Shown here: positions 1 through 64,000 of the stretch, in pieces
Layout: each line of letters starts with the position of its first letter
Position numbering within the stretch: position 1 is the first letter of the stretch
Assembly (NCBI GenBank): GCA_016187385.1
Contig: JACPJU010000001.1
Location: 337,144 to 401,143, forward strand
Reading direction: 5' to 3'
Source: Candidatus Aenigmatarchaeota archaeon
Lineage (GTDB): Archaea > Aenigmatarchaeota > Aenigmatarchaeia > CG10238-14 > SCSR01
DNA length: 64,000 nt
Notes under the pieces: generated by a model
What the model saw: the letters and a program-made list of their open reading frames with translations, nothing else
Databases searched by the model: none
Told to the model about the DNA's origin: nothing
Made by a program: the position numbers and the translations under genes

Positions 1-1483
1 ACACCCAGTGTATTTTTTGTATGTCGTACTTCACATCTTTCGATGTCATTTCGGAATTTCTTTTCAGCTTGATGGAAAATAGATTCATCAACCCGACTTC
101 ACTGTCATGAAAACTCTCGAAGTCATTCCTTTCGACATAAATCTTGTTCAGATTCAACGGAATCTTTTTACTGCCCCTTTCTGGGGAATCGGGATGGAGC
201 AATGCCCTTGTCGACTTGGCTTTCACATTTTTCACAGAAACCGTTACAGGATCCATAACAACAAAATACCTGTTGGCATTCTCGTCAATCAATTTCCTGT
301 TTTCAGAGTAAAGAATCTCTACAGGAACATTAACATCAGCCTGGCTCAATCCCATATTGATTACGAAATTTCTTATCGCCTTCGGCTGTATACCCCTCTT
401 TTTCAGAGACTGGAGTGTCCACGTTCGCGGGTCGTCCCAACCTTTGTAAACTTTTTTCTCAATCAATCTTCTCGATTCTGTCTTGCTCAGTTTCACGCTT
501 TCAAAATTCAAAAGCCCGTAATGCAATATTTCAGGTTTCTTCCATCCCATGACATCCCACACGAATTCTTCCATCATGTCTTCTATGACCAGGTCTTTCC
601 CTCTTAGTATGTGGGTGACTCCAAGCAGATGGTCGTCGACAGCCCATGAAAATTCAAGCATCGGCCACACTTTGTATTTCTTGCCAACCCTCGGATGTTT
701 TCTCTCTGAAATTCTAAACAATACCCTGTCCCTAAATGCTGGATTAGGATGCTGCAAACCCGTCTTCAGTCTTACAATAGCCTCACCTTCCTTGTATTTT
801 CCCTTCAGCATCTTGCTCCATTTCTTCAAATTGTCATCAACAGACTGTTCCCTATGTTTGCACGATGTTCCTGATGATCTGTTGTCTCGCAGAGTTTTTA
901 CATCGCATTCGCACACATAGGCAGCATCTTTTCTTATCATCTTCTCTCCAACGTCATAGAAAATTTTCAGCCTATCTGACTTGTAAAATGTTTTGTGATA
1001 TTTCACGCCCAGCCATTTCAGCCCTTCAACAATCATTTTGTAAGCTTCTGGGATAACGAATTTCTCTTCACTGCCGATGGTATCGTCAAAAACAAGAATC
1101 AGCTTGCCTTTGTGCCTTTTCACATATTCATCATTCAGAATAACCATTCTCGCGTTTCCTATGTGCAGTGGTCCAGATGGATAAGGAGCAAGCCGCATTA
1201 CAACTTTTCCTTTTGTGACATTAGGCAGTTCCGGAAGCCCTGCCACTTCAACCTTCTTTTCTTCTGGTTTGAAGCCGAATCTAGCTAGTGTTCTCTGCTG
1301 CTCTTCAAGACCGATAGAATTGACATCAGATACAATTTTTTTTATTTCAGGAAGAATCTCTTTTATCCTTTGTTTCGCGGTTTTGTCTTCAGCTATGACC
1401 TTTCCGAGAACAGCCTGCACATTCGCCTTGCCACCGTGTTCGACGGCATTCAACAGCGCGTGTTTGTAAATAATGTCTCTCAT
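1..1483 (-). CDS. gltX: Glutamyl-tRNA synthetase, archaeal/eukaryotic type (3' end runs off the window)
   Basis: Reverse-strand translation from the ATG at 1483 gives MRDIIYKHALLNAVEHGGKANVQ...PYPSGPLHIGNAR...VWPMLEFSWAVDDHLLGVTHILRGKD. It has the class I HIGH motif and the GluRS/GlnRS catalytic core, with no stop before the window edge. It is absent from the ORF track because it is incomplete. Confidence 0.85.
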   Translation of the reverse strand, partial: MRDIIYKHALLNAVEHGGKANVQAVLGKVIAEDKTAKQRIKEILPEIKKIVSDVNSIGLEEQQRTLARFGFKPEEKKVEVAGLPELPNVTKGKVVMRLAPYPSGPLHIGNARMVILNDEYVKRHKGKLILVFDDTIGSEEKFVIPEAYKMIVEGLKWLGVKYHKTFYKSDRLKIFYDVGEKMIRKDAAYVCECDVKTLRDNRSSGTSCKHREQSVDDNLKKWSKMLKGKYKEGEAIVRLKTGLQHPNPAFRDRVLFRISERKHPRVGKKYKVWPMLEFSWAVDDHLLGVTHILRGKDLVIEDMMEEFVWDVMGWKKPEILHYGLLNFESVKLSKTESRRLIEKKVYKGWDDPRTWTLQSLKKRGIQPKAIRNFVINMGLSQADVNVPVEILYSENRKLIDENANRYFVVMDPVTVSVKNVKAKSTRALLHPDSPERGSKKIPLNLNKIYVERNDFESFHDSEVGLMNLFSIKLKRNSEMTSKDVKYDIQKIHWV

Positions 1484-1505
1484 ATTGAATTAGAGAATTT
1501 TCAAC

Positions 1506-2366
1506 CTAATAAAATATAATCGAAGCATATCCTGTCGTAGTCGGTAGTGTCTCTCCTAAATCTGATGACGTGCCATATTTTAGCAATTTCGCCTTCTTCG
1601 CTCCAGCTTCTTTCGCGGCAAAAATCGTTGCTGCAATCGTCCCATAACCGCATACATTCGCATTTAGTTCATTCAGCCTGTTGAAAAATCCTTTTGGATC
1701 CAGTTTGAGAATGGGCTTCACAAGCTTGCTGTCTGTATTCGCTACATCCTTGATGTTCTGCGAAAAGTCGGAAGTCCCTATTATCATCCAGTTCTTTTCC
1801 CTCTTGACGAGCTTCCCTATCGCACTCCCGACCATCTTGCAATGTTCAAGCAGTATCTGGTCGGGGAGGTAGTTGTTGACTAGGATTGGTAATATCTTTA
1901 TGTCCCTGAACTTGTGCAGGATAAATGGCAACTGGACTTCTATCGAAAACTCATTTTCATGCGGCAGGACGTCAAACTCTATAAGATTGCACTCCTTCAA
2001 CAGTCTGTTGGCGAGGAATTCATCGACAATTGCATCTCCTGTCGGAACCTTCCACATCCCGGTTTTCATCAGCGCGAAATTAGAGCCGATTCTTGAATGA
2101 TTCGTGCCAAGGATGACGAAATTGGATTTGTCTATGTTCGCGTATGCGTATGCAGCCACTTGACCAGAATAGGAATAGTACGAATGTGGCACTATTGCCG
2201 CTACGATGTTTCTTTTCCTGTCTTTTGCATCAGCATTTCTGAAAAAAATATCGACCTGTTTCCTGAGCATCTCAGAATTTATATCGTAAAATGTACCGGC
2301 GGCATTGGGGGGCCTAAGTATGACGACCATAAAATAGATTTTGTTTCTATGAAGATTAATCTTCAA
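1506..2366 (-). CDS. MEMO1 / AmmeMemoRadiSam system protein B family protein
   Basis: 286 aa. HSYYSYSGQVAAYAYANID...LGTNH matches the His-rich metal-binding signature of Memo-like proteins. Confidence 0.7.
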   Translation of the reverse strand: MKINLHRNKIYFMVVILRPPNAAGTFYDINSEMLRKQVDIFFRNADAKDRKRNIVAAIVPHSYYSYSGQVAAYAYANIDKSNFVILGTNHSRIGSNFALMKTGMWKVPTGDAIVDEFLANRLLKECNLIEFDVLPHENEFSIEVQLPFILHKFRDIKILPILVNNYLPDQILLEHCKMVGSAIGKLVKREKNWMIIGTSDFSQNIKDVANTDSKLVKPILKLDPKGFFNRLNELNANVCGYGTIAATIFAAKEAGAKKAKLLKYGTSSDLGETLPTTTGYASIIFY

Positions 2367-2451
2367 GCCGACTGTACAAAATATGTATTTTTAAATGAAT
2401 GAACAAGTATAAATATAGTTCATTTCACAAATTAAATGAAGTGGGGATAAT

Positions 2452-2742
2452 TTGACTGTCAAACAAAAACTTAGTGCGAAACTATTTTTCAGAATAAAAC
2501 CAGTCAAGATGCTAACTGCGCTAAAGTCCGGCCCCAAATACGCGACAATAATCGCGAAAGAGACCGACTGTACTTATTCTCATACCGTAAAGTTGCTGGA
2601 CCTTTTCGAGGAATTTGATTTGGTCGATTTCGAGAAGAAAGGGAGGATAAAACTGGTGAAGCTTACCGAATTTGGGGATGAAATTGCCAAGACTATGGAC
2701 GTTCTCCTCATGAGACTGAGCAACCCAAAAGAAAAAGTTTAA
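2452..2742 (+). CDS. Small winged-helix transcriptional regulator
   Basis: 96 aa with a predicted wHTH (TIIAKETDCTYSHTVKLLDLFEEFDLVDFEKKGR). An AT-rich promoter-like region lies upstream. Confidence 0.5.
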   Translation: MTVKQKLSAKLFFRIKPVKMLTALKSGPKYATIIAKETDCTYSHTVKLLDLFEEFDLVDFEKKGRIKLVKLTEFGDEIAKTMDVLLMRLSNPKEKV

Positions 2743-2767
2743 ATCTTTTTCTCTCAAGTGGTATACT

Positions 2768-3010
2768 ATGGACGAAAACAAAGCCAAGCTTGTAAAAAAA
2801 TACGAGGAAATGCTGAAGAATCCAGACAAGTACAGCGAAGAAGATTTTCAGGAAATAGAGCATCAACTGAGCGAAGATGTCCACGAAGTCTCTGAAGGCT
2901 TGGACATAGAAAGCGAAGAATCCAAGGGCGAGGAAGCGTACCCAGAAATAGAGAAAGAACTGGAGCACGAAGACAACCCGGAGAAGGAAGACGAAGAAGA
3001 GGAAGACTAG
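2768..3010 (+). CDS. Highly acidic hypothetical protein
   Basis: 80 aa, Glu/Asp-rich, ending in DEEEED. The ORF abuts the recombinase stop. Confidence 0.35.
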   Translation: MDENKAKLVKKYEEMLKNPDKYSEEDFQEIEHQLSEDVHEVSEGLDIESEESKGEEAYPEIEKELEHEDNPEKEDEEEED

Positions 3011-3933
3011 TTCATTAGCTCAAGATTTTTCATACCTTTCAAATACCACTCTTTCAACTGTTCTTCCGTATAAAGCTCATACTCTTGCGACATATACCTC
3101 GAATGCCCTGTCAGCCTGTCCACTATGGGCCCCGGAACACCGGCCGCTATCAGCTGGGTCTTGAAGAATTTTCTCAGGGAATGCGGGTGGATCTCATATC
3201 GCTTGCCTTCCTTCTTGCTTATTTTTTTGAAAATATTGTTCATGATGAACTGCAAATTCTGATAGCTCATCTTGGTTCCACTGTTTGTTGTAAAAAGAGC
3301 CGATTCTGGAGTTAGCTGATGACCATTGTTTTTTCTCGTGTTGATATATGATTGTAAAGCTTCCTTGGCTTCGTTTGAAATAAATGTAATCCTCGATTTT
3401 CTCTCCTTTGCAGTAATTCCCTTTATTCTTACCTTCGCCGGCACCGATTCCAAGTCAACATCTTCCACTTTCAATTCTCTCAATTCCCCTATTCTCAGAC
3501 CCGATGAAGACATCAGAAGGATTATAGTTTTTGTTCTTAGGTTGCAGATTTTCAAGATGTTTTTCAATTCTTCTCTCGATGGAAGCTTGTCTTCATGAAC
3601 ATTGTACATCTTCACTGGTATAGTATGCTTCAGTTCTATCCCGTTGGCTGAAAAAAACTTTTTGACGGAAGCGCTCCATGCCCCAACAGTTTTAGGCGCG
3701 AAGTTTTTGTTAGCCAGGTTCAGGACAAAATTTTTGTATATTTCGCTCGAGTCTGTCGAGCCATTCTTTATATTTGAAACGAGCTCGTCCAAGTTTGTTA
3801 TGTTCATTGTATTGACAAATGAAACCAGTCCTTTCAGATACGTCTTTTCCGTATTTGAGCTTCTGGTCAATAGCTTCAGTTCACCCAGCATATTTTTTGT
3901 CGAGTTGAAATTAACTATGTCTTTTACTTCCAT
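3007..3933 (-). CDS. Tyrosine site-specific recombinase (XerA/XerCD/phage-integrase family)
   Basis: 308 aa. The C-terminal catalytic region HPHSLRKFFKT...GHSRYMSQEY gives the R..HxxR..Y tyrosine-recombinase signature. Confidence 0.8.
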   Translation of the reverse strand: MEVKDIVNFNSTKNMLGELKLLTRSSNTEKTYLKGLVSFVNTMNITNLDELVSNIKNGSTDSSEIYKNFVLNLANKNFAPKTVGAWSASVKKFFSANGIELKHTIPVKMYNVHEDKLPSREELKNILKICNLRTKTIILLMSSSGLRIGELRELKVEDVDLESVPAKVRIKGITAKERKSRITFISNEAKEALQSYINTRKNNGHQLTPESALFTTNSGTKMSYQNLQFIMNNIFKKISKKEGKRYEIHPHSLRKFFKTQLIAAGVPGPIVDRLTGHSRYMSQEYELYTEEQLKEWYLKGMKNLELMN

Positions 3934-3966
3934 CTAATCACATTTCGTTAAACGAGATAATTAATA

Positions 3967-4596
3967 TTACTTTTCATTTCTGTCGCATTTCGCACGATAT
4001 TCGCACATGTTGCACATCCATACTGTCTCTTTTGATTGCTTGGCTTCATCTATTGGAAGCACGTCCTTGTTCAACAGTTCGTGCAAGTTCTTGAATCTCT
4101 TCAAAATATCCAGACTGTGTTTTTCATCGTATGAGATTTCAAACGATTTCGTCTTGAGGTTCGTCTTGTCCACGTACAGAATAATACCATTGTGTATGCC
4201 GATGGCGTGCATGTAAAGCTGCAACTGCATGACATGGGTCTTGTTCGGCTTGTCAGTCATTCTTATGTCCTTGACAGATTTGATTTCTATTATAGCCTTC
4301 TTATTGCCCTCCTTCACGACAACAACATCGTCCAGTCTCCCGGAAATCACGAAATCCTTCTGGTTCATTTTAAATGGCAGTTCTGAATTGATGAAATCAA
4401 TCGCATCGTTGTTTTTTTCGTTCTTGAAAACTTCTATTATGAACCTGTGAAGTATATTGCCGATTTCAAATATCTTCAGTTTGTCCACGTCTGATTCAAT
4501 TGGGTACTTGTAGGAGTACCATACCTTTCTTATGCAGCTTCCTATTTCGGACGGATAATATCTTCCTATTTCCTTGTTTTTCCTTTCCCTCTTCAA
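3967..4596 (-). CDS. Cas4-like / RecB-family PD-(D/E)xK nuclease with 4-Cys cluster (DUF83)
   Basis: 209 aa. An N-terminal Cys (YYPSEIGSC), D...EIKS and QLQLY nuclease motifs, and a C-terminal CNMCEYRAKC triad match the Cas4 Fe-S nuclease architecture. No CRISPR array or other cas genes are present in the window. Confidence 0.75.
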   Translation of the reverse strand: MKRERKNKEIGRYYPSEIGSCIRKVWYSYKYPIESDVDKLKIFEIGNILHRFIIEVFKNEKNNDAIDFINSELPFKMNQKDFVISGRLDDVVVVKEGNKKAIIEIKSVKDIRMTDKPNKTHVMQLQLYMHAIGIHNGIILYVDKTNLKTKSFEISYDEKHSLDILKRFKNLHELLNKDVLPIDEAKQSKETVWMCNMCEYRAKCDRNEK

Positions 4597-4700
4597 GTGA
4601 GTCTCGATGAGCTTGTCGAAATCCAGAATAAAATCGCCTACTATACTTAGCGTGTGTATAAATAAATTCGATACACATAATTAAAATCAAGTGATGATAA

Positions 4701-4910
4701 ATGTTTTACCCTTTCACACCGTTCTTTTTCGGAATGATTTTGCTATTCGTCATTTGGGAAGTTATCTGGAAAGGAATCGGGTTGTGGAAATCAGCGAGAA
4801 ATGGACAGAAAACATGGTTCATTTCAATTCTTGTTTTTAACACATTAGGCATTCTGCCGATTGTGTACATAACCTTCTTCAGCAAGACTAGAAAGAAAAG
4901 ACGAAGATAA
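4701..4910 (+). CDS. Small 2-TM membrane protein, PLDc_N-like
   Basis: 69 aa, two hydrophobic helices, a W-rich motif (VIWEVIWKGIGLWK) and a basic tail. Confidence 0.45.
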   Translation: MFYPFTPFFFGMILLFVIWEVIWKGIGLWKSARNGQKTWFISILVFNTLGILPIVYITFFSKTRKKRRR

Positions 4911-5147
4911 ATAAAAAATTGTCCCCGGCCGAGGGACAAAATTCCTTGACTTGCAAGGAATCAAACGGCTTCATTATCGCTTTCTGCTAGAAGCCTTTTT
5001 AGCTTTTCTTTTGGCCATTTTACTTTTCACCTCTTAAATACCAGAAATATAGTTTGTAACACTACACTCCCAGTATATTTATATCACTATATAGTAGTTA
5101 AACTTTAAATAATTATCGGTACCAGCTTATAACCCTTTCCGCATAAC

Positions 5148-5414
5148 CTAAAGTATTTCCAGAATCTTTTTCCTGCTTTTGTGGCCTTTGACAATCGTCA
5201 CGGAAGATTTTGGCACACTAAAGTAATCGGATATAACTTCAACCAATCGTGAATTGGCCTTCCCTTCCACCGCAGGAGCATTCAGTTTTATCCTGTAGAT
5301 GTTTTCACCCGTCTTTGTTATCTCGAGCTTCTTTGAGTTGGGGATAACCTTCACCGCAATGATCATACAAAACTTATAAATTGATTGCAATTTAAAATAA
5401 GGTAATGGAAGCAT
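5148..5414 (-). CDS. DUF167 (YggU/UPF0235) family protein
   Basis: KVIPNSKK...VKGHKSRKKILEI is typical of DUF167. The likely true start is the internal Met at 5366 (MIIAVKV). Confidence 0.6.
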   Translation of the reverse strand: MLPLPYFKLQSIYKFCMIIAVKVIPNSKKLEITKTGENIYRIKLNAPAVEGKANSRLVEVISDYFSVPKSSVTIVKGHKSRKKILEIL

Positions 5415-5545
5415 ACTGTTTGAAATGCAAGCAGCAAAGAGAAGTAAAAAATGCTGAAGAGGTAATGACTGATAAAGGATTGAGACGACTTAAGGGTCAA
5501 TGCAGCGTCTGTAATACAAACGTTTCTAAGATGCTAGGTAAATAA
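5405..5545 (+). CDS. Small zinc-ribbon protein (DUF5679-like)
   Basis: Not in the ORF track (46 aa). Translation is MEAYCLKCKQQREVKNAEEVMTDKGLRRLKGQCSVCNTNVSKMLGK, with CxxC...CxxC. Confidence 0.45.
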   Translation: MEAYCLKCKQQREVKNAEEVMTDKGLRRLKGQCSVCNTNVSKMLGK

Positions 5546-5650
5546 CTCTATCCTTTTGTCATGTACTCACAAAATACTGTGAGAACATCAGCTATACAAA
5601 GCCGATAGCTAAAGCTATCGATTTTTAGAAATACTAGAAATCAAACTAAT

Positions 5651-5797
5651 CTAATATTTTCTATGCTTTTGGTAGCAGTCTCTGCAATAAACAGGCTTTC
5701 CTTCTGTTGGTTTGAAGGGAACTGTAGTTTCGACACCACAGTCGGCGCAAGTTGCTTTGTGCATTTCTCGCGGACCGAAACCTCTTCCGAATGCCAT
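5651..5797 (-). CDS. Small CxxC-x17-CxxC zinc-ribbon protein
   Basis: Reverse-strand ORF, 48 aa: MAFGRGFGPREMHKATCADCGVETTVPFKPTEGKPVYCRDCYQKHRKY. Confidence 0.45.
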   Translation of the reverse strand: MAFGRGFGPREMHKATCADCGVETTVPFKPTEGKPVYCRDCYQKHRKY

Positions 5798-5916
5798 TTT
5801 ATTTTTCACTCCTTTATATTTTATGAATAATCAATTGGTTAGAAGACTATTTAAATGCATCTTACTCTCAAAAAATACTTAAATATAACATCTTTATCAT
5901 AGAATAGGTTGATCGG

Positions 5917-6330
5917 ATGGGAGGACATGTATCTGGAAGTCACTATAGTGAGGATAATAGAGGGCTTTATAGAATTGTTGACGGACAAATTTTTCGACCT
6001 TTAGACCTCCAAGAGGGGCGTGTTGTAGTTGATAATTCAAAGTTGATTGCAACCAGAACATCAAGTCAACACAGAAAAGTAGAAGAAACCACTGATGTGA
6101 CAGACACTGTGCTTTATGAAAATTATTTAAAACTTGTAATGGCGATTCTAGACAGCACCATTAATCCTGATTATTTAAGAACTCCGTGCGGAATAGCATG
6201 GGCCGAGAGTATCGGCGTTGATCCTAAACAACGATTTGAGTTGAAAGCAATAGGCACTAGACTGGAATATAAATTATATGCGCCTTACAAGACGTGCTCT
6301 GAATGTGAAAGAAAATATTCACGACACTAA
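5917..6330 (+). CDS. Hypothetical protein
   Basis: 137-aa ORF, first of a co-oriented run of hypothetical genes. Confidence 0.35.
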   Translation: MGGHVSGSHYSEDNRGLYRIVDGQIFRPLDLQEGRVVVDNSKLIATRTSSQHRKVEETTDVTDTVLYENYLKLVMAILDSTINPDYLRTPCGIAWAESIGVDPKQRFELKAIGTRLEYKLYAPYKTCSECERKYSRH

Positions 6331-6375
6331 TCATACGAAAAGACTTTTTATAAGATAACACCCATTAATATCATA

Positions 6376-6762
6376 ATGGTAATTACACCACCTGTAATTG
6401 CCGATGAGCATAAGGTTTCGGCAATAGAGCAAGACGGACATTCACCCGAGTTTTATGAACAGCTTCAGAAAGGCAGGATCGCAAAAATTAGGCAATATGA
6501 ATTAAAACTTGTTGGCATTCGAACGAAAGACACCAAAGACCATGTTACATTTTTATATAGTGTAAGCGACAGCGGGATACTGACAATTGAGAATTGGGAT
6601 ATTGATTATGTAAAGTTCAATAAAAAACGTGAACTACCTTTGAGTGATGTGGTGTCCATTTACAATGAAAACGGAGAAACTTTGTACTCAGACGATCAAA
6701 ACACGCACGAGTCCCAAAGATTGAATTTCAAACGCGGCTTGCGCGAACGCTACCATTTTTAA
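6376..6762 (+). CDS. Hypothetical protein
   Basis: 128-aa ORF in the same co-oriented run. Confidence 0.35.
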   Translation: MVITPPVIADEHKVSAIEQDGHSPEFYEQLQKGRIAKIRQYELKLVGIRTKDTKDHVTFLYSVSDSGILTIENWDIDYVKFNKKRELPLSDVVSIYNENGETLYSDDQNTHESQRLNFKRGLRERYHF

Positions 6763-6897
6763 AACTAGGATTAATATTTGTCCTGCAAATAAATGTTAAA
6801 GTCTGACAAAAATCATAACTACTGATGCTTCAAAATTATCTGGGCTAAACGAAGTGAAACACTAAATGATTTAAGTTTTGGCTTATTACTTGTTCTT

Positions 6898-7215
6898 ATG
6901 AAGAGGATTATACAGCCCGCAATAAATATCGTAGGAGATATTCTTGGTTATGGTAGGTGCCCTATTACCAATGACACCCTCCTATTTTTAGAAAAAATAA
7001 CCATACCGTATTCATCGCAGGACTATATGATAATTTCTCGAAGGGCTTTGCGAGAGATGCCTGAAGAAATTCTAGCAGGAAAGATTTCAAATTTATTAAG
7101 AAATACTGGTTTAGAAAGTGGAACCTATTCTGAAAATGAAATAAGAGAAAATGTCCGACGGGCTTCGGATAAACTCTACACACCGAATACAACCTTTCAC
7201 GAAAGGACAGTATAG
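6898..7215 (+). CDS. Hypothetical protein
   Basis: 105-aa ORF. It overlaps the next gene's upstream extension. Confidence 0.3.
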   Translation: MKRIIQPAINIVGDILGYGRCPITNDTLLFLEKITIPYSSQDYMIISRRALREMPEEILAGKISNLLRNTGLESGTYSENEIRENVRRASDKLYTPNTTFHERTV

Positions 7216-8446
7216 ATTATTAATGCCAACAAAATACAAAAACTCTATAATGAGACCTTTGTTGTTTTTGATATTATTCGTGCTTCTCAGCGGTTGCGTA
7301 GTTGCGATTGACGAAAACATAACCGACAATGAAACAAGTGTGCACGAAAACGAAACCGAAATTATGGAACAACCACAAGAGCAACCTGCAATCGAAACAC
7401 CGCGCGAATCTCTGAGCACGTTCAGAAATAGTCCCGAAACACCTTCCGAATACGAAAAGAGCCAGTTGTCTGAATGTGGCGATGTGTCGTATTCCACTTT
7501 GCCTGTTGATTTAAACAAAGTAACCGAAATTACGCCATTAGGAAGTCTTGGACCGCCAGGACACACATTTCCAACAGAGCATACATTCATTCATTTCAGT
7601 GCAGGCGGCACCACAACTGAGACCCACCCACTGTACGCACCAGGAGATATCAATATACTTTTAATATCATTCTCCTATGGTGCTACACAGGATCCGATAG
7701 ATTATACAATTTATTTTGCATCATGCAAGAATGTCATGGGATACTACAATCATGTGAAAGAATTGTCTCCCGAATTGCAGAATCTGGTTGACGATGGGAA
7801 ATGTGAATTCCAAGGAGAAACAAAGACGACAAGATGCAACATACAAACATTTGAGCCTGTCAAATCAGGTGCTTTGGTCGGCCGTGTCGGAAGGCTTCAA
7901 GGCAATTTCGATTTCGGAACTTTTGATTTGATGAAGAATCTTACGTTCGCCAATCCTTCCCGCTACGGAATAAGATCCCTGCATATACAATGCCCGTTCG
8001 ATTATTACGATTCAAGTATGAAGGAGAAGTTTTTCAATTTGATAGCGAGAAATGACGCAGACCAATGTGGTGCAGTTGCTCAGGACATTCCAGGAACATT
8101 GAAAGGTAACTGGTTCTATGGAAATTCACGCGCAGACATGGGGACAGACTGGGACAAGTATCTTGCTTTTGTGAATGACAACAAAAACCCTTCAACACAG
8201 GTGATATCCATAGGCGGTGTTTTCACAGACGCGGGCAAGCTTGAATTCACTCCTAAAACATCAGGCTTTGTCAACCGAGAGTTCAGTCATGTTGTTCCCG
8301 GCGGGAATGTCTATTGCTATGAAGGCATCTCTATGAGCGGAAGAGTAATAGTTCAGATGACAAGCGAGACAGAATTGAAGATCGAGCATCAGACTGGAAA
8401 CTGCGGAAGCTTCTCGTTTACCAACCCAACAATTTACAAAAGATAA
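7151..8446 (+). CDS. Secreted/lipoprotein-like hypothetical protein
   Basis: The likely true start is 7223 (MPTKYKNSIMRPLLF) or 7250 (MRPLLF...). A signal peptide with an SGC lipobox-like site follows, then a Cys-containing extracellular domain. Confidence 0.5.
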   Translation: MSDGLRINSTHRIQPFTKGQYRLLMPTKYKNSIMRPLLFLILFVLLSGCVVAIDENITDNETSVHENETEIMEQPQEQPAIETPRESLSTFRNSPETPSEYEKSQLSECGDVSYSTLPVDLNKVTEITPLGSLGPPGHTFPTEHTFIHFSAGGTTTETHPLYAPGDINILLISFSYGATQDPIDYTIYFASCKNVMGYYNHVKELSPELQNLVDDGKCEFQGETKTTRCNIQTFEPVKSGALVGRVGRLQGNFDFGTFDLMKNLTFANPSRYGIRSLHIQCPFDYYDSSMKEKFFNLIARNDADQCGAVAQDIPGTLKGNWFYGNSRADMGTDWDKYLAFVNDNKNPSTQVISIGGVFTDAGKLEFTPKTSGFVNREFSHVVPGGNVYCYEGISMSGRVIVQMTSETELKIEHQTGNCGSFSFTNPTIYKR

Positions 8447-8904
8447 TTAATGAACACTATTGTAAAGTTCAATACGGCAGCAAAGCTCACCCATATTATG
8501 TATGGTATTAGAAGATAAGCCGCTGTCTTGGAGAATTTCCTGAACTCCATTATCGTCAGCAGAATGACCACCCACAATATTATTATTTCGGCCGACGCTA
8601 ACAGCGGATTCCTCAGACCGAAGAACAGCAATGACCAGAGAAGATTCAATGACAACTGTACGCCGAAGAGATACAACGCCTTCTTGGTGTTTTTCTTGCG
8701 GATATCCCATACGAGATACAGTGATACACCCATCATAATGAACAGTATTGTCCATACAGGAGCGAACATCCAGTTGGGCGGACTGAATGAAGGCTTGTTC
8801 AATGCGGCATACCACGTGTCTATCGACGGAGTTGTGAACACAGAACCGAGAAACCCTACGCCCAAGCAGATCAGAATGGATATTGCAAGTTTTGATATGT
8901 TCAT
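8434..8904 (-). CDS. tspO: TspO/MBR tryptophan-rich sensory protein
   Basis: 156 aa, 5 TM, W-rich conserved blocks (WYAALNKPSFSPPNWMFAPVWTILFIMMGVSLYLVW). Confidence 0.85.
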   Translation of the reverse strand: MNISKLAISILICLGVGFLGSVFTTPSIDTWYAALNKPSFSPPNWMFAPVWTILFIMMGVSLYLVWDIRKKNTKKALYLFGVQLSLNLLWSLLFFGLRNPLLASAEIIILWVVILLTIMEFRKFSKTAAYLLIPYIIWVSFAAVLNFTIVFINYLL

Positions 8905-8975
8905 TATAATAATTCATATCCCATTGTTAAAAATGTTTTTACCGCCATTTTTGAATGTAAAGTATAAGATGTTTA

Positions 8976-10229
8976 GTGGGTTGCATGTGGCTGTTTAACA
9001 TATTTTCCAATAACAAGAAGGCAGAGTCTTCTGAATCTCTCCACAACAAGGAATCTCTCAGAAAAATGCTGGCGTCCAAGAGAGCAGGTATGGAAAAGTC
9101 TTTTGTGGAGGTTGCTCTGTCAAGATACAACGAAATCATAATCATCACGAACGATATGGAAAAGAAACTCGATGCATTCGACAATTCGGATACAGGAAGC
9201 GACAGGATAGACCCGCATCTCCTGCAGGTTCTGATAGGGAACAAGAAAACACTTTCGAAAAAACTGCACGATATATGCGACATATTGAAGGGACCCATGG
9301 GAGACAACAAGAATTCCGTCATCAATTATTTCAACAGTTCTTATTCAATCCTCACGGATGCTGTATCGAGTTCTATAATGAACTACAGGAAGATAGAGGA
9401 CCACTTTGACAAGATTGTGGGTCCCATTGTCAAGGACGTCAATTCGATAATTCCGATCATGGCGTCCTTCAAGAAAGAGGTGGACAATTTTCAAACGAAG
9501 ATAGCCGAGATTGATTCGGTCGAAAATATTCTTGACGAACTCGATTCTCAGGCCTCAAGAAAAGCAGACTTGCAAAATGAGAAATTATCTGCTGGTGGGG
9601 AATTGAGAGAATTGGAAAATGAAAAGTCATCCCTTGAAACCAAATTGGAGAATGCGATTAGTTCAGAAATATACAAAAGATATACCAAACTTATAGATGA
9701 AAAGGAACAGGCAGAAAGAAAACTGGAAGAAAACAAATCCAAGCTCATCAATTTCATATCTCCGCTCGACAAGCCGATGAGAAAATTTCTGAAACTTGCC
9801 GAGGGCGATATCCATCTTAAAAGGATAAAAGACCTCGAAAAATTTATTGAAGACCATGACCTAACGAAAGATAACATCGCATTAATCAAAGAGATTGTAT
9901 ACAAAATGAAACCGGTTGTACATAAATTGGAATTGAAGGAAAACACTGTGAAAAAGGTTGTCAGGAGATTGGAAGAAGGCAATCTCTTGGATGATATCTA
10001 CCAAGAGAAGACGGAAATAATTGAATCTTTGAGATCGATAGAAATGGAAATTTCCGCCAGCACTCCGCGTGAGAAAATCGAGATTGAAGACAGCATAAGC
10101 AGACTGGAGTCTTCCATGAATTCGATTGAAAAAGAATTAAGGACGATTGAAAATGAGATGTCATTGACTGAGAACAGGATAGTTCGGCAAATGCGGATGC
10201 TGGAACCCGCGTTCAAATCTCTTGGTTGA
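8976..10229 (+). CDS. Coiled-coil hypothetical protein
   Basis: 417 aa with long heptad-like Glu/Lys/Leu-rich segments. Confidence 0.45.
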   Translation: MGCMWLFNIFSNNKKAESSESLHNKESLRKMLASKRAGMEKSFVEVALSRYNEIIIITNDMEKKLDAFDNSDTGSDRIDPHLLQVLIGNKKTLSKKLHDICDILKGPMGDNKNSVINYFNSSYSILTDAVSSSIMNYRKIEDHFDKIVGPIVKDVNSIIPIMASFKKEVDNFQTKIAEIDSVENILDELDSQASRKADLQNEKLSAGGELRELENEKSSLETKLENAISSEIYKRYTKLIDEKEQAERKLEENKSKLINFISPLDKPMRKFLKLAEGDIHLKRIKDLEKFIEDHDLTKDNIALIKEIVYKMKPVVHKLELKENTVKKVVRRLEEGNLLDDIYQEKTEIIESLRSIEMEISASTPREKIEIEDSISRLESSMNSIEKELRTIENEMSLTENRIVRQMRMLEPAFKSLG

Positions 10230-10482
10230 GATGTTAGAAAAGGATTTAAATGTTAATTTGTTATCATTTGATAGGTGTAGTGAAATGAAAAGAGTTCTTG
10301 TAGGCAAGTTCAAATTGGAAGATCCTAAAGGCATGCTGGGTGTCAGTAATGTCTATGGGGAAAGTGAAAGAACAGTAATAAACGGTTATGCCGATTCTGG
10401 TATCCGTTTAATATGGGAGAAGGACGGTGAATATGCAAACGTCTACTATAAAAAAGGACACTCCCTCCAGAGATGGGACTAG
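10222..10482 (+). CDS. Hypothetical protein
   Basis: 86-aa ORF whose start overlaps the upstream gene's stop. Confidence 0.3.
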   Translation: MVEMLEKDLNVNLLSFDRCSEMKRVLVGKFKLEDPKGMLGVSNVYGESERTVINGYADSGIRLIWEKDGEYANVYYKKGHSLQRWD

Positions 10483-10495
10483 GTTTAAGGATTGA

Positions 10496-10741
10496 TTGCA
10501 GACTGATTTTATGCCGTATGCAAAATCCCCGGTAGAGCATGCTACAAGACAGTATGGAACATTGAAAGGTATGGATCCCGGCAATCCTTTGCTGGAGTGG
10601 ATGACTCTTTCCAGAAACGGTATAATGATATATCCACCAGACGATTTCCTCAAAAGATTCCATAGTGGTGACTATTACAGGGCGGTTGCGAATTGTGCGC
10701 GTGAGATGGGACGCGAAATAAGAAGGCTCGAAAGGATTTAA
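10496..10741 (+). CDS. Hypothetical protein
   Basis: 81-aa ORF, co-oriented. Confidence 0.3.
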   Translation: MQTDFMPYAKSPVEHATRQYGTLKGMDPGNPLLEWMTLSRNGIMIYPPDDFLKRFHSGDYYRAVANCAREMGREIRRLERI

Positions 10742-10764
10742 AGATTAATACCGATAAAAAATCT

Positions 10765-11196
10765 ATGCTAGTCTATCATAGGATACATGAAGATTTGAAA
10801 GACCTTCCGGAAGGCAATAAAGACACATTGGAAATTTTTGTGCCGGCTCTGGACCTAGCTCTTTATGTCGAATATCCGTACTCTTCAGGGGTCAACTTGT
10901 ACATTGGCAGTGCTCCTGTGCCATTCGCACTCAAAAAACATTCATATGAAGCTGCCAATCATAAGGGATTTTTAACGCCAGAAGGATATGAAGTATCGGG
11001 CAATGTGTCCCATGTGAATTCAGACACGTATTTTTTTGAACATTTGGAAGGAACTGATTATATAAGAGGATTGGTAGATAGGGTTGCCGGTTCCATTGAT
11101 GTCATGTATTCTGATGTGCGGTTGGATGAACTGGCTAGAAATGCACTCGGTGAAAGTTTGAACAAGCATGCCTACCGTGAACTAAGAGCAGTCTAG
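10765..11196 (+). CDS. Hypothetical protein
   Basis: 143-aa ORF, co-oriented. Confidence 0.35.
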   Translation: MLVYHRIHEDLKDLPEGNKDTLEIFVPALDLALYVEYPYSSGVNLYIGSAPVPFALKKHSYEAANHKGFLTPEGYEVSGNVSHVNSDTYFFEHLEGTDYIRGLVDRVAGSIDVMYSDVRLDELARNALGESLNKHAYRELRAV

Positions 11197-11235
11197 CATA
11201 TCGAATCTGAGATTTACAGAGAAGACACTTAAAAA

Positions 11236-12024
11236 TTGAATCCAATTAAAGTTGATTATATGGACAGAGCCAACCTGCATGGGAAATTAAAAACCAGATA
11301 TTGGTCATGGCTTGGTGAAAACTGGCAGAGAATAGACGACTATAGAAGGGCGGGAAACACTGGAATGTCAATGCATCCCGCATACGGAATTGGCACAACC
11401 CGCTTTACAGATCCTACACAATTTACAAAGGAATTTGAAAGATACCTTAATACACCAGATGCGATACGGAATTCCGCCAAGGCCATTGCCGAGCTGGAAA
11501 AAATAAAACCAGACGATTATCTGGTCCTTAGCCTTGTAGCAACAGGGCATTCAAGCGATATGATAGGAGAGGAACTTATCAAAATAGGATTTGGTAAAAG
11601 CAATTCAAATGTGCAGAAGAGGAAAAAAAGAGTATTTGAATATCTGTTTTCCCGTCTTCCAAACGGGTTTACATGGTCATTAGAAAACGCTGGTATCATA
11701 GACTCGGATAGTAGACGTGTATATGATGAACGCAGAGGACGCCTCCATACCGAGAACACCAACAATCCGACAAGAGATACAAAAGAACTGAAAAGAGAAA
11801 TGCTTGATCTTTATAGACCAGAATACCTTTCATGGATATTGCGTCTGGACAATATGCCTGACAAGGGCGATACACCTGATAAGGAAATTTTTGAGAGAAG
11901 GTGGCCGAGAGGCACACCAGAAGGCGATGCTTTCAGACACTTTGGGTATCTGGCCGGCAAATATAAGAAACGCATGAAAATCGGCTCTTATGATGAAATG
12001 GCACGGTATCTAGGACTTCGCTAA
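11236..12024 (+). CDS. Hypothetical protein with a sigma-70 region-4/LuxR-like HTH segment
   Basis: 262 aa. DYLVLSLVATGHSSDMIGEELIKIGFGKSNSNVQKRKKRVFEYLFSRL resembles an ECF-sigma region 4 HTH. Confidence 0.35.
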   Translation: MNPIKVDYMDRANLHGKLKTRYWSWLGENWQRIDDYRRAGNTGMSMHPAYGIGTTRFTDPTQFTKEFERYLNTPDAIRNSAKAIAELEKIKPDDYLVLSLVATGHSSDMIGEELIKIGFGKSNSNVQKRKKRVFEYLFSRLPNGFTWSLENAGIIDSDSRRVYDERRGRLHTENTNNPTRDTKELKREMLDLYRPEYLSWILRLDNMPDKGDTPDKEIFERRWPRGTPEGDAFRHFGYLAGKYKKRMKIGSYDEMARYLGLR

Positions 12025-12220
12025 TGATATTCTCTGTTTTAGAATTACTGATAATGTCTATCTCTGAGGAATTAACGGCGTGCCATCACTTTTTTGGCCA
12101 TCTTCCACGCGATAGATTTAAATATGTGCTACATAATACATATTAGCGAGTAAGTCCTCCCGAAAGGATGATGGCACCTTGAGGTGTATGGGAGCGAGTA
12201 GGGAAGGGTTCGCATTATTC

Positions 12221-12841
12221 TTATTTAAACAATTCTTTGATTGTTTTGATTTTAGGTTCGATAATTGCATAATATCTATCGTCATTTCTCTCATATTTAT
12301 TGAAAATTGCGCCTGCAATAAAATCAACGGCTTGTAGGCATCTTTCAGACACCGAATCTTTATGTTCAACTTCTATCTTTACAGTTTTCTTGATAAACTC
12401 GCTTAATTTTCCTTTGATATACTGGTTGTAATCTTCTCTGCTTTCCTTTGAAAGAAACTTGTCCAAAATGACTACTAATTGTCGCTCTTCCGGAGATGTT
12501 ACTATTTTATCCATTAAGAATCCAGTGATGTAATTGTAAATTTTGTTTCTATGATCCTTTAGGTAGTCATACACGCGGTGTTTTTTCAATATTATTCCGT
12601 GAATTTCTATGTCCTTTGAACTGATGCACCCCAAGAGATACTTTCTGACGGCATCATCTGATTTGTTGAACTTCAGTTCCGGCACGTCCCTGAGTTTTCT
12701 TTTCAATTTAGTATTTCTCGTACGTTTGACACAGTTTTCTATTTGCTTTTCGTTTTTCGCTATGAGTAAGCCTATAACAAAGTATTTGGAACTCTTTTGT
12801 GTAAACCCAAGATCCCCAGATTCATCTAAAAATATCCTCAT
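12221..12841 (-). CDS. DUF3800 domain protein
   Basis: The N-terminus MRIFLDESGDLG matches the DUF3800 start signature. It lies in a defence-like neighbourhood. Confidence 0.65.
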   Translation of the reverse strand: MRIFLDESGDLGFTQKSSKYFVIGLLIAKNEKQIENCVKRTRNTKLKRKLRDVPELKFNKSDDAVRKYLLGCISSKDIEIHGIILKKHRVYDYLKDHRNKIYNYITGFLMDKIVTSPEERQLVVILDKFLSKESREDYNQYIKGKLSEFIKKTVKIEVEHKDSVSERCLQAVDFIAGAIFNKYERNDDRYYAIIEPKIKTIKELFK

Positions 12842-13107
12842 AATTTTATATAGACTGGTTAATTATTCTCTTTTTAAGGTGGTTTGTACCGATTGCGGAT
12901 TCTGCACATCCTTGTTCTTCTCCATCATCTCCCTTATCGCAACCAGCTCCGAGTGTATCAAAGCCAGTGACTGGAGGATGTCGTAGAAATAATCGGTCTG
13001 TGTGTTGGTTTCCATGATCAGATCGATCGTTTGGGAGGATATAAAGGTTGATGGTCTTAGTCTCACAAGAGTTTGATTAATTTTAAGGTTATCTAGCCAA
13101 GTATATT

Positions 13108-15750
13108 TTGATGCATCTTACGAAAGAAGAAGCCAAACTTAAAATCAGAGACCTTGTTCAGAATTATTACAATAACAAGGACAAATTGAGTAAAGACAGT
13201 GAAACCGATACAAGAGTAAAATTTATTGACAGGATGTTTGAAGCTTTGGGATGGGATGTTTTTGGTAGCACTGTATCAGACGAGGTTTTACGTGAAGTAG
13301 GAATACAAGAGAAAGAAGGCAGAAAGAAAAAGGCCGACTACACCTTCAAGATAAACGGCATATCAAGATTCGTAGTAGAAGCAAAGAGCATGGGTGAAAG
13401 TGTTTTCGATCCAGTGTTCATTGTTCAGGCTATTAATTATGCATACAACAAGGCATGCTCTTGGGCCGTGTTGACTAACTTTCACAAACTTGCGATTTAT
13501 TATATTGACAGAAATGTGAACACACCATTTTACAAAATCGATTTTGGCGATATGTCAGCCTTTGATCAGAATTTCGAAATACTATGGTATCTCTCGAAAG
13601 AAAATGTAATTAATAATCTCCTCGAAACAGAAGCGAAAAGAAGAGGACTGAAGAGCGACAAAGTTCCGATAGACAAACAACTTCTGAATGACTTAAAGAT
13701 ATGGAGAGGGCTTTTGTCAAATGACATCAGAAAAAGGTACAAAGATTATGAATCCTACGTGATTGACGAGATAGTCCAGAGGATAATTGATAGGTTAATT
13801 TTCATCAGAAAAACTGAAGACGGGAAGCTGGAAGAACCAAAGCTCGACCAGATAATCAGAAGGCACAATGACAACACCTACGGTGAGATAAAGAAACTTT
13901 TTGCCGAATATAGGGATAAATACGACAGCAAATTATTCGAAGAAGATAGAAAAACACTTCATGAATCCGATAAGATTGAGATATCAAATGATGCCATTGA
14001 AAGTGTGGTTCGTGGCATGTATAGAACAAGAAATATTGACATAGAATACGATTTCTCTGCAATAGATTCGGATATACTTGGAAATATCTACGAACAGTAT
14101 CTCGCTTACGTGCTTTCGCAGACCGAGAAAAAAGTTAAATTGAAAGGCGGTATTTCACATAGGAAGGAACAAGGGATATATTACACACCGACTTACATTG
14201 TAGACTACATCGTGAAAAATACTTTGGGTGAAACCCTTAAGAAAATGAAATTGAAGGATGTAAATAAATTAAGAGTGTTGGATCCGGCATGCGGTTCCGG
14301 TAGTTTCCTAATCAAAGCTTTCGATGTTTTGAACGATTATTATGCAAGAAGTGATGAGAACTATCAGCAGACGAAATTGGATTTGTCTAATGGAACAACA
14401 TTCAGCAAAAAGGTGGATATTATAACAAATAATATTTTCGGTGTTGATTTAGACCCAAAGGCGGTTGAAATCTCACAACTGAACTTATTGTTGAAGATTG
14501 CTGAAAGAGGACAGCGATTGCCAGTATTACAGAAGAATATCAAATGTGGCAACAGTTTAATTGATGATGAATCATTGGCTGGAGACAGAGCATTCAAATG
14601 GGGCATAGAGTTTTCGGATATAACCAAGAATGGTGGATTCGATGTTATTATAGGTAATCCACCTTACGGAGCTGAGCTTAGCGAAGAAGAACAAAATTAT
14701 TTAGATAAATTCTATGACATAGGGTCCACGGATACATCTATTCTTTTCATTAAAAGATCGTTCGAACTTTTAAGAGAAAATGGTAAATTAGCATTTATCG
14801 TTCCGAAAGCGTTATGCTTTGCATCTAATTATGAGGACATTAGAAATTTTATTTGGAATAATTTAGAAACAATAGTAGATTGTGGTAAGGTATGGAAAGA
14901 AGTAAAGTTAGAACAAGTCATATTCATACTTTCTAAAGGTAAAAAATTAGAACAGTATAATTCTTGCCGATTAAGAAATAGTAAAATAGAATATATTGGT
15001 AAAATCAACAAAAGTGATTCAAAACAGTTTGAATTTTTCTTGAATGGTGTTTCATCAAATGATGTAGAATTAGCTAAGAAAATCAAGTCAAAATCTATTA
15101 TGCTCAATGATATCTCAACTAATCAAAGGGGTGCTATGTTACAAAAATTTGTTTCTAAAAAAGGAAGTTTAGAAGTTATCGGCGGTGCACAAATACAAAG
15201 ATTCGGGGTTGTTGGAGTAAAAGGAAAGATAGAACCATCACGCATAGATTCCGAGCAAGCTTATGTAAAAAGCAATTCATTGTTGGTACAGAATATAGTA
15301 GCCCATATAGAAAATCCTACAGACCATATTAAAATAATAGCGTACATTCCTCAAAAGAATTATGTAATTTTAGATACTATCAATCAATTATCTATAAATA
15401 AGGAATACTCACAGAAACTTATTTGGTGCTTCCTAAATTCCAAGCTAATAAATTGGTATGCGTATAGATTTATTTTCGGCAAGGCAATAAGGACGATGCA
15501 TTTTGATAATTCGGTTACATCTCGTTTACCTATTCCTAAAGAAACCAACAGAAAAGTATTGGACGAAATTATCAGCCTATCCAACAAAATACTTTTGTTA
15601 AGCAAACGTTTGAATGAAATTAATACAAAAACAGACGAAATCCAAAAATTGGAAGAGAGCATATGCAAAATACAAAAGAATATAGATTACAAAATTTACG
15701 AACTTTATGGCTTGACTAAAGAAGAAATTGAAATTGTAGAAAACTCTTAA
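13108..15750 (+). CDS. Type IIG restriction-modification enzyme (MmeI-like: N-terminal PD-(D/E)xK endonuclease + gamma-class N6-adenine methyltransferase + TRD)
   Basis: 880 aa. An N-terminal Mrr/HsdR_N-like nuclease (D...VVEAKS) is followed by MTase motifs GIYYTPTYIVDYI, VLDPACGSGSFL (motif I) and VIIGNPPYG (motif IV, NPPY), then a C-terminal target-recognition region. Confidence 0.8.
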   Translation: MMHLTKEEAKLKIRDLVQNYYNNKDKLSKDSETDTRVKFIDRMFEALGWDVFGSTVSDEVLREVGIQEKEGRKKKADYTFKINGISRFVVEAKSMGESVFDPVFIVQAINYAYNKACSWAVLTNFHKLAIYYIDRNVNTPFYKIDFGDMSAFDQNFEILWYLSKENVINNLLETEAKRRGLKSDKVPIDKQLLNDLKIWRGLLSNDIRKRYKDYESYVIDEIVQRIIDRLIFIRKTEDGKLEEPKLDQIIRRHNDNTYGEIKKLFAEYRDKYDSKLFEEDRKTLHESDKIEISNDAIESVVRGMYRTRNIDIEYDFSAIDSDILGNIYEQYLAYVLSQTEKKVKLKGGISHRKEQGIYYTPTYIVDYIVKNTLGETLKKMKLKDVNKLRVLDPACGSGSFLIKAFDVLNDYYARSDENYQQTKLDLSNGTTFSKKVDIITNNIFGVDLDPKAVEISQLNLLLKIAERGQRLPVLQKNIKCGNSLIDDESLAGDRAFKWGIEFSDITKNGGFDVIIGNPPYGAELSEEEQNYLDKFYDIGSTDTSILFIKRSFELLRENGKLAFIVPKALCFASNYEDIRNFIWNNLETIVDCGKVWKEVKLEQVIFILSKGKKLEQYNSCRLRNSKIEYIGKINKSDSKQFEFFLNGVSSNDVELAKKIKSKSIMLNDISTNQRGAMLQKFVSKKGSLEVIGGAQIQRFGVVGVKGKIEPSRIDSEQAYVKSNSLLVQNIVAHIENPTDHIKIIAYIPQKNYVILDTINQLSINKEYSQKLIWCFLNSKLINWYAYRFIFGKAIRTMHFDNSVTSRLPIPKETNRKVLDEIISLSNKILLLSKRLNEINTKTDEIQKLEESICKIQKNIDYKIYELYGLTKEEIEIVENS

Positions 15751-15814
15751 ATATTTTATCACAAAATGGGCAACTTAGTTCTTCGTATTGACCCGACATT
15801 TTTATCAAATAATC

Positions 15815-16429
15815 TCATATTATATAAAGTTTAGTAGAAAAGTCAGCTTCAAAGGTTTCTAAAACACGTTTTTCATTATCTGTTATATTACATTGTTCAC
15901 TTGACTCTTGAAAGAAAAACAGTATAGATTTCTGAAATATTCCAAGTAAAACAGAAAAACTAGCCTTTGTGAGTGCATTTCTTATTTGACTTCCCTTATA
16001 CCCATGATCAAGTTCTATAGCCACTTTAAGCTTATCATCAAAAATAAAAGCAGCATCAGGATTCATAGGCGATTTGAAAAACTGTATACTCCTGAAACTT
16101 TCGGGTATTCGGTTGATACCCTCAACAAAAATATAGTTTCTAGCTATATCTTCTTTAACCCGAAAATCCTCACAGAACCATTTTATAACAAATTTAAAGA
16201 ATCTGTTTCTCAGTTCTGTGTCCCAAGCACCATTTTTAACACCGTCTTTCATAAGATTATCTATTGATTTTATTCTGTCTGGAATAGAATTAATGAAATT
16301 TTCAAACTGTTCATATGAAATAGAATTGTTTTCTTCGGGTTCATATTGATCTGGCATAGTACTATTTATGTAAATCATTATAAAAAAATGGATTATGGCA
16401 AAACAAAGATTGCATGTAAGAACAAGCAA
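15815..16429 (-). CDS. Hypothetical protein
   Basis: 204-aa ORF. The true start is probably the internal Met (MIYINSTMPDQ). Confidence 0.4.
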   Translation of the reverse strand: MLVLTCNLCFAIIHFFIMIYINSTMPDQYEPEENNSISYEQFENFINSIPDRIKSIDNLMKDGVKNGAWDTELRNRFFKFVIKWFCEDFRVKEDIARNYIFVEGINRIPESFRSIQFFKSPMNPDAAFIFDDKLKVAIELDHGYKGSQIRNALTKASFSVLLGIFQKSILFFFQESSEQCNITDNEKRVLETFEADFSTKLYII

Positions 16430-16706
16430 ATATGGAATAAGATTTTATGCGGGTGGGAGAAGGATAGGATTGAAAGTTAAAAATAGAAACTCATTTTTAC
16501 AAGCTGGTTTTGGTCGATATGGACCTTATGCGGCTATGGGAGTAAGACATAAAGGTACATTTGCTGGTGGAAGTGTAGGCACTCTCGGAAAAAAAGTTTG
16601 GGTCGGTCATTATGGCAATAAGTTTAGTGGTTCTATTAATCATAATCTTTCTTCAGGGAGAACTGGTGGAAGACTAAGGGTTAAAAAATTGAAATTTAGG
16701 TTTTGA
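16395..16706 (+). CDS. Glycine-rich basic hypothetical protein
   Basis: 103 aa, rich in Gly/Arg/Lys (GGRRIGLKVKNR...GGSVGTLGKK). Confidence 0.3.
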   Translation: MAKQRLHVRTSKYGIRFYAGGRRIGLKVKNRNSFLQAGFGRYGPYAAMGVRHKGTFAGGSVGTLGKKVWVGHYGNKFSGSINHNLSSGRTGGRLRVKKLKFRF

Positions 16707-16805
16707 CTAACTCTCAAACTTCTTTCTGAAACATTTCAAAATGAAGAAACAGATTTATATCTGTAAAGTACATGTCTTAGTATCCGGAAGTAATCGAATT
16801 ATGAA

Positions 16806-17054
16806 GTGACTTCAATGAAAATTGCTAAAACAGCTCCAGATGCACTAAAGGTTTTATGGGAAGATAAGTTTTTTGTCACTTATAGAAGCCAAAAAGAAAC
16901 AGAGGGTGAATTAACCAAAAGAGAATATAACTTTGGGGATGCCTTACGCAAAGCTTTAGTAGGATCCAAATTTTTATTAGTAACCGGGTCTAAAGGCGAG
17001 AGAAGGTTTATACAAAAATATCCCTATGTAATCGAGGAGAAGCCAGATGAATGA
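16806..17054 (+). CDS. Hypothetical protein (gene 1 of a 3-gene overlapping cassette)
   Basis: 82-aa ORF whose stop overlaps the next start (ATGA, translational coupling). Confidence 0.4.
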   Translation: MTSMKIAKTAPDALKVLWEDKFFVTYRSQKETEGELTKREYNFGDALRKALVGSKFLLVTGSKGERRFIQKYPYVIEEKPDE

Positions 17055-17499
17055 AAAAATACAAAAATCAATAGAAAAAGCAAAAGAAGTAGTTGAGGGG
17101 ATGAAGCTTGAAGAACCCTATAAATCTCTAACTTATTCCAAACTCCTAGAAAAATTCCTTATGGAGGAAGACACATTAATAAAACATCCAAATGTTTCTC
17201 AAGCAGGTCAGATATCATTTGTACAACTTGTTAATAAAATTAAACCTAAAAATAATCATGAAAAAGTTATTTCTATAGGGTATCATTTAATAAAAAATGA
17301 AGGACGAAATTTTTCATATGAAGATATAGATAAATTTTATATGAAAGTTGCTTGGAAACGTCATGTAAATCCAAGTGAGCTTATTCGACAATTAAAACAA
17401 AAAGGTTTTGTAGAAGAATCCGAAAATAAAGAAACCGGTAAAAAAGAATTTAGAATCTTAGAGGACAGTATAAATTTAGTTGAAGAAAGATTAGAATGA
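17047..17499 (+). CDS. Hypothetical protein (gene 2 of the cassette), possible C-terminal wHTH
   Basis: 150 aa. Start and stop overlap both neighbours. Confidence 0.45.
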   Translation: MNEKIQKSIEKAKEVVEGMKLEEPYKSLTYSKLLEKFLMEEDTLIKHPNVSQAGQISFVQLVNKIKPKNNHEKVISIGYHLIKNEGRNFSYEDIDKFYMKVAWKRHVNPSELIRQLKQKGFVEESENKETGKKEFRILEDSINLVEERLE

Positions 17500-18233
17500 A
17501 AACATATTCAGAACTATTAAGAACAGATTTGGAAAATTTAAGAAACATTTTAAAGCAACGTAAAAAATATCCATCGAATAGCTCGTACAAGGAAAGAGAG
17601 CGTAGTGTTAAGTTAGAATTGGATAAAGATACAAAGTCTCTATTGAAATTCTTGAATACCAATTATTCTAGACAATTCTTGGAAGAAAAAAGTAAATTAA
17701 CTGACACGCTCAATAATTTATTGAGCAGTGGGGATATAGATGAGAGATTCGGCAAAATAGATGAAACATTTTCATTATTGAACAGTCTTGATGTAGAAGT
17801 AGGGCCGTTAATAACCGAATCAAGTTTTGAAATACCAGAAATTCCTAATATAGAAGTAAAGCTCGATGTAGAAGAAGCCAAAATGAATCTCAATAATAAT
17901 TCGTTTGTATCTAGTTTAGTAATGTCCAGGAGAGCATATGAAGGAGCTTTATTAGAACTATTTAAAAAAATCGAAGGAAGAGATCCTATAGAACTCAAAT
18001 GTGAAAAATGTGGCAGAGGAGGTTATATGGGTATTATTAAGCTACACAATTGGGCACTTGAAAAAAGGTTTGTTAATGAGAAACTTAAATCTCTAGGATA
18101 TTTAATAAGCGATTTAGGAGCAGGTGGTGCACATCCACCGTTACAAGATTTTCCACGCGATAAGGGCATAGCAAGAGCATCGTTAGCAGCTTTGCTTGCA
18201 GTCCTAGACTTTATATATAAAAAATCCGAATGA
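17496..18233 (+). CDS. Hypothetical protein (gene 3 of the cassette) with CxxC and a Gly-rich C-terminal motif
   Basis: 245 aa, containing KCEKCGRGG and LISDLGAGGAHPP. No confident family assignment. Confidence 0.45.
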   Translation: MKTYSELLRTDLENLRNILKQRKKYPSNSSYKERERSVKLELDKDTKSLLKFLNTNYSRQFLEEKSKLTDTLNNLLSSGDIDERFGKIDETFSLLNSLDVEVGPLITESSFEIPEIPNIEVKLDVEEAKMNLNNNSFVSSLVMSRRAYEGALLELFKKIEGRDPIELKCEKCGRGGYMGIIKLHNWALEKRFVNEKLKSLGYLISDLGAGGAHPPLQDFPRDKGIARASLAALLAVLDFIYKKSE

Positions 18234-18544
18234 GACACAAGAGATAACTAATATTTTCTCTAATGCGGTCACACGATTTAGGCGACTACATTTCATAATG
18301 TTTGTGGTCACCTTAGGAAGTTTCTCAATTCTCTATATTCTTTCATAATTAGAGTAATCATAGGTCGTATGTTTCTATTGTTTTGGTATGATTTCAAAGC
18401 TTTGTAATAGCTTCTTCTACGCTTGAATTCTATGTTAACCGGCGGTAATTTGTGTTTAGTCAGTACATTGTTAAACCATATCATCAGTAAGTACTTAGGT
18501 ACTTAAGTACAAAAGTATTTAAGTGCACTTTCTCAAATAGAATT

Positions 18545-18853
18545 ATGGCAATCTTAAAAGTCAACATTTCCAGCGAACTGGAGAAAAGGTTCAGGGAGAC
18601 TGCTATGAAAAAATACGGTTATGTCAGAGGTGCATTGAGTTTAGCCGCGCAAAAAGCGTTAGAACATTGGACATATGAAGAATTCAGCAGGGAAAAGGCC
18701 AAAGAAATTGCTAAAAAACACACCAAGGATCCTGTAGATGAGATAGAGGGTTTATTATCACACGTAAAAGGCAAGACTTCAGTGGAATTACAGCATGAGG
18801 CTGGTAGGTACAGAACAGAAATGGCATTAAGCTATTTGAAAAAAAGAAAATAG
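18545..18853 (+). CDS. VapB-like antitoxin
   Basis: 102 aa, immediately upstream of and abutting a PIN gene. It is homologous to the 19910..20155 product (ELEKRFRETAMKKYGYVRGALS vs VEERFRKLAGATYGRHKGYLG). Confidence 0.55.
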   Translation: MAILKVNISSELEKRFRETAMKKYGYVRGALSLAAQKALEHWTYEEFSREKAKEIAKKHTKDPVDEIEGLLSHVKGKTSVELQHEAGRYRTEMALSYLKKRK

Positions 18854-19282
18854 GTGACAATCTTGTACTTTATAGATACAAACATTTTTCTAGAAGTGGA
18901 ATTAAAACAAAAAAGAGTCGAAGAAAGCAAAGAATTTCTAAGGAAGGTATTAACCGGGGATATAAAAGCTTTTACAAGCGATTTTAATTTGGACTCTGTA
19001 GCTATTGTCATGAATGCAAAGAAATGCAGGCCTCAAGACATAATTAATTTTTTGTTAAAAATAATGAGTTACGAAGGTTTAACCATTTACTCATTAAATA
19101 TGCTTGATAGATTAGTGGCTGCCAAATATATGCGAGATTACAAGTTAACATTTGACGATGCAGTGACTTATTTCGTTACAAAAAGTCTTGGTATTAATGA
19201 ACTGGTATCTTTCGATTCGAAAGATTTCAAAGGACTGCCAGGAATAAAAACACTGGATCCTATCGATGTTTTGAAGAGGTGA
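18854..19282 (+). CDS. vapC: PIN-domain ribonuclease toxin (VapC)
   Basis: 142 aa with the N-terminal YFIDTNIFLE PIN signature and conserved acidic residues. Confidence 0.75.
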   Translation: MTILYFIDTNIFLEVELKQKRVEESKEFLRKVLTGDIKAFTSDFNLDSVAIVMNAKKCRPQDIINFLLKIMSYEGLTIYSLNMLDRLVAAKYMRDYKLTFDDAVTYFVTKSLGINELVSFDSKDFKGLPGIKTLDPIDVLKR

Positions 19283-19286
19283 GTGA

Positions 19287-19418
19287 ATGAAAAGAAGATT
19301 AACAAAAGAAGAGGTTAGAAAGGAAATCGAGAAGGTAGAAAGAATAGCGAAGATGGTCGGCAAGAAAATGCCTAAAGGAAAGACTTCAGTAGATGTAATC
19401 AGAGAGCAGAGAAGATAG
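19287..19418 (+). CDS. Small basic protein (43 aa)
   Basis: Not in the ORF track. The strong SD GAGGTGA sits 4 nt upstream of the ATG, which overlaps the vapC stop. Translation is MKRRLTKEEVRKEIEKVERIAKMVGKKMPKGKTSVDVIREQRR. Confidence 0.3.
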   Translation: MKRRLTKEEVRKEIEKVERIAKMVGKKMPKGKTSVDVIREQRR

Positions 19419-19479
19419 AAAGTGAGAGTTCAGGAACGACTATCATTCATTTTCTTCATCTTTATTATTTCCCGGTTTT

Positions 19480-19920
19480 TTAGAATTTTTCTTTAAAAGG
19501 ATTCACAACTTTTATTCCAGGAATTTTCTTAAAGTCCTTCTCATTCTCTGTGTATATAGTTTCTATGCCATTTTCTTTCATAGTTTCGGCTATCAAAGAA
19601 TCCCAAAATTCAGTTTTGTTTACTTTTGAAGTAGACATTGCAGACTTTACTGTACCTTCCGTATAGTTTATTCTGATCCAGTTAGAAGATTCTACAAATT
19701 TATCAACCAGGCTTTCAGCAACTTCTTTCGAAAGAGGTATTTTCATTTTAGTAGTAAGCACAGAAAATAATTCAGCCAAAACTTGGTTAGATATAACACC
19801 TTTAGATTCACCACTAAAAACATTTTCAACTAGTGATTTGCATATGTTTCCCTTTTCTGTTTCAGATTCGTCGTAAGCATAGACAAGAATTGTGGTGTCG
19901 TAGAATAGTTCATCGTTCAT
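19480..19920 (-). CDS. vapC: PIN-domain ribonuclease toxin (VapC)
   Basis: 146 aa with the N-terminal YDTTILVYAYD PIN signature. Confidence 0.75.
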   Translation of the reverse strand: MNDELFYDTTILVYAYDESETEKGNICKSLVENVFSGESKGVISNQVLAELFSVLTTKMKIPLSKEVAESLVDKFVESSNWIRINYTEGTVKSAMSTSKVNKTEFWDSLIAETMKENGIETIYTENEKDFKKIPGIKVVNPFKEKF

Positions 19921-20155
19921 GCCATTCGCTTCTGTTCTTAGTTAACAATTTCCCCATTTTGAATCCTTTTCTCAACATTTCCAAAGCCCTCGCATTTACA
20001 TCAGTCGTTTTTTTCTTTTTCTCCCATTCTATCATGGCTTCTGTCACAGCTTTGCCCAAGTATCCCTTGTGTCTGCCGTAAGTCGCGCCAGCCAGTTTCC
20101 TGAATCTTTCTTCTACATCTTCTTGAACGCTTATCGTGATGACTTTGGTTTTCAT
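19910..20155 (-). CDS. VapB-like antitoxin
   Basis: 81 aa. Its stop overlaps the downstream PIN gene start, and it is a homologue of the 18545 antitoxin. Confidence 0.55.
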   Translation of the reverse strand: MKTKVITISVQEDVEERFRKLAGATYGRHKGYLGKAVTEAMIEWEKKKKTTDVNARALEMLRKGFKMGKLLTKNRSEWHER

Positions 20156-20230
20156 AATATCTATTTACATCTTCGAGTATTTAAATATATCATTATCTAT
20201 TTAGATTTGTCACACGTGTGACACGAAACA

Positions 20231-20260
20231 GAAAGCGAGAGTTAGAAAGAGATTTAAAAT
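20231..20260 (+). promoter_or_regulatory. Conserved promoter cassette copy 1 (GCGAGAGTTAGAAAGAGATTTAAAA; BRE/TATA 'AGATTTAAA')
   Basis: The TATA-like TTTAAA at 20253-20258 lies exactly 23 nt upstream of the ATG at 20281. The same arrangement recurs at three more genes. Confidence 0.55.
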
Positions 20261-20280
20261 CAACTAGCATACTATTTAAA

Positions 20281-20964
20281 ATGGCCGAATACATACGAGG
20301 AAACTGGAAAACTAATGAAGTTACGATAGATGGCAAACGATTACCACTACAAGAAAGTCTGATGTTTGTAAATATCAGTCCTGCAGGATTTAGTTGGGGT
20401 TATGGTGGAGCCGGTCCAAGCCAATTAGCTTTTGCAATACTCGCCAGATACACAAGTCATGAATTGGCTGGGGCGTATTATAGTGATTTTAAAAATGATG
20501 TAATAGCTAAACTCCCAAAATCAGATTTTGAATTACCAGTAGATGAAGTTAGAAGATGGTTAGATAGTAGAACAGATGAACAGAGAATAAATGCGAATAG
20601 ACGTGCCAAAAATCTGTCTTATGGAATTTCACTTATGCCCAACGATTTGGACGGGCTTTATCATTATGATGCTCATTGGAACGAAAGAGGTGCACTTGTA
20701 TTCTTAGATGTGCCGATTGTGGTAGATGCAGAAAGAAGTGATGAAAGAATAATAATTACTGCGGATGCAGAGTTGAGAACTTATTTAGGTAGACTAAAGG
20801 GGACTGGGGCAAGATTACCGATGCCTAAAAGAAGGAAAGGGCTTCGGGATTTCATTTCTTTTCCTGTAAACCCTAGAAATCTCAGACCGTTGCGGCCTGA
20901 AGAATCTTATTCAGAAGATCCGCATGCAGAATATGTCTGTATGGATAAAGAAGATGAAGTTTAG
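20281..20964 (+). CDS. Hypothetical protein
   Basis: The track ORF 20218..20964 contains the promoter cassette. The start is re-assigned to the ATG at 20281 (MAEYIRGNWK...), which is 23 nt after the TATA, implying a leaderless mRNA. Confidence 0.5.
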   Translation: MAEYIRGNWKTNEVTIDGKRLPLQESLMFVNISPAGFSWGYGGAGPSQLAFAILARYTSHELAGAYYSDFKNDVIAKLPKSDFELPVDEVRRWLDSRTDEQRINANRRAKNLSYGISLMPNDLDGLYHYDAHWNERGALVFLDVPIVVDAERSDERIIITADAELRTYLGRLKGTGARLPMPKRRKGLRDFISFPVNPRNLRPLRPEESYSEDPHAEYVCMDKEDEV

Positions 20965-20978
20965 AAAGAGATTTAAAG
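20961..20978 (+). promoter_or_regulatory. Conserved promoter cassette copy 2 (TTAGAAAGAGATTTAAAG)
   Basis: TTTAAA at 20972-20977 lies 23 nt upstream of the ATG at 21000. Confidence 0.55.
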
Positions 20979-20999
20979 ATTATCGTCTTCTAATGGATT

Positions 21000-21203
21000 A
21001 TGCTCAATTGGCTTTATAGACTTTATGGAGATTTTGGCCGGTTTTCCCCCTACAAAATATTGCGAAATCCTCGTTATGCATACATTTACAACCGAGGCTT
21101 TCGAGATAGGCACGTACCTTACAAACAAGACGGCATCGGGAGTAACTATTTGCCCTCTTACCAATACAAAAAACAGACAATGGATAACTATACGCAGAAA
21201 TAA
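21000..21203 (+). CDS. Small hypothetical protein (67 aa)
   Basis: Supported by its own copy of the conserved promoter plus the conserved TAATGRATTATG start context. Confidence 0.4.
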   Translation: MLNWLYRLYGDFGRFSPYKILRNPRYAYIYNRGFRDRHVPYKQDGIGSNYLPSYQYKKQTMDNYTQK

Positions 21204-21214
21204 CCCAAACGAAA

Positions 21215-21233
21215 TTTAGAAGAGATTTAAAGG
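21215..21233 (+). promoter_or_regulatory. Conserved promoter cassette copy 3 (TTTAGAAGAGATTTAAAGG)
   Basis: TTTAAA at 21226-21231 lies 23 nt upstream of the ATG at 21254. Confidence 0.55.
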
Positions 21234-21253
21234 TTACTTTCCTTTAATGAATT

Positions 21254-21865
21254 ATGATGTCTAATGGACGAGACCGCGGACAATCAATTGACGAAATAAT
21301 GGAAAGAATGAGAGAGGATATGTACTCCGTAGTTGACAAATACGTGGAAGAATTAAGAGAAAGAGCGTTATCCTCATTACCGACTACAACGGATGTCCGT
21401 GAAAAGAGATTAAAAGAATTAAAAGTGAAGACGCCCGAAAGTCCCTCTGAAAAAAGTCAAAAAGTCTTAGACATAGTCGAAAGATATAATATTGGGGATA
21501 GATTTACTACTAGTGAATTTAGCGACAAGTTTTTCGCTCAGTACGGTTCCATCTCTGGCTTATTACCAGTTCTTTCTTCCCATAAAAATGAATTTGGACT
21601 CGAGTACGATTCACAAACAAAGTTATGGACAAAAGTCAGAAAATATCAAAAACCTAAAATGATGAGTGAAGACCTAGATTCGGACCGTAAAGTCCTTTTC
21701 GCTATTTCAGAGTATCCTGTGGGAGCTGTCTTTAGCGTCGATGAATTATCAGAAGCTACTGGATATGGAACGAAAAGTATCAGAGCTTATTTAAGGCGAC
21801 CGAAGGAAAGAATGGAAATTTTAGGAATTAAAGAAGAAGGAGACAGATACGCAAAAGTCAATTAA
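21254..21865 (+). CDS. Hypothetical protein
   Basis: 203-aa ORF with the conserved promoter upstream. Confidence 0.5.
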   Translation: MMSNGRDRGQSIDEIMERMREDMYSVVDKYVEELRERALSSLPTTTDVREKRLKELKVKTPESPSEKSQKVLDIVERYNIGDRFTTSEFSDKFFAQYGSISGLLPVLSSHKNEFGLEYDSQTKLWTKVRKYQKPKMMSEDLDSDRKVLFAISEYPVGAVFSVDELSEATGYGTKSIRAYLRRPKERMEILGIKEEGDRYAKVN

Positions 21866-21929
21866 AGGTTTTTGTAGTGACGAAACATGTGGGCTTGGAA
21901 AGCTTATGATTTCTTGTTTCAATTTAATT

Positions 21930-21963
21930 TTAGAAAGTGAGAGTTTTTGGAATAGATTTAAAG
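21930..21963 (+). promoter_or_regulatory. Conserved promoter cassette copy 4, long form (TTAGAAAGTGAGAGTTTTTGGAATAGATTTAAAG)
   Basis: TTTAAA at 21957-21962 lies 23 nt upstream of the ATG at 21985. It also carries the GAAAGTGAGAGTT box, which recurs at 19417 and in the 22.9-23.3 kb array. Confidence 0.55.
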
Positions 21964-21984
21964 ATTAACGGTTAGTTAAGATTT

Positions 21985-22485
21985 ATGTCTGATAAATTCT
22001 ATGTACCTTACAGGAGTGTCGATGGACAACTGCAGCCATCACAAATAACAACTGATATTTCTTTGGTGGAAGAACTTCTTCAATCAGGACAAACAGACGG
22101 CTACATTATTGGATATCAAGTACCAAAAAAGGTGACCAATATTTTCAATGCATCCATATATGATCTCCCATGGGCTGAAGTAAATCCTAAACACCCACAC
22201 CAGACCTATCGTGCAGCCCACGCTTTCACGCGATTTTTACGTAATCTAAAGTCTCCAGATAGAATCACTACGAATATGATGAGGAACGGTCGCAAGCATG
22301 GTGTAACAGTCGGAGAAGTATGGGAATTATTTACTTATCATGCGGGAGGAGATGAAGAATTAAACATACGAAATTATAATAAAGGTAGTCTTGAGATGAC
22401 ATACAATGCCTTTCGCCAGGCGGGTTTGGAGTTACCCGAAGTTAAGCTTGCAAAAGGTGAAATTAAATGGCGACAATATACATAA
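21985..22485 (+). CDS. Hypothetical protein
   Basis: 166-aa ORF with the conserved promoter upstream. Confidence 0.5.
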   Translation: MSDKFYVPYRSVDGQLQPSQITTDISLVEELLQSGQTDGYIIGYQVPKKVTNIFNASIYDLPWAEVNPKHPHQTYRAAHAFTRFLRNLKSPDRITTNMMRNGRKHGVTVGEVWELFTYHAGGDEELNIRNYNKGSLEMTYNAFRQAGLELPEVKLAKGEIKWRQYT

Positions 22486-22870
22486 AAACAACCTAAAACA
22501 CTTTGATATAATAGTATTTATCTCCGATGTTGTGCTGGGGAATATATGTTGGAGTGGATTATTGCCTTGTAAGCAGATCTATGGCGTTTATTATCGCAAG
22601 TGCAGAAGCAGGTACCGTTACTAAACTGCTGTAAAATTGCCATTCTTGGTATCTGATCAGTTTTATGAACTCTCGAGGCGAAGTAATGGGATTTTCGCGA
22701 TTCCTTCTTTCAAACGTATAAGCTCCAATAACAGGTACGTAATCTATCAAGTAATAATCCGCCATAAGTAATATTAACCGTTAAAATATTTAAATTACAT
22801 ATTAATCATATTCTTCATTATATATGTCCGTGAGTATAAATAACCTCAATTTCATATTATCTATCACTTT

Positions 22871-23295
22871 CGAAAGTGAGATTTTACGCTTTTAATACCT
22901 GAAATATACCTTATTTAGCCCTTTTAATACAAGAACGAAACATGTGATATATTATATATGTAAGAGTGATTTGATTTTTACCAAAAGTGAGGAATTTCTA
23001 TTATATACTACAAAATATAATTCATGAAATAACTGTTGGTGAGTCTTAATAGCAGAGTGAGAGTTAATATGATAAACAAGAAATATGGTTTATATAATAT
23101 AGAATAAAAAGAAAGTGAGCATTAATATATTTAAGAGTACTTATGAGATACGTATCTCATCAGCAATCAGAAATTTATCTCTATAACAGAAGAGTGAGAG
23201 TTAAACAGAAGATTCGCAAAAAATAGAATAGTGAGAAATCAGCTTCTAGAAATATTGTGAGTATTGATCGAAAAGTTTATTTGTGAGAAATACCA
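22871..23295. repeat. Iteron-like array: about 8 imperfect direct repeats of (A)GTGAG(A)(GTTAA) in an AT-rich non-coding stretch
   Basis: Copies lie near 22878, 22986, 23058 (AGAGTGAGAGTTAAT), 23116, 23195 (AGAGTGAGAGTTAAA), 23231, 23258 and 23283, irregularly spaced at roughly 25-110 bp. No ORF is present. Confidence 0.5.
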
Positions 23296-23304
23296 ATAGT
23301 AAGT

Positions 23305-23985
23305 ATGGTTTTAGACTGGTTCAAGCGCTTGATTAAAAAACAAACAAGCGGACAAGCGCTTGATTCAATCAATCAAACAAACAAACAAGCGGACAAACAA
23401 ACAAACACGCAAACATCGGAATACTCGTCACTTGAGTTTGACAAGGAATCTGTCCAATTAGGGCTGGCTGCCGGGTATACAGGTCGTTCAATCCACGACA
23501 TAAACACCACTCTAAACCGAATAGAAACCTTAATGCCATCTAAAGACTGGCTACTTATTCAATTCGAAGAACATTTCCATCGCCATGAAGAAAACGAGCA
23601 GAGGCGTCTTGAAATCGTCTTAAAAGCCTTAAATTCGCTCCATTTGCTTTCTTCTCAAGCACCTGAGCCTTTAAAGACTAAAATGTTAGACCAGATTAAA
23701 GTCGTAGAAACAAATCTTGAATTATCTAGAAGAATGACCGAATTAGTCCAGCTCGTGAAATACTCAGGTGAGGCCACCTACAAGGATCTTGCTGCCAAGA
23801 TGGGTATAACACCATCTGCTTTCAGAAGTATGTTATCTCTAGCGATGCAAAGAACAAACGAACTTGAGAAAATAATTAGAGGTAATAAGAAATATCTTAA
23901 ATACAGGAATTCAAGCACCGCTTCAAGCGTTCAAACGGACACTAACAACGAACAAAATCAATCAAACGAACAAGCAAGCACCTAA
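23305..23985 (+). CDS. Hypothetical protein with Q/N/T-rich low-complexity ends and a C-terminal wHTH-like segment
   Basis: 226 aa with KQADKQTNTQT repeats and a segment (YKDLAAKMGITPSAFRSMLSLAMQRTNELEKI) resembling a DNA-binding HTH. It lies immediately downstream of the iteron-like array. Confidence 0.45.
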   Translation: MVLDWFKRLIKKQTSGQALDSINQTNKQADKQTNTQTSEYSSLEFDKESVQLGLAAGYTGRSIHDINTTLNRIETLMPSKDWLLIQFEEHFHRHEENEQRRLEIVLKALNSLHLLSSQAPEPLKTKMLDQIKVVETNLELSRRMTELVQLVKYSGEATYKDLAAKMGITPSAFRSMLSLAMQRTNELEKIIRGNKKYLKYRNSSTASSVQTDTNNEQNQSNEQAST

Positions 23986-24041
23986 AATACCCAAAAAGTA
24001 TACCTATATCCCAGAGAAAGAAAAGAAGAACGAAGCGGAAC

Positions 24042-24170
24042 TTAGTTGCTCCACTTCAATCTGCAATGAGGGCAAACCTCAATTTTTTCGAAAACGCCAG
24101 CTCTAACGAACGTATGGCATTTTCTACAAGGTACGTTGACCTTGCCAATGAACGGACTAAACTTTGACAT
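24042..24170 (-). CDS. Small 4-Cys zinc-ribbon protein (42 aa)
   Basis: Not in the track. Translation is MSKFSPFIGKVNVPCRKCHTFVRAGVFEKIEVCPHCRLKWSN. The SD-like GGGGTGA sits 4 nt upstream of the ATG. Confidence 0.35.
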   Translation of the reverse strand: MSKFSPFIGKVNVPCRKCHTFVRAGVFEKIEVCPHCRLKWSN

Positions 24171-24281
24171 ATTTCACCCCTTGGAGGATTACCGATCGAT
24201 AACCGAAGTATATTATATAGCTTTGCTAGTATATAAACATTTACAATTTTGGAGATAATTTCTAAACCAATCATGACTTTA

Positions 24282-24590
24282 TTATCTGGAGCTTCTAACG
24301 GATTCAATCTTTCTCTTTATTTCCATGTATCTCAAGATGCTGTTCACGTTAACGCCCGGCTTTATTCGCACCATTTTTATTTTCAGGAACGGTTCGACGC
24401 CTTCCTGTTCTATAATCGATTCTCTCAGATACTTGTCGATAAGTCTGGAAACGGTCTTATGGTTCAAATTGCATCTCCTGCCGATTTCTCTATACCATAA
24501 CCAGCTAGTTCTCGACTCTTCGAGGCATTTAACGACTCTGATTACGTTTTCCAGCTCGTCCTTGCGTATTTTATCTCCCGTTTTGGCCAT
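24282..24590 (-). CDS. Winged-helix transcriptional regulator
   Basis: 102 aa with a wHTH (WYREIGRRCNLNHKTVSRLIDKYLRESIIEQEG). Confidence 0.5.
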   Translation of the reverse strand: MAKTGDKIRKDELENVIRVVKCLEESRTSWLWYREIGRRCNLNHKTVSRLIDKYLRESIIEQEGVEPFLKIKMVRIKPGVNVNSILRYMEIKRKIESVRSSR

Positions 24591-24708
24591 ATATCTTTCA
24601 CCCGCGAATTCTCACGTCCCAGTTGGAGCATTTCTCACTCCTAATTGGTAAGATTGACACATAAACCTTAAAACCTGTATAAATTTTTAGTTACTTATTA
24701 TAATCGTT

Positions 24709-25329
24709 ATGACAAAGCTAGAAAAGAACGAGACAACACGATTCTACAGCAATCTGATGGAGATAGCTAGAAAGCCAAATACACAACAACGGTATAATTT
24801 GCTTGTTCAACTCCATCAGGAGACTCTTGATTTCTACGTTCCTACTATTCGTGCAATTACATCAAAAGCAGCATATACGCCAAGCAGTGATGGCAGACCA
24901 CTTTCGCTTGTCGTTGCTCATATAATGGGTTGGGAAGAATGGCAAATACAAGTGTTCAGCGATTCAAACAGAGAAGAACGATTACGAAAACAAATGAAAC
25001 TTCAAGGATATTATGACACTGATACAGAACAAATGACAGATTTCAAAAATGTAGATGATTTCAATGCTTATAATGCCCGCAGATACGGCAATCAATCATG
25101 GAATAAACTCCAGCAACAAGCAATCGATACGGCATTACATCTTCAGTCATTTTTTCCTCCAATCCCATATCATGACTGGATCGACTTCTTGGAGAATACG
25201 CCTATGCATAATTGGAGAATATTACCAAACAATGTTCTTGCTGTTCCTTATGGTTGGTATTTGTGGATGGTTTCTCTTGAGCATGAAGCAGTGGAACACA
25301 GAAAAGATTTAGAACAAACTAAACCCTAG
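24709..25329 (+). CDS. Possible ClbS/DfsB-like (DUF1706) four-helix-bundle protein
   Basis: 206 aa. LSLVVAHIMGWEEW resembles the AHLxxWxE motif of ClbS/DfsB. Weak assignment. Confidence 0.3.
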   Translation: MTKLEKNETTRFYSNLMEIARKPNTQQRYNLLVQLHQETLDFYVPTIRAITSKAAYTPSSDGRPLSLVVAHIMGWEEWQIQVFSDSNREERLRKQMKLQGYYDTDTEQMTDFKNVDDFNAYNARRYGNQSWNKLQQQAIDTALHLQSFFPPIPYHDWIDFLENTPMHNWRILPNNVLAVPYGWYLWMVSLEHEAVEHRKDLEQTKP

Positions 25330-25365
25330 AATAATCAAACTGTCTTAACAGATAAATGCATAATC

Positions 25366-25860
25366 TTAAAATTTGTATTCTTCCAGCTTGTAAACTTTTG
25401 AAACAACGACCTCTTTCCAGTCGCCTATGATGCTTCCAAATTTCTGTCTCAGTTCCATCTTCATCTCGTCCATCTCATAAGTGTCCTTGGCCAGAAACAC
25501 GACATACAGATCATAATCGCCTATCATGCCCATCAGATCTATAACCCTCGGATTTCTCATCAAGTCTTCAATAAGCGCGTTGTACTTTTCTCTGGTCATG
25601 TCCTTGAGTTTCACGTATATGTGGACGCCCAGCGGCAGTCCCATCTTGTCCACGTCAACCTGTATCGTATACCTGGATACAACTTTATCATTCTCCAATC
25701 TCTGCAGCCTCTTCTTTGTGGAATCCACTGAAAGACCTATCTCTTTGGCTAGACCGGTCAGTTTAATTCTCGCATTTTTAACCATGATATTTATGATTTT
25801 GCGGTCAATGTCGTCCGGCTCTCTTAATTTATAGTGTCTTTTACCTATTTTTGCTTCCAT
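25366..25860 (-). CDS. Lrp/AsnC family transcriptional regulator
   Basis: 164 aa with an N-terminal HTH (DDIDRKIINIMVKNARIKLTGLAKEIGLSVDSTKKRLQRLE) and a C-terminal RAM domain. Confidence 0.8.
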   Translation of the reverse strand: MEAKIGKRHYKLREPDDIDRKIINIMVKNARIKLTGLAKEIGLSVDSTKKRLQRLENDKVVSRYTIQVDVDKMGLPLGVHIYVKLKDMTREKYNALIEDLMRNPRVIDLMGMIGDYDLYVVFLAKDTYEMDEMKMELRQKFGSIIGDWKEVVVSKVYKLEEYKF

Positions 25861-26200
25861 TACTCTTAATTAATAAGATAAAAATTTAAATCTATCGTAT
25901 TTTTAAGCCATTTTCTGTTAAAACTATTAGTACTTCTATGACTACTAGATAGTAACAAGTGATGCAAATGAAAAAAGAATGCGATGTGTGCAGAACATAC
26001 ATCTTTGATGAGCAGCTTAGAAATCCAGCCCCAAGTGCAGCAAAAGGACATGCGTATACTGCAACAGGATGTGCGACATTTGTCTGAAGATGTTTTGTTT
26101 CGAAGACGTCCAAGTCAGGAAAGCCGCTATGCCAATGGGCGGCATTCAACTGATGAAACTCTGTGAGTTCTGCAAGGACCAGTTCAAGACGTGATGAAAA

Positions 26201-26662
26201 ATGGCTTTAGACGATGCGACAGATTTTTATCAAGCAGTCAGATCCTATTTCATGGAAGGTGGAACACATTCGAGTCAAATGGTAAGATACCAATTTTTTA
26301 CGAAACTGTTTTTAGACAGGCTTCCACAATTGCGAGCAAGTGAGGCGTACTATAATATTCATATATCATATCCATGGGGAAAACCACGAGAGTCAAGAAG
26401 GAAAATGAGAGACATAACACCAGAAGAACTGAGGGCTGTTTATTCAGTCGGTGCTGATAGATTCAATAAATCGGCTTCAATTGTTGGTACAAACGTGTCT
26501 AAAGGATTTCAGGTTCCAGTAACTCTTGACGATGCACTCTATGTATTATGCGATGCAATCCCAGAGGCATTCAGAAGAGTTCATGGTGACACCCCAATGG
26601 ATAGATATCAAGGCTCCATTAAAGCTGATTATGGCGGATTTGAAACAGGAAAAAGACGTTAA
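26201..26662 (+). CDS. Hypothetical protein
   Basis: 153-aa ORF. Confidence 0.35.
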   Translation: MALDDATDFYQAVRSYFMEGGTHSSQMVRYQFFTKLFLDRLPQLRASEAYYNIHISYPWGKPRESRRKMRDITPEELRAVYSVGADRFNKSASIVGTNVSKGFQVPVTLDDALYVLCDAIPEAFRRVHGDTPMDRYQGSIKADYGGFETGKRR

Positions 26663-26669
26663 CATTTAG

Positions 26670-27080
26670 ATGATTGCTATGTACGAGACTAAACCGTATC
26701 AATTTGGCGAAGAGAAGGCAGATGAGTTTAGAAAGCGGATATCGGCAGGACGCATACAATATTACGATGATATTAGCGTGTTAGGAGACGGTACAATCTT
26801 AGGCCATTCAGGTACAGGTGTATATATTTTGGGTGAAGATGGTCATCCGGTTTCAGCACGATTTTATGAAATCGCTCCGACGAGAAAGGGTTACATGGCC
26901 CGAATAGGTGGAACCAAGGTTTATCTTGATGGATATGGTACAATAAGAAGAGTTGAATTATCAGAAGGATTAAAGAGACTATGGTCAGAATCTCGTCAGA
27001 TGGAGGAAATGCATCGGTTTCTTCACGGAAAAAGTCTCAGAAGTTCCGCCAAGTATATATGGAAAAAATATCAAGTCTAG
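26670..27080 (+). CDS. Hypothetical protein
   Basis: 136-aa ORF, co-oriented and adjacent to the previous gene. Confidence 0.35.
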   Translation: MIAMYETKPYQFGEEKADEFRKRISAGRIQYYDDISVLGDGTILGHSGTGVYILGEDGHPVSARFYEIAPTRKGYMARIGGTKVYLDGYGTIRRVELSEGLKRLWSESRQMEEMHRFLHGKSLRSSAKYIWKKYQV

Positions 27081-27171
27081 TAAAGTCAGCGTGGAAGAAA
27101 ATGGTGGAAGGAAAGAACAAGGGTCATATGCAGATCATGAAACTGTGTAATAATTGCAATGATGCCAAGAT

Positions 27172-27912
27172 GTGGGTACAATGAACGATGTTGTTCTTTG
27201 GAAACCGCTTTACTACACAAGCATTGCGATGTTCGTTCTTTCTTTGGTTCTTTTTCCTTTCAGTTCGCAGTGGTCGATAATAGTCATTTTGGCTCTGGTT
27301 ACATTATGGAGCAGAATTCCAGGATTCGTTCATTTTATTTTCAACAAGTTGGCGTTGAATGATCTTTTTACTTTGATTATTGCCGTCCATGCCGGTCCAT
27401 TGGTTGGTGGTTTATTTGGCGTATTTGGGATAATGTTTGCGAGAATATTCGGACCAAACGAATGGCTGCCTTACAGCATAAGAGCAAGTGTCGCTGTATT
27501 TGTTGCCGGTATCAGCGTGCCTTTGATTACAAGTTTTACAGGAGGACTTGATGTGACAGCCTTGTATGCGTTTGAAGGCGTTCTTTACTTCACATATTAT
27601 GCACTTGTTTTGTTATTTTGGAAAGAAGAGATAGGACTGGAGATAGCGCTTTTGCCAGCTGTCATATTTTTTGACTTTTTCATGAACGCATTTCTGATAA
27701 GCGTTTTCGGCGAAACACTCTCCAACATGATGACTATTGGATTGAGTTCAGGATGGCCATTCTTGATATTCAGCGGAGTGATTCTGGCTTATGTCATGCT
27801 GGCGAGAAACGGGAAAAGGATTGCCGGTCTCTTGGAAAGATTGTGGAGCAAATTCGGAAGCGGTGAAAAGAAAGAACGGGATGAAAATTTGGCATATAGA
27901 ATTGGAATATAG
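27172..27912 (+). CDS. Polytopic membrane protein, hypothetical
   Basis: 246 aa with at least 6 predicted TM helices. Confidence 0.45.
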   Translation: MGTMNDVVLWKPLYYTSIAMFVLSLVLFPFSSQWSIIVILALVTLWSRIPGFVHFIFNKLALNDLFTLIIAVHAGPLVGGLFGVFGIMFARIFGPNEWLPYSIRASVAVFVAGISVPLITSFTGGLDVTALYAFEGVLYFTYYALVLLFWKEEIGLEIALLPAVIFFDFFMNAFLISVFGETLSNMMTIGLSSGWPFLIFSGVILAYVMLARNGKRIAGLLERLWSKFGSGEKKERDENLAYRIGI

Positions 27913-27920
27913 ATTTATCA

Positions 27921-28046
27921 TTATCTGCTTCTCTTGCGTTTCTTCCTGCAATCCTTGCACAGCCACAGGTAACCGGTCTTGAATAGTTTACCGACAGTTT
28001 TGACATTGCCCTTGCAACCATCACAGTTAATGTGAATAATACCCAC
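27921..28046 (-). CDS. Possible small zinc-ribbon protein (41 aa, GTG start)
   Basis: Translation is (M)GIIHINCDGCKGNVKTVGKLFKTGYLWLCKDCRKKRKRSR. It overlaps the 3' end of the LAGLIDADG gene. Low confidence. Confidence 0.2.
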   Translation of the reverse strand: MGIIHINCDGCKGNVKTVGKLFKTGYLWLCKDCRKKRKRSR

Positions 28047-28836
28047 CCTCTATAAATTTCATGAGTTCCAAAAGTCTGTCCTGTTTCCTTTTTATCGAAA
28101 ACCCTAAATTAACAAAGAAGTTTGTCAGACTTTCTGCTTTAATATACAAATTATAGTATGTACCATTCGGATTGAATGAAGACCCCCCAACTTTATATTT
28201 ATTAGCTTTAATTCCAAACTCTTCCAAAAGTCGTTTACACACATCTATTAATTGTTCATTTTTGTTAATAATCTTTATTTGATGACCATTGCAATTTTTA
28301 CGTTTTGTTATAGTACCTTCACTATCAAAAATACCCATCAGAAAACCACGCTTCATATCTTTACTCATTTTAAGTGCTTCTGTTGTGGGAAAATTTTTAA
28401 GGAATATATGCAAACTTTTTGAGTGAACAGTTGCGTTATAAAATCCTCTTTTGTCAAAAAAAGTTGTGCAATGACCACCTATTAAATTAATATGTTTTTC
28501 AAAAAATTCTACAAAATCTTTATCTTTAGCCTTTAATCTTACATAAAAATGTTCTGCACCATTTCTTTCTTTCCAAGAAGATAGATTTCCATCACCAAAA
28601 ACAACCCCAATAGTATAACCTAGCGAAAACGAAGGTTCCAGATTAATAAATTTCAAATCTTTAAAGGGTTTTTTAATTTTCAATCTAACAGCTTTAGTTC
28701 TTATGCCGCTTAATGTTCTTTGAGAAAATAAATCCTTCAAATCTCCAAAGCGATAAGATGGATATGCTTGTTTTAATCTCATTATTTCATTTGTGGTCCA
28801 TCTAGAAATTTTATCTTTCACAAATACTAATTTCAA
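28027..28836 (-). CDS. Free-standing LAGLIDADG homing endonuclease (double-motif)
   Basis: 269 aa with two LAGLIDADG motifs: IGVVFGDGNL and LMGIFDSEGTI. Confidence 0.75.
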   Translation of the reverse strand: MKLVFVKDKISRWTTNEIMRLKQAYPSYRFGDLKDLFSQRTLSGIRTKAVRLKIKKPFKDLKFINLEPSFSLGYTIGVVFGDGNLSSWKERNGAEHFYVRLKAKDKDFVEFFEKHINLIGGHCTTFFDKRGFYNATVHSKSLHIFLKNFPTTEALKMSKDMKRGFLMGIFDSEGTITKRKNCNGHQIKIINKNEQLIDVCKRLLEEFGIKANKYKVGGSSFNPNGTYYNLYIKAESLTNFFVNLGFSIKRKQDRLLELMKFIEGGYYSH

Positions 28837-28858
28837 TTGTAAGAATATAAATCTAAAA

Positions 28859-29728
28859 TTATTTTACAATCACACTTTTCTCAGCTACAGCCACCAAAGC
28901 ATTGCTCTCTTCCTTCAAAGGCGGATATTCTGCTATAGCTCCAACTTCAATCAATTGCCTCAGAGCCATGTCCATCTTCAAAGGCGACACTCCAGTGATC
29001 CATCTCTGCGTGAAGGGCAATTTCTCAAAATCATTCACAGCCATTTCCAAGACTTTCCTCGCCTCCCACAACCTCACAGGCGAATCTTTCCTGTATTGGA
29101 AAATTCTTGACGGGGAAGAGTCAACAACAAACCCGCTGCCGTCTGTCACAAACACTTCAACAGCATAGACATTCCCGCTTTCTATTTCGTCCTGCATCGA
29201 ATTCTTAATATTCGGTATTGAAGGATGCGCGTGCTGTTCGTGTCTTTCCAGCCTGTGACCGGTCAAATTCCTGATGACTTTGAATCCGGCGTCATTTACT
29301 GTATTTTCAATAACTTCGGAGACTTCAGAAACTTTCGTGCCATGCTTGAACATCTTCAACGCGTTCTCCAGTGCCTTCTCGGAAGCTTCTATCATAGGAT
29401 GCGACTTTTTTCCTATGCAGATTGTAAAAGCCCTGTCGCATATGTATCCGTTCACATGAACACCAATATCAATCTTCACCATATCGCCTTCCTCCAGCGC
29501 GTTATCGTCATTGATTGAAGGTGTGGCGTGCGCAGCTATCTCATTGACAGAAATGTTGACAGGCCATGCCGGCTTGCCTCCCAGTTCAATGACCCTTTTT
29601 TCTATAGTATCAGCTATATCCAGTATCCTGGCATTTTCCTTCACAAGTCTTTCTGCAAAACCGACAGCATCGCCCGCAATCAGAAAAGCCTTTTCATAAG
29701 CCTGCGCTTGTTCCTTTTCCATGTTCAT
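28859..29728 (-). CDS. map: Methionine aminopeptidase, type 2 (archaeal MAP2)
   Basis: 289 aa with the pita-bread fold metal ligands (D, D, H, E, E) in MAP2-like spacing (GHRLERHEQHAHPSIPN...YAVEVFVTDGSG). Confidence 0.85.
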   Translation of the reverse strand: MNMEKEQAQAYEKAFLIAGDAVGFAERLVKENARILDIADTIEKRVIELGGKPAWPVNISVNEIAAHATPSINDDNALEEGDMVKIDIGVHVNGYICDRAFTICIGKKSHPMIEASEKALENALKMFKHGTKVSEVSEVIENTVNDAGFKVIRNLTGHRLERHEQHAHPSIPNIKNSMQDEIESGNVYAVEVFVTDGSGFVVDSSPSRIFQYRKDSPVRLWEARKVLEMAVNDFEKLPFTQRWITGVSPLKMDMALRQLIEVGAIAEYPPLKEESNALVAVAEKSVIVK

Positions 29729-29761
29729 CTTTTAAATGAATGAAGTTTATGTATTTATTCT

Positions 29762-30373
29762 ATGAACTTAAAGTTAAATTGGACACTAACATTCCTCGCA
29801 GTATGCGTAGTTGTTTTCCTTTTTCAAATGATGGGCCTAGTCGATATCTTGACATTCGGCTTCACCCCCGCGCTCGCCATTCAACAGCCGTGGACATTCG
29901 TAACATCCATGTTCATGCACGGCGACATAACCCATCTGTTTTTCAACATGTTCGCACTTGCAATGTTCGGACTGATCCTAGAGAGCAAGATAGGATCAAG
30001 AAATTTTTTCATCGTCTATTTTCTTTCCGGGATAGCCGGAAGCATAGGATACATTATAACAACTTCCAACCCAAACATACCGGCGATCGGCGCAAGCGGT
30101 GCTGTGTATGGCATTATGGGGACTCTTGCTGTTTTGATGCCAGCCGCGACAGTCTGGTTTGGAGGGTTCGTTCCGATGCCGATGGCGTTTGCTGTCGTTT
30201 TCTGGACACTGTCGGAATTCTTCGGTTTGTTCGCTCCGAGCGGAATAGCGCACGGTGCTCACCTCTTCGGTTTGTTCATAGGGCTGGGTTATGGCTTCCT
30301 TCTCAGAAAACAAGAGCATAGAACAATGCACCGGAGAATAAAACTAGATGGATATGCCGACTGGGAAACCTAA
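29762..30373 (+). CDS. Rhomboid family intramembrane serine protease
   Basis: 203 aa, 6 TM. GASGAVYG (GxSG catalytic Ser) and AHGAHLFG (catalytic His) are present. Confidence 0.85.
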   Translation: MNLKLNWTLTFLAVCVVVFLFQMMGLVDILTFGFTPALAIQQPWTFVTSMFMHGDITHLFFNMFALAMFGLILESKIGSRNFFIVYFLSGIAGSIGYIITTSNPNIPAIGASGAVYGIMGTLAVLMPAATVWFGGFVPMPMAFAVVFWTLSEFFGLFAPSGIAHGAHLFGLFIGLGYGFLLRKQEHRTMHRRIKLDGYADWET

Positions 30374-30379
30374 AAGCTT

Positions 30380-30620
30380 TTAACACCAAAAACCAAATAA
30401 CACTTAGTTCAGATGTCATCCCGAACCTTAGCGCATCAAGTATGTGTACTAGTTTTGTCTAAGGTAAACTACACAGGAATTAAATGCTGATTCGGGATGA
30501 GTCCGCTTAAATTCTTCGGATGACCTAACACTTGTTCTGAATTGATTGGGAAAGGACGGCAGGTTATCCCCTTGGAGGCTATTCGATTTCTTTGTCGTCC
30601 CTCAATGATTGCTATGATTA
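30380..30620. ncRNA. Candidate structured non-coding RNA (unassigned; possible SRP-RNA-like element)
   Basis: The intergenic stretch is about 330 bp and relatively GC-rich, with long-range complementarity (GTCATCCCGAA / TTCGGGATG). It contains a GGGAAAGGACGGCAGG segment reminiscent of the SRP RNA helix-8 GGAA...AGCAG region and a hairpin whose loop carries CCCCTTGGAGG. Unverified. Confidence 0.2.
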
Positions 30621-30705
30621 AAAGATGGATAAGATTGGTATTGACGAAATACAGAAACAGGAAAAACAATGTTTAGTTGTTACTACCATCTTATTCGATG
30701 CATTC

Positions 30706-31947
30706 TTATTTTACGCTTTCTATAAATGGTCCAAAATCCGGATCAGAACGAAGTGCTTCTTTAACATCGTTTTCTTCAAGATCGCGTCGTGTATCAGGCT
30801 TAGAATAAGCACCTAGAACTAATTGGATCCTTCCATCAAAATCAATACCATTTTCATTGTAAATGTACTCAGGTTTCAAAACATTTGTGTATGCTATTAT
30901 AGTTGCTCCTAATTTTTTACCAATCTCTTCCCTTCTTCTAACTCCTCTTCTAAATCCTGTGTAAACCCCATCATAAGGATGATCACTGTCGATTATCTGA
31001 TAATTCCTGTAGAATAATGGCTTTGTCGCCTTTATTCCTATTAACGATCTTGTTTTCAACATCTTTACTCCCTGTATCTCTTCATCTGTTCTTGCCACCT
31101 CGGAGAGTCTCTTAACCCATATCTCGTCGTTGTCTGCATAAAGCCTTCTGCCGTTTTCATCAAGTTTTCTCATCAAAGATAAAAGTACAGTTTCGTAATA
31201 AGCTCCTGTAAGGTTTCTACTATATGCGTTTAAAACATTCGTTCTGGCTCTTTCTATACTTTCCCTATTTTTATGTTCATAACTTGGAAATTCGCCATCA
31301 TCAGATACTTCGTCATCATCAAGTACTACATAATTTGGAGGTACCACTCCTTCTCTTGAAAGTATTAATCCTCCCCTTTCAAGATCTATTTCCGCTTTTC
31401 TTAGAATCCTTTCCAAATATCTGCGTTCTGAAGTTGACATTGCGTCTAATGCTATATGAGAAGAATTTTCAAAACTTTGTGCGATTTTGTTGTATCTACC
31501 ATTTCCCTTTATTTCACCGGCAATTATTTCAGGGTCGCCAAAATTTTCTCGGATCCACATCGGCAGTTGTGAGCCTGTAAAATATCCTTGTCCTGTTAAT
31601 GCGTTAATATTAATTTGTTCTGTATCAAAAACCTCATCGCAATGTGGAACTGCAGCAGTTGTATTTGAATCATGCATTGCAAGTATCCCCATTATTATGC
31701 CTGTCTCAGTCGGACTTATTTCATCAGTCCTTAATAATATGGACCCTCCTATCCTCATCGCGTGCTCAATGTGATAAAATCTAGATAATCTCGATTGTAT
31801 TCCTTTGCTAGCTCTATAAGTCGAGAATGTAGGTCCCCATAAATTAACTCCTTTAAGTCTTTCTATTTCCCGAGGATAAGGTCTAGGTAAACTGGTGACA
31901 GATTCTCTTCTCGTGACTAATCTTGAACCTAATGTTATTTCATTCAT
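30706..31947 (-). CDS. Hypothetical protein, co-operonic partner of the NrdD-like gene
   Basis: 413 aa. Its start overlaps the stop of the upstream gene (ATGA). No recognisable motifs: no Walker A, no radical-SAM CxxxCxxC, no glycyl-radical motif. Confidence 0.5.
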   Translation of the reverse strand: MNEITLGSRLVTRRESVTSLPRPYPREIERLKGVNLWGPTFSTYRASKGIQSRLSRFYHIEHAMRIGGSILLRTDEISPTETGIIMGILAMHDSNTTAAVPHCDEVFDTEQININALTGQGYFTGSQLPMWIRENFGDPEIIAGEIKGNGRYNKIAQSFENSSHIALDAMSTSERRYLERILRKAEIDLERGGLILSREGVVPPNYVVLDDDEVSDDGEFPSYEHKNRESIERARTNVLNAYSRNLTGAYYETVLLSLMRKLDENGRRLYADNDEIWVKRLSEVARTDEEIQGVKMLKTRSLIGIKATKPLFYRNYQIIDSDHPYDGVYTGFRRGVRRREEIGKKLGATIIAYTNVLKPEYIYNENGIDFDGRIQLVLGAYSKPDTRRDLEENDVKEALRSDPDFGPFIESVK

Positions 31948-33869
31948 GTTAACACAAAATACCCTATGTCGGATTTACTAACTAGCTTTAAAATCTCTCC
32001 CAATTCCCTATCCTTTTTGATAATACTTTGATGACCAAAATCGTGTAATGCATGGAATTTTTTTTCTATCCGAATCTTTTCTTTAAGATCTATTCCAGAA
32101 TTTTCAGCAACTGATGACCCAGATGTATAGCATGGATTTTCCTTATCGCCACTGTAAATGACTTTGTCACCGAAGTCGTGTATATCTTTTTGGGCAAATC
32201 TTTCAAGTACAGGTTTGAATATGTGTTCACATACCCCAACTTTAAATGGCATCTTCTCATGTTCTACAGATTTTTTCATATGGTTCAGAACTTTCAAAGT
32301 AAAGTCTACAGATTCTTCATTTTCGTGCAATTGATATCCTACTAATTTTTTAGCAACTTCATTCAAGCCAGCCGTGCATACAACATAAGTTGACTTGTCC
32401 AAATCATAATATCTTTCACCACCGAATTTTGAGAAAATGAAAGATGGTGATGTATGTGATTTACCACCTATATATTCAGCCGATGCTGTTAGCACATCTA
32501 AACAAGCACCAATGCTTTTATCAAGGCTTTCAAAAAATTCAGATTCTCCTTTTGTTTGCCACGCTATGCGTGGTAGATTGATAGTAGTTGTTTGACAATT
32601 ACCTTTTCCAAACGAATTATCACTAATTGGATTGTCTATTCTTATTACTTCATGAAAATATGATGCATCTTTTTGCCAGGACGGCACTAGGTTAGCAAAT
32701 AAGGGTCTTGTTAACTTGTCTAGATTTTTTTCTATAGATTCTGTTGCTTCAGTTTTATCCCATCCTTTATACATGTTAAAAACTAGGCGCGGCTGTTTTA
32801 GCTTTTCTATCGCTTCCAAGAATGCTTTAGTTATAGATTGAGATTCCGATTCAAAATCACCGTAAGTACCAACGACTTTTCCTTTAGGTCCTATGGCTGG
32901 TTGTTTTTGTAAAGAGCTTGGAATTGCCAAGTCGAAACAGTAATAAAGTGCTGTACCTTGCATTGTCGATGAAATGTGGGTGTAGATATTCGCCAGATTT
33001 TCCATCATTTCTTTTAATTGAATAACATTTAGTCCAGAAATGAACGGTGCAAGGAAAACATTTAGATGATTAAACGCTTGCGGGCCAGCAATGTCTTTTT
33101 TTGACATCTCTAGTATGGTTCTCAGATAATTTAAGACATCGTAAAGATTCTTTGGAGGTTGTTGTTCAGATAACCCATTCTTTAAGATTGGTCTTAAATC
33201 ATGTAATATAGAAACTGGTTTAGGTATGCCAATATTATAAATGTCTATTCCCCCCTCGTTGTACATTTTTATCGACGATTCTAATTTTTTCTCTTTCATA
33301 ATATTTTGCAATGAATAGTCTCCAAAAATTCTCGTGGAAGATAATTTTTCTACTGATGAATCGAATATTTTTTTCTCTTCAAGTAAGATTCGTAAAATTA
33401 AAGACTCTAGACTACTAATGCTAATCCCCCCATAAACTTCATTTGAAATTTTTGATAAAACAGATTCTACAAGCCAAACTGGTATTCCTATGTCCATGAG
33501 TTTTTGGCGTAATTGGCTAGTTTTGAATTCTTCTGGCAATCCTTCCGCATTAACAATATGAAATGACGAATCTCCAATACTATCTTGTTTTGAAACAGAA
33601 CTAAGAACATCAAAATTTATTTTAAAATTTTTTAATACGTAAAGTTTTTTTTGCCTACCGTTGTCTATTTTAACGTCAGATTTTAGTATGTCTGCCTTTT
33701 CAAGCTCGTTCAGGTATTTGTGTGCTGTGGAAAAACTAAGTTTAAGCTTGTTTCTAACATCTGTAATGGAGTTTTCCCCTTCTTTTGCGATTAACTCGAC
33801 TATTTTGAATTTTCCTTCGCTATCTAAAGCCTTGAATTTTGAAATTGCATCCCGATTATTCTCTGTCAT
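31944..33869 (-). CDS. Class III ribonucleotide reductase (NrdD)-like protein lacking the glycyl-radical / Zn-ribbon C-terminal region, with an N-terminal winged HTH
   Basis: 641 aa. An N-terminal wHTH (ITDVRNKLKLSFSTAHKYLNELEKADIL) is followed by segments that I recall aligning with E. coli NrdD: LAPFISGLN vs LAPFV, and GNCQTTTINLPRIAWQTKGESEFFESL vs GVISLNLPRIALEAKGDEATFWKLL. No RVxGY glycyl-radical motif and no CxxC...CxxC zinc site are present. Confidence 0.5.
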   Translation of the reverse strand: MTENNRDAISKFKALDSEGKFKIVELIAKEGENSITDVRNKLKLSFSTAHKYLNELEKADILKSDVKIDNGRQKKLYVLKNFKINFDVLSSVSKQDSIGDSSFHIVNAEGLPEEFKTSQLRQKLMDIGIPVWLVESVLSKISNEVYGGISISSLESLILRILLEEKKIFDSSVEKLSSTRIFGDYSLQNIMKEKKLESSIKMYNEGGIDIYNIGIPKPVSILHDLRPILKNGLSEQQPPKNLYDVLNYLRTILEMSKKDIAGPQAFNHLNVFLAPFISGLNVIQLKEMMENLANIYTHISSTMQGTALYYCFDLAIPSSLQKQPAIGPKGKVVGTYGDFESESQSITKAFLEAIEKLKQPRLVFNMYKGWDKTEATESIEKNLDKLTRPLFANLVPSWQKDASYFHEVIRIDNPISDNSFGKGNCQTTTINLPRIAWQTKGESEFFESLDKSIGACLDVLTASAEYIGGKSHTSPSFIFSKFGGERYYDLDKSTYVVCTAGLNEVAKKLVGYQLHENEESVDFTLKVLNHMKKSVEHEKMPFKVGVCEHIFKPVLERFAQKDIHDFGDKVIYSGDKENPCYTSGSSVAENSGIDLKEKIRIEKKFHALHDFGHQSIIKKDRELGEILKLVSKSDIGYFVLT

Positions 33870-33966
33870 AATATCCTATTAAGTTTATGTTGAATGCTAA
33901 TATTTAAAAATGTGATATCAAGGATTTAAATGTATCATAATTTGTGATATATGTCAATAATTAATC

Positions 33967-35106
33967 CTATTTAAAATTTCTAAAAGCGGTTCGACTTTTT
34001 GTTACCGTGTATACATGAGGCAGTCTATTTTGAATGTGAACATCATCAGGTATAAATCTGGTCATGCCGGCAGAACCTAGTTTTGGCTTTTGGCTTAAAT
34101 AGTCATAAACTACAGTCATACCAAGTTCTAATCCTTTAATTATAGTTGACGGATCGATTATAGGCTGTTGTTCTAGATACCATAATAGTGTTCCACCCAA
34201 AACATCACCACATCCTATTGTACTTAATTCGCCAGTTCTGATATAAGGTAAACCAGAACAAACCGTTCTTACCACATCCTGACCTTCTTTGTGGTATATG
34301 CTTATTTCAGTTGCTCTTGTGGTGATTATTGCCATGAGATTCTTGTGTGACGCCATTAACCGTTGTGGACCAGTGTGTATATTTCCTGTTAGTAAGTAAG
34401 TTTCGTCTTGGTTGCTTCTTAGTATGTCGATTTTCGATAGCTGACTCTCTACAAGTTTTGGGTTTTTACGCATATCAGGACCAGGATCGTAATATATAAT
34501 AGTGTTTTCACCCCCCTGTTTGTAACTTCTTATAGCATTAATGATTGTAGGTTGTGCTTCGACAAACCCCCCAGTTACGCTGATTATTCCTAAGTAGCCG
34601 ATGTTAGCAAGTCTATTAAGAAGGGAAACTACAACTTTCGGATCTCTAAAGTCATAATATGCTCTGCCTTCTCCAGTGTTTTCATAAAGTGATTCTAACC
34701 GATGATGTCTAGCTTCGATACGGTCTCGTACTCTCTTGTTGGATATAGATGATATATCTTCTATCGGTGCTGGAACTTTAAATGAGGTGGTTGGTGTATC
34801 AGATTTGTGTAACACAGGGGTCGTGTATCTTAATGATCCGAGAATATCGTGACTACTGTGTCCTTGAAATTCAGCTTCGGTTCTATTTTTATAGAAATCA
34901 GGACCTACAGATGATACTAAATAAGCTCCTCCTCCTTTTCCATATGCCCTACAAAGTCTGTCAATAGTAAGGGCTTGGTTAAGGCCACATCCTCCCCATT
35001 TTGGTGTAAATCCAATTTCTTGAGCGCTTTCATCAAAAAACAAGTCGAATGCTATCGGACCGAAAACAGCTATATGTCTGTGTGGTTCATAGTCTGTTTT
35101 TGACAT
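33967..35106 (-). CDS. PfkB-family carbohydrate/nucleoside kinase
   Basis: 379 aa with an N-terminal GG motif (KWGGCGLNQA) and a C-terminal anion-hole motif (STIGCGDVLGG ~ DTxGAGD). Confidence 0.55.
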   Translation of the reverse strand: MSKTDYEPHRHIAVFGPIAFDLFFDESAQEIGFTPKWGGCGLNQALTIDRLCRAYGKGGGAYLVSSVGPDFYKNRTEAEFQGHSSHDILGSLRYTTPVLHKSDTPTTSFKVPAPIEDISSISNKRVRDRIEARHHRLESLYENTGEGRAYYDFRDPKVVVSLLNRLANIGYLGIISVTGGFVEAQPTIINAIRSYKQGGENTIIYYDPGPDMRKNPKLVESQLSKIDILRSNQDETYLLTGNIHTGPQRLMASHKNLMAIITTRATEISIYHKEGQDVVRTVCSGLPYIRTGELSTIGCGDVLGGTLLWYLEQQPIIDPSTIIKGLELGMTVVYDYLSQKPKLGSAGMTRFIPDDVHIQNRLPHVYTVTKSRTAFRNFK

Positions 35107-35379
35107 GGAATTATATTAAATACTAACATTTAAAAATCTGTAGCTTAGGTATCATAACTCTCGATATATCATAATTTATGATATTCTATATCAAGAAGAG
35201 AGATATATAAATACTCCTGAGAAATTATCTGTTAGGTGATGAATGATGTTAGAAAACTTGCAACAAACTGATTTCACACTTGTAAACTCAAGGTGTGAAG
35301 GAGGGGAATAAATATGATGAATATAGTCTTTGACTAATGCGTATTATAGTAGTTTCTTTCTCCTTTTGGCCGATCAACC

Positions 35380-35437
35380 GAAGTCGGAGAACCACCCCCT
35401 TGGAGGATCCGTTACTATAAACATGTTCTCCGACTTC
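35380..35437 (+). other. Perfect 13-bp inverted repeat hairpin (GAAGTCGGAGAAC...GTTCTCCGACTTC) with the CCCCTTGGAGG motif in its loop
   Basis: Read directly from the sequence. It sits in a 530-bp intergenic region between the kinase and ogg genes. Confidence 0.5.
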
Positions 35438-35636
35438 AATTATTTTTATGGTGCTAATATGAGCGACAAAACATGGGCAAAATTAGTGTTAACAAAATAT
35501 AGAAATAGTAAAGGCAGTAAGAAGTGATTACTGTCGGCGCCTTCTCTCCCGCTTTCTTCTTCTCATTCTCTGTTTTCTGGTTTTCTTCCTGCGCCTTCTT
35601 TTCTCCCCGGCTGCCATTTACATCACTTGAATTTTC

Positions 35637-36272
35637 CTATTTAAAAATGAATCCAGTCTCCTTCGACCATAACAACAAGTCCAATTCATCCAGTGGAATT
35701 TCCATCTTGCCCGCGAATCGTTTCATCTTCTCTTCTATATCAAGATACAAATTTTTTGTTAGAGATTTCGGCACCTGTTCGATTACATCAAATTTTTCCA
35801 GATTTCTCAGTATATGAGTGTCCAATATCGCCAACTGATTTTCGCTTAGTCCTATGTTTCTTATGAAATGAGACGACTCCTTCATGCCTATGCCTTTCAC
35901 ATTCTCAACTATCCAGCCTCGCAAGGAAATAGGGTCTTTGAACTGCGATAACTTTTTCTTAATTACAATTCTTCCGTTTTCTGTAAAGAATTTTCTCGCT
36001 CCAATCAGATACCCTGTTTTATTGTTTCCAAATCTCACAGCATTCAGGAACGGTCTTATCTCATCATAATCGCCCGTAAAGAGCAGACTGTTCTTTTCCA
36101 AGGACTTTATAACATTCCAGCATATCGTGGCTTTCGACTGCGGAGTCAGAATACAGAAAGCAAGTTCTGCAAACAGTTTTTCATCCGTCTGGTCTGATAC
36201 GGATTTAAATTCATCCAATCTTTTCCTGATATCCGTCTTTTTGCCTTCGTACAATTTTCTTATTTCTTCCAT
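35637..36272 (-). CDS. ogg: N-glycosylase/DNA lyase (archaeal Ogg2-type 8-oxoguanine DNA glycosylase, HhH-GPD)
   Basis: 211 aa. AELAFCILTPQSKA and the HhH block GIGMKESSHFIRNIGL...LDTHILR are present. Confidence 0.7.
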   Translation of the reverse strand: MEEIRKLYEGKKTDIRKRLDEFKSVSDQTDEKLFAELAFCILTPQSKATICWNVIKSLEKNSLLFTGDYDEIRPFLNAVRFGNNKTGYLIGARKFFTENGRIVIKKKLSQFKDPISLRGWIVENVKGIGMKESSHFIRNIGLSENQLAILDTHILRNLEKFDVIEQVPKSLTKNLYLDIEEKMKRFAGKMEIPLDELDLLLWSKETGFIFK

Positions 36273-36763
36273 GTCATCGCATTTTTAATTCTATTGACAG
36301 CATTCCAGAATTTCTCCCTGAACACCAAAAGTTTTGTTCTGTAGCCGAAAGTTAAAAGCAACAACAACGCACCTACGACTTCCATCGATATCTCATACAA
36401 TCCGGGCTGGACTGCAAATCCGCATGTATGCAGCCACGGATAATCAATGAAAGGATAGAGCACAGGAACATTTCCATTCACGTCTTCTATGAGATGGAAT
36501 GCAACACCCAGCATCACAGCGATAGTAAATTTTTTGTTTCTGGTAATTGCATACGCAATCATGCCGGGTATCGGAATAAAGAGAAACGTGTGCGCCAAGA
36601 ACCTCGCGCATGAGAAAGTTCCCGGAGCTATCAAGTTTCCGAACACGAACAGTCCTTTGTCTATCACATCAGGCAACAGTGCACCTATGACGGCGCCTAA
36701 TGCGGGCAAGTACAATAATGATGCAACAAACGCTGTAACACCGGCGTGTCCTAGTATGTACAT
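36260..36763 (-). CDS. Membrane-bound metal-dependent hydrolase-like protein (DUF457/YdjM-like)
   Basis: 167 aa, 4 TM, with LPDVIDK and HLIEDV motifs. Confidence 0.4.
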   Translation of the reverse strand: MYILGHAGVTAFVASLLYLPALGAVIGALLPDVIDKGLFVFGNLIAPGTFSCARFLAHTFLFIPIPGMIAYAITRNKKFTIAVMLGVAFHLIEDVNGNVPVLYPFIDYPWLHTCGFAVQPGLYEISMEVVGALLLLLTFGYRTKLLVFREKFWNAVNRIKNAMTWKK

Positions 36764-36764
36764 A

Positions 36765-37349
36765 TCAATTCCTTAAATTAGAACCTTTCTCCTTAATAAA
36801 TTTCAAAATTTTGTTTACAACTTGGTCCACTGTCAGATAAGAAGTATCTATGACCAAGTCAGCTTCCCTTTTCTGGTCAAGATAATCGAATCCATACAAT
36901 TTCTTGAATAGATGCCTTTCCATGTTCTCCCTTTCTCCCACTTTTTTCAGGGCATCCTCCACAGAAATTCCGTCCCTTCTGGATGTTCTTTCAGCACGTT
37001 TTTCCAATGATGCACCAATCCATATCTTACAGTCGGATAATTCTTTTAAAAAATGAATGGACAGTGTCCCTTCCAACACTATATTTCCCTTTTCGGCTTT
37101 TTCTATCTGCAATTTGTCGATATGTTCATGCAATGTTTTGCTTGCGCCTTCTTTTGTCTTCAAATATGACAGAGCAGCCTTTGTTTCATTCCCTTTCTTA
37201 CCCGACAATTTCTTGAAGTATTCGCCGGGAGAAAAATATTTTATTTTGAGTTTTTTAGCCAGTACTTTTGCGATAGTTGATCCGCCAGAACCTGGCGGGC
37301 TTGACACCACAACTACTAATTTTTTCATATTATGAATTGTCGCATTCAA
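36765..37349 (-). CDS. cmk: Archaeal-type cytidylate (CMP) kinase
   Basis: 194 aa with the P-loop VVVSSPPGSGGSTIAKVLAKKL. It sits in the conserved position next to rps10/tuf. Confidence 0.6.
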   Translation of the reverse strand: MNATIHNMKKLVVVVSSPPGSGGSTIAKVLAKKLKIKYFSPGEYFKKLSGKKGNETKAALSYLKTKEGASKTLHEHIDKLQIEKAEKGNIVLEGTLSIHFLKELSDCKIWIGASLEKRAERTSRRDGISVEDALKKVGERENMERHLFKKLYGFDYLDQKREADLVIDTSYLTVDQVVNKILKFIKEKGSNLRN

Positions 37350-37358
37350 TAAAAATAC

Positions 37359-37679
37359 CTAGTTCAAAAGCTTTATCTCAATCCTGACATCTTGCGGGAT
37401 GTTGACCCTCATTATCTGTCTCAATGCTCTGTCGTCAGCTTGTACATCCAGAACCCTTTTGTGTATTCTCATCTCGAATTTGCTCCAAGTCGCGTTACCG
37501 TGACCTGTACCGTCACCAGAAGGAGTCTTCAAAACAGTCAGTTTCATCTTTTTTGTCGGCAATGGAATAGGACCGTGATAATCGATGCCGAATTTTCTAG
37601 CAATTTCTCTGATCTCATTGCAAATAGAATCCAGTTCCTGTATGTTCCTTCCGCTTAGTTTTATTCTTGCAGTTTGCAT
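37359..37679 (-). CDS. rps10: 30S ribosomal protein S10 (uS10)
   Basis: 106 aa, conserved uS10 sequence, downstream of tuf as in archaeal str operons. Confidence 0.9.
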   Translation of the reverse strand: MQTARIKLSGRNIQELDSICNEIREIARKFGIDYHGPIPLPTKKMKLTVLKTPSGDGTGHGNATWSKFEMRIHKRVLDVQADDRALRQIMRVNIPQDVRIEIKLLN

Positions 37680-37760
37680 ACTCTTTTAATTGGATGATTA
37701 ATTTAAAAAGGTTTATTACAAACAGAAATTCCCGACGAATATAGATTCCAGAATAATAAT

Positions 37761-39038
37761 TTACTTCGCCTTAACCACATCTATACAAACGCCAGCTGCA
37801 ACTGTCATTCCCATGTCCCTGATAGCGAATCTTGCCATCTGCGGGAATTCCGACTGTTTTTCAATGACCAAAGGCTTCAACGGCTTTACCTTGATTCTTG
37901 CCGCGTCTCCTGTCTTGATGAAATCAGGCTTTTCCTGAACGACCTGTCCCGTCTTCGGATCTATCTTCGCGATTATTTCCTCTATCGTGCATGCTACCGC
38001 TGCTGTATGTGCATGGAATACTGGAGTGTATCCTGCTGTTATGACAGTAGGATGCTGCAAAACAACAATCTGAGCTGTGAATTCCTTGGCTACAGTAGGT
38101 GGACTGTCAGGATGACCTACAACATCGCCTTTCTTTATCTGCGACTTGTCAACGCCCCTGACATTAAAGCCAACATTGTCTCCAGGAACGGCTTGCGGCA
38201 ATTGCTGGTGATGGATTTCAACCGACTTGACCTCGCCCACAACACCTTCAGGTTCGAAAACAATCTTATCATTGATCTTCATAACGCCTGTTTCAACCCT
38301 GCCGACTGGGACAGTTCCCACACCTGTGATTGAATAGACATCCTGTACAGGTAGCCTCAACGGCTTGGTAAGAAGCTTTTCTGGTTCCTTTATTTTTTGA
38401 TCCAGTGTTTCCAATAGAGTAGGTCCATTGTACCATGGCATCTTGTCTGATTTCTTTGCAATATTCTCTCCTTGGTAGCCTGAGATAGGAATAAATGCTA
38501 TTTCGTCAGTTTTGTATCCGACTCCCTGCAAAAGCTTTGTCGCCTCTGTCTTTATTTCTTCGAATCTCTTCTGGTCGTAATTGGCGGCATCCATCTTGTT
38601 AACGGCAACCATGAGCTGGTTGATACCCAAGACTTTCATGAGCCAGACGTGCTCCTTTGTCTGTTCCTGTATTCCTTCGCCCGGCTTCCCAGAGATAACT
38701 AGAATGGCGGCATCTGCCTGCGACGCGCCTGTGATCATGTTCTTGACAAAGTCCCTGTGACCCGGCGCATCTATAATTGTAAAGTACCATTTCTGCGTTT
38801 CGAAAGGTCTGTGCATGATGTCAATCGTAACGCCTCTTTCTCTTTCTTCCTTGAGCTTGTCCATTACAAAAGCGAATTCAAATGTTTCTTTCTTGACTTC
38901 AGTAGCTATTTCCTTCAATTTCCTCATTTCTTCTTCCCTGATGGCGCCTGTATCGAACAAGAGCCTACCGACTAGTGTAGACTTGCCTGCGTCTACGTGC
39001 CCTGCTGTCATTATGTTTATGTGCGGTTTTTGTGCCAT
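37761..39038 (-). CDS. tuf: Elongation factor 1-alpha (aEF-1A)
   Basis: 425 aa with the G-domain motifs [14 protein letters not shown] and NKMD. Confidence 0.95.
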
Positions 39039-39089
39039 TCATTCACCGAATTTGCTTAATCTATTTCATCAGTTAGATTTAAATAATTT

Positions 39090-42000
39090 TTAAACTTCAG
39101 GTTGCGGTATATCCTCAGGCAATCCTTTCCTCTTCCTGATAGCTCTGACAACAGATTCAAACAAGTCCTTTGGCACCCTCTCGAATGAGGTCTCTATAAG
39201 CGAGTAGAATCCTCTTCCGCTTGTCGCTGATTTCAATGACGCATCAAACCCAAACATATCGCTGACAGGAAGCTTTGCCGTGATGACAGAAGCGCCCCTT
39301 TCATCTTTCATGTCAATTATCTGTCCTCTCCTATTCTCGACTTCTCTTATGGCCTCTCCAATCAGTTCGCTTGGAATATCTATTCTGATAATCTGTTTCG
39401 GCTCGAGCATTTGTGCATTGGCGACAAGCATAGCTTGCCTGATCCCCCACCTGACAGCAGGCCTTATCTGTCCTTCGCCGCGATGGACAGGATCCTCGTG
39501 CAATTCCGCGTCGAACAATTTTATTTTCAATTTCGTGCACGGATCCCTCGCCAAAGGTCCGTCATCCATCACATCCACAAATGCATCCTTGACCATTTCA
39601 ATGACTTCATTCAGAAACTGAACACCTTTTGTCATGTCGATAAATACATTCTTGTTGTGCATGAAAACAATATTCCTCGCCTCGTCATAATCCATTCCAC
39701 TGTCCCTGAATTTCTGGAACAATTCGATGTTCTTCTTTTTGATCGTCCCATCGCTCGGCAACTCCCCATTCATCATGGCCTGATACACGCCTTCCTCCAA
39801 AGGCTCGACCTTGATGGCAAACTTGTTGTGTTTGTTCGGCGACTTGCCTTCTATCTCAGGCGAAGGTTCGAAAATAGTCTCACGATAAACAACGATAGGC
39901 TTGGACATCTCCACATCTATTCCCAAATCCTGCAGCTTGTGCTCGACTTTGATTTCAAGATGCAACTCTCCAAGACCAGAGACAAGATATTCGCCTGTTT
40001 CCTGATTTATTTTGATTGCTAGTGTGGGATCCTCCCTTCCCAATCTTTTCAATGCATCGACAAGCTTCGGCAAATCCATTGGATTCTTCGGCTCGATTGA
40101 TTTCGTTACAACAGGCTCGAACAAATGTTTTATTTCCTCGAACGGCTCTATAGTCTTGCCTGCGTCAGTCACAGTCTCTCCTGTAAACGCATCCTGCATT
40201 CCGACAAGCCCTACAATATTTCCCGCAGGGATTTCTTCCACAGGAATTCTTTGTATCCCCTTGTACACTGCAACTTGCTGTATCTTCTCCTGTTTTTTCG
40301 CTGTCAAGAGCTGTGCATCTTTTCCTCTGAAGACTCTCCCCGAGAAAACCCTCCCCGTCGCAACAAATCCAACATGCGGATCAGGAACCATTTTTGTGAT
40401 AATCATCGCAAGTTGACCGTCAGGATTGCACGCGAGCATGTCCTTTCCGACCTGTGAATCCAAATCACCCTTCCATATTTTTGGCAGCCTGTATTTTTGA
40501 GAATCTATAGGATTCGGCAGATGCCTGACAATAGTGTCCAAAACAACCTGATGCATCGGCGCTCTTCTCACCAATTCATCTTCATTCTCAGCAAGAGTCA
40601 ACTCGATTATATCCTTGAATGTGATTCCTGTCTTTTTCATATAAGGGATCGATATTGCCCATTTCCTGAAAGCAGACCCCATGACAACAGAACCATCAAT
40701 GACATTCACCAGCCATTTCTGCTTGTATTCCTCAGGTGCATATTTCTGAATGTACATGTTAACATCACGTATGACTTCCTCGAATCTTCTCTGCATCTGC
40801 TCGGGCGTCAGCTTCAATTCGCGAATGAATCTGTCAACTTTGTTGATGAACAGCACCGGCTTTACATATTCCCTCAATGCCTGACGAAGAACAGTTTCTG
40901 TCTGAGGCATTATACCTTCAACAGGATCTATCAGTACTATTGTTCCGTCGACAGCCCTCATAGCTTTTGTAACATCACCGCCAAAATCGACGTGACCTGG
41001 TGTGTCAACCAAGTTAATGAGATAGTCTTGTCCTTCGAATTCATGGACCATTGAAACATTCGCACCATAAACGGTCAACTGCCTCTTTCTTTCTTCGGGA
41101 TCAAACCATGTGACCATAGCCTTGCCAGACATTTCCTCGGCAATCATTCCCGCACCAGCCATAAGATTGTCCGTAAGAGTTGTATTGTGGATGATCAAAC
41201 CTTCTGCGACGAAGTTTTTATTATCTGGAACGGAAAAATCATAAACAAACTCTATGTTGTAAACTTTTCTAATTTCTTTAATTCTATTGGTATAAAACTT
41301 ATTATCAACAAATCTTTTAAGTAAATTTAGTTTTTCTTGAAGCTGAATAGTCGCGTTTTGACTATTTGTTTCTATTATATTATGAATCGTATCTAAAGAA
41401 TAACCAAGTTCTTTATCTGTGTATATTCTATTTCCGTTTGGATTCTCTAATTTTGAGAAATTATCTATGTTCAAATAATCGAATTTTTTATTGTTTTCAG
41501 ACTCAAATAGAAGTTTATCAAATTTATTTTGCTTATGAGGTAATTCAAATCCTATTTGAGAGTATGCGTATAGTGCTTTACCAGAAATATAAAGTACCCA
41601 TGCTTCAAATAACCTGTTATTTAATTTCACTTCTTTTTTATTTATCCAACTTGTGCACCCAAACTTTAATAGATTTAAGCTTAAACTATGTAAAAAGCCT
41701 TTACTGACTGATGTAGCCGATACAGAAGTTTGTTCTACTGTACCATCAGCATCCATGTAACCTCTTATAAAACTTGCAAGTAATTTTTTGCTAACAATTT
41801 CTAATATTTCTGGTATCTTTATATTGTGGCTTTTGTCAATTCTCGGATATTCAAAAAGAATTTCGAAGATCTTTTCAAGAGTAAAACCACCATTCAAATA
41901 GATTCTAGGACATTTTTTACCGTATACTTTAATAGAAGGGGATATCTGTAATATTTCTTTGCATATTTTAATGACTTCCTTGTGTATGTAAGAATCTTTG

Positions 42001-42869
42001 TTATCTAAAGTTAAATTTACACTACCGTCACCAAACATCAAACCAACTAAATAGAAAAATTTTCCCCATTCATATTCAGTTTTAGGAAGACGTAATTTTA
42101 CCGATGCCCTAGAGCCGAATCTTTTTAGACCTTTTCTGTATGAAAGGAACTTTATGTGCTCATATATATGGTCCTCTTTTACCCCAAATCTCTTAATAAT
42201 TTTCAATAAATCCTTCAATCTATACCTTCCTCTCCAAACTCCATGATAGAAGGAAAGTAATTTTAAAGGCGATCCTATTTCCTTCCAAACTAACTCTCTA
42301 TTATTTTCGACTATCCTTTTGTGTAGATGGTTTTTATATTCGTCATCAAGGTATACGTAAAATCCGATATCATCAGATAATTTTGTTAAGAAAATACGTT
42401 TTACCTCATCGATAGATACATGATAATAATCTAATTTTCTAGGGCATAGTACAGCATCACCGATTTTTAATTCATTAGAAGGTTTTTCTGTAATTTCGCA
42501 AGATTTGTCAAATAAAATAAACTTGTGTTCTGGAGTCACCTTGATACTTTTCCCATCTGCTAAAACAACTTCCAACAAACTTTCTGTTGATTTTAGTCTC
42601 CAAATATGTGTTACTTTTTTATTTTCTATTTTTAGCGCATCTTTGTTGAATGAAGGCACTGTAAAATCAAGATGGGAAATATCAATTATTTTTTCATCTC
42701 TGTTTTCTCTGACTAATTTAGAATTATGTTCAAATTCTTTGAAAATTGTTTCGGCTTCAACGAACTTGCCATTGGATAAAGCTATCCGAGTATCAGGAGA
42801 TACACATTTGCCATGATGAACAAACTCGTAGATATAGCAATTACTAAATCTATTGCGAGGACGTGGCAA
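39090..42869 (-). CDS. fusA: Elongation factor 2 (aEF-2) interrupted by a large LAGLIDADG-containing intein in the P-loop
   Basis: The 1259-aa ORF has a TTG start in the track. The exteins are EF-2: ...HHGK | TTLTDNLMAGAGMIAEEM...DTPGHVDF...NKVDR..., plus the full domains II-V. The insert CVSPDTRIALSNGK ... GLIIHN carries intein block A and LAGLIDADG motifs LVGLMFGDGSV and IRGYMDADGTV. Confidence 0.9.
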   Translation of the reverse strand: MPRPRNRFSNCYIYEFVHHGKCVSPDTRIALSNGKFVEAETIFKEFEHNSKLVRENRDEKIIDISHLDFTVPSFNKDALKIENKKVTHIWRLKSTESLLEVVLADGKSIKVTPEHKFILFDKSCEITEKPSNELKIGDAVLCPRKLDYYHVSIDEVKRIFLTKLSDDIGFYVYLDDEYKNHLHKRIVENNRELVWKEIGSPLKLLSFYHGVWRGRYRLKDLLKIIKRFGVKEDHIYEHIKFLSYRKGLKRFGSRASVKLRLPKTEYEWGKFFYLVGLMFGDGSVNLTLDNKDSYIHKEVIKICKEILQISPSIKVYGKKCPRIYLNGGFTLEKIFEILFEYPRIDKSHNIKIPEILEIVSKKLLASFIRGYMDADGTVEQTSVSATSVSKGFLHSLSLNLLKFGCTSWINKKEVKLNNRLFEAWVLYISGKALYAYSQIGFELPHKQNKFDKLLFESENNKKFDYLNIDNFSKLENPNGNRIYTDKELGYSLDTIHNIIETNSQNATIQLQEKLNLLKRFVDNKFYTNRIKEIRKVYNIEFVYDFSVPDNKNFVAEGLIIHNTTLTDNLMAGAGMIAEEMSGKAMVTWFDPEERKRQLTVYGANVSMVHEFEGQDYLINLVDTPGHVDFGGDVTKAMRAVDGTIVLIDPVEGIMPQTETVLRQALREYVKPVLFINKVDRFIRELKLTPEQMQRRFEEVIRDVNMYIQKYAPEEYKQKWLVNVIDGSVVMGSAFRKWAISIPYMKKTGITFKDIIELTLAENEDELVRRAPMHQVVLDTIVRHLPNPIDSQKYRLPKIWKGDLDSQVGKDMLACNPDGQLAMIITKMVPDPHVGFVATGRVFSGRVFRGKDAQLLTAKKQEKIQQVAVYKGIQRIPVEEIPAGNIVGLVGMQDAFTGETVTDAGKTIEPFEEIKHLFEPVVTKSIEPKNPMDLPKLVDALKRLGREDPTLAIKINQETGEYLVSGLGELHLEIKVEHKLQDLGIDVEMSKPIVVYRETIFEPSPEIEGKSPNKHNKFAIKVEPLEEGVYQAMMNGELPSDGTIKKKNIELFQKFRDSGMDYDEARNIVFMHNKNVFIDMTKGVQFLNEVIEMVKDAFVDVMDDGPLARDPCTKLKIKLFDAELHEDPVHRGEGQIRPAVRWGIRQAMLVANAQMLEPKQIIRIDIPSELIGEAIREVENRRGQIIDMKDERGASVITAKLPVSDMFGFDASLKSATSGRGFYSLIETSFERVPKDLFESVVRAIRKRKGLPEDIPQPEV
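41184..42806 (-). mobile_element. Intein (about 541 aa) with a LAGLIDADG homing-endonuclease domain, inserted in the EF-2 P-loop (GK|TT)
   Basis: Cys1 at protein residue 22, C-terminal His-Asn at residues 561-562, +1 Thr. It has intein block A and two LAGLIDADG motifs. Confidence 0.8.
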
Positions 42870-43007
42870 TATTTCTAATTCTCGTAGGATCCTTCATTAC
42901 CTCTACAATCCTTTCTGTCATTTCTTTCTTAGCCGTTTTTAGTCACCCCCATTAATTTATTTTAGATTATGACTTAAAATCCAAAATTTATAAAGACCAC
43001 TTGATTC

Positions 43008-43229
43008 TTATCTCCTCTTCAATCTTACTACCTTTATCATATCCCCTTTAACATCCGGATAAGTATCTTCAATTTCACCTTGCATATGCTTTGCTAAATA
43101 TATTGAGACTGTTGATCTATCTAGTCCAGTTCTTCTTGATATTTCTCTTATCCATAGACCTTTTGGATTTTTCTTCAACACTTTTCTAATCAATTCAATT
43201 TTATCTATATCAGGACCTTTCTTAGACAT
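43008..43229 (-). CDS. Small winged-helix DNA-binding protein
   Basis: 73 aa (LWIREISRRTGLDRSTVSIYLAKHMQGE). Confidence 0.45.
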   Translation of the reverse strand: MSKKGPDIDKIELIRKVLKKNPKGLWIREISRRTGLDRSTVSIYLAKHMQGEIEDTYPDVKGDMIKVVRLKRR

Positions 43230-43343
43230 AAGTTATTATTAGACACGTGTCTAATTAAAGATTTCTGTAATCTGAGACACACACCTCAAATTGTCTTGTA
43301 AAAAGCTATTAAGCTTTATCATCAATCAATATGTTAAGATTTC

Positions 43344-44051
43344 ATGTTAAACATAGAAAATTTTGTAGCTTACAAAATATCTCTTAAAACATTAGTAGGA
43401 TATAACCCAATAACGGGTGAGGTAAATCCTAATGTAGCAAATATTATCCAAAGACAAGCAGAAGAATTAAAGCTCAGAAGTCGCATACATCCAAGTCTTG
43501 TAGGATATGCAGAAAATAGACTTAGGAGAAAACTAACGACTGAAGACTATGTAAGTGCTGCTTATCATCAGTCCCTTAAAAGAGATATCCTAACACATGC
43601 ATATAGAAATGGAATTGCTATTACAGGTGCCCGTACATATATGGAACTTAGTCCTCCGATGGAAGCATTAATTGCTCCAAAACAAGATGCTCAGAAACGT
43701 TTGGTGACATTCTTTAACGAATTGGATGTAATGTCGCAAACTAAATATAATCACCAAATACCAAAGCTACCCAATGAAACAGAATTCAATCCAGATAATC
43801 TAACTCATCCAGTTGCCGCAAGAATAGATTTATCTAAATTAGACGATTTTCAAAAGTGGTATCAAGAAGCTTTAGAGCGACAAAAAATTTCTGAAATAAG
43901 TTGGCCAAGGGAGTACCGAGAATTTTACGAGTTCCACGATAGTCATGAACCAAAGGGAGAACTGCAGATTCTTGAGGAAAAGCTATTCGGAAAAATCGAT
44001 ATACCTTCACAGGCAGAAGAAATAGAATTAGTTGGAAAGACTTGTCTTTAA
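43344..44051 (+). CDS. Hypothetical protein
   Basis: 235-aa ORF, divergent from the small wHTH gene. It is inserted between rps7 and fusA. Confidence 0.4.
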   Translation: MLNIENFVAYKISLKTLVGYNPITGEVNPNVANIIQRQAEELKLRSRIHPSLVGYAENRLRRKLTTEDYVSAAYHQSLKRDILTHAYRNGIAITGARTYMELSPPMEALIAPKQDAQKRLVTFFNELDVMSQTKYNHQIPKLPNETEFNPDNLTHPVAARIDLSKLDDFQKWYQEALERQKISEISWPREYREFYEFHDSHEPKGELQILEEKLFGKIDIPSQAEEIELVGKTCL

Positions 44052-44063
44052 TTTAATGTGTTT

Positions 44064-44666
44064 TTATCTCGCGCCTTCAGATTCCTTTTCTACTCTTTCC
44101 TTCTCCTTTATCGCTTCGCTCTTTGAAGCATCATTGTTGTATGTTGCTATAATCTCGTCAACAAGAGCATCAACCATATTCAATTTCTTACCGAAAGCTT
44201 TCTTGTATACAGATTGTGTAATCCCTCTCAGTGCAAGATCGACTCTTCTCTGCGGTGATGTGATTACAGCCCTGCGTACAATTATTCCTCCAACCTGATA
44301 ACCTGCAATCTCTTCCCTGAGCGCGGCATTCTCCACAGCCCTCACTAGAACTTCCACAGGATTCTTCTTTGTCCTTTCATGAATCTTGTCAAACGCCTTC
44401 TTTACTATATTATATGTCGTTATGTACCTTCCAACTACTCTCCCGGAAGTCATGAAATGTTTCCTGCTTTTATGCCCAGGCACCATCATCTTTGTTATCA
44501 GCCTTTCAATAATGTCCATCTTTGACTTGTGAAACTGGTGCTGAGAAAATCTACCAGAGGTTTTTGGCGTCATTCTAGGCTTCAGATTGATGTGAGCCTT
44601 TAGTCCTGCGTCATTCACCTGAACTTCGCTTACATCCCATTTGTTGAAAAGTTTCAATTCGCTCAT
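44064..44666 (-). CDS. rps7: 30S ribosomal protein S7 (uS7)
   Basis: 200 aa with the conserved uS7 core (VRRAVITSPQRRVDLALRGI). Confidence 0.85.
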   Translation of the reverse strand: MSELKLFNKWDVSEVQVNDAGLKAHINLKPRMTPKTSGRFSQHQFHKSKMDIIERLITKMMVPGHKSRKHFMTSGRVVGRYITTYNIVKKAFDKIHERTKKNPVEVLVRAVENAALREEIAGYQVGGIIVRRAVITSPQRRVDLALRGITQSVYKKAFGKKLNMVDALVDEIIATYNNDASKSEAIKEKERVEKESEGAR

Positions 44667-44947
44667 CTTTTCACCTTATGATAAATAAAAAATAAAAGTA
44701 TAGATGCTAGATACCAGAAAATTATATCGGATAGTAAAAACATAATACTAAACTCGTCAAACATACCCTCTCCTATAAGAATAAAGGAAAATGGAAAACC
44801 AAAATAACTCCCGCAAATACCTGGTTTATCCACATAATCTATACAAACAGCTTTAGAAAGGAATACACCTGAAATTAAAAATAAGGGTGCAAACAAAATA
44901 ACGATTTTCCAATTGAATAATGAGTTCCATTCAAGTTTCATAATCAT
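44663..44947 (-). CDS. Small hydrophobic hypothetical protein between rps12 and rps7
   Basis: 94 aa, 3 predicted TM. ATGA overlaps with both neighbours suggest co-translation within the str operon. Confidence 0.35.
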   Translation of the reverse strand: MIMKLEWNSLFNWKIVILFAPLFLISGVFLSKAVCIDYVDKPGICGSYFGFPFSFILIGEGMFDEFSIMFLLSDIIFWYLASILLFFIYHKVKR

Positions 44948-45366
44948 CTCGCCGGTTTCTGCTTCTTTCCAGATAAAATCTGCTCAAGATTAACGCCATT
45001 GACTGATACAACCTTGTATTTTAATCCAGCCATGCTACCAACCGAGCCTCCCTGAGAACCGCCCATTCCAACTATCAAAACTTCATCATGTTCATTTATG
45101 TTATTGGTGGCTTTATTGCCAGGGACAAAAGCAGTCACTTGTATGTTGTTTTTTATCAACTGTACTCTAACAGCTTTTATCAGACCTGAAGAAGGCTGCT
45201 TTTGTTCGACATTCCTCTTGCTTATCACAAGTCCGCGTGCCTGCGGAGCCCCGCCCAATGGACCATCTTTCCATAATTTTTTCTTCTTTTGCACGTAATC
45301 TATCTTCTTCCACCTAAAATGACCTCTAATCTTTTCCAATCTTCTTGCAGCAAATTCTCCTGGCAT
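44944..45366 (-). CDS. rps12: 30S ribosomal protein S12 (uS12)
   Basis: 140 aa with conserved uS12 blocks (PSSGLIKAVRVQLIKN...VLIVGMGGSQGG). Confidence 0.85.
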   Translation of the reverse strand: MPGEFAARRLEKIRGHFRWKKIDYVQKKKKLWKDGPLGGAPQARGLVISKRNVEQKQPSSGLIKAVRVQLIKNNIQVTAFVPGNKATNNINEHDEVLIVGMGGSQGGSVGSMAGLKYKVVSVNGVNLEQILSGKKQKPAR

Positions 45367-45367
45367 A

Positions 45368-45790
45368 TTATCTCACTACCACATCAGATATATCGTGGTT
45401 TCTTTGCAATAATTCTTTAAATATCTTTAAATTTCTTCCTTCTCTACCTATCACGACGGCTTTGTCCTTCTTATCAAGCCATATTTCGACCGAATTGTTA
45501 CCATCATCTTGTTTGAATTTCAATGAATTTACCTGCGGTATCAAGTTTTTCACAAACCTTTCAATGTCATTCGAGAACTCAAAAATCCTGATGTCCTTCT
45601 TTATCATGTTCTCGGTGTTTCTTACGCTCGCGCCATTCTTTCCAATGGCCTTTCCAATCTCACCCTCGTCTATAATCAGATAGACCGTATTGTTGTCGTT
45701 GTCAATCAAACAGTCCTTCACATTGGTGTGAGTCAAATTTTCGAAAAGTGTTATCAGTCTTATCGTTTCTGTGTCGAATGTCACTGGCAT
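45368..45790 (-). CDS. nusA: Archaeal NusA (KH-domain transcription termination factor)
   Basis: 140 aa with two KH-like segments (IGKAIGKNGASVRN..., VVIGREGRNLK). Confidence 0.75.
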   Translation of the reverse strand: MPVTFDTETIRLITLFENLTHTNVKDCLIDNDNNTVYLIIDEGEIGKAIGKNGASVRNTENMIKKDIRIFEFSNDIERFVKNLIPQVNSLKFKQDDGNNSVEIWLDKKDKAVVIGREGRNLKIFKELLQRNHDISDVVVR

Positions 45791-45793
45791 GTT

Positions 45794-46057
45794 TCATCCT
45801 TTTATTACTATGGCGGATACCGGATAAGGTTTGCCGCAAATAACACCCAGCTCCCTGCTGGTACCATCAAACACTTCCAATTTTATTTTTCCAACCTTTG
45901 CATTATGTTCAATCTCTTTCCTGCTACTAACCGGAAGATTGTTCGCTACGACAACTAATTTCGGTTTCCCTGTCTTTATGAATGTGATTGACTCGTTATA
46001 TCCGATAATTGTCTTGTTCGATTTTATAGAAGACTGTATTTCTTCAACTACTGTCAT
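45794..46057 (-). CDS. rpl30e: 50S ribosomal protein L30e
   Basis: 87 aa (KLVVVANNLP...GKPYPVSAIVIK), in the conserved position after rpoA''. Confidence 0.8.
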   Translation of the reverse strand: MTVVEEIQSSIKSNKTIIGYNESITFIKTGKPKLVVVANNLPVSSRKEIEHNAKVGKIKLEVFDGTSRELGVICGKPYPVSAIVIKG

Positions 46058-46112
46058 TAATCCCCACTCAAGAATTAATTGTAATAATGATTTAAATAGT
46101 TAACAAATAAAT

Positions 46113-47234
46113 TTACTCTTCCTCGCTTCTCACAATCAAATCAAACATTCCAGTTCCTGCGGGAACAACCTGTCCGACCATAACATTCTCAAACACCCCC
46201 TGCAGTTTGTCGACTTCATTTCTTATGGAAGCTTTCACTAAATGCTTTATGGTTTCTTCGAATGCAGCTCTCGCAAGAACAGATGTCTTTGCACCAGCGA
46301 CACCGTATCTTCCAATGGAGCTGATCTCGCCATCAAAAGTCATTATGTCAGCCACCAGCATAACATATCTAGCATCAATGTCCAGCGCCTGTTCCTGCAT
46401 TGTCTTCAATGCTTCCCTGACGATAACACTTCTGGCAGCTTCAAGTCCCAGTGCACTTGCGGTTTCATAAATGTCATTCGTATAAGTCTTCTTTTCGTCA
46501 ACTTCCTTAATCTTCAGCACAGTGCTCAGGTTCGTTCCTATTGTATTGATTATCCAGTCGTCGCCCTCCTTTCTGACAAGCGCATTCCTGATTTCCTCAA
46601 CTCCACCAACTCTCAACACAAGAATCTTTTCCTTTACCTTCTGAAGTTCTTTCACATCTTCCGTCTTCACAGTGACAACAACTTTCTCCCCTTTCATCTT
46701 GACGGTTTGATTCTTCAAGTTGTCCATCAAACTTTTGAATACAGAATCTGTTCTTCTTTTGTCGACGACCTCAATCTCAATAGAATTCTCGTTCAGGTTT
46801 AAAGATATCCTCTTTACTATGTTCATTATGTCCTTTTCAACAAGAGCTTCTGCCAATTTCGCAGCTTCGGCCGCATTGTTGTATTCGCTTTTGAGATAAA
46901 TCGTCATCATCGGAGTCTCTGGTTCCTTTTTCGCGTCGAAAATTTCTATAAGTCTAGGCAGACCATAAGTAACTCTTATGCCGGCGATACCTGCAAAATG
47001 ATATGTACGCATTGTCATCTGTGTGGCGGGTTCAGAAATGCTTTGCGCCGCGATAATCCCTATGCTTTCTCCCGGCTCGAAACTTTCTTTTTCATATTCT
47101 TTTTTAATCTGCTCTATCAATTTGTCTTTCTTTTCCTTGCTCAGTCCCATCTTTCGGCTGACCTCGTCTACTTCCTCAATCAGCCTGACCGGCAATTCAG
47201 CTTTTGAATAATCTGTTTGCGATTTCTCCGACAT
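46113..47234 (-). CDS. rpoA2: DNA-directed RNA polymerase subunit A''
   Basis: 373 aa, the C-terminal portion of the largest subunit (GESIGIIAAQSISEPATQMTMRTYHFAG). Confidence 0.9.
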   Translation of the reverse strand: MSEKSQTDYSKAELPVRLIEEVDEVSRKMGLSKEKKDKLIEQIKKEYEKESFEPGESIGIIAAQSISEPATQMTMRTYHFAGIAGIRVTYGLPRLIEIFDAKKEPETPMMTIYLKSEYNNAAEAAKLAEALVEKDIMNIVKRISLNLNENSIEIEVVDKRRTDSVFKSLMDNLKNQTVKMKGEKVVVTVKTEDVKELQKVKEKILVLRVGGVEEIRNALVRKEGDDWIINTIGTNLSTVLKIKEVDEKKTYTNDIYETASALGLEAARSVIVREALKTMQEQALDIDARYVMLVADIMTFDGEISSIGRYGVAGAKTSVLARAAFEETIKHLVKASIRNEVDKLQGVFENVMVGQVVPAGTGMFDLIVRSEEE

Positions 47235-49689
47235 TTATACCACCTCTTTGAACCTTAGACGGGTCCATACCGTCGTCTCCCGGCAAGAATTGCACAATTC
47301 TATTAGCACTATCCCTAACAGTTCCGTCATACTCAACCTTCAAATCTTGCAAAGCTCCAACCAATCTACGTTCCATATATCCTGAATGCCTTGTCTTCAG
47401 CGATTTGTCCATCAGCGATTCCCTGCTGTTTATTGCATCAAAGAAAAATTCAAATGGTGTTATCCCATCCTTGAATCCTCTGCTAACAAACCCTGTAGCC
47501 TCCAAGCTGATTGTTCCTGGCTTGAAATGCGGAAATGTTCTTTGGTAGTATCCCTTCTCAATCCTTTCACCCATAACCATTTCCTGCCCGACCATAGCTG
47601 CCGTCTGTACAATATTCACAAGAGAACCTCTTGCACCGCTCTTCACCATATCAAGAGTGAAGTTATCTTTGATTTCCTTCTCAAGAACCTTCTGCGTTTC
47701 ATTCAAGCCGTTTCTCAGAATAGTCTTTACTGTGTGGTCTAGACTTTCCTTCGGCGTCCTGCCAACAAGAACTTTCAATTCACCCTTTTCAAACTGTTCA
47801 TTTGTATCATCAACTTCTTTTCTTATCTTCTCGATTATTTCCTTGATATCCCTTCTGGCTTTGTCAGTCAAGTCTTGGTCAGATATGCTTACGGAAAATC
47901 CTGCAGTAGTCAAAACTGCAATTGCAAGTCTTGTCACATTATAAATGAATTTCTTGGCGAATTCGGACCCATAAAATTTTTCAACCTTGTCCAGCAACTT
48001 GCCAGTTTCTGAACCAACAGAAGCTTTGTCAATCACACCCTTCACCAGTTTCCCACGTTCGATAACAACCAGTTCTCCCGAATTTGATTTGAATTCCATT
48101 GACAGATCTTTGGGCAGGAACAGGCTGAAAATTTCTTTTCCGGTCAGACTTTCCTTGTCTGGCAATTCTACATCCTTGTCAACAGACCTGACCAATTGCG
48201 TGAATTCTTTTCTCGAGAATTTCCTTTCGCCTTTTGTCAGCACATATATACCAGTGATATGGTCACGAATAGCGCCGATGATAGGACCTGAGAATCTCGG
48301 GCTTCGGATGTTCTTGGGGACCATCGTTAGATTTTCTATCTCGACCCTAGCCTCTTCTGTCTGGGGAACATGAAGATTCATTTCATCTCCGTCGAAATCA
48401 GCATTATACGGCGTTGTTGTGCTCAAGTTCAGCCTGAATGTCTTGAACGGCATGACCTTGACCCTGTGACCCATCAAACTCATTCTGTGCAAGCTCGGCT
48501 GACGATTGAAAAGAACAATATCATCATTTTTCAAATGCCTTTCAACAATGTACCCCGGGACAATCTCATTCGATATTTCTTCCTTGTTCAATTCGCTGAT
48601 CTTCTTCCTTCTCCCATCAGGCCTTATGACGTAATTGGCACCAGGCCAAATATCGGAACCATTCAGCACGGTCTTTTTGAGTTCTTCCATGTTTTTCTCA
48701 TTTACTCTTGCAGGTATTGTAAGCTCCTTTGCGATTGTTTCAGGCACACCGACGTCGTCTATTTGAATCATAGGATCAGGCGAGATGACTGTTCTTGCTG
48801 AAAAATTAACTCTCTTGCCCGCGAGATTCCCTCTAAATCTCCCTTCCTTTGTTTTCAACCTTTGCGACAGCGTCTTCAATATTCTTCCTGATCTGTGCCT
48901 CGCGGGAGGAACTCCGGACAATTCGTTGTCGAAATAAGTTGATATGTGATATTGAAGCAATTCCCACAGATCTTCAATAATGAAATCCGGTGCGCCCAAG
49001 TCAATATTCTCCTTCAACCTGTCATTAATCCTGACAATGTCAACAAGCTTGTGCGTCAAATCATCCTCGCTTCTCTCGCCTGTTTCCAGAGTGATTGAAG
49101 GCCTGACAGTTACTGGCGGTATAGGCAAAAGCGTGAGAATAAGCCATTCTGGTCTGGTGGACAATCCGACTATTTTCAGATCTTCAATGAGTATTTTCTC
49201 AAATCTTTCCCTGACTTGCACAGCATTCAAAGTGTCGGCTCCCTCAACGAAAGTATAAGGCTTGATAAATTTCAATTTTTTAACTTCTGTGTTGCAGTGC
49301 GGGCATTTCTTTTTCGATAGCGTGACAATCTCTTTGAATCCCAGTCTTTTGCTTTTCACTGCTTCCATGTTTTTCTCTTCAACCAGAATCCTGCTGCATT
49401 TTCTGCAGAATATCTTCAAAAGCGCGAAAATAATTTTCGAATAATGAACATGTATGATGGGTCTTGTCAATTCCAGATAGCCAAAATGTCCGTGGCACTC
49501 TCCAACAGTCCCGCCGCAAGTTCTGCATCTGACACCAGGATCGATAACACCCAGTCTAGGATCCATCAAACCCCCTTCGATAGGATAACCTTCATGATCG
49601 TAAAGCTCCGTCTTTGTAATCTTGGCTGCAGATATGTTCTTTATCATTTCAGACGATACTATGCCGAATTCAATCTTGTCAACTTTCAT
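47197..49689 (-). CDS. rpoA1: DNA-directed RNA polymerase subunit A'
   Basis: 830 aa with the Zn-binding N-terminus (CRTCGGTVGECHGHFG) and the NADFDGDEMNLHVPQ catalytic loop. Confidence 0.9.
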   Translation of the reverse strand: MKVDKIEFGIVSSEMIKNISAAKITKTELYDHEGYPIEGGLMDPRLGVIDPGVRCRTCGGTVGECHGHFGYLELTRPIIHVHYSKIIFALLKIFCRKCSRILVEEKNMEAVKSKRLGFKEIVTLSKKKCPHCNTEVKKLKFIKPYTFVEGADTLNAVQVRERFEKILIEDLKIVGLSTRPEWLILTLLPIPPVTVRPSITLETGERSEDDLTHKLVDIVRINDRLKENIDLGAPDFIIEDLWELLQYHISTYFDNELSGVPPARHRSGRILKTLSQRLKTKEGRFRGNLAGKRVNFSARTVISPDPMIQIDDVGVPETIAKELTIPARVNEKNMEELKKTVLNGSDIWPGANYVIRPDGRRKKISELNKEEISNEIVPGYIVERHLKNDDIVLFNRQPSLHRMSLMGHRVKVMPFKTFRLNLSTTTPYNADFDGDEMNLHVPQTEEARVEIENLTMVPKNIRSPRFSGPIIGAIRDHITGIYVLTKGERKFSRKEFTQLVRSVDKDVELPDKESLTGKEIFSLFLPKDLSMEFKSNSGELVVIERGKLVKGVIDKASVGSETGKLLDKVEKFYGSEFAKKFIYNVTRLAIAVLTTAGFSVSISDQDLTDKARRDIKEIIEKIRKEVDDTNEQFEKGELKVLVGRTPKESLDHTVKTILRNGLNETQKVLEKEIKDNFTLDMVKSGARGSLVNIVQTAAMVGQEMVMGERIEKGYYQRTFPHFKPGTISLEATGFVSRGFKDGITPFEFFFDAINSRESLMDKSLKTRHSGYMERRLVGALQDLKVEYDGTVRDSANRIVQFLPGDDGMDPSKVQRGGINVGEIANRLFKS

Positions 49690-51485
49690 TACTCTTCACC
49701 CAGCACAACCTTCGGATAAATCAACATGCTCTTCAATTCATCCAGCATGAGCTTGAACGCATAGCTCATCTCAACATCAATTATCTTCGACTCGCCGTCA
49801 ATAGGACAGATTTTCTTGTTTTTAATATGGTCTTGAATTGCAACAAGTCCGCATTCAGTGCATATAGGTATTGTTGCTTTGTCGGAATCAAATCTCTCCT
49901 TCAACGCCAGCGAAGCACCGTGTGCAATCAGACAGTCCTTTTCCATCTCGCCAAGTCTCAGACCGCCTTCCTTGCTCCTTCCTTCTGTAGGCTGTTTTGT
50001 CAGCAATGTGACAGGTCCTCTTGATCTCGCATGTATTTTGTTCGAAACAAGATGATCCAATTTCTGATAGAACGCATTCCCGATGAAAATCTGGCTTTCA
50101 TATCTTTTTCCGGTCCTTCCGTCGTACATTATCTCTTTCCCGTCATTCCTAAAACCATTTTTGACAAGCATGTCCCTAATCTCTTTTTCTGGTTTTGACC
50201 TGAAAGCTGTTGCGTTTGTATGCTCTCCTGTCAATGCAGACAGCTTCCCTGCTATAATCTCCAACAACTGGCCCATTGTCATTCTTGATGGAATACCGTG
50301 GGGGTTGAAAATTATGTCGGGAACAACGCCGCTCTCAGTGAACGGCATGTCTTCGGGGGGAACTATCAATGCTATTACACCTTTCTGTCCGTGTCTTGAT
50401 GCGAGCTTGTCTCCGATTTCTGGAATCTTCAAATCCCTCACAACAACTTTAATCAATTTAGTTCCGTCTGTCGTTTCTGTGATAAAAATTCTGTCTGTTA
50501 TTCCCTTGTCGCCGTGTCTCAGCCTTACAGAAGTTTCTCTCATGTTCTCCAATCCTGTGACAAATCTGTCCATTGTCCCCAGGAATCTCAACGGCGATGT
50601 CCTGCCGATAATTACTTTGTCGGAATCCAAATCCGTTTCCGGATTCGCTATCCCGTCTTCTGGAATGTGTTTGTACGCATCCTCTCCAGCATATCCTCTC
50701 ACTCCAGCTTCTGGTACGGCTACTATATCTTCTTGACCACCAAGATACCTTTTCTGTTCCGCTTCGTACGATCTGTACATGTAGGACCATAGCAATCCTT
50801 TCTGTATGGACCCGGCATTGATTATCAGACTGTCTTCCATGTTGTATCCGTCAAGAGTTGCAATAGCAACCACGACATTATTCCCGTTAGGATGCTTGTC
50901 ATACGACACCACTTTATGCGCATGAGTCTGAACCATAGGCATCTGAGGATAAGTCATCACATTGGATTTTGTGTCAACCCGAGAAAGAAAGTTCGTGGCA
51001 AAAATACCAATGGACTGCCCGACCATTTTCGCTCCGTAATTGACCCTGTCCCCCCTGTTGAATTCAGGATATGGTATGAAGTATGCAGACAGTCCCAGGA
51101 TGACAGAAGGATCCAGTTCAAGATGAGTGTGTTCTGGCGTAAGATCTTCTTCTGTAAGAGCGATTAATGTTTCTTCCTCTTCTTCACTGTCCAAATATTC
51201 TATAACACCACTCTTAACCAGATCGCCCCATTTCATCTCCCCTTTCTTCACTTTTTCCACATGTTCCTTCGTCAATCTCGGAACACCATTCTCAACAATA
51301 ATCAAAGGTCTTCTCACTCTACCAGAATCGCTCAATATGCGAACTTCATTCAAATGTTTGTGATAAGCGGCATTGACCTGATACGGGATCTCGCCAGACC
51401 TTCGCTTGTTCTTGATTTCACTGACAAGCTTCTCTGGTTCCTTTGCATCGCCTACGAATTTCCCGTCGAAAAATATAGCAACCAT
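49689..51485 (-). CDS. rpoB1: DNA-directed RNA polymerase subunit B' (C-terminal half of B)
   Basis: 598 aa (GDKLASRHGQKGV..., C-terminal Zn ribbon CTECGLVA...CPIDG). Confidence 0.9.
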   Translation of the reverse strand: MVAIFFDGKFVGDAKEPEKLVSEIKNKRRSGEIPYQVNAAYHKHLNEVRILSDSGRVRRPLIIVENGVPRLTKEHVEKVKKGEMKWGDLVKSGVIEYLDSEEEEETLIALTEEDLTPEHTHLELDPSVILGLSAYFIPYPEFNRGDRVNYGAKMVGQSIGIFATNFLSRVDTKSNVMTYPQMPMVQTHAHKVVSYDKHPNGNNVVVAIATLDGYNMEDSLIINAGSIQKGLLWSYMYRSYEAEQKRYLGGQEDIVAVPEAGVRGYAGEDAYKHIPEDGIANPETDLDSDKVIIGRTSPLRFLGTMDRFVTGLENMRETSVRLRHGDKGITDRIFITETTDGTKLIKVVVRDLKIPEIGDKLASRHGQKGVIALIVPPEDMPFTESGVVPDIIFNPHGIPSRMTMGQLLEIIAGKLSALTGEHTNATAFRSKPEKEIRDMLVKNGFRNDGKEIMYDGRTGKRYESQIFIGNAFYQKLDHLVSNKIHARSRGPVTLLTKQPTEGRSKEGGLRLGEMEKDCLIAHGASLALKERFDSDKATIPICTECGLVAIQDHIKNKKICPIDGESKIIDVEMSYAFKLMLDELKSMLIYPKVVLGEE

Positions 51486-51489
51486 AATC

Positions 51490-52965
51490 TCACCTTTTTA
51501 TCATGTCCAGAACAGGTTTCAATTCCTTTTCCTGGACACCCCTTGTAACTTCGGCCATGATACCGAGATATTTTCTAAGTCCTATTGTAGCACCTTCCGG
51601 AGTTTCTGACGTGCAGAGTTTTCCGAAATGTGTAGGGTGAAGTTCTCTTGCTTCGAAATGCTCTTGCGTGGATGTCAACGGCGACAGAACATTTCTCATG
51701 TGCGAAAGCGTCTTGATGTAGCTACCCCTTTCCAATCTCTGGCTGACACCAGTCCTGCCCCCGACCCACGAGCCTATCGCCAATGCAGACACGAGCTGGT
51801 TGCTCAAGACATTCGATTCAACAATCGACTGCAGCGGCGGGAGCCTTCCTCTTTTCGTCAATTTCTGATAATTATATGTGAGTCTTGTAATCAGTCCCCA
51901 CTTGCCTAAAAGTATAGAGCGCAGCAATATTTCCAAAAGATCCCCGGACAGCCTGAGCCTTTTGTTCGAATAATGGTCCAGATCATCCTCGTCTACTTTT
52001 CCCAAATGAAGCTTGAGAACCTTTTCAATCGCCTTTGCAAGGAACAAAGCTTTCTCAAGTCTGTTCGACGTATCTTGTCCCAGATGCGGCATCAAATAGC
52101 TGTCGGCGATTTTGTTTGCACGGTCGATTCTGTATTCTTTCTGCGGTATCTTCAAGTGCTTCCCGATTTCGTCCAGCGCGTCCTCTTTGTTCACAGCGCT
52201 TGTTTCAAAGAGATTAATGTAAAATTCCTCTTGGACTTCCTCATCAGAGGAAATGGTTGTGACAATGTTCCTGTCGTTTTCAATGCCCAATGCCTTCAAT
52301 AAAATTCCCAGAGGCAATCGCGTGATGTTCGCAAAGCTTATAGTCAGTGTGCCGTCCATCTTCCTTTCTATCAGATGCCTCTGGACATAACCGTCCTTTT
52401 CAGAATGTATCCTAGCTATCTCGGTTATGTTCGTCCCGTCAACTTTGGTTGCGATAATTCGATTCGATGCAATCTCTTCGACCAAAACCAGAATCCTTTC
52501 TGTGCCATTGACAATGAAATACCCTCCAGGATCGTCCGGATCTTCCCCCGCTTCTATCAGCTGTTGCCTTGACATTTGCGCCAAAGGGCAAATCCTCGAC
52601 TTTGTCATTACAGGCATGTCACCAAAATTAACAATGACAGGCTCTCCTTCCTGCTTGTTTATCGTTGGTATGATTTCAACATACATAGGTGCAGAATAAG
52701 TGAGATTTCTCATCCTTGCTTCCGACGGCAAAATACCCCTCACGCTTCCGTCAGCTTCCTTGACAGAGGGTTCGCCGATCTTAAAATCACCAAACTTTAA
52801 TTTTATACTCCCTATGTCAGGGACATCCGGTTTTATCGTTCCGATCTCGCTCAGCACTTTCGGTATTCTACGGGTTATGAAATCGTTGTACGAATCAATT
52901 TGGAAATTTATAAATCCCTTGTCTTCCAAAAAGCTTCCCAATAAATTCTCAAATCCGTTTTTCAT
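51490..52965 (-). CDS. rpoB2: DNA-directed RNA polymerase subunit B'' (N-terminal half of B)
   Basis: 491 aa. The N-terminal B-subunit blocks (DSYNDFI...) indicate a split rpoB. Confidence 0.9.
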   Translation of the reverse strand: MKNGFENLLGSFLEDKGFINFQIDSYNDFITRRIPKVLSEIGTIKPDVPDIGSIKLKFGDFKIGEPSVKEADGSVRGILPSEARMRNLTYSAPMYVEIIPTINKQEGEPVIVNFGDMPVMTKSRICPLAQMSRQQLIEAGEDPDDPGGYFIVNGTERILVLVEEIASNRIIATKVDGTNITEIARIHSEKDGYVQRHLIERKMDGTLTISFANITRLPLGILLKALGIENDRNIVTTISSDEEVQEEFYINLFETSAVNKEDALDEIGKHLKIPQKEYRIDRANKIADSYLMPHLGQDTSNRLEKALFLAKAIEKVLKLHLGKVDEDDLDHYSNKRLRLSGDLLEILLRSILLGKWGLITRLTYNYQKLTKRGRLPPLQSIVESNVLSNQLVSALAIGSWVGGRTGVSQRLERGSYIKTLSHMRNVLSPLTSTQEHFEARELHPTHFGKLCTSETPEGATIGLRKYLGIMAEVTRGVQEKELKPVLDMIKR

Positions 52966-52967
52966 GC

Positions 52968-53207
52968 TTATCCTCTGATCACAACCCTGTAATATACAGA
53001 TTCGCCGACAACAGGCGACTTTCTGACAATCTTTACGACATCCCCGATTTTTCCGCCAAGACTCTCTACAACAGAATCATTCATTTTGATTCTCGGCAAT
53101 TGCCTCAATGCGATTTTATAGCGATTCATGAGTTCTTCTTTCTCGCTGTCATTCAGAATAGTATGTTTGGGTACCAACTCGTTTTTGGTTATGTCTATTT
53201 CTTTCAT
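52968..53207 (-). CDS. rpoH: DNA-directed RNA polymerase subunit H (Rpb5 homologue)
   Basis: 79 aa, in the conserved position upstream of rpoB''. Confidence 0.8.
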   Translation of the reverse strand: MKEIDITKNELVPKHTILNDSEKEELMNRYKIALRQLPRIKMNDSVVESLGGKIGDVVKIVRKSPVVGESVYYRVVIRG

Positions 53208-53347
53208 GTCACCACAAGACTATCGGCCAGAAAAAGATACGAGATACGCTCTCAAGTGTAGAACAGCAATTTCACTCAACAAATCCCCACGAGGCCGATT
53301 TTGAATAAGGTATATAATATTTACAAGCTTTTAAGATTTTCGGTTTT

Positions 53348-53457
53348 GTTAAATTAGCGCCCTGGGCGGGATTTGAACCCGCGTTTTCTGATGAGGTTCA
53401 CTCATTCGCAGCCGTGACAGGGCTTTGCACATTAGTATTGTATGCTAGGCCGCTACA
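53348..53457 (-). tRNA. tRNA-Asp (GTC) with a roughly 21-37 nt non-canonical insert/intron in the 3' half (near position 45/46)
   Basis: Reverse complement: GCTCTGG-TG-GTGT-AGCGGCCTAGC-ATAC ... GCC-CTGTCAC-GGC (anticodon loop with GTC) ... GCGGG-TTCAAAT-CCCGC-CCAGGGC-G. The acceptor, D and T arms fold canonically. The total length is 110 nt, and the extra GAATGAG-TGAAC-CTCATCAG hairpin lies between the anticodon arm and the T arm. Confidence 0.6.
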
Positions 53458-53608
53458 CCACCAGAGCTTGAAGAATAATAAGAAATGCTTGTTTATAAAT
53501 TTGTGAAAAGTATAGTAAAGAAAGCAAACTAAAGAATTTCTAGTCATTATCAGCTATAGTTTTGCTTGTAATACTTTAATCTGGTTTAGATTCTCTTCTT
53601 CCTAAAAC

Positions 53609-54346
53609 ATGTGGGAAATGAACCCCTTCGAAAGTCAGATATGGATAATCCCACAAATTTCAACATTTGTGATGAAAATGGAAAAAGAAATAAAAATAGA
53701 ACCTTCAGAAGAATTAGCCTATTGGACAGGAATTGCACAAAGTGATGGCTGGCTTTATCATGAAAAAAGAAGAGAAAGATCATCGTTTGAAGTGGGTTTA
53801 CGAGTAGGGAGGCGTTCCTTACCTATGATGCTAAAATTTCAACGACTGTCAAAGACCTTGTTCTTGAGAGACGCTAAAATAACCAAAGTGAAATACAGGG
53901 AAGCGTGGGATTTTGCAATAGGCGCTAAAAATTTATTACATTTATTTGAAAAATGGGATATTCGTTTTGGCGATCCGCCTAAACCACCTATTTGGTGTTT
54001 ATATGAACCTAGATTTTTTGGTTCTTATTTGGCAGGAATAATTGATGGCGATGGAGATATTCGAATAAAAAGACCTAAATATCCTCAATGTATAATCAGA
54101 ATACATAGTGGAAGAAAACAAGAAGATTTGTCTAAGGCTATTACAGAACTATTAAGGTGTTCGGTATACATAACTCCCAGAAGACGTATTGTAGAATTTA
54201 AAGGAAGAATTATTAGAGGTCTTTGTTTTGATCTAGAGTTTTGTGTTTCTTCTAAAAGTAGCGAATTCGTAAGAACTTACATTTTACCAAAGATGACTTT
54301 ACAACACAAATCACAGAAACTATCAGAATTTTTATCCAATAATTAA
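53609..54346 (+). CDS. Free-standing LAGLIDADG homing endonuclease
   Basis: The motifs LAYWTGIAQSDGWL and LAGIIDGDGDI are present. The likely true start is the internal Met at about 53672 (MKMEKEIK). Confidence 0.7.
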   Translation: MWEMNPFESQIWIIPQISTFVMKMEKEIKIEPSEELAYWTGIAQSDGWLYHEKRRERSSFEVGLRVGRRSLPMMLKFQRLSKTLFLRDAKITKVKYREAWDFAIGAKNLLHLFEKWDIRFGDPPKPPIWCLYEPRFFGSYLAGIIDGDGDIRIKRPKYPQCIIRIHSGRKQEDLSKAITELLRCSVYITPRRRIVEFKGRIIRGLCFDLEFCVSSKSSEFVRTYILPKMTLQHKSQKLSEFLSNN

Positions 54347-54496
54347 AAATAAATGACGACGCAGTGGAATTCCCGTGGTTTCCCACAGTACAACCCACTA
54401 CGCTGGACCGTTTCACTTCTGTGTTCAAATGGGAACAGGTGGTACCAGTCCGCTTTGGTCGTCAATAAAATTAAGTGTCATCTAATGTTTTTAAAG

Positions 54497-55150
54497 TTAA
54501 TGCTTAAAGAGGCTAATCAGATCGTTAAGCTTCTTCTTTTTGGTTTCTGACTCGAATCCTATAGTATCTCTAAACTTTGTTAAATTTTCTTTACCCCTTA
54601 TAATTAGTCCAAATACATTTCTTTTCAACCCATAACCAATCTTCATTTTCGTTTCAATACCAAATTCTTTTAGTAGTTCTGCTAACTGACCAAGCCCGAC
54701 TTCATTTATGGAATAAATTCTAACTTCTCGATCACCAATCAAAATACTTCCTTCGTCTTCAGCAAATATTCTTAGGAATTCTATCTTAATTTCTCTAGAA
54801 CTTTCTTTAATTCGGACTGGTACTCTCCAATTCTCTGAATAGAACGGACCATATTTTTGCATGTCATCAAAAGCCAACTTCGACCTTACGTAAACATGCT
54901 TTAATATTCTACTAGGATTTTTACCAGATCTTTTAAATTCTTCCTTAGTTTTTAGTCCGTATACTTCTTCAATATCTCTAGAAAACTCATCTAATATTTG
55001 TTGATTTTTAGAGTCGAATTTTAACCAATAATTAGTACCGTAACTAAAAGTAGAACCATCAGCCTTTAATCTAGCGATTAGTCTAGCCTTCGCAGGTGTT
55101 ATCTCGGCTGGTTGATCTCTAATTTTATTAAATCTCATGTACGTTACCAT
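54497..55150 (-). CDS. Free-standing LAGLIDADG homing endonuclease
   Basis: 217 aa with the motifs LIARLKADGS and LRIFAEDEGSI. Confidence 0.7.
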   Translation of the reverse strand: MVTYMRFNKIRDQPAEITPAKARLIARLKADGSTFSYGTNYWLKFDSKNQQILDEFSRDIEEVYGLKTKEEFKRSGKNPSRILKHVYVRSKLAFDDMQKYGPFYSENWRVPVRIKESSREIKIEFLRIFAEDEGSILIGDREVRIYSINEVGLGQLAELLKEFGIETKMKIGYGLKRNVFGLIIRGKENLTKFRDTIGFESETKKKKLNDLISLFKH

Positions 55151-55207
55151 TTTAGTGTCTATATATTATCGTAGAACTAGTATATAAAGCTATCGAAGGT
55201 TCATTTG

Positions 55208-55324
55208 TCCCCGTTGAGAGATTCGAACTCTCGACCTATCGCTTTCTATATGAGCAGTTCCTGGCTGATAAGCACATTTAGTACTCAACTACAGGCGACC
55301 GCTCTACCGCTGAGCTAAACGGGG
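55208..55324 (-). tRNA. tRNA-Tyr (GTA) with a canonical 45-nt intron after position 37
   Basis: Reverse complement: CCCCGTT-TA-GCTC-AGCGGTA-GAGC-G-GTCGC-CTGTAG | intron TTGAGTACTAAATGTGCTTATCAGCCAGGAACTGCTCATATAGAA | A-GCGAT-AGGTC-GAGAG-TTCGAAT-CTCTC-AACGGGG-A. All stems pair. Confidence 0.8.
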
Positions 55325-55361
55325 TTAATAGAATAAGTAAATCGCTAATATAAAAACGTTG

Positions 55362-56819
55362 CTAAACCTTGGCCAAAACTTCCTTGGAAACAATACCTCT
55401 TCTAATCTTGTGCCTGTCCACATAAGTCATCTGAGCCTGCGGCAGGTTGAGAAACCCTTCTATGTCCACAACAGGCACTACCTTGTATGTCAACACCCTC
55501 TCTTCCCTCGGTCTCATCGAATCAATAGCCCATCTCAGTTCTATCCCGCCCGGCAATTTCCTCCCTTTCGGTCTCAGCGTGTCAAACTTGTCCAACACCT
55601 TGAGTATCTTCGGTACAACATCGACAACTTCAACATCCTTAATTTCATGGAATGACCTGTTTTTGACTTCAACCAAAACAATGACTTCCTTTCCCCTCTT
55701 CAGCTCACCCGAATGCCTAACACCCTTTACAACTTTTGGCGTGGCCAACCATTTGTACAGTCCATAAGTGACACCGCTGATTATGCCAATAACAAGCCAG
55801 ATTCTCCATATCGCAAAATTGTAAGTTACAGTGTATTGCTCGCCTGGTGCCAATGATTGTACTTGCCAACTGTAAACCATCCTGCCGTTGCTATCCTCAG
55901 TTTTTCCAGGTTCAATCAAAGGACTGAATAAAGACTGCGCGAATTTTGGTACAGATTCCGTTACAGTAAATGCAGGCAGTGCAACATTTCCTTCGTTCTT
56001 GGTTTTGATTGTTGTCGTCGTAACAGCCACGCTGTATACAGTCGACCTTTCAACATATTCTGTCGGCGGTTGCGTTACCGTGTTGACATTGAAATTGATC
56101 GATTTCGCATACTTGAGATTGTTCGACAAGTCCACCAACTGCGTTTCTATCACATAAGGTCCGGGCGAAGCGTAATTGTCCAGCTGGAAGCTTTTTTCAA
56201 CAGAAAATTCAGATTTTGCACCTATCGAATCTATGGACTCGTGGAAACTTTTTACAGTATCCCTGCCTTTCAGCACGTTTATTTTAAGGAAATACTTTGC
56301 GGAAGTTGTTTCTTCCAGATTTACTAATTTCACCTTGAACTCGACATTCTCGCTTGGATTGAACGCATATTTCTCCAGTGCAACATCGCGGATATAAACA
56401 GGAGACTTTCTCTGTATGGTCAATATCACATTCTCTGTGTTGGAGATTGACGAATCTGTAGTTGACTTTGCCGTCACAGAAAACACAGGGGATATGATAT
56501 CAGAGTCGATAGCCACTGTGAAGTACAATTTTATTGTCTTTTCCGAATTGGGCTCGATAGTCACCAGAAAACTTTCCATGCTGGGGCTCACCTTTTCAAA
56601 TTGCGAAGGGAATAACGACAGTGAAAACGTGTCTGCTACGGATTGCTTGTTTTTAATAGTTATATCCACACTCTGCGTCTCACCCGAAGTCGCAACCAAG
56701 CTACTCGGAGAAATTGTAACATCAACGCTCTGTGCGACCACGCCAGTGGCAATAAGCACCAACACTATAAAACTGGTTATAAAGAGGCGTTTCATACGAT
56801 TCACTATATAGTATTTCAT
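55362..56819 (-). CDS. Cell-surface / secreted protein with an N-terminal signal-anchor and a C-terminal TM segment
   Basis: 485 aa. An N-terminal hydrophobic segment is followed by a Ser/Thr/Val-rich beta-rich ectodomain and a C-terminal TM (IWLVIGIISGVTYGLY) with a basic tail. This is S-layer/adhesin-like. Confidence 0.5.
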   Translation of the reverse strand: MKYYIVNRMKRLFITSFIVLVLIATGVVAQSVDVTISPSSLVATSGETQSVDITIKNKQSVADTFSLSLFPSQFEKVSPSMESFLVTIEPNSEKTIKLYFTVAIDSDIISPVFSVTAKSTTDSSISNTENVILTIQRKSPVYIRDVALEKYAFNPSENVEFKVKLVNLEETTSAKYFLKINVLKGRDTVKSFHESIDSIGAKSEFSVEKSFQLDNYASPGPYVIETQLVDLSNNLKYAKSINFNVNTVTQPPTEYVERSTVYSVAVTTTTIKTKNEGNVALPAFTVTESVPKFAQSLFSPLIEPGKTEDSNGRMVYSWQVQSLAPGEQYTVTYNFAIWRIWLVIGIISGVTYGLYKWLATPKVVKGVRHSGELKRGKEVIVLVEVKNRSFHEIKDVEVVDVVPKILKVLDKFDTLRPKGRKLPGGIELRWAIDSMRPREERVLTYKVVPVVDIEGFLNLPQAQMTYVDRHKIRRGIVSKEVLAKV

Positions 56820-56839
56820 TTAGATGTATTTTAAACTAA

Positions 56840-57472
56840 TCATTTGCCTTTTTTCTTTATTTTGTCTATAATCTGGTTTCCGATGGGTTTAAACCCTTCT
56901 TCCCACTTGACAGCACCATGCTGGAACATGTACGATAATGGATATTTGCTTTTGTAATTGTCCAGCCAGGCCAGATTTTCATATTCCGTTTTCCTTTTGG
57001 TCTCAACCTTGATTGTAGGATAGCCTACTGTCAAAATACCAACAGGTCTTATATCAGGGGGAAGCGATAAAATCTGTTTCACTTTGTCTTCGTCGAAAGC
57101 TCTCACCCAGTTTGTCCCAAGTCCAAGAATCTCAGCAGTTATCATCATGACAGTTATGGCGCTTGCTGTGTCTTGAATCGAATAGAGATACTCGCCTCTT
57201 TCATGATATTTCATGCTGAATTTCCGGAGATCAGCGCAAACAACAATATCAACAGGGGCATTCTTGACGACATCCAGCTTTAACGCCGCTTCATACAATT
57301 TCTTCTTGACATCTTCATTTTTAACGACAACAAATTCCCATGCCTGCAAATCGCCTGCAGACTCTGCTTGGTTGGCCATGTAAAGCATTACGCCGATGAA
57401 CTTGTCGTCTACCTTCTTGTCTTCATATTTCTTGACCGGTTTCCTTGATGTCACGGCATCGAAAAAGTTCAA
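56840..57472 (-). CDS. Nitroreductase family protein
   Basis: 210 aa with the nitroreductase fold signature (RKPVKKY...AESAGDLQAWEFVVV). Confidence 0.7.
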   Translation of the reverse strand: MNFFDAVTSRKPVKKYEDKKVDDKFIGVMLYMANQAESAGDLQAWEFVVVKNEDVKKKLYEAALKLDVVKNAPVDIVVCADLRKFSMKYHERGEYLYSIQDTASAITVMMITAEILGLGTNWVRAFDEDKVKQILSLPPDIRPVGILTVGYPTIKVETKRKTEYENLAWLDNYKSKYPLSYMFQHGAVKWEEGFKPIGNQIIDKIKKKGK

Positions 57473-57578
57473 TTGATCACTTTAATAAATTTGTTCAGTT
57501 AGATGTAAATAGTTTTCAGATGGTAGGATGTTGGTGTAGTCAACGTATTTATATATTAATAATAAACCATCATCAATT

Positions 57579-57953
57579 ATGTTATTTTTGCCGTTCAGAC
57601 ATGAAAAAGAATACCAACTTCCATTATTTGATGTCAGCAAATATAGAGGACGGTATACAGGTAACTTTGGAGAAAAATTGCAGAGAAGATACGAAACTGA
57701 GAGAAGAATAGTCTCCTACAGAGAGCTTGCTATTGTTGGAGCAAGCATGGGAACTTTTGTAACATTAATCGGATTAATACCAAGTGAGCTTAGAGAAGGA
57801 TTGTTAAAGCAACCTTATATTGTAGGAATGAATATTTTTGGATTGGCGATTGCATTTCCCGCATTAGCATATTTAGTGGATGAAATAACCGATTTTTATC
57901 ATTTGGGGTCACAAAAATTAAGTTCATTAAGACAACACTCAAAGACAGAATAA
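57579..57953 (+). CDS. Hypothetical membrane protein
   Basis: 124 aa with 2 TM helices. Confidence 0.3.
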   Translation: MLFLPFRHEKEYQLPLFDVSKYRGRYTGNFGEKLQRRYETERRIVSYRELAIVGASMGTFVTLIGLIPSELREGLLKQPYIVGMNIFGLAIAFPALAYLVDEITDFYHLGSQKLSSLRQHSKTE

Positions 57954-57978
57954 TATAAAACGAGTATAAAAATATTCT

Positions 57979-58140
57979 TCATAGATTTCTGGTAGTCCCG
58001 CATTTCGTGCAGACATAAAGAATGTCGAATTTCGTCTCGTCATTAGGAGACACAACCTGCCTCAGAACAACATCTTCCTTTTTGTGTGCATTCCTCAGGC
58101 AAATACCGCAGGCCGGATACGTCCAATCAAGGTCAACCAT
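57979..58140 (-). CDS. Small zinc-ribbon protein (53 aa), weakly eL40-like
   Basis: Not in the track. Translation is MVDLDWTYPACGICLRNAHKKEDVVLRQVVSPNDETKFDILYVCTKCGTTRNL. The C-terminal CxKCGxTxNL resembles the archaeal L40e terminus, but the Cys spacing is longer. Confidence 0.3.
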   Translation of the reverse strand: MVDLDWTYPACGICLRNAHKKEDVVLRQVVSPNDETKFDILYVCTKCGTTRNL

Positions 58141-58188
58141 CTTAAATCTGTAATTAATTTATAATTTGTTCATAATTAAATCTAATAT

Positions 58189-59892
58189 ATGGACTATTCT
58201 GTTCTTACCGAACTGTATGAAAAATTGGAGAATGTACCATCCAAACTGACCAAAACAGCAATACTTGTGGAATTCTTAAGAAAAGTTCCCACAAGTGAAC
58301 TGCAGAAAGTAGTTTTACTTGTGCAGGGAAGGGTTTATCCCAGTTATTCCGAACAGGAACTTGGCATAGCATCGCAGATGATGATGAAGGCGATATCAAA
58401 AGCAACCGGATTGACTGTATCTCATGTGGAAGACAAATTAAAAAGGACAGGCGATCTTGGTCTGTCAGCAGAAGAATCTGTGAAATCAAAAAAACAATCT
58501 ACACTTCTTAAAAGGAAACTAACTGTGGATTATGTATTTGAGAACTTGAGAAAACTTTCTACAGTAACAGGTTCTGGGTCACAGGATAAAAAACTAAACA
58601 TAATATCGGAATTAGTCGTATCTGCAAAACCGAACGAAGCTAGGTATATAGTCAGAACAATTCTTGGCGATTTGAGGGTCGGTACAGCAGAAGGAATAAT
58701 AAGAGACGCTATTGCAGGTGCATTTCTAATTGATGAGAAATCTAGCAAAGAAGAAAAAGAAAATGCTGTTAATGCAGTCGAAAATGCGTGGAGTCTGTTG
58801 AATAATTACGGCGAAGTTGCTGAATTGGCTAAAATGAAGGGAATCAAAGGACTGCAGAAAGTCGGTATTCAACTTGGCAAGCCATTGCAGGTGATGTTGG
58901 GAATTGCGGCTGAAAATATAGAAACCGTTGTAAAAGATTTCGGTGAAATTCTAGCTGAATTCAAGTACGATGGTATGCGTATCGTGATTCAGAAAAAAGG
59001 AGATAAATTCTGGTTGTTCACAAGAAGACAGGAAGATGTAACCAAACAATTTCCAGATATAGTCGAGTTCGCCAGAAAATCCTTGAAGGCTAAAGAATGC
59101 GTTGTTGAAGGCGAGGCTTTAGGCATAGACCTGAAAACAGGATATCCACTACCATTCCAAATACTGAGCCAGCGCGCCCACAGGAAATACGACATAGAAA
59201 AAATGGCGAAAGAAATTCCTGTCCAAGTGAATCTTTTTGATATAATGTACGTCAACGGAAAATCCTTGTTCAATGAACCTTTGAAAGAAAGAAGGAAGGA
59301 ACTGAAAAAAATCGTGAATCCAATCAATGGAAAGTTCCAGCTTGCAAAATTCATCATAACAAACGATGTAAAGAAGATTGAAGAATTTTATGAAGATGCT
59401 ATAAGCAACAAGCAAGAGGGATTGATGTTGAAAGTTCTGGATTCGCCGTATGTTTTCGGTAGGCATGTCGAGACGATGTATAAGATCAAACCCGTAATGG
59501 AGAATCTTGACCTTGCTATAATCGGTGCAACATGGGGCGAAGGCGGCAGGGTAAGATGGTTGACAAGCTATATACTCGGTTGTAAAGATCCTGACACAGG
59601 AAATTTATTGGAAGTAGGGATGATGAGCACAGGCTTGTCGGAAGATCAATATGATGATATGACAAAAAAATTGAAACCCTTGATTATAAACGAAAAAGGA
59701 AGAACCGTTTATGTAAAACCAAAAATTATTGTCGAAGTCGGCTACCAGGAAATACAAAAGTCACCGAATTACAATTCCGGTTACGCATTGCGCTTTCCTA
59801 GATTCATTCGTGAAAGGTCTTTAGACAAATCAGAGCCAGATACATTAAACAGGGTCGTGTCTCTTTTCAGATCACAAGGAAGATTAGGATAA
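58189..59892 (+). CDS. lig: ATP-dependent DNA ligase
   Basis: 567 aa with the adenylation motif I EFKYDGMR and OB-fold motifs. Confidence 0.9.
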   Translation: MDYSVLTELYEKLENVPSKLTKTAILVEFLRKVPTSELQKVVLLVQGRVYPSYSEQELGIASQMMMKAISKATGLTVSHVEDKLKRTGDLGLSAEESVKSKKQSTLLKRKLTVDYVFENLRKLSTVTGSGSQDKKLNIISELVVSAKPNEARYIVRTILGDLRVGTAEGIIRDAIAGAFLIDEKSSKEEKENAVNAVENAWSLLNNYGEVAELAKMKGIKGLQKVGIQLGKPLQVMLGIAAENIETVVKDFGEILAEFKYDGMRIVIQKKGDKFWLFTRRQEDVTKQFPDIVEFARKSLKAKECVVEGEALGIDLKTGYPLPFQILSQRAHRKYDIEKMAKEIPVQVNLFDIMYVNGKSLFNEPLKERRKELKKIVNPINGKFQLAKFIITNDVKKIEEFYEDAISNKQEGLMLKVLDSPYVFGRHVETMYKIKPVMENLDLAIIGATWGEGGRVRWLTSYILGCKDPDTGNLLEVGMMSTGLSEDQYDDMTKKLKPLIINEKGRTVYVKPKIIVEVGYQEIQKSPNYNSGYALRFPRFIRERSLDKSEPDTLNRVVSLFRSQGRLG

Positions 59893-59981
59893 CCTTTTAT
59901 ACCTTTCATTGTGAATTATTATTACTAAGTAACAATAATCTTTAAAAGCTTGGAATTCAAACGTAAATTACAAGTGAGAAA

Positions 59982-60800
59982 ATGGTATTAGGTTCGCATA
60001 AGGTATTGGACGCTTTGAAGGGAATCGGTTTGAACCTTTACGAGAGAAAATTATGGGTAGCTCTTCTCGCAAAAGGAACTTCTACTGCTGGCGAGCTGTC
60101 GGAAATCGCAAATGTTCCCAGATCAAGAAGCTATGACATTCTTCAGAGCCTGGCTGAAAAGGGATTTGTTATTGTCCAGCCTGCGAAGCCATTGAAATAC
60201 GTTGCAATTCAGCCGTCAGAGGCTATAGACAGGGCTAAAAATAAACTGGAAGAAAATATGCAGTTGACAATCCAAAGGATGGAAGAATTAAAATCGTCGC
60301 CTGCAATGAAAGAATTGAATGAAATCCACAACAAGGGATTGGATATAATCACGCCAGAAGAAATGACTGGTGCCCTGAAAGGTAAAACTTCCGTTTCCCA
60401 GCAATTAAGTTCAATGTTCAAAGTTGCGAACAAAAGAATCAGCATTGTCACGACGCAAGAAGGTTTGAACGAAATATACAGCAGTCATTTCAATGATTTG
60501 AAGAAGGCTGTCGATAGGGGTGTTAAAGTGCAGATAGCAACTTCAGGAATAGATAAATCCATGGAAGCTGTAAGGGGGTTGGACGGTATTGCTGAAGTGA
60601 GACAATTGAATCAAAAAGTTGTGCCGATTGCCGGCCGGTTTGCTGTTGTCGACAGCAAGGAAATGGTTCTGTCATTGACAGACCACAAAGTTCATGACAC
60701 GCAGCATATGGCATTATGGAGCAAAAGCGAGCATGCAACCGCCAATTTGATGGAACCTTTATTCAGAATGGTGTGGGACAATTCCAAGCGTGTAGGTTAA
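59982..60800 (+). CDS. TrmB-family transcriptional regulator
   Basis: 272 aa. The N-terminal wHTH (LYERKLWVALLAKGTSTAGELSEIANVPRSRSYDILQSLAEKGFV) is typical of TrmB. Confidence 0.6.
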   Translation: MVLGSHKVLDALKGIGLNLYERKLWVALLAKGTSTAGELSEIANVPRSRSYDILQSLAEKGFVIVQPAKPLKYVAIQPSEAIDRAKNKLEENMQLTIQRMEELKSSPAMKELNEIHNKGLDIITPEEMTGALKGKTSVSQQLSSMFKVANKRISIVTTQEGLNEIYSSHFNDLKKAVDRGVKVQIATSGIDKSMEAVRGLDGIAEVRQLNQKVVPIAGRFAVVDSKEMVLSLTDHKVHDTQHMALWSKSEHATANLMEPLFRMVWDNSKRVG

Positions 60801-60802
60801 AT

Positions 60803-62473
60803 TTATTTTAAATTCTCGATTTCTTTTTTCACGTCTTTAACAAAAGTTTCTAATTTCACACCGTACTTGACTTTACCATCGTTTGTTCTAACAGCTATTG
60901 TTTTATTTTGTTCTTCCTTTTTACCGATTACAATTGCGAACGGGATCTTTTGTAATTGTGAATTTCTTATCTTGTATTGAATCGTGCGAGATTCATAATC
61001 GGCAACGACTCTGATTCCGTTCTCGGCTAATTTCTTTTCAACAGATTTTGCATACCTGACATTATCTTCTGAAATGGACAGTACACCAACTTGAACAGGC
61101 GCCAACCAGACAGGGAATTTTCCTTGATAATGCTCTACAAGAATTCCGATGAATCTTTCTATGCTACCATAAATAACTCTGTGAATAATTATTGGTCTGT
61201 GATCCTTTCCATCTTCACCCACGTAATTCAGATCGAATCTTTCAGGCATCATAAAGTCGACTTGGACTGTTGCGCATTGCCATGTCCTGCCTAAGGAATC
61301 TTTGATGTGAAAATCTATCTTCGGTCCGTAGAATGCACCGTCGCCCGGGTTCACTTTAAATTTCAACTTTTTCTTTTCCAGGGCCTTCTTTAATGCAGAT
61401 TCAGCATCTCTCCAAACTTCTTCTGAACCCATCGCCTTTTCTGGTCTTGTCGACAGTTCTACGTGATATTCAAAACCGAATGTTCTGTAGAAGTAGTCTA
61501 TCAAGTCGACAACATTATCAATCTCATCAATCAACTGGTCTTGTGTTACAAATATATGTGCATCATCCTGCGTGAATGTCCTAAGTCTGAACAATCCTGA
61601 GAGGACACCGCTTAATTCATTCCTATTCACTGTTCCAAGCTCTGCTAGCCTTAGCGGAAGATCCTTGTAACTCCTGGAAGTGTTTTTGAAAACCAGGATA
61701 GCACCAGGACAATTCATAGGCTTCAGTGCAAAATCCCTGTCCTCCAAATGCGTGAAAAACATATTCTCCCTGAAATGATCCCAATGTCCGCTGATTTCCC
61801 ACAATGTCTTGTCCAATACGATGGGTGTGTTAATTTCCTGATAATCTCTTCTCTGCTGTTCTTTTCTCCACAAGTCTATTAAAGCATTTCTTATTGTCAT
61901 TCCCTTATTGTGCCAAAAAACCATTCCAGGCCCGACCTCATGAAAACTATACAAGTCCAACTGTTTGCCGATTATTCTATGGTCATTTTCACTTAGAGTT
62001 TCTTCTTTCACTTTAGGAAGTTTTGTTTTCCTCAGAACAGGTTTAACCTCGGTTTTAGAATCTTCAGCCGTGTAAATCTTTGCGGTTTCAGCCAGAGGGT
62101 GCCCTTTGATTTTTATATGCAGTGCCTTCGTCCACCCAAATGGCGCGCGATAAGTTTCTATCTTTAATTTTTTGGCGTGAGCTTCCATTTCCTTGATGAT
62201 TCCCAGCGCTGCATTCGGTTTCGCCAGATTCCTGCTCAAGTGTGCAAATGGGTAGATGACTATTCTTTTTCCTTTGACTTTATCTAAGAAACCTTTGACA
62301 TCATCTATGGCTTTCTTGGCTAAATCTTCATTGTCGCCGTCTTCAACAGAAACAAACAAAACAACTATATTTTCATATCTGTATTTTTTCTTTTCCGCCT
62401 GTTCTGCCGAGGTGATTTCCTTTTCTGTAGGCTCGAATTCTATGAAATCAGCATGGGACTGTAGTATTCTCAT
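60803..62473 (-). CDS. thrS: Threonyl-tRNA synthetase
   Basis: 556 aa. The class II core aligns with ThrRS (DHRIIGKQLDLYSFHEVGPGMVFWHNKG...QEINTPIVLDKTLWEISGHWDHFRENMFFT). Confidence 0.9.
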   Translation of the reverse strand: MRILQSHADFIEFEPTEKEITSAEQAEKKKYRYENIVVLFVSVEDGDNEDLAKKAIDDVKGFLDKVKGKRIVIYPFAHLSRNLAKPNAALGIIKEMEAHAKKLKIETYRAPFGWTKALHIKIKGHPLAETAKIYTAEDSKTEVKPVLRKTKLPKVKEETLSENDHRIIGKQLDLYSFHEVGPGMVFWHNKGMTIRNALIDLWRKEQQRRDYQEINTPIVLDKTLWEISGHWDHFRENMFFTHLEDRDFALKPMNCPGAILVFKNTSRSYKDLPLRLAELGTVNRNELSGVLSGLFRLRTFTQDDAHIFVTQDQLIDEIDNVVDLIDYFYRTFGFEYHVELSTRPEKAMGSEEVWRDAESALKKALEKKKLKFKVNPGDGAFYGPKIDFHIKDSLGRTWQCATVQVDFMMPERFDLNYVGEDGKDHRPIIIHRVIYGSIERFIGILVEHYQGKFPVWLAPVQVGVLSISEDNVRYAKSVEKKLAENGIRVVADYESRTIQYKIRNSQLQKIPFAIVIGKKEEQNKTIAVRTNDGKVKYGVKLETFVKDVKKEIENLK

Positions 62474-62994
62474 ATAGCGCCACTTATATCATATATATCT
62501 GGATTACAAAGTCTAATTATATCTTCGATTTTTAATTCTATTAGTTTATCTGGAAATCCACTACCTGTTAAGACTGTCTTAAACTCCATTAACTTTCTGT
62601 CAAGCATGTGTGTATGTATATCACGATGGTTTATAGGAGGAACAGATCCGACAGGATAACCACTATATTCTAAAACTTCTACTGGAGTAGCAGGTCTTAT
62701 ATCATCACTAATATAACTACTGTGTCCGCAAGGAGCATGATAATTGACATAACCTTTTAAACGTTCTCTAACTTTTTTATAATCAAGTTTTCTATTCGAT
62801 GGAATTATTGTCAATAATCCTTTTTCACTACCTGAATATTTTCCACAAACAAGCACCAGTGATTTTGCAACTCTACCTAACGGTAAACCAAGATTAACGA
62901 TATCGTGTTCATTTTCTATTTTCTTACCATCAACAACTACATCATACCAAATATTATTCTTATCTAAATAACCGAATAAGTCTGGATAATTCAT
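62470..62994 (-). CDS. YbaK/ProX-like aminoacyl-tRNA deacylase (editing-domain protein)
   Basis: 174 aa (LGLPLGRVAKSLVLVCGK...). Its start overlaps the thrS stop (translational coupling). Confidence 0.4.
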   Translation of the reverse strand: MNYPDLFGYLDKNNIWYDVVVDGKKIENEHDIVNLGLPLGRVAKSLVLVCGKYSGSEKGLLTIIPSNRKLDYKKVRERLKGYVNYHAPCGHSSYISDDIRPATPVEVLEYSGYPVGSVPPINHRDIHTHMLDRKLMEFKTVLTGSGFPDKLIELKIEDIIRLCNPDIYDISGAI

Positions 62995-63269
62995 AGGACC
63001 ACCAATTTATGTAGTAAGTTCGGTCTGCCAGAAGCAGATTTTGAATATTCTATCTCAATTCCCTTCTCAGCTATGTAAGAAACAAGCTTGTCATTCAATC
63101 TTTTAGAAGCAGAATTAGAAACAGATATCCTCTTTAGTTCAGGACAGTGTAATAAAAGATTTTTCAATAAGTTCTTACTAATAAATTTCCTAAAATGGAC
63201 TTTTCTGATGTTGGGTGATATTCTAGATAAATCAGAATAGGATGATACTACAATCTGTTTGTCGTTCAC
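62991..63269 (-). CDS. Hypothetical protein
   Basis: 92-aa ORF whose start overlaps the deacylase-like gene. Confidence 0.3.
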   Translation of the reverse strand: MNDKQIVVSSYSDLSRISPNIRKVHFRKFISKNLLKNLLLHCPELKRISVSNSASKRLNDKLVSYIAEKGIEIEYSKSASGRPNLLHKLVVL

Positions 63270-63412
63270 CGGCTAATTTCTCACCCATCTTTAACACCGT
63301 AACAGAGTAATTGAGTTTGATATTTAAATGAATGCCGAAATGTCACAAAATAGAAGAATAAAGTATCAAAAGATAATTAGTTTTTATAAGTTTATCAAAA
63401 TATTTAATCAGT

Positions 63413-63513
63413 AGCCCCGTAGTGTAGTGGTCACTGATAGCCATATAAGCACACGAGACTCTGGATATCATAGGAGAACTCTCGGGACTGCGGTTCGAAT
63501 CCGCACGGGGCTA
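63413..63513 (+). tRNA. tRNA-Gln (CTG) with two short inserts (about 14 nt in the D-loop and about 14 nt after anticodon position 37)
   Basis: AGCCCCG-TA-GTGT-AGTGGTCA[CTGATAGCCATATA]A-GCAC-A-CGAGA-CTCTGG[ATATCATAGGAGAA]C-TCTCG-GGAC-TGCGG-TTCGAAT-CCGCA-CGGGGCT-A. All four stems pair when the two inserts are removed. Total length is 101 nt. Confidence 0.55.
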
Positions 63514-63972
63514 TTATTTTCTAGTTGAGTCTATATACAAGACTTTCTCGTATTCTTTAGGATCCAACTGAAAGAGTTGTGACATCCAAAGGAAAAATGA
63601 TTCATCACTTGGCGGGACATTTGCATTAATTTCTATAAAACCTTGTTTCGGATTGAACCTGCCAATGCAATGATCAACATTACCTTTTTTCTCATAAACA
63701 TTAAAAGTCTGATTTGGGTTGCAACTTTTTTTTGGGCTAACATAATATGTCTCTTCAAGTCCGTTTAAAACAGTTAAAAGGTCTCTTATTCCAATATTTG
63801 GAAAATATCTTGGTTTGAATACTACACTTTTCAAACCCCTGTTTATTACTGTAATCACATTCATGTCATATTTTTCTGCTATTCGTTGTGCCGTTTCAGA
63901 AACACCATGATCACGAGCTTCATACACTACAACCCTACTTTGACCACGAATACCAGTATAAGGTACTATCAT
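63514..63972 (-). CDS. Hypothetical protein
   Basis: 152-aa ORF at the window edge. Confidence 0.3.
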   Translation of the reverse strand: MIVPYTGIRGQSRVVVYEARDHGVSETAQRIAEKYDMNVITVINRGLKSVVFKPRYFPNIGIRDLLTVLNGLEETYYVSPKKSCNPNQTFNVYEKKGNVDHCIGRFNPKQGFIEINANVPPSDESFFLWMSQLFQLDPKEYEKVLYIDSTRK

Positions 63973-64000
63973 TTTATCTACCGTTTGTTCTCTTTACCTG

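Follow-up and report, generated by a model that had tools for sequence, protein, structure and literature searches.

Gene content of the island

The window, that is, the whole 64,000-nucleotide stretch of DNA that was analysed, comes from a Ca. Aenigmarchaeota genome. Positions 12221-20155 are a low-GC stretch that carries a DUF3800 gene, a Type IIG enzyme, a tightly coupled cassette and two VapBC pairs. All the ORFs listed for this stretch were found at their coordinates, and its features are as follows.

12221-12841, minus strand: DUF3800 protein, 206 aa
13108-15750, plus strand: single-chain Type IIG restriction-methylation enzyme, 880 aa
15815-16357, minus strand: hypothetical protein HYW24_02275, 180 aa
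16395-16706, plus strand: hypothetical Gly/Arg-rich protein HYW24_02280, 103 aa (from the ORF listing)
16815-17054, plus strand: cassette gene 1, predicted small winged-helix (wHTH) protein, 79 aa
17047-17499, plus strand: cassette gene 2, partner protein, 150 aa
17496-17849, plus strand: gene 3, N-terminal four-helix domain, residues 1-118
17850-18233, plus strand: gene 3, predicted C-terminal HEPN-fold/DUF4145-like domain, residues 119-245
18000-18011, plus strand: CxxC of gene 3, C169-E-K-C172
18114-18140, plus strand: Gly-rich loop LGAGGAHPP of gene 3 (207-215), with His213
18545-18853, plus strand: VapB-like antitoxin, 102 aa, RHH-like N-terminus
18854-19282, plus strand: PIN-domain toxin, VapC-like, 142 aa
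19287-19418, plus strand: 43-aa ORF between the two PIN genes (from translation)
19480-19920, minus strand: PIN-domain toxin, VapC-like, 146 aa
19910-20155, minus strand: VapB-like antitoxin, 81 aa

An earlier, sequence-only reading had taken this stretch for an island of defence and addiction genes, and this view was upheld by the intact Type IIG restriction-modification (RM) enzyme, the DUF3800 gene and the two VapBC pairs, in DNA with a GC content of 0.337 against 0.385 for the whole window. The DUF3800 gene is present as claimed (Pfam PF12686, E=4.2e-16; phrog_9243, E=2.1e-21). The 880-aa enzyme combines an N-terminal PD-(D/E)xK nuclease, a gamma-class N6-adenine methyltransferase and a TaqI_C-like target-recognition region. 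It matched Eco57I (4.5e-35), N6_Mtase (2.6e-26), MmeI_Mtase (8.2e-12) and HSDR_N (2.9e-07) over the Pfam cut-offs and the PADLOC model REase_MTase_IIG with E=4.2e-103; its TaqI_C match (E=5.7e-04, 20.6 bits) lies under the cut-off of 26.5. When the enzyme was checked for inactivation, its ORF proved uninterrupted and free of internal stops, with the nuclease and methyltransferase motifs kept (D77-x13-E91-A-K93, DPACGSG at 392, NPPY at 517).

The two hypothetical genes that follow gave no family match in Pfam, NCBIfam, PADLOC or PHROG scans. HYW24_02275, whose identical 180-aa product is 'hypothetical' in NCBI, is annotated from 16357, so that an overlap with 16395-16706 is not necessary. It carries a FDDKLKVAIELDHG stretch that, by eye, might recall a Vsr/REase-type motif. 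HYW24_02280 is a singleton cluster in a collection of 15 billion proteins.

The two convergent PIN/VapBC pairs (18545-20155) were confirmed by Pfam PIN matches of the 142-aa (E=6.8e-10) and 146-aa (E=3.9e-09) toxins, the C-terminus of the latter being similar to the former (E=9e-07). In the first pair the antitoxin stop codon ends at 18853 and the PIN gene starts at 18854; in the second the two genes overlap by 11 nt. The 102-aa antitoxin had no Pfam match, and the 81-aa antitoxin belongs to a cluster of five members. The homology of the two antitoxins to each other was confirmed (30% identity over 40 aa, pairwise E=1e-06), although the word 'clearly' that had been used for it is generous. A peptide identical or nearly identical to the 43-aa ORF product is called on other metagenome contigs; by eye, its KGKTSVDV looks similar to KGKTSVEL in the 102-aa antitoxin. 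Outside the cassette, the island is ordinary.

The cassette and its two upstream genes

The cassette (16815-18233) consists of three tightly coupled genes. Gene 1 had been given a GTG start at 16806; this was replaced by ATG 16815 as the most likely start, which yields the 79-aa protein of the NCBI record. ATGA overlaps had been reported at both junctions: the one between genes 2 and 3 is there (4 nt), but genes 1 and 2 overlap by 8 nt (ATGAATGA).

The AF2 model of gene 1 (pLDDT 79) has the topology H-b-H-H-b-b, and its best Foldseek PDB matches are winged-helix proteins (STIV F93, SSV1 F-93, BlaI/MecI, Fur and FoxP3; prob 0.8-0.99). The profile of the gene 1 family, which counts 55 proteins, matched AspA (0.0031) and BlaI (0.011) in the PDB. 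By model and profile, gene 1 is a winged-helix protein.

Gene 2 has an N-terminal helix with a 'EEPYKSLTYSKLLEKFL' motif and a C-terminal domain of a family that we call cluster C, and it clusters with partners of gene 3 relatives in six other loci (L001, L014, L036, L041, L042 and L044). Only two direct homologues were found; they share the N-terminal motif of gene 2 but carry a gene-1-type wHTH. Comparison of gene 2 with the gene 1 family by hhalign was not significant. The protein is a member of a third small partner family and may have a wHTH-like pattern.

Relatives of the cassette and their neighbourhoods

Relatives of gene 3 are rare (136 among 1.84 billion representatives) and occupy 32 non-redundant loci, every one of which is archaeal where an organism name is given. 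At least one small partner was present in all 28 loci having enough upstream sequence, mostly with overlaps or gaps of 0-11 nt. A gene-1-type partner lies upstream in 17 of these 28, mostly directly adjacent, and gene-2-type (cluster-C) partners occur in ten; the partners are drawn from at least five families, others of which match TrmB, HTH_24, MarR and Crp HTH models. Other cassettes have different terminal genes (REase-like in L017/L050, an RSKRGLVH-motif protein in L019), and in three fusions (L051_224, L053_230 and L022_214) a gene-1-type wHTH is joined to a canonical DUF4145 domain. The order of the three genes in the window was found in no other locus. Conservation as a unit therefore stands as far as tight coupling with a partner is concerned but not for a fixed trio, since the partners vary. 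On these comparisons the cassette is a conserved module of small winged-helix DNA-binding protein(s) and a divergent HEPN/DUF4145-type protein, and the family of operons to which it belongs is small and apparently archaeal.

It could be argued that the three genes are unrelated neighbours or spurious ORFs with no joint function, since AT-rich DNA (the cassette has a GC content of 0.318) yields many long ORFs and gene 2 is almost without direct homologues. However, gene 3 and gene 1 each represent a conserved family in which residues are invariant or strongly constrained, which makes the observation more than chance. Adjacency and start/stop overlaps recur across dozens of independent contigs, gene-1-type and DUF4145 domains are fused in other loci, and the NCBI record has calls for all three genes. 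For practical purposes, conservation and fusion refute this explanation, and we find it hardly credible.

In agreement with the proposed co-occurrence near RM genes, DNA methyltransferases were the commonest neighbours of gene 3 relatives, in raw counts and in DPANN genomes that are RM-rich. The top Pfam families among 150 neighbour ORFs, as raw counts, were N6_N4_Mtase (5), N6_Mtase (4), Eco57I (3), Methylase_S (2) and HsdM_N (2), and PADLOC assigned mad2 (9) and MTase_II (6). A Type I RM operon holds the L004 cassette between hsdR and hsdS, with DUF3800 and hsdM downstream, and in L027 and L029 a methyltransferase abuts the stop codon of gene 3; in the window, about 1 kb with two ORFs separates the cassette from the RM gene. 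About one third of the related loci (for example L001, L010, L012 and L020) have housekeeping genes around them and no recognisable defence gene close by.

About 8 kb upstream of the island, a tyrosine integrase (3007-3933, E=1.9e-26) and a Cas4-like nuclease are encoded; the 12-24 kb region is low in GC, and promoter-like elements are repeated at 20-22 kb. These features would suit genes for the maintenance or regulation of an integrated mobile element (provirus or integrative plasmid), whose winged helices would be repressors or partition-type DNA binders of the AspA/F-93 kind, with gene 3 as a non-defence accessory; the best matches of gene 1 do include F-93 proteins from archaeal viruses and AspA, a plasmid partition protein. 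Those similarities, however, are weak and generic to the winged-helix fold, a search for an att-type direct repeat found none, and related cassettes lie in many chromosomal contexts without integrases. Gene 3 relatives were absent from the IMG/VR viral contigs, PLSDB plasmids and GenBank phages searched, and so show no direct link to mobile elements. We consider a mobile-element origin of this kind quite improbable.

Fold and conserved residues of gene 3

The gene 3 protein of the window had no match in Pfam, NCBIfam, PADLOC or PHROG and lies under every Pfam threshold. The statement that the cassette proteins have no assignable domains thus holds for direct HMM scans only, as profile, transitive and fold evidence places both gene 3 and gene 1. 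In the AF2 model of gene 3 (pLDDT 86.5), four N-terminal helices (4-24, 29-56, 62-76 and 81-102) precede a C-terminal domain whose best Foldseek PDB matches are HEPN proteins (1ufb, 2q00, 7ae8, 7bxo, 1o3u and 2hsb), with prob 0.97-1.0, target-normalised TM up to 0.72 and weak E values (0.1-1). The same N-terminal domain precedes canonical DUF4145 in distant relatives (profile positions about 8-168). PF13643 (DUF4145) was matched weakly by 9 of 17 gene 3 homologues, while P0130, a relative from the gene 3 family profile (E=6e-07), reached 28.3 bits against DUF4145, with a gathering cut-off of 23.1, and the PDB chain 'Dandelion-hepn' matched the wider gene 3 profile at 1.4e-04. As modelled, gene 3 is a divergent HEPN/DUF4145-type protein with a helical N-terminal domain.

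The two motifs noticed earlier in gene 3 are present. The CxxC, of which C169 and C172 are kept in 70 of 71 family members, sits at the tip of a beta-hairpin (strands 165-167 and 175-177) that is inserted in the HEPN domain and may bind metal. The Gly-rich loop occupies the position of the HEPN Rx4-6H motif, a register confirmed against Rx4H relatives and 'Dandelion-hepn'. H213 is found in 70 of 70 members, and H213, R145 and E149 are near-invariant over 76, R145...E149 being the DUF4145 helix-1 signature. G208 stands where 'VRxHSVH' relatives have their Arg and is also aligned with 'RHLSAH' of 'Dandelion-hepn', and position 205 (H-8, the equivalent of RAZR R146; PMC13017515) is S, A, P or T. 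The HEPN catalytic Arg is thus missing at both candidate positions (205 and 208) in nearly all members, which makes RNase activity doubtful; with Gly208 and Ser205 in its place in the window protein, any catalysis must use other residues.

According to the HEPN survey, domains of such an Arg-less kind may be non-catalytic (PMC3710099), and a non-catalytic role of gene 3 in RNA or nucleotide binding is possible. The cassette might then be a regulatory module, in which a catalytically dead HEPN-like binder and the winged helices control neighbours, such as the adjacent RM system (as a controller) or the island genes, without killing or growth arrest. The lack of the motif Arg favours this, as do the Arg-less families PaREP1/HEPN-T, c2405 and MtlR, for some of which non-catalytic RNA binding was proposed (PMC3710099). 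PaREP1-type 2q00 is among the best fold matches of gene 3, and its DNA-binding partners have the winged helix that is typical of transcription factors. Small HTH controller proteins are also common in RM systems. On the other hand, His213, Arg145, Glu149, the Gly-rich loop and the CxxC are as strictly kept as an active site. The partner families also pair with other terminal genes, one of them REase-like, for which interchangeable effectors are a better fit than a regulator, and the cassette is found also far from any RM gene. Purely regulatory function appears unlikely to us.

Comparison with known systems

DUF4145 (PF13643) is one of the HEPN superfamily branches covered in the survey of Anantharaman et al. 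2013 (PMC3710099). It is a divergent HEPN RNase and the effector in RAZR/PD-T7-4 (PMC13017515), and it was implicated in BxaP (PMC10799925) and Ishtar (bioRxiv 10.64898/2026.07.06.735840). Gene 3 shares with it the four-helix HEPN core with the helix-1 R...E pair, the invariant His with a loop and the last helix after it, and the frequent linkage to RM operons; HTH-type and Zn-binding fusions occur in the wider family. It departs from the [RK]xxG.xxxH / Rx4-6H pattern of DUF4145 in its replaced basic residue and GAGGAHPP loop, and also in its sub-threshold Pfam scores, its CxxC beta-hairpin between helices and its dedicated N-terminal four-helix domain. All gene 3 sequences that carry an organism name come from archaea, whereas DUF4145 is found mostly in bacteria.

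With RAZR/PD-T7-4, gene 3 has in common a DUF4145-type HEPN domain, a Cys-containing element and a defence-island context, and the His equivalent to RAZR H154 is conserved. RAZR, however, is encoded by one gene and detects phage ring proteins through a Cys4 zinc ribbon at its N-terminus (PMC13017515), while gene 3 has a helical N-terminus, only two Cys, inside the HEPN domain, no equivalent of R146, separate winged-helix partner genes and no PADLOC match. HEPN-RM coupling and its paradigm PrrC have been described, PrrC being an RM-embedded HEPN anticodon nuclease that is guarded by a Type I RM enzyme and provides a second line of defence (PMC3710099). The presence of a HEPN-fold gene inside or next to RM operons, as in L004, likewise suggests a back-up role on restriction failure. 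Unlike PrrC, gene 3 has neither an ABC-ATPase domain nor the catalytic Arg and has winged-helix partners, and the RM enzyme of the window is Type IIG and stands apart from the cassette.

Type II toxin-antitoxin pairs (HEPN-MNT; AbiEi-like wHTH antitoxins) resemble the cassette in the small DNA-binding gene(s) directly upstream of a HEPN-fold gene, the overlapping stop and start codons and the scattered, island-associated distribution; however, the cassette has no MNT nucleotidyltransferase partner, and, where such pairs have one antitoxin, an operon of this family can hold as many as four paralogous winged-helix genes. The likeness to PaREP1/HEPN-T (PDB 2q00) is at fold level: these proteins are archaeal, with a HEPN fold, a conserved His and no Arg, but they are about 120 aa long and have neither the N-terminal domain nor the CxxC, and they stand in tandem arrays or together with MNT/REase genes. 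As the folds of gene 3 and gene 1 are assignable to HEPN/DUF4145 and winged helix, the system is a form of a known class, and its description as uncharacterised was not borne out in full.

Proposed mode of action

Since the module usually lies beside RM genes, it is probably an undescribed form of known nuclease-based defence or toxin module. The best reading, which we would put at about an even chance, is an RM-associated HEPN effector of toxin or abortive-infection type under the control of winged-helix partners. In such operons gene 3 would share a transcript with one to four small DNA-binding partners and be translationally coupled to them, and the operons would lie preferentially beside or inside RM systems. 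Gene 3 would be the effector-type component, as its predicted HEPN four-helix core, with R145...E149 in helix 1 and the invariant His213, indicates. It may act as a dimer with a composite site, like other HEPN proteins, and its conserved CxxC hairpin may bind a metal or contribute to a dimer contact. Gene-1-type winged helices are physically linked to effectors of the gene 3 kind, because they are fused to canonical DUF4145 in three other loci. Gene 1 could bind and silence gene 3, as an antitoxin or autorepressor comparable to those of type II toxin-antitoxin pairs, or alternatively bring a nucleic-acid signal to it. The RM neighbourhood and the PrrC, RAZR and BxaP precedents suggest that the module would serve either as a back-up, growth-arresting defence or as the island's addiction module, and that it would most likely target RNA.

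Composition and setting of the island

The cassette belongs to a Candidatus Aenigmarchaeota (DPANN) MAG, on a contig of 786 kb, and lies in a region that the sequence-only reading had described as a defence island. ORF calling found all of the ORFs listed in that reading.

Features of the island and its upstream flank (window positions)
3007-3933, minus strand: tyrosine integrase (Phage_integrase, E=1.9e-26; the Archaeal phage integrase model also matches), ~8 kb upstream of the island
3967-4596, minus strand: Cas4-like PD-(D/E)xK nuclease, adjoining the tyrosine recombinase gene
12221-12841: DUF3800 protein
13108-15750: 880-aa restriction-methylation (RM) enzyme
15815-16357, minus strand: 180-aa hypothetical, annotated from 16357 in the NCBI record
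16395-16706, plus strand: hypothetical
16815-17054, plus strand: cassette gene 1, 79 aa (NCBI HYW24_02285, hypothetical protein)
17047-17499, plus strand: cassette gene 2, 150 aa (HYW24_02290, hypothetical protein)
17496-18233, plus strand: cassette gene 3, 245 aa (HYW24_02295, hypothetical protein)
18545-20155: two VapBC pairs

The DUF3800, restriction and VapBC parts are ordinary and a matter of routine annotation. The DUF3800 protein matched PF12686 (E=4.2e-16, 60.4 bits against a gathering cut-off of 21). The 880-aa ORF, proposed earlier as an MmeI-like single-chain enzyme, was confirmed as Type IIG (Eco57I/MmeI-like) by PADLOC (REase_MTase_IIG, E=4.2e-103) and by Pfam matches over cut-off to Eco57I (4.5e-35), N6_Mtase (2.6e-26), MmeI_Mtase (8.2e-12) and HSDR_N (2.9e-07), TaqI_C, the target-recognition region, being sub-threshold (5.7e-04, 20.6 bits against 26.5). 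It carries D77-x13-E91-A-K93, DPACGSG (392) and NPPY (517), that is, a PD-(D/E)xK nuclease and N6A methyltransferase motifs I and IV in one polypeptide, as in the definition of Type IIG. Inactivating mutations were looked for; the reading frame is unbroken, both sets of motifs are intact and the sequence gives no sign of inactivation. The two PIN/VapBC pairs are convergent as described (PIN E=6.8e-10 and 3.9e-09), with small antitoxin ORFs upstream, one abutting its PIN gene and the other overlapping it by 11 nt. The antitoxins are mutually homologous (30% identity across 40 residues, E=1e-06), and neither has a Pfam match.

The GC content of the island interval is 0.337 versus 0.385 for the whole window, and the island was probably acquired horizontally. 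The upstream integrase and Cas4-like nuclease and the low GC of the 12-24 kb region suggest that it may be the cargo of an integrated element. Scans of the window found neither a tRNA gene nor an att-like direct repeat flanking the island.

Gene 3 belongs to a small family with a probable HEPN-like fold

The three cassette proteins had been described as having no assignable domains. This held for direct scans with Pfam, PADLOC, NCBIfam and PHROGs, which returned nothing usable for any of them, but not for family-based and structural comparison, in which gene 3 was HEPN/DUF4145-like and gene 1 a winged helix. The gene 3 family is small: a word-indexed search of 5.8 billion proteins gave 17 relatives, and an exhaustive HMMER search of 1.84 billion representatives with the family profile gave 136 (E<=1e-3), of which 25 reached E<=1e-30. 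In the family alignment the N-terminal half is helical and variable and the C-terminal half very conserved, the conserved positions being S139, V142, R145-R146-x-Y-E-G-A-L152, P164, C169-x2-C172, G179, H184, W186, D206-x-G-A-G210 and H213. Both motifs noticed earlier, the CxxC and the Gly-rich GAGGAHPP, are present and strictly conserved. The idea that the cassette consists of chance ORFs is refuted by this conservation, and we give it a probability close to nil.

The AlphaFold2 model of gene 3, built from the family alignment (pLDDT 86.5), has four helices in residues 1-118 followed by a helical bundle (119-244) in which the CxxC is carried on a beta-hairpin. The best domain-sized Foldseek matches in the PDB were HEPN proteins (1ufb, 2q00, 7ae8, 7bxo, 1o3u, 1wol and 2hsb), with probabilities of 0.97-1.0 and target-normalised TM scores of 0.5-0.72 but E-values of only 0.1-1. 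The four-helix up-and-down core of the HEPN fold is thus found in the model and in its matches.

Gene 3 itself did not match the DUF4145 profile PF13643 (gathering score 23.1 bits) at E<=1. Weak matches were obtained for 9 of its 17 close homologues (best 0.0023), and P0130, a distant relative that the family profile of gene 3 picked up at 6e-07 (profile positions 5-221), scored 28.3 bits, above the cut-off. Judged from these profiles, the link to PF13643 appears to be transitive only, through the homologues and P0130. Searched against PDB sequences, the family profile gave coiled-coil noise only, and a wider profile gave one weak HEPN match, the chain Dandelion-hepn (1.4e-04). We conclude that the fold of gene 3 is very probably HEPN/DUF4145-derived. 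The HEPN superfamily is known to include DUF4145 as a divergent branch (PMC3710099), and DUF4145 is the RNase effector of RAZR/PD-T7-4 (PMC13017515).

A conserved site without the motif arginine

Alignment with relatives that keep the canonical motif, and with Dandelion-hepn, places His213 on the HEPN histidine. The Arg of "VRxHSVH" in the relatives and of "RHLSAH" in Dandelion-hepn aligns with Gly208 (H-5). At H-8, where RAZR has Arg146 (motif R146/H154; PMC13017515), gene 3 has Ser205 and several relatives have Lys. The Rx4-6H motif (R-x7-H in DUF4145/RAZR) therefore fails in gene 3, in which the His is kept and Arg is absent at both H-5 and H-8.

Residue conservation was counted over 76 unique family members. 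H213 was found in 70/70, R145 in 72/74, E149 in 74/74, C169 and C172 in 70/71, H184 in 69/74 and W186 in 74/74, while position 205 is S, A, P or T, with K in only 7/76, and position 208 is Gly. The family thus retains the DUF4145 helix-1 signature (R145/E149) and the His, without the motif Arg at 205 or 208. The extreme conservation of the GAGGAHPP...FPRD loop and of the CxxC points to a functional site; a C2H2 zinc site formed by C169, C172, H184 and H213 was considered and is a candidate only. Families without the Arg (PaREP1/HEPN-T, c2405) are noted in a survey of HEPN proteins, where some are suggested to be non-catalytic RNA binders (PMC3710099). We put the chance that gene 3 would be an active RNase at clearly less than even.

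Genes 1 and 2

An ATGA overlap had been reported at both cassette junctions. It is there between genes 2 and 3 (4 nt), whereas genes 1 and 2 share an 8-nt ATGAATGA overlap; the start of gene 1 is probably the ATG at 16815. Gene 1 founds a family of 55 small proteins and is predicted to be a winged helix, its AlphaFold2 model (pLDDT 79) having the topology H-b-H-H-b-b. The fold matched STIV F93, SSV1 F-93, BlaI/MecI, Fur, PadR and forkhead domains, and the family profile gave weak matches in the PDB to AspA (0.0031) and BlaI (0.011). The F-93/AspA-like fold, like the integrase upstream of the island, would fit a cassette made of the housekeeping genes of an integrated element, an explanation that we consider quite improbable given that no relatives of gene 3 were found in the viral and plasmid collections IMG/VR, PLSDB and INPHARED.

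Gene 2 has only two direct homologues, with which it shares an N-terminal "EEPYKSLTYSKLLEKFL" helix; the C-terminus of these homologues is a gene-1-type winged helix. The C-terminal domain of gene 2 itself clusters with small partner proteins that accompany relatives of gene 3 in six other loci (cluster C, the gene-2-type partner family). Direct comparison of gene 2 with the gene 1 family by hhalign gave a probability of 4.5%, and a profile search of gene 2 against the PDB gave no match. Other partner families in related cassettes match TrmB, HTH_24, MarR_2, IclR and Crp HTH models.

Conservation of the cassette in other genomes

Contexts collected from exact-protein look-ups, GTDB species representatives and JGI metagenomes gave 32 non-redundant gene 3 loci. 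All gene 3 sequences that bear an organism name are archaeal, from Aenigmarchaeota, Woesearchaeota, Nanoarchaeia, Micrarchaeia, ainarchaeum, Nitrosarchaeum, Nitrosotalea and other Thaumarchaeota. Conservation of the three genes as a unit had been set as a test. Where 400 nt or more of upstream sequence was available (28 loci), gene 3 was always accompanied by at least one small partner, drawn from five recurrent families. Two of the 28, L014 and L041, are counted on cluster-C partners that overlap a gene 3 ORF called in extended form. The exact set of three genes is not conserved. In most loci the nearest partner overlaps gene 3 or lies within about 11 nt of it. Among the 28 loci a gene-1-type winged helix is present in 17 and the gene 2 family in 10; the two types are combined only in the window and the group of locus L001, the latter with a different order. 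The arrangement of a short winged-helix gene, a variable protein of 117-166 aa and a terminal gene (the gene 3 position) is also seen in L013, L018, L020 and L022, the middle proteins not being homologous to one another. More distant proteins (239-326 aa) that have only the C-terminal gene-3-like domain occur in L046 (8001-8294), L047, L048 and L049, with a cluster-C partner immediately downstream, not upstream, as a rearranged version of the module.

The strongest evidence that genes 1 and 3 work together physically is a gene fusion. The terminal proteins of L051, L053 and L022 (224, 230 and 214 aa) begin with a gene-1-type winged helix, which is joined in one chain to a canonical DUF4145 domain carrying KFLGD[TA][AS]AH (8.4e-05 for the L022 protein), and the L053 protein is 49% identical to the neighbouring gene 1 homologue (E=1.3e-12). 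The terminal gene can also be exchanged: in L017 and L050 these partner families are followed by a 269-aa protein with a REase-like D...EFK pattern, and in L019, a partner-only locus (no gene 3 family member) of a Methanobacteriota MAG, by a 252-aa protein with an RSKRGLVH motif. A constant partner set with interchangeable terminal genes is typical of defence and toxin systems. Such exchange, and the active-site-like conservation of gene 3, speak against a non-catalytic HEPN-like protein that regulates neighbouring genes together with transcription-factor partners. The missing motif Arg favours that role, which we nevertheless regard as unlikely.

Neighbourhoods of gene 3 relatives

Neighbouring genes were surveyed in 24 loci, the window not among them: 150 ORFs of 100 aa or longer, each no more than 6 kb from a gene 3 relative. 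The commonest Pfam families were N6_N4_Mtase (5), N6_Mtase (4), Eco57I (3), Methylase_S (2) and HsdM_N (2), and PADLOC gave nine mad2-type and six MTase_II assignments. Methyltransferase motifs lie near gene 3 relatives in L004, L007, L011, L013 (two), L027, L029 and L032, and in L027 and L029 no gap separates the methyltransferase gene from the stop codon of gene 3, which it abuts or overlaps. The expected co-occurrence with RM genes was therefore seen, DNA methyltransferases and RM subunits being the commonest recognised neighbours in what is a descriptive count with no genomic background. A TIR protein lies upstream in L006 and, by eye, a Fic-like neighbour in L015; in L001, L010, L012 and L020 the cassette relatives stand among housekeeping genes. 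In L020 (Ca. ainarchaeum) the gene directly downstream of the cassette (7758-9260, plus strand) encodes a 500-aa protein with no Pfam match, in which a zinc-ribbon-like N-terminal CxxC...CxxC and a REase-like C-terminal "LEIDTLAW...VIETK" can be seen by eye.

In L004 (GCA_964519215.1, 3151-12496) the cassette is embedded in a Type I RM operon between hsdR and hsdS. The order is hsdR, an MNT-type nucleotidyltransferase, an IS200/REP-tyrosine-transposase-like gene, two partners (135 and 107 aa), the gene 3 relative, hsdS, DUF3800 and hsdM. DUF3800, the cassette and an RM system thus co-occur in two independent loci, L004 and the window. L004 is the one locus with bacterial-looking neighbours, and an RlpA-like (DPBB+SPOR) gene flanking it suggests a bacterial host, that is, transfer across domains.

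Relation to known systems and possible mechanism

Judged from sequence and modelled fold, the cassette would work like, and appears to be related to, the HEPN/DUF4145 effectors. Membership of RAZR/PD-T7-4 was rejected: RAZR has an N-terminal Cys4 zinc ribbon, whereas gene 3 is modelled as helical over residues 1-118 and has only two conserved Cys, inside the HEPN domain. Gene 3 had no PADLOC match, and searches of the PDB by sequence and by fold did not return a RAZR chain. A PrrC-type assignment was rejected as well, gene 3 having no ABC-type NTPase domain. PrrC sits in a Type I hsdMSR operon; Type I embedding of the cassette was seen only in L004, and the RM neighbour in the window is a Type IIG enzyme ~1 kb away. 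With the motif Arg missing and the defining N-terminal domains absent, we did not file the cassette under either system. It resembles Type II toxin-antitoxin systems in that small genes, among them the winged-helix gene 1, adjoin gene 3 and are translationally coupled with it (8-nt and 4-nt overlaps in the window).

Overall, we regard the case for an RM-associated HEPN effector (a toxin for back-up defence or addiction) with winged-helix partners as evenly balanced. Gene 3 would dimerise as other HEPN proteins do, with H213, R145 and E149 at the centre of the site that it forms. Its winged-helix partners would bind it and either silence it, as antitoxin or autorepressor, or make it responsive to a nucleic-acid cue. 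The module might then arrest growth or degrade RNA once the neighbouring restriction system is overwhelmed, or stabilise the island by addiction. Precedents are PrrC, which is guarded by a Type I RM enzyme (PMC3710099), BxaP, which lies next to BREX (PMC10799925), RAZR (PMC13017515) and Ishtar (bioRxiv 10.64898/2026.07.06.735840).

More tentatively, and with a probability clearly short of even, the cassette may stand for a family of modular immune or addiction systems, RM-associated and centred on archaea, that has so far gone undescribed, with arrays of small paralogous winged-helix proteins as nucleic-acid sensors or antitoxins and interchangeable terminal effectors (several HEPN subtypes and a REase-like protein). 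The effector in the window would then be a HEPN derivative with a Gly-rich GAGGAH loop in place of the catalytic Arg and a CxxC knuckle gained. If true, the classical Rx4-6H RNase site would have given way to a novel catalytic arrangement or to a switch controlled by a ligand or metal.

Defence and addiction systems are poorly charted in DPANN and ammonia-oxidising archaea, and the cassette now has a testable identity, a HEPN/DUF4145-derivative effector with a winged-helix partner tied to this effector class by gene fusion. An active gene 3 would extend the "RM plus HEPN back-up" logic of PrrC and of the DUF4145 effectors RAZR, BxaP and Ishtar to archaea and would show a HEPN site working without its Arg; an inactive one would illustrate how a HEPN domain can be recruited to a regulatory role. 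As it appears from these comparisons, a conserved archaeal module of winged helix and HEPN with an Arg-less, Gly-rich, CxxC-bearing site is worth testing, and is not categorically new.

Other observations in the window

The two hypotheticals upstream of the cassette had no usable match in direct HMM scans of Pfam, PADLOC, NCBIfam and PHROGs. By eye, a "PDAAFIFDDKLKVAIELDHG" stretch in the 180-aa protein is like the D...(I/V)E(L/V)D core of Vsr/DUF559-type endonucleases, a resemblance with no HMM support. Comparison of a 58-aa ORF (18308-18484) with a Fic protein gave no similarity, and a relation to Fic was rejected. Between the convergent PIN genes lies a 43-aa ORF (MKRRLTKEEVRKEIEKVERIAKMVGKKMPKGKTSVDVIREQRR; 19287-19418, plus strand) that is absent from the NCBI annotation, though gene calls on other metagenome contigs include the same or nearly the same peptide. 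Given the likeness of KGKTSVDV in this ORF to KGKTSVEL in the 102-aa antitoxin, it may encode an orphan peptide of antitoxin type.

The second VapBC pair is directly followed by a gene for a DUF6166 protein (20218-20964, plus strand, E=1.8e-22). A repeated element of ~40 nt containing AGAGATTTAAAG and ending at ATG (20944-21002, 21214-21256 and 21945-21987) precedes three consecutive genes, 21000-21203 (a 67-aa ORF), 21254-21865 and 21985-22485, and the 5' end of the DUF6166 gene has a partial copy (20225-20258). The element has the look of an archaeal BRE/TATA promoter plus short leader that has been reiterated. No operator-like repeat was found 5' of gene 1, and a sigma-70/terminator scan stayed at background level, these being bacterial models that are not applicable to an archaeon.

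Elsewhere in the window, a free-standing LAGLIDADG homing-endonuclease-like ORF (28027-28836, minus strand, E=1.5e-16) adjoins a methionine-aminopeptidase-type gene, and within a 1259-aa ORF (39090-42869, minus strand) the GC content falls from 0.45 to 0.31.

Follow-up and report, generated by a model that had tools for sequence, protein, structure and literature searches.

The 64-kb stretch of DNA analysed here (the window) derives from a Candidatus Aenigmarchaeota MAG and is 100% identical to three contigs of the same genome (L001-L003). It contains a cluster of tightly packed, co-oriented genes preceded by similar promoter-like cassettes, and this cluster sits in a variable, low-GC cargo stretch of toxin-antitoxin pairs, DUF6166 and genes without relatives. 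The cluster and its immediate surroundings comprise the following features.

19480-20155, minus strand: VapB-like/PIN operon, diverging from gene 1
20208-20221, no strand: perfect palindrome GTCACACGTGTGAC, able to form a hairpin, between gene 1 and the diverging VapB-like/PIN operon
20242-20259, plus strand: predicted promoter 1, BRE/TATA (TTAGAAAGAGATTTAAAA), with TTTAAA at 20253-20258, 23 nt before the ATG
20281-20964, plus strand: gene 1, 227 aa (public annotation), DUF6166 (Pfam)
20961-20978, plus strand: predicted promoter 2, BRE/TATA (TTAGAAAGAGATTTAAAG), overlapping the TAG stop of gene 1 (20962-20964)
21000-21219, plus strand: gene 2 region, where two frames overlap: 21000-21203 (67 aa) and 21025-21219 (64 aa, HYW24_02325)
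21215-21232, plus strand: predicted promoter 3, BRE/TATA (TTTAGAAGAGATTTAAAG), repeat family D1
21254-21865, plus strand: gene 3, 203 aa, no family match and no detectable relatives
21869-21873, plus strand: T5 run, likely common terminator of promoters 1-3, 3 nt past the gene 3 stop
21946-21963, plus strand: predicted promoter 4, BRE/TATA (TTTGGAATAGATTTAAAG), matched by both the 18-mer and AGATTTAAAR
21985-22485, plus strand: gene 4, 166 aa, no detectable relatives
22559-22765, minus strand: small convergent gene, 68 aa, HYW24_02340, with TTTAAA 24 nt before its own ATG

The pattern AGATTTAAAR-N21-ATG has four matches in the 64-kb window (20250, 20969, 21223 and 21954) against 0.00 expected. 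As the earlier note had claimed, the TTTAAA boxes at 20253-20258, 20972-20977, 21226-21231 and 21957-21962 each place their last A exactly 23 nt before an ATG (20281, 21000, 21254 and 21985, respectively). In each of the four copies, the TATA box, ATTTAAAG/A, spans positions -29 to -22 counted from the ATG and follows a purine-rich BRE (AGAAAG), the TATA box being preceded by AGAAAGAG, AGAAGAG or GGAATAG. An A stands at both -5 and -6 before TTTAAA in 4/4 cassettes, and 13 of 17 further promoters in the window have one at -5. A pyrimidine directly precedes the ATG in three of the four cassettes. Allowing up to three mismatches, the 18-mer TTAGAAAGAGATTTAAAG gives five matches compared with 0.28 expected, i.e., the four copies and a site at 10234; cassettes 3 and 4 match it only with three mismatches or one indel. 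The site at 10234 and the promoter of 10765 are the only other near-matches to the cassette in the window, and the 18-mer is absent from L007, one of two related archaeal contigs (L007 and L012) used for comparison.

The likeness between the copies extends to AGATTTAAAR, the same spacing and 72-76% identity over 34-43 nt (repeat families D1 and D7); between promoters 2 and 3, identity is 74% over the 43 nt leading to the ATG. It is narrower than first described. The GAAAGTGAGAGTT box, initially taken as part of one cassette common to all four genes, precedes promoters 1 and 4 only and is absent from promoters 2 and 3, and the start context TAATGRATTATG, thought to be conserved in all copies, is present at promoters 2 and 3 only. 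We also considered the cassette as a piece of a longer dispersed repeat, a possibility already raised in the earlier note, and rejected it, as the repeat ends at about 43-60 nt.

The 23-nt spacing is normal for this genome and not peculiar to the four-gene cluster. Across 71 genes in the window, AT-only TATA-like hexamers gave 24 matches at offsets of 22-27 nt before the start and none at 13-21 nt, and about 21 of the 71 start codons have such a hexamer at 22-27 nt, including those of ribosomal protein S10, an AsnC-type regulator gene and rhomboid. TTTAAA-N22-ATG recurs at 10765, 33967(-) and 37359(-, ribosomal protein S10), while offsets of 25-26 nt precede four further genes. The TATA-type starts have no Shine-Dalgarno sequence; at the four starts of the cluster, no GGAGG-, GGTGA- or GAGG-type motif was found at -16 to -4. 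Several operon-internal genes of the RNA polymerase/ribosomal cluster carry GGTGA or AGGTG. To our knowledge, there is hardly any experimental knowledge of the transcription signals that DPANN archaea use, and our literature search found no transcription-start study of these organisms. The rule seen in the window combines a TATA 22-27 nt before the ATG, first genes free of a Shine-Dalgarno sequence and several operon-internal genes with GGTGA-type motifs, and it can help to call start codons more accurately in such MAGs. Here it confirms the start of gene 1 and puts gene 2 in question.

In archaeal core promoters, the centre of an AT-rich TATA element of ~8 bp lies some 26-27 nt before the transcription start. 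From the geometry of the cassettes, the predicted start coincides with the ATG or is only a few nt away from it, which, together with the absent Shine-Dalgarno sequence, supports the earlier proposal that each gene has its own BRE/TATA promoter and is predicted to be leaderless. A start geometry of 0-5 nt fits genes 1, 3 and 4; at gene 2, the frame opened at 21000 looks spurious and the annotated frame begins at 21025. Leaderless mRNAs, defined by a 5′UTR of 0-5 nt, are the dominant type in several archaea; in Haloferax volcanii they make up 72% of mRNAs, in Sulfolobus solfataricus 69% (PMC4983044). The cassettes resemble the promoters of both species in the purine-rich BRE directly upstream of an AT-rich TATA, and their leaderless promoters in a TATA centred about 25-26 nt before the start codon, in the missing Shine-Dalgarno sequence and in the use of this arrangement by many genes. 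They differ from the promoters mapped genome-wide in these species in that four near-identical copies are consecutive, two of them overlapping the stop codon of the gene before.

Only 4 of 17 other leaderless-type promoters in the window use the offset of 23 nt, whereas all four cassettes do, which indicates that the four are related copies. They probably spread by local duplication, being more alike than function needs. The TATA core and the 23-nt spacing are perfect in 4/4 copies while the flanks have diverged, which argues for selection on promoter function.

Gene 1 encodes an N-terminal DUF6166 domain (PF19663; residues 12-95) and a C-terminal domain. The former was assigned with 79.9 bits against a Pfam gathering cut-off of 27, covers profile positions 10-92 of 93 and carries the conserved HSPxGFxWGYGGSGPxQLA motif; the latter has one stand-alone homologue (P0006, 63% identity). 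The DUF6166 family is large, with 5590 representative clusters matching gene 1 at E ≤0.001 in an exhaustive HMMER search, but a literature search found no paper mentioning it and a PDB sequence search no solved structure matching gene 1. AlphaFold2 models of gene 1 (3-sequence alignment, pLDDT 46.7) and gene 3 (single sequence, pLDDT 40.2) were too poor for a fold search. Shifting the start of gene 1 from 20218 to 20281, as had been suggested, fits both the DUF6166 alignment and the annotated length of 227 aa; the shift mends the longest ORF only, however, the public annotation being already right. In a word-indexed search of 5.8 billion proteins, genes 3 and 4 matched only themselves, and PHROGs, PADLOC, NCBIfam and PDB sequences gave no usable match for the cluster proteins. 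An internal wHTH duplication in gene 3, guessed by eye, had no BLASTP or Pfam support. No orthologues of the four genes were found elsewhere, and L007 and L012 lack genes 1-4.

Of the four consecutive genes first described, the one at 21000 is doubtful. By its codon usage ORF 21000 looks spurious, and the annotation uses 21025-21219. The codon-usage score of ORF 21000 (-0.143 per codon) lies under those of all 360 real-gene chunks of 65 codons and is exceeded by 25% of spurious ORFs, as compared to a score of 0.033 for frame 21025-21219, which corresponds to the 8th percentile of real chunks and is exceeded by 2.6% of spurious ORFs. The annotated frame starts 25 nt beyond the ATG at 21000, and its TAG stop lies inside cassette 3. 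Judged by its codon usage, the ‘gene’ at 21000 is probably mis-framed, and gene 2 may be a leadered gene or a relic rather than a leaderless gene. The gene 2 region was also considered as a structured RNA and rejected, with no stable structure (folding z = +0.71) and no Rfam match.

In the expression model that we propose, TBP/TFB-directed initiation at the ATG or a few nt from it would give rise to leaderless mRNAs. Each gene apparently needs either its own promoter, if leaderless, or a GGTGA-type motif inside an operon, and this need would explain why each of the tightly packed, co-oriented genes carries a promoter. Archaeal transcription is known to terminate at oligo-T runs. The T5 run at 21869 is the sole intergenic oligo-T (at least five T) in the cluster and, as there is none between genes 1, 2 and 3, the transcripts from promoters 1-3 probably share their 3′ end there. 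Only the 5′-proximal ORF of each transcript would then be translated efficiently. Alternatively, activity could be limited to promoter 1, and perhaps promoter 4, so that genes 1-3 form a plain operon and the internal cassettes are inert relics of local duplication. This would be in accordance with the missing terminator between genes 1, 2 and 3, with the overlap of cassette 2 with the gene 1 stop and of cassette 3 with the stop of the annotated gene 2 frame, and with the non-coding appearance of the frame opened by ATG 21000. Yet genes 2 and 3 lack the Shine-Dalgarno sequence that several genes inside operons of this genome have, all four copies retain an intact TATA core and 23-nt spacing despite diverged flanks, and about 17 other genes use the same geometry, which makes an operon with inert internal cassettes highly improbable. 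The four-promoter cluster offers a compact test case for a leaderless, one-gene-one-promoter organisation.

The boxes upstream of promoters 1 and 4 have further copies in the neighbourhood, where two putative regulator genes are located.

19418-19430, plus strand: GAAAGTGAGAGTT box, exact, at a convergent junction where it overlaps the stop codon of the small ORF 19287-19418; without a promoter nearby
20231-20243, plus strand: box upstream of promoter 1 (GAAAGCGAGAGTT, one mismatch), directly abutting the BRE
21933-21945, plus strand: box upstream of promoter 4 (GAAAGTGAGAGTT, exact)
22830-23287, plus strand: array of 10 co-oriented GTGAG boxes with irregular spacing, upstream of the HTH gene
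23305-23985, plus strand: putative HTH gene (226 aa) with weak HTH matches at the C-terminus; follows the array directly in three genomes
24042-24170, minus strand: small zinc-ribbon-like ORF, with an L007 orthologue (60% identity over 38 aa)
24282-24590, minus strand: wHTH-like gene (102 aa) with orthologues in L007 and L012
24611-24638, minus strand: two GTGAGA boxes (CTCAC on the plus strand, at 24611 and 24634), upstream of the wHTH-like gene and co-oriented with it

Both the exact box at 19418-19430 and the GTGAG array agree with the earlier observation of the box near 19417 and throughout 22.9-23.3 kb. Between 22850 and 23300, GTGAG occurs nine times on the plus strand and not once on the minus strand, compared with about 0.25 copies expected by our own estimate from the 35 plus-strand copies in 64 kb. 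The best copies of the array are at 23053-23065 and 23190-23202, an inverted pair is found at 22859-22884, and the last box is flanked by the TATA-like TTTATT on one side and by the ATG of HTH gene 23305 on the other. The flanking HTH and wHTH genes are kept in L007 and L012 and so are co-oriented GTGAG arrays upstream of the HTH orthologue, at 1397-3263 in L007 (12 of 14 plus-strand copies within 1.9 kb before the gene) and at 234-475 in L012 (6 of 7 within 240 nt). L007 carries at 1395-1407 the same AAGTGAGAGTTCA as the 19418 box of the window, likewise at a convergent junction, and GAGTGAGACGAATTC is located upstream of the wHTH orthologue in L012. Orthologues in the relatives were found for the products of 17047, 23305, 24042 and 24282, and a conserved backbone near MetAP is present in both the window and L007. 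When trained on the L007 and L012 boxes alone, a matrix ranks the promoter-4 box first and the promoter-1 box third in the window, with 6 of its 10 top matches within 20.2-23.3 kb; its 15 matches above threshold do not exceed shuffles (mean 11), and the ranking and clustering alone are informative.

Promoters of a putative regulator and of neighbouring genes are hence enriched in the GTGAG motif, which keeps orthologous positions in the relatives, and we regard this box system as the strongest result of our analysis. Conservation of box and array beside orthologous HTH/wHTH genes strengthens the idea, put forward in the earlier note, of a common regulator acting via the GTGAGAGTT box. The AGAAAGTGAGAGTT boxes before promoters 1 and 4 probably belong to this conserved, co-oriented system, whose centre is formed by the array preceding HTH gene 23305 and by wHTH gene 24282. 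Most likely, the boxes are binding sites of the 23305 or the 24282 product, both of which have HTH assignments below Pfam thresholds. The 23305 product is the candidate box-binding autoregulator and the 24282 product a second candidate; a box-binding protein of this kind would regulate its own gene and couple at least genes 1 and 4 to itself. As in a transcription-factor operator set, a short oriented motif is repeated before the regulator's own gene and further copies lie upstream of neighbouring promoters, with motif and putative regulator conserved in three genomes. Unlike in usual operator sets, there are about ten irregular, strictly co-oriented copies over 450 nt, many more than an operator normally has, and a conserved copy is found where two genes converge and no promoter is present. 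The conserved GTGAG array and the two candidate regulator genes represent a concrete and testable putative regulon in an uncultivated lineage.

We interpret the cassettes as ordinary archaeal BRE/TATA promoters in a chromosomal low-GC island. That all four repeats are functional core promoters for leaderless mRNAs, and that the boxes at promoters 1 and 4 belong to a conserved GTGAG system, we consider likely. The earlier note had taken the repeated cassette and its fixed spacing as more typical of a virus or plasmid than of chromosomal genes. Under this hypothesis, about 16.8-25.3 kb would be an integrated or decayed element with the four identical promoters as its expression module, the array as origin or centromere iterons and the HTH protein as Rep or centromere-binding protein. 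Low GC at 14-24 kb (0.32-0.37), a restriction-modification gene, PIN toxins and DUF3800 in the neighbourhood, a high density of putative DNA-binding proteins and relative-less genes in the stretch, and an array of co-oriented direct repeats before an HTH gene would fit such an element. The DUF6166 domain of gene 1 is known from 95 plasmid records, mostly haloarchaeal megaplasmids, where it sits beside ArdC-like, HNH, restriction endonuclease or relaxase genes, and from one 595-kb phage record. Like gene 1, the haloarchaeal copies lie within runs of small hypothetical genes, but the genes that follow them show no similarity to genes 2-4; one plasmid run (DUF6166 - small - ~200 aa - ~180 aa) resembles genes 1-4 in size only and was dismissed. 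DUF6166 is the only link of the cluster to mobile elements. However, no replication, partition ATPase, capsid or integrase gene was found by Pfam in or beside the stretch (10765-35106), the sole tyrosine recombinase (3007-3933) is about 16 kb away, and no flanking direct repeats were found. IMG/VR scans with gene 1, gene 4 and the HTH gene alignment gave no relative, genes 1-4 had no PHROG match, and PADLOC gave no match either. Genes 1 and 3 have codon usage typical of the host genome, and the backbone near MetAP shared with L007 is consistent with vertical inheritance. Repeated cassettes and the 23-nt spacing also occur at housekeeping genes, with the adjacent nrdD-like 31944(-) and 33967(-) sharing a promoter cassette of roughly 65 nt. 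Cumulative GC skew has its maximum here, not its minimum, and flanking genes converge on the region, which, given the usual skew polarity, is unlike an origin. The cluster itself provides no evidence for a virus or plasmid, and we regard an integrated or decayed element as unlikely.

The co-oriented boxes could alternatively be cassette borders of an integron-like or other site-specific recombination platform, with promoters travelling with the cassettes, rather than operators. Boxes do lie at module borders (19418 / PIN pair / 20231 / genes 1-3 / 21933 / gene 4 and 22559(-) / array). In L007, a GTGAG box lies within 19-28 nt after the plus-strand cargo gene 1857-2030 and after two members of a tandem of three Zn-ribbon mini-genes; the third member has a degenerate GTGTG. 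The cargo is wholly different between the genomes while backbone and boxes persist, and its type, toxin-antitoxin pairs and relative-less genes, is typical for chromosomal integrons. As in integron arrays, variable, unrelated small genes are split by a recurring co-oriented short sequence and adjoin conserved genes. Unlike in these arrays, there is no adjacent IntI-type integrase (the nearest tyrosine recombinase is that at 3007-3933), no attC structure, and cassettes own promoters. Neither attC-like imperfect hairpins (ssDNA folding z of -1.9 to +0.6, no better than shuffles) nor a conserved GTTRRRY core after the boxes was found, the box placement is a classic operator position, and the wHTH gene, on the opposite strand, likewise has boxes upstream that point in its own direction. 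We therefore consider recombination borders very unlikely. A related and unlikely proposal is that backbone, GTGAG(AGTT) boxes and differing cargo constitute a previously undescribed DPANN ‘cargo platform’, a functional analogue of an integron without IntI and attC. Its backbone would consist of the putative DNA-binding genes 17047, 23305 and 24282 and the Zn-ribbon gene 24042, and a locus-specific regulator would govern independently promoted cassettes (toxin-antitoxin pairs, DUF6166, relative-less genes and Zn-ribbon mini-genes) as they are gained, lost and expressed. In this proposal, the boxes would serve as cassette boundaries or roadblocks besides being operators.

Some observations count against the box system as read here. 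The box motif is short, promoters 2 and 3 have no box, and the best-conserved copy (19418; L007 1397) is at a convergent junction without a promoter, which a simple operator model leaves unexplained. The palindrome GTCACACGTGTGAC between the VapB-like/PIN operon and gene 1 is probably an operator and lies outside the cassette. By its TATA placement, the small convergent gene at 22559-22765 looks leaderless too.

Comparison of related loci indicates that the short GTGAG-core box upstream of two promoters of the four-gene cluster (genes 1 to 4, starting at 20281, 21000 or 21025, 21254 and 21985) belongs to a conserved, locus-specific cis-element system, which deserves experimental follow-up. The novelty is modest, as the promoter and operator logic is known and the instance is a new one in a poorly studied lineage. 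Two related archaeal contigs were recovered, L007 by a scan with the neighbouring MetAP gene (uncultured archaeon, 61% MetAP identity) and L012 by a scan with the HTH protein. In L007 the products of 17047, 23305 (HTH; motif QLGLAAGYTG(K/R)SI), 24042 (Zn-ribbon), and 24282 (wHTH) have orthologues in preserved order; L012 contains the HTH and wHTH genes. Genes 1-4, the PIN pairs, and 22559(-) are absent from both contigs; in their place L007 has three tandem Zn-ribbon mini-genes and two genes for small membrane proteins at the equivalent position. The array of co-oriented GTGAG copies before the HTH gene is retained in both, where 12 of the 14 + strand copies of L007 fall within 1397-3263 and 6 of the 7 of L012 within 234-475, and the window array holds nine + strand copies and no - strand copy in 450 nt (about 0.25 expected). 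Window 19418 and L007 1395 share an identical AAGTGAGAGTTCA, GTGAG lies between a TATA-like element and the HTH start (GTGAG-N17/18-ATG) in the window and L007, and GTGAGA boxes stand upstream of the wHTH gene, in the orientation of the gene, in the window and L012. When a position weight matrix trained solely on the L007 and L012 boxes was run over the window, the promoter-4 box ranked first and the promoter-1 box third, and six of the ten top hits fell in 20.2-23.3 kb.

These conserved boxes, arrays, and regulator genes and the matrix ranking lend good comparative support to the common DNA-binding regulator proposed in the earlier note. They make the product of 23305 or 24282 the candidate binder of the box rather than the AsnC-type 25366 product, for which the related loci, as far as recovered, have no counterpart. 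The three paralogous L007 mini-genes (2225-2820) encode about 42-47 aa with a CxxC...CE(K/R)xH pattern; GTATATAC-N-ATATATAT-N4-GTGAG comes within 25-28 nt after two of them and a degenerate form with GTGTG after the middle one, and the TATATA and GTGAG composite also occurs at window 22816-22834. A short DNA repeat, different in each species, further lies in the 5' spacer-coding part of every HTH-gene orthologue and returns at, or immediately beyond, the gene's 3' end:

Window, 23321-23400 and 23956-23979: AATCAATCAAACAAACAAACAAGC, twice, 92% identity
L007, about 3340-3360 and 3862-3875: TCACTCACTCA
L012, about 580-640, about 1003-1018, and 1320-1342: palindrome GATTCAATCGATTGAATC, one copy after the stop codon

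The L012 copy beyond the stop codon hints at a feature of the DNA rather than of the protein. Two perfect palindromes centred on CACGTG, likely operators, lie in promoter regions at window 20208-20221 and 43240-43255; GTCACACGTGTGAC sits between the VapB-like/PIN operon and gene 1.

The four-promoter observation of the earlier note is largely correct, with a doubtful start at one of the four genes. The distance from the end of TTTAAA to the ATG is exactly 23 nt at 20281, 21000, 21254, and 21985, and AGATTTAAAR-N21-ATG has four matches on both strands of the 64 kb, all of them these copies (0.00 expected from shuffles); the cassette 18-mer with up to three mismatches has five matches compared with 0.28 expected. 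Of the accompanying elements, the GAAAGTGAGAGTT box precedes promoter 4 (exact) and promoter 1 (one mismatch) but not promoters 2 and 3, and it recurs at 19418 and within 22.86-23.29 kb; TAATGRATTATG is common to copies 2 and 3 but not to copies 1 and 4. The four copies are more alike than generic promoter signals require. AGA stands immediately 5' of TTTAAA in 4/4 copies versus 1/17 other promoters, and the offset from hexamer end to ATG is 23 nt in 4/4 versus 4/17; copy 2 shares 74% identity with copy 3 and 72% with copy 4 over 43 nt, and copies 1 and 2 are 76% identical over 34 nt in their upstream parts. The cassette repeat is short (about 43-60 nt) and does not belong to any longer dispersed element; local duplication of a unit of box, BRE/TATA, 22 nt, and ATG would be its simplest history. 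Box and BRE of promoter 1 read as tandem AGAAAG-initiated units, AGAAAGCGAGAGTT then AGAAAGAGATTT, which suggests that the BRE-proximal part may itself be a decayed box. Cassette-like sequences also occur as TTAGAAAAGGATTTAAAT at 10234-10251, 3' of the stop of 8985-10229 and with no good ORF at the right distance, and as CGAAAGGATTTAAAGATTAA (within 10725-10767), which is 23 nt away from the ATG of the downstream ORF 10765-11196. Codon scores are poor for the ORFs 10286-10483 (+) and 10343-10663 (-).

A scan of 71 likely window genes for AT-only hexamers with at most one mismatch to TTTAAA gave 24 matches at 22-27 nt before the ATG and none at 13-21 nt. About 21 genes follow this spacing rule, including the following outside the cluster:

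Offset 23: S10 (37359), 33967, and 10765
Offset 25-26: AsnC-type regulator gene, rhomboid gene, and restriction-modification gene

No Shine-Dalgarno motif was found before any of the about 21 rule-following genes; GGTGA or AGGTG precedes several genes inside the RNA polymerase/ribosomal operon. A TATA box spanning about -29 to -22 relative to the ATG corresponds to the canonical archaeal distance between TATA and transcription start, and the transcripts are thus predicted to be leaderless. Leaderless mRNAs are the majority class in several archaea, with 72% in Haloferax volcanii and 69% in Sulfolobus solfataricus (PMC4983044). TATA geometry and the lack of Shine-Dalgarno motifs support the promoter and leaderless reading well as a prediction. 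Because the spacing rule is genome-wide, the four genes use the organism's ordinary expression mode, and the spacing is uninformative on viral or plasmid origin. Repeated promoter cassettes on neighbouring genes are not unusual in the window either: as a housekeeping case, the NrdD-like gene 31944-33869 (-) and the next gene 33967-35106 (-) have twin promoters with a common cassette of roughly 65 nt, ATATCA.AAATTATGATA...ATGATA...ATTTTTAAAT.TTAG.ATT (33870-33950 and 35107-35187, - strand).

Cassette 2 contains the stop codon of gene 1, and cassette 3 contains, at the equivalent place, that of the annotated gene 2 frame. Since the sole intergenic oligo-T run in the cluster (T5, 21869-21873) is just 3' of gene 3, promoters 1-3 would be expected to yield nested transcripts with a common 3' end, and on each of them translation would begin mainly at the 5'-terminal AUG, given that no Shine-Dalgarno motif precedes the downstream ORFs. 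The doubtful start is that of gene 2. In a codon-usage log-odds test trained on 39 window genes and compared with 360 real 65-codon chunks and spurious ORFs, the ORF 21000-21203 of the earlier note (N-terminus MLNWLYRLYGDFGR...) scored -0.143 per codon, under all 360 real chunks, with 25% of spurious ORFs higher. The overlapping frame 21025-21219 (MEILAGFPPTK...), used by both the public assembly's gene calls and the NCBI annotation, scored 0.033, the 8th percentile of real chunks, with only 2.6% of spurious ORFs higher. The ORF at 21000 has its ATG 23 nt after TTTAAA but a codon score like that of non-coding sequence, and either promoter 2 gives a 25-nt leader, or it serves an atypical 67-aa protein, or its ATG is a duplication relic. 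About 250 nt of AT-rich DNA (20973-21219) accommodate three overlapping ORFs of 58 aa or more, two in + frames and one in a - frame; the best codon score among them belongs to the - strand ORF 20973-21164. A structured RNA in the gene 2 region was ruled out by folding and Rfam tests.

Two alternatives to operator function, namely that the boxes are cassette boundaries or roadblocks, or that they are iterons or the centromere of a decayed mobile element, stay alive because the best-conserved box stands at a convergent junction without promoter in both the window and L007, boxes in L007 come after each small cargo gene (one with degenerate GTGTG), and the array, unlike a normal operator, is strictly co-oriented with far more numerous copies. 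An integron-like system is at odds with the lack of an adjacent integrase and of attC-like folding of the boxes.

The virus or plasmid module proposed in the earlier note finds an echo in gene 1, whose N-terminal DUF6166 domain belongs to a very large family (5590 representative clusters) that tblastn located on 95 plasmid records and one 595-kb phage record. The plasmids are mainly haloarchaeal megaplasmids, and on them the domain is surrounded by small hypothetical genes, with ArdC-like, HNH, restriction endonuclease or relaxase genes close by. The virus or plasmid inference is not supported: no hallmark genes or att repeats were found, and the IMG/VR scans of three proteins gave no relatives. 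The genes after DUF6166 on those plasmids have no relation to genes 2-4, and protein and family searches detected neither relatives nor family matches for genes 3 and 4. Genes 1 and 3 have host-typical codon usage, which argues against recent import. Structure predictions of the cluster proteins were too poor in quality for use.

The window is chromosomal and contains RNA polymerase subunit and ribosomal protein genes, EF-1alpha, EF-2, S10, 5S rRNA, MetAP, and an NrdD-like gene. A 'Candidatus Aenigmarchaeota archaeon' MAG encodes proteins identical to the products of genes 1-4, the hypothetical HYW24_02320, _02325, _02330, and _02335, on a 786-kb contig that is present in DNA runs SRR12113424, SRR12113430, and SRR12113431. 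The cluster lies inside a low-GC stretch (0.32-0.37 at 14-24 kb versus about 0.38-0.45 in the rest of the window). Features of this stretch are:

13111-15750: type IIG-like restriction-modification gene
18545-19282 and 19480-20155: two PIN toxins with small partner genes
12144-12215 (+): DUF3800-X RNA (Rfam RF02984, 75.8 bits), directly adjoining the DUF3800 gene
12221-12841 (-): DUF3800 protein gene, neighbour of the DUF3800-X RNA

Cumulative GC skew has its maximum at about 24000-28000, and genes converge on this region, mostly + to its left and mostly - to its right; the region may be replication-terminus-like, or the maximum a mere consequence of gene orientation. The EF-2 gene (39090-42038, -) has an apparent intein with LAGLIDADG domain (Pfam Intein_splicing and LAGLIDADG_3, residues 87-285), and a free-standing LAGLIDADG protein is encoded at 28027-28782 (-). 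Two Rfam tRNA matches at 53358-53467 and 55208-55324 (-), unreported by ARAGORN, are 110 and 117 nt long and probably contain introns.

Follow-up and report, generated by a model that had tools for sequence, protein, structure and literature searches.

Almost nothing is known of gene regulation and chromosome biology in DPANN archaea, which are uncultured. Archaeal winged-helix regulators that control their own genes, such as those of the MarR, ArsR, TrmB and Lrs14 types, have operators over the BRE/TATA element or the start site, and Ss-LrpB has three boxes in its own control region. Partition centromeres of type II and type Ib lie upstream of and overlap their own promoter, and those of the parC/ParR type double as operators. 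Iteron origins consist of direct repeats of about 17–22 bp with a regular spacing of about 22 bp, and their Rep initiators (the RepA, RepE and pi families) contain two winged-helix domains, WH1 and WH2. At archaeal origins, the ORB elements on the two sides of the unwinding region are inverted relative to each other.

The locus described here lies in a 64-kb window of an Aenigmarchaeota genome (the window being the whole stretch of DNA that was analysed), in which ten copies of a short box precede a gene designated C0 (226 aa; 23305..23985, + strand). The array most likely acts as a conserved control region for this chromosomal gene, which occurs throughout the phylum Aenigmarchaeota and encodes a predicted DNA-binding protein; an origin of a mobile element is not supported. 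As in the archaeal autoregulators, the protein has a C-terminal ArsR/MarR-like winged helix, the sites flank its own TATA box, and extra sites occur at a few other promoters. Unlike their operators, the C0 box is non-palindromic and strictly co-oriented, and it is present in ten copies over 460 bp at conserved positions; in addition, the predicted protein begins with an amphipathic helix, followed by a disordered linker and a long helical hairpin.

The partition centromeres (R1 parC/ParR, TP228 parH/ParG, pB171 parC1/parC2 and the pNOB8 AspA site) share with the C0 locus repeats that lie upstream of and overlap the promoter of the presumed binder, and AspA of pNOB8 is likewise a winged-helix protein (weak Foldseek match, E = 7e-3). 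In contrast, the C0 locus is chromosomal and phylum-wide, its spacing is irregular, its fold is not RHH, and it has no partner NTPase, the neighbours of C0 being a 42-aa zinc ribbon and a 102-aa wHTH protein. Iteron origins (RepE, pi, TrfA) and archaeal oriC regions (ORB or mini-ORB elements by orc1/cdc6 or whiP, exemplified by WhiP at Sulfolobus oriC3 and by mini-ORB arrays upstream of cdc6) also combine a long AT-rich spacer, many short boxes and a winged-helix gene. They differ from the C0 locus, which encodes one winged helix and no AAA+ domain, has no orc1/cdc6 gene nearby, carries its boxes in a single orientation and is not mobile. Finally, the membrane–DNA tethers Noc of Bacillus and RicO of S. 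aureus have a layout like the one predicted for C0, in which a DNA-binding domain is combined with a coiled coil or helical hairpin and, at one end, an amphipathic helix; RicO combines a DNA-binding domain, a coiled coil and an amphipathic helix (bioRxiv 10.64898/2026.03.06.710092). The domain order of C0 is reversed relative to these proteins, however, and no sequence relationship is detectable. Its sites form one array at its own promoter instead of being dispersed around the origin, and its membrane binding is a prediction.

Box array upstream of C0

Among the ORF-free stretches of the window (median 70 bp), the spacer at 22766–23304 (539 bp) is both the longest and the most AT-rich (25.6% GC vs. 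33.4% over all spacers). It contains no ORF of 40 aa or longer, and none of its small ORFs is conserved or exceeds 31 aa. Ten GTGAG cores start at 22830, 22876, 22987, 23039, 23057, 23115, 23194, 23231, 23257 and 23283, all on the + strand and none on the − strand, and together they form the array of co-oriented GTGAG(A)GTTa boxes (22830..23287, +). GTGAG is the top enriched 5-mer of the spacer (10 vs. 0.24 expected, Poisson p = 1.4e-13). Its count reached a maximum of 4 in 20,000 first-order Markov simulations, and other 540-bp stretches of the window contain at most two copies each. The initial annotation had described an AT-rich, ORF-free stretch with about eight repeats. The array is stronger than was claimed there, and the count needs correction to ten, the box at 22830 having been missed upstream of the start that had been given.

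The extended consensus of the box, derived from 138 sites, is aaaGTGAG(A)GTTa. The conserved core covers 9–13 bp, and the spacings are irregular (46, 111, 52, 18, 58, 79, 37, 26 and 26), so that neither the repeat length nor the spacing, which ranges from 18 to 111, corresponds to iterons. The positions of the boxes are kept in the loci L001, L027, L029 and L030, and the distal positions are maintained between species whose C0 proteins are just 49–70% identical. The spacer is conserved along its full length between species, and AT-rich palindromes located between the boxes are conserved among loci.

Promoter geometry of C0

When the 600-bp regions upstream of C0 from 26 non-redundant loci are pooled, they contain 143 GTGAG vs. 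1 CTCAC, and their GTGAG density is 9.25/kb vs. 0.4–0.5/kb elsewhere. The box is local rather than a generic genome-wide promoter element, a possibility that the initial annotation had raised against its own proposal. Across the 26 loci, boxes recur at about −112 to −115, −75, −49 to −50 and −22 from the C0 ATG. The corresponding proximal boxes of the window are located at −111 (23194..23202, +; GTGAGAGTT), at −74 (23231..23235, +; at a conserved distance of 37 nt from the −111 box), at −48 (23257..23261, +) and at −22 (23283..23287, +). In the locus alignment, the −48 box is just 5′ of a putative BRE (GAAAAG) and TATA box (TTTATTT) of C0 (23270..23282, +; 23–35 nt before the ATG), and the −22 box lies between the TATA box and the predicted start site, at a repressor position.

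This arrangement, with a TATA box at about −30 between boxes −49 and −22 of the C0 promoter, is conserved across loci. A TATA-like heptamer starting between −40 and −24 (mostly −36 to −28) was found in 20 of the 26 loci with boxes on either side. The box or a one-mismatch variant is positioned 8–26 nt ahead of the TATA box in 17 loci and 0–8 nt past it in 12. The distance of 23–35 nt between the TATA box and the ATG implies a putatively leaderless or very short-leader mRNA for C0, the transcription start being placed from the TATA and ATG positions and predicted to fall within about 10 nt of 23305.

Boxes at other promoters

The same box had been noted earlier in promoter cassettes to the left of the array. 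This holds for 21937, where an exact box (GTGAGAGTT) with the TATA element AGATTTAAAG (21937..21963, +) is located 48 nt before the ATG of the ORF at 21985–22485. It also holds for 20235, where a GCGAG variant (GCGAGAGTT) with the TATA element AGATTTAAAA (20235..20259, +) is located 46 nt before the ATG at 20281 of a DUF6166 protein. The third copy, at 19422, is exact (GTGAGAGTT; 19422..19430, +) but isolated, with no gene start behind it. Boxes at −46/−48 with a TATA element at about −30 are also present at L019 4254, L029 4060 and 5853, and L030 6214. The distance from a single box to the start is about 46–48 nt at the two co-oriented window genes and 45–67 nt in related loci. For approximately half of the perfect boxes outside the array, no gene starts within 130 nt (e.g., 19422 in the window; L019 3039 and 3510; L029 6386).

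The gene designated C1 (24282..24590, −) encodes a 102-aa winged-helix protein with weak Pfam HTH matches and is convergent with C0. Its control region (24611..24638, −) contains GTGAG boxes at 24638–24634 and 24615–24611 around a palindrome-like element, ATGCTCCAACTGGGAC, whose consensus in other loci is TGCGCCAnnTGGCGCA. Because these − strand boxes precede a − strand gene, the boxes are oriented like the genes that they precede. Across the C0 loci, the palindrome occurs at the promoter of C1, whereas the C0 array always lacks it; a loose pattern gave a few scattered single matches elsewhere. Its absence from the array points to C0, not C1, as the reader of the box.

Predicted structure of C0

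The initial annotation had described low-complexity Q/N/T-rich ends and a putative HTH segment in this protein, and both are recovered: Q/T/N-rich segments are present, and the AlphaFold2 model contains a C-terminal winged helix at residues 142–200 (about nt 23728–23904). The chain begins with an amphipathic helix (aa 1–14, nt 23305–23346) that is followed by a disordered Q/T/N-rich linker (aa 15–39) and by a helical hairpin plus helix (aa 40–137, nt 23422–23715) with the conserved small-residue motif GLAAGYTG(R/K)S; a Q/N/T-rich tail after the winged helix forms the C-terminal end. Residues 142–200 were modelled as a single winged helix of H-S-H-H-S-S topology with pLDDT values of about 80–87, placed after the long helices, so the two-winged-helix architecture of iteron Rep proteins is absent. 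The helical hairpin probably mediates oligomerisation.

Foldseek matches of C0 were exclusively to wHTH proteins of the ArsR/SmtB/MarR/AspA type (E = 2.4e-3 and above for ArsR/SmtB/MarR), and a profile search found MarR at E = 0.016. Pfam gave HTH families below threshold only, and no family reached threshold in Pfam, NCBIfam, PHROG or PADLOC. C1 and the neighbouring window ORFs had no match in PADLOC, NCBIfam or PHROGs. The family alignment identified G57 and R174 as invariant, R174 being an arginine of the recognition helix that is invariant in 97 sequences. The N-terminal helix is conserved across the family with a mean hydrophobic moment of 0.74 vs. 0.47 for shuffles, and the linker that follows it varies in length. 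The segment AAGYTG(R/K)S fits the Walker A pattern [AG]x4GK[ST] in 21 of the 97 C0 sequences. Assignment of C0 as a P-loop NTPase was rejected; the motif was modelled inside a helix (residues 40–76, pLDDT 84–91), and the model has no beta core.

Conservation of the locus

The gene order around C0 belongs to the core chromosome and is conserved in at least 26 species of Aenigmarchaeota. The block composed of the array, C0 and the downstream genes adjoins genes for methionine aminopeptidase, rhomboid, SAM synthetase, GluRS, PolB and EF-2. C1 adjoins C0 in 23 of 27 loci. A 42-aa CxxC...CxxC zinc-ribbon ORF between C0 and C1 (24042..24170, −) also belongs to the conserved module; it has no Pfam or NCBIfam match, and tblastn placed it immediately behind C0 at about 26 of the C0-bearing loci that were fetched (L001–L034), with up to 97.6% identity.

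Comparison of the 20–24 kb block between genomes had been proposed as a check on an integrated element. Homology of the window to other species begins at about 22790, so the array and C0 are outside the variable part and are kept in core synteny. Variable, island-like DNA is confined here to the part left of 22790; this flank (about 3–22.8 kb) carries a Xer-like tyrosine recombinase, DUF3800, a type IIG restriction-modification enzyme, VapBC pairs and ORFans. The pairing of the repeat box with an adjacent winged-helix DNA-binding protein stands and is conserved across the phylum, whereas its interpretation as the iteron origin of an integrated plasmid or virus does not. A repeat array and a DNA-binding gene are insufficient for calling an origin or a mobile element, and comparative synteny was decisive in this case.

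The proximal three-box pattern was scanned across metagenomes. All 11 low-GC, non-satellite matches with downstream sequence were directly upstream of a C0 homologue, with the exception of L065, in which an array of a similar kind points away from an architecturally similar gene. Matches without a C0 homologue (65 of 76) were mostly (AGTGAG)n-type simple repeats in GC-richer DNA; a few were low-GC and truncated or few-boxed, and one was L065. The array–C0 association thus extends over at least 26 genomes and 11 metagenome loci. A literature search on the box motif and on Aenigmarchaeota promoters or origins found nothing relevant. The locus is a concrete pairing of a protein with a DNA site, in which an unannotated family is linked to a strand-specific box with fixed promoter geometry in every genome examined.

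Proposed control of C0 and neighbouring genes

On balance, the evidence leans towards a control region with multiple operators, which was the alternative mentioned in the initial annotation. It would serve a box-specific wHTH protein that regulates its own gene and a small local set of others. The winged helix of C0 most likely recognises the box aaaGTGAG(A)GTTa, which is non-palindromic. We infer C0 as the binder, and the sign of regulation, from the linkage and the invariant R174. The proposed Aenigmarchaeota-specific module would consist of the box array, C0 and then the convergent zinc-ribbon ORF and C1. The winged helix of C0 would bind the boxes as monomers or head-to-tail. Occupancy of boxes −49 and −22, which bracket the C0 TATA box, would block recruitment of TBP/TFB or RNA polymerase and result in autorepression, and boxes −75 and −112 together with the six distal boxes would add cooperative loading. 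The same factor may control the two neighbouring genes preceded by single boxes as well as C1, whose promoter has two boxes and would carry an additional palindromic operator of its own.

This reading is supported by the strand bias and the pile-up of boxes at fixed positions in the 26 loci, by the box-flanked TATA-like heptamer, and by the repetition of the box–TATA arrangement at the other promoters of the window, L019, L029 and L030. The dependence of box orientation on gene orientation at C1, the 11 metagenome matches directly upstream of C0 homologues, the correspondence between an invariant recognition-helix residue and an invariant box, and the restriction of the C1-type palindrome are in agreement with it. 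On the other hand, another factor could read the box, and ten sites over 460 bp with conserved distal positions are far above the usual need of autoregulation. The outlying boxes without a nearby gene start and the orientation of the L065 array also argue against it, and a plain transcription-factor role leaves the conserved N-terminal amphipathic helix unexplained. If C0 is simply a regulator, the phylum would gain its first candidate regulon and promoter architecture, with the TATA box placed about 30 nt ahead of the ATG and, by implication, leaderless mRNAs.

Alternative explanations

We give a minor but appreciable chance to a dedicated chromosomal nucleoprotein site that borders the hypervariable region and acts as a centromere-like element without a motor or as a polar boundary. 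About ten C0 molecules would load head-to-tail on the oriented boxes, oligomerise through a glycine-zipper hairpin and use their predicted N-terminal amphipathic helices to fix the locus to the membrane, with autoregulation as a side effect. Rather unlikely is a chromosomal nucleoprotein anchor in which many C0 molecules would load on the array, oligomerise via the hairpin and tether the locus to the membrane by their predicted N-terminal helices, for a centromere-like or nucleoid-positioning function, promoter control being a by-product. The conserved amphipathic N-terminus with its variable-length linker and the combination of a long helical hairpin, a small-xxx-small motif and a winged helix are consistent with an anchor, and ten clustered sites would provide avidity for weak membrane binding by amphipathic helices. 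Like the centromeres of type II and type Ib, the array lies upstream of and overlaps the promoter of its presumed binder, and the weak Foldseek match to the centromere-binding wHTH protein AspA points in the same direction. RicO offers a precedent for the design of a DNA-binding domain, coiled coil and amphipathic helix (bioRxiv 10.64898/2026.03.06.710092). Against an anchor, no ParA-, ParM- or TubZ-type NTPase was found in the window or in L001–L031, membrane binding of C0 is a prediction only, and the sites of the known tethers Noc and RicO are dispersed instead of gathered in a single array. Transcription control is also the simpler explanation of the fixed box–TATA geometry at several promoters. 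Should the amphipathic helix and the array of ten sites serve as a membrane tether or polar barrier, the locus would represent a new type of archaeal chromosome-organising element.

A main or secondary chromosomal replication origin, with C0 as a non-Orc initiator or origin-binding factor, is improbable. The spacer is the longest and most AT-rich in 64 kb, many copies of a short box accompany a winged-helix gene, and AT-rich palindromes between the boxes are conserved; moreover, PolB is within a few kb in some loci and DNA ligase is 35 kb away in the window. However, no ORF with an Orc1/Cdc6-type Walker A motif was present in the 64-kb window or within 6–8 kb in 31 loci. The pattern GxxGxGK[ST] was absent from the ORFs of the window and of every fetched locus, a broader [AG]x4GK[ST] scan of the window and L001–L031 returned only unrelated ATPases and EF-type GTPases, and Pfam detected no Cdc6 among the large window ORFs. 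The AlphaFold2 model of C0 has no AAA+ domain. In contrast to the inverted ORB elements, the boxes all point one way (143 on one strand and 1 on the other in 26 loci). In addition, genes converge on the region, which is flanked by a variable island. Cumulative GC skew peaks locally at 22–28 kb instead of reaching a trough, although it simply tracks gene strand here.

Polar barriers are known for replication forks (Tus-Ter and RTP-Ter) and for transcription (Reb1 and TTF-I Sal-box arrays), and at tus-TerB and rtp-TerI the site overlaps the promoter of the protein's own gene. Oriented C0–box complexes that stop forks, or read-through transcription from the variable left flank, are quite improbable here. 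The strictly single orientation, shared by outlying boxes up to 6 kb upstream, would suit such a barrier, as would the overlap of a box with the C0 promoter, the convergent gene orientation and local skew maximum, the Xer-like recombinase 20 kb away and the several outlying boxes away from promoters. Apart from the two C1 boxes, though, there is no oppositely oriented cluster, and Foldseek detected no similarity to the Tus or RTP fold beyond a generic winged helix. Archaeal replication termination is thought to occur by fork collision, and the window skew follows gene strand and is silent on replication.

Very improbable is a role at the RNA level, in which a leader or non-coding RNA transcribed from the array would titrate an RNA-binding factor by its repeated GUGAG motifs. 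Every box is on the sense strand, the spacer is conserved over its full length between species, and a TATA-like TATAAATA is directly 3′ of the most distal box. The conserved TATA at about −30, in contrast, argues for a start site downstream of the array. A structured RNA in the spacer was rejected: folding was no better than for shuffles (z = +0.74 and +0.46), the alignment gave no consensus structure or covariation (−2.35 kcal/mol), and no Rfam family matched.

An iteron-type origin with a Rep-like initiator of an integrated plasmid or virus is largely refuted despite the island-like left flank and the direct repeats beside a DNA-binding protein, given the core synteny in at least 26 species, homology with other species from about 22790 onwards, the single winged helix of C0, its short and irregularly spaced boxes, the lack of a nearby Orc1/Cdc6 and the lack of a true match in plasmid, phage and viral collections. 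In these searches, tblastn found no C0 homologue in plasmids and phages, an outcome that the initial annotation had itself named as counting against its proposal, and the three-box pattern had 0 matches in viral contigs. The single viral-contig match to C0 (L032) was spurious, as it lies inside a bacterial phage capsid gene. Rep-family matches for C0 were absent from Pfam, PHROGs and a Foldseek search against the PDB, and a BFVD search gave only weak generic-wHTH matches among viral proteins, including two named replication proteins (E about 0.03). Integron-like cassettes, considered because the 3′ half of the co-oriented box is GTTRRRY-like, were set aside, as no integrase is found beside C0 in any locus. 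The GC-skew check that had been suggested was run over 64 kb, and the cumulative skew, which peaks at 22–28 kb, tracks gene strand and is uninformative. The sole candidate from the attachment-site search was a 20-nt exact repeat at 2115 and 14370, which is unrelated to the array.

Box array upstream of C0

The 539-bp ORF-free spacer (22766–23304) preceding C0, a gene for a 226-residue predicted winged-helix protein (23305–23985, +), is the longest in the window (median 70 bp) and the most AT-rich (25.6% GC vs 33.4%). GTGAG is its most over-represented 5-mer, with 10 copies observed against 0.24 expected (Poisson p = 1.4e-13), and 20,000 Markov simulations of the spacer gave a maximum of 4. All ten boxes lie on the + strand between 22830 and 23287, with none on the − strand; the whole window carries 35 (+) and 29 (−) copies, and every other 540-bp stretch has at most 2. 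The AT-rich repeat array of the initial annotation is thus borne out, with ten boxes instead of about eight and with the box at 22830 outside its original limits; the remaining description was accurate. The consensus is aaaGTGAG(A)GTTa (logo of 138 sites from the window and related loci). No description of this motif or of the C0 family was found in the literature searched.

Association of the array with C0 in other genomes

A single scan of the GTDB species genomes yielded 26 C0 loci (24 titled Aenigmatarchaeota or uncultured archaeon, and one record titled "bacterium"), and more were obtained by look-ups of close relatives. The C0 start codons were set by the conserved N-terminus before upstream counts. 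In the 600 bp 5′ of C0 in 26 non-redundant loci, GTGAG occurs 143 times and CTCAC once (median 6 boxes per locus), a density of 9.25 per kb compared with 0.4–0.5 per kb over the other 301 kb. The boxes cluster at about −22, −50, −75, and −115 from the C0 ATG with recurring spacings of 37, 26, and 26–27, and a TATA-like heptamer starting at −40 to −24 (mostly −36 to −28) is located between the −49 and −22 boxes in 20 of the 26 loci. This is how an archaeal promoter giving a leaderless or short-leader transcript is laid out, here with boxes to either side of the TATA element; the start site is putative. In the clade of the window (C0 protein identities of ~70% for locus L027, ~55% for L029 and L030, and 49% for L001), the distal boxes and several AT-rich palindromes also hold their positions, including the boundary box atatatccGTGAGtataaata at about −475.

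A metagenome-wide scan with the proximal three-box pattern gave 76 matches, and none was found on viral contigs. The 11 matches carrying a C0 homologue are low-GC, non-satellite arrays immediately 5′ of that gene. The other 65 are mostly (AGTGAG)n-like simple repeats in GC-richer DNA, together with a few low-GC matches that are truncated or few-boxed. The remaining match, L065 (metagenome contig Ga0164318_10058252, 1460–1900), has about nine AAAAGTGAGAGTT boxes upstream of, and pointing away from, a gene for a 207-aa protein that shares the architecture of C0 (amphipathic N-terminus MGLIQAISKLLKKK, coiled coil, and C-terminal wHTH) but shows no evident homology to it (hhalign E 0.008).

Predicted structure of C0

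The C0 product has a 100% identical match in a Candidatus Aenigmarchaeota MAG, a hypothetical protein encoded on a 786-kb contig. Pfam HTH matches at residues 139–183 were all sub-threshold, and PHROGs, NCBIfam, and PADLOC gave no match. The family is small and lineage-specific: a set of 5.8 billion proteins contains 43 clusters, and one of 1.84 billion contains 116 representatives at 50% identity, almost all of them 200–260 aa long. The AlphaFold2 model (97 sequences, mean pLDDT 72.7) predicts an N-terminal helix (residues 3–14), a disordered Q/T/N-rich linker, a long helical hairpin (residues 40–76 and 80–118, pLDDT 84–91), a further helix (residues 123–137), and a canonical winged helix (residues 142–200). 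Foldseek matches in PDB and BFVD were restricted to the winged helix (ArsR/SmtB, MarR, AspA, and SSV1 F-112), all with E values of 2.4e-3 or weaker. An amphipathic N-terminus (MxFDWFKRLFKK and variants) is a family-wide feature; its hydrophobic moment averages 0.74, vs 0.47 for shuffles. Gly57 and Arg174 of the recognition helix are invariant in the 97 sequences. The most conserved segment is QLGLAAGYTG(R/K)S, whose motif G-L-A-A-G-Y-T-G-(R/K)-S (residues 53–62, window 23461–23490) fits the Walker A pattern when Lys is present (21 of 97 sequences). This resemblance is superficial; the model places the segment within the first long helix, which makes a small-xxx-small motif for helix packing the better reading. 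Imperfect (CAAA)n/CAAT tetranucleotide runs (23322–23415 and 23956–23979, +; TRF period 4, 12.5 copies) code for the Q/T/N/K-rich linker and tail. Whichever of the three frames is read, (CAAA)n yields the same QTNK period, and the linker length differs widely among homologues.

GTGAG boxes at other promoters

With at most one mismatch, the window contains seven matches to AAGTGAGAGTT, all on the + strand; three are in the array and the others are at 19420, 20233, 21935, and 52698. A box followed by AGATTTAAAG (21937, +) precedes the ATG of ORF 21985 by 48 nt, and a GCGAG variant (20235, +) precedes the ATG at 20281 by 46 nt. In the 20.2–22.5 kb block, four genes in a row on the + strand each have an exact AGATTTAAAR TATA cassette ~28–31 nt ahead of their start (20250–20259, 20969–20978, 21223–21232, and 21954–21963, +). 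The cassettes belong to a 43-nt repeat family, TTTAGAAAGAGATTTAAAG...ATG, and a near-identical cassette is present at position 4254 of L019, a locus from a distant genome. The box–TATA–ATG layout also precedes co-oriented ORFan genes 5′ of C0 in L009, L019, L029, and L030.

On the − strand, two boxes (24638–24634 and 24615–24611) flank a palindrome-like element (24611–24638, −) before C1, a 102-aa winged-helix gene (24282–24590, −) convergent with C0. This palindrome, just 3′ of the TATA box, is ATGCTCCAACTGGGAC in the window and TGCGCCAnnTGGCGCA in other loci, with equivalents in L003, L004, L006, L008, L009, L012, L015, L017, L018, L026, L029, and L030, and is probably the operator of C1 itself. 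Within the C0 loci it accompanies the C1 promoter and is absent from the C0 array, which suggests that C1 reads its own palindrome and that the GTGAG box is read by another factor, most economically C0. Box orientation tracks gene orientation (+ genes; C1 on −), as expected for a promoter-linked operator. Within the window, the box is not the generic promoter element considered at the outset, because none of the ~55 other genes carries it.

Candidate roles of the array

With slightly better than even confidence, we lean towards the array being a multi-operator control region at which C0 would bind and repress its own gene. Multiple operator sites were the alternative named in the initial annotation, and they are favored by boxes that flank the TATA element and follow gene orientation. 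Specifically, monomers or head-to-tail oligomers of C0 would sit on the oriented boxes; at −49 and −22 they would keep TBP/TFB or RNA polymerase off the promoter, resulting in autorepression. The upstream boxes would add cooperative loading of C0, and through single boxes C1 and a few neighboring genes would answer to the same factor. The sequences show the box geometry, the strand bias, the linkage to C0, and, by prediction, the fold, from which binding by C0, the direction of regulation, and the start site are putative extensions. Two observations fit this control region poorly: approximately half of the perfect outlying boxes lie more than 130 nt from any gene start, and the nine-box array of L065 is directed away from its C0-like gene.

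Multi-operator control leaves three features unexplained: as many as ten sites, the distal ones in conserved positions; boxes that lack a promoter; and the conserved amphipathic N-terminus of C0. On their account, a role of the array and C0 as a nucleoprotein anchor is kept as an unlikely alternative. Such an anchor would resemble in design the parC/ParR-type centromere-operators and amphipathic-helix tethers such as Noc and RicO. A chromosomal replication origin is improbable. The long AT-rich spacer, many boxes, and adjoining winged-helix gene, which prompted the origin proposal of the initial annotation, are similar to mini-ORB arrays upstream of cdc6, but no Orc1/Cdc6-type or ParA-type Walker A ORF was found in the 64-kb window or within 6–8 kb in 31 loci, C0 is modelled with a single winged helix and without an AAA+ domain, and every array box has one orientation. 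Genes also converge on the region, where the local cumulative GC skew peaks, which is weak counter-evidence because the skew simply tracks gene strand. A polar barrier at the array appears quite improbable, and action of the boxes at the RNA level very improbable: in folding, two overlapping spacer halves do not outperform their shuffles (z = +0.74 and +0.46), no consensus structure emerges from a five-species alignment (−2.35 kcal/mol), and Rfam has no match in the spacer.

Genomic neighborhood

The window (~38% GC), part of a DPANN archaeal chromosome, encodes intron-bearing tRNAs, 5S rRNA, RNA polymerase subunits, EF-1alpha, and an intein-containing EF-2. C1 comes after C0 in 23 of 27 loci, and methionine aminopeptidase and rhomboid lie past C1; SAM synthetase, GluRS, PolB, EF-2, and purine-biosynthesis genes are near C0 in other genomes. 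Between C0 and C1, a 42-aa CxxC...CxxC zinc-ribbon ORF, MSKFSPFIGKVNVPCRKCHTFVRAGVFEKIEVCPHCRLKWSN (24042–24170, −), has no Pfam or NCBIfam match and directly follows C0 in ~26 of the fetched C0-bearing loci (L001–L034). Its identity across species reaches 97.6% (L019), where C0 is only ~32% identical, a conservation that is unusually strong for an unannotated micro-protein.

Translated similarity between the window and its relatives begins at ~22790, the distal edge of the array, and extends rightwards; to the left, all sequence differs between genomes. The left flank is island-like, with a Xer-like recombinase, DUF3800 and its RNA, a type IIG restriction-modification enzyme, VapBC pairs, DUF6166, and ORFans. 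No C0 relatives were found in PLSDB plasmids, GenBank phages, or IMG/VR; the lone IMG/VR candidate sits within a phage capsid gene and was rejected. Taken together, the comparison places the array and C0 in the core chromosome bordering a variable region. The array and C0 are shared with relatives among conserved chromosomal neighbors, and only the left flank is variable. An iteron-type origin of an integrated plasmid or virus, as first proposed, is therefore extremely unlikely given this setting, the one winged helix, and no Orc1/Cdc6 nearby.

In the left flank, a 20-nt exact direct repeat (2115–2134 and 14370–14389, copies 12.2 kb apart) encloses the Xer-like tyrosine recombinase (3007–3933, −; best NCBIfam match XerA, 127 bits, under the 220-bit cutoff), a Cas4-like PD-(D/E)XK nuclease, and DUF3800. 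One copy is within a Memo-like ORF and the other within the type IIG restriction-modification gene, and they may be attachment sites of an integrated element. The DUF3800-X RNA (12144–12215, +; Rfam RF02984, 75.8 bits) adjoins the DUF3800 protein gene (12221–12841, −). An intein carrying a LAGLIDADG endonuclease domain splits the EF-2 gene (39090–42869, −), and a free-standing LAGLIDADG ORF (28027–28836, −) lies beside methionine aminopeptidase. Two Rfam tRNA matches of 110–117 nt (55208–55324 and 53358–53467, −), neither reported by ARAGORN, presumably contain introns.
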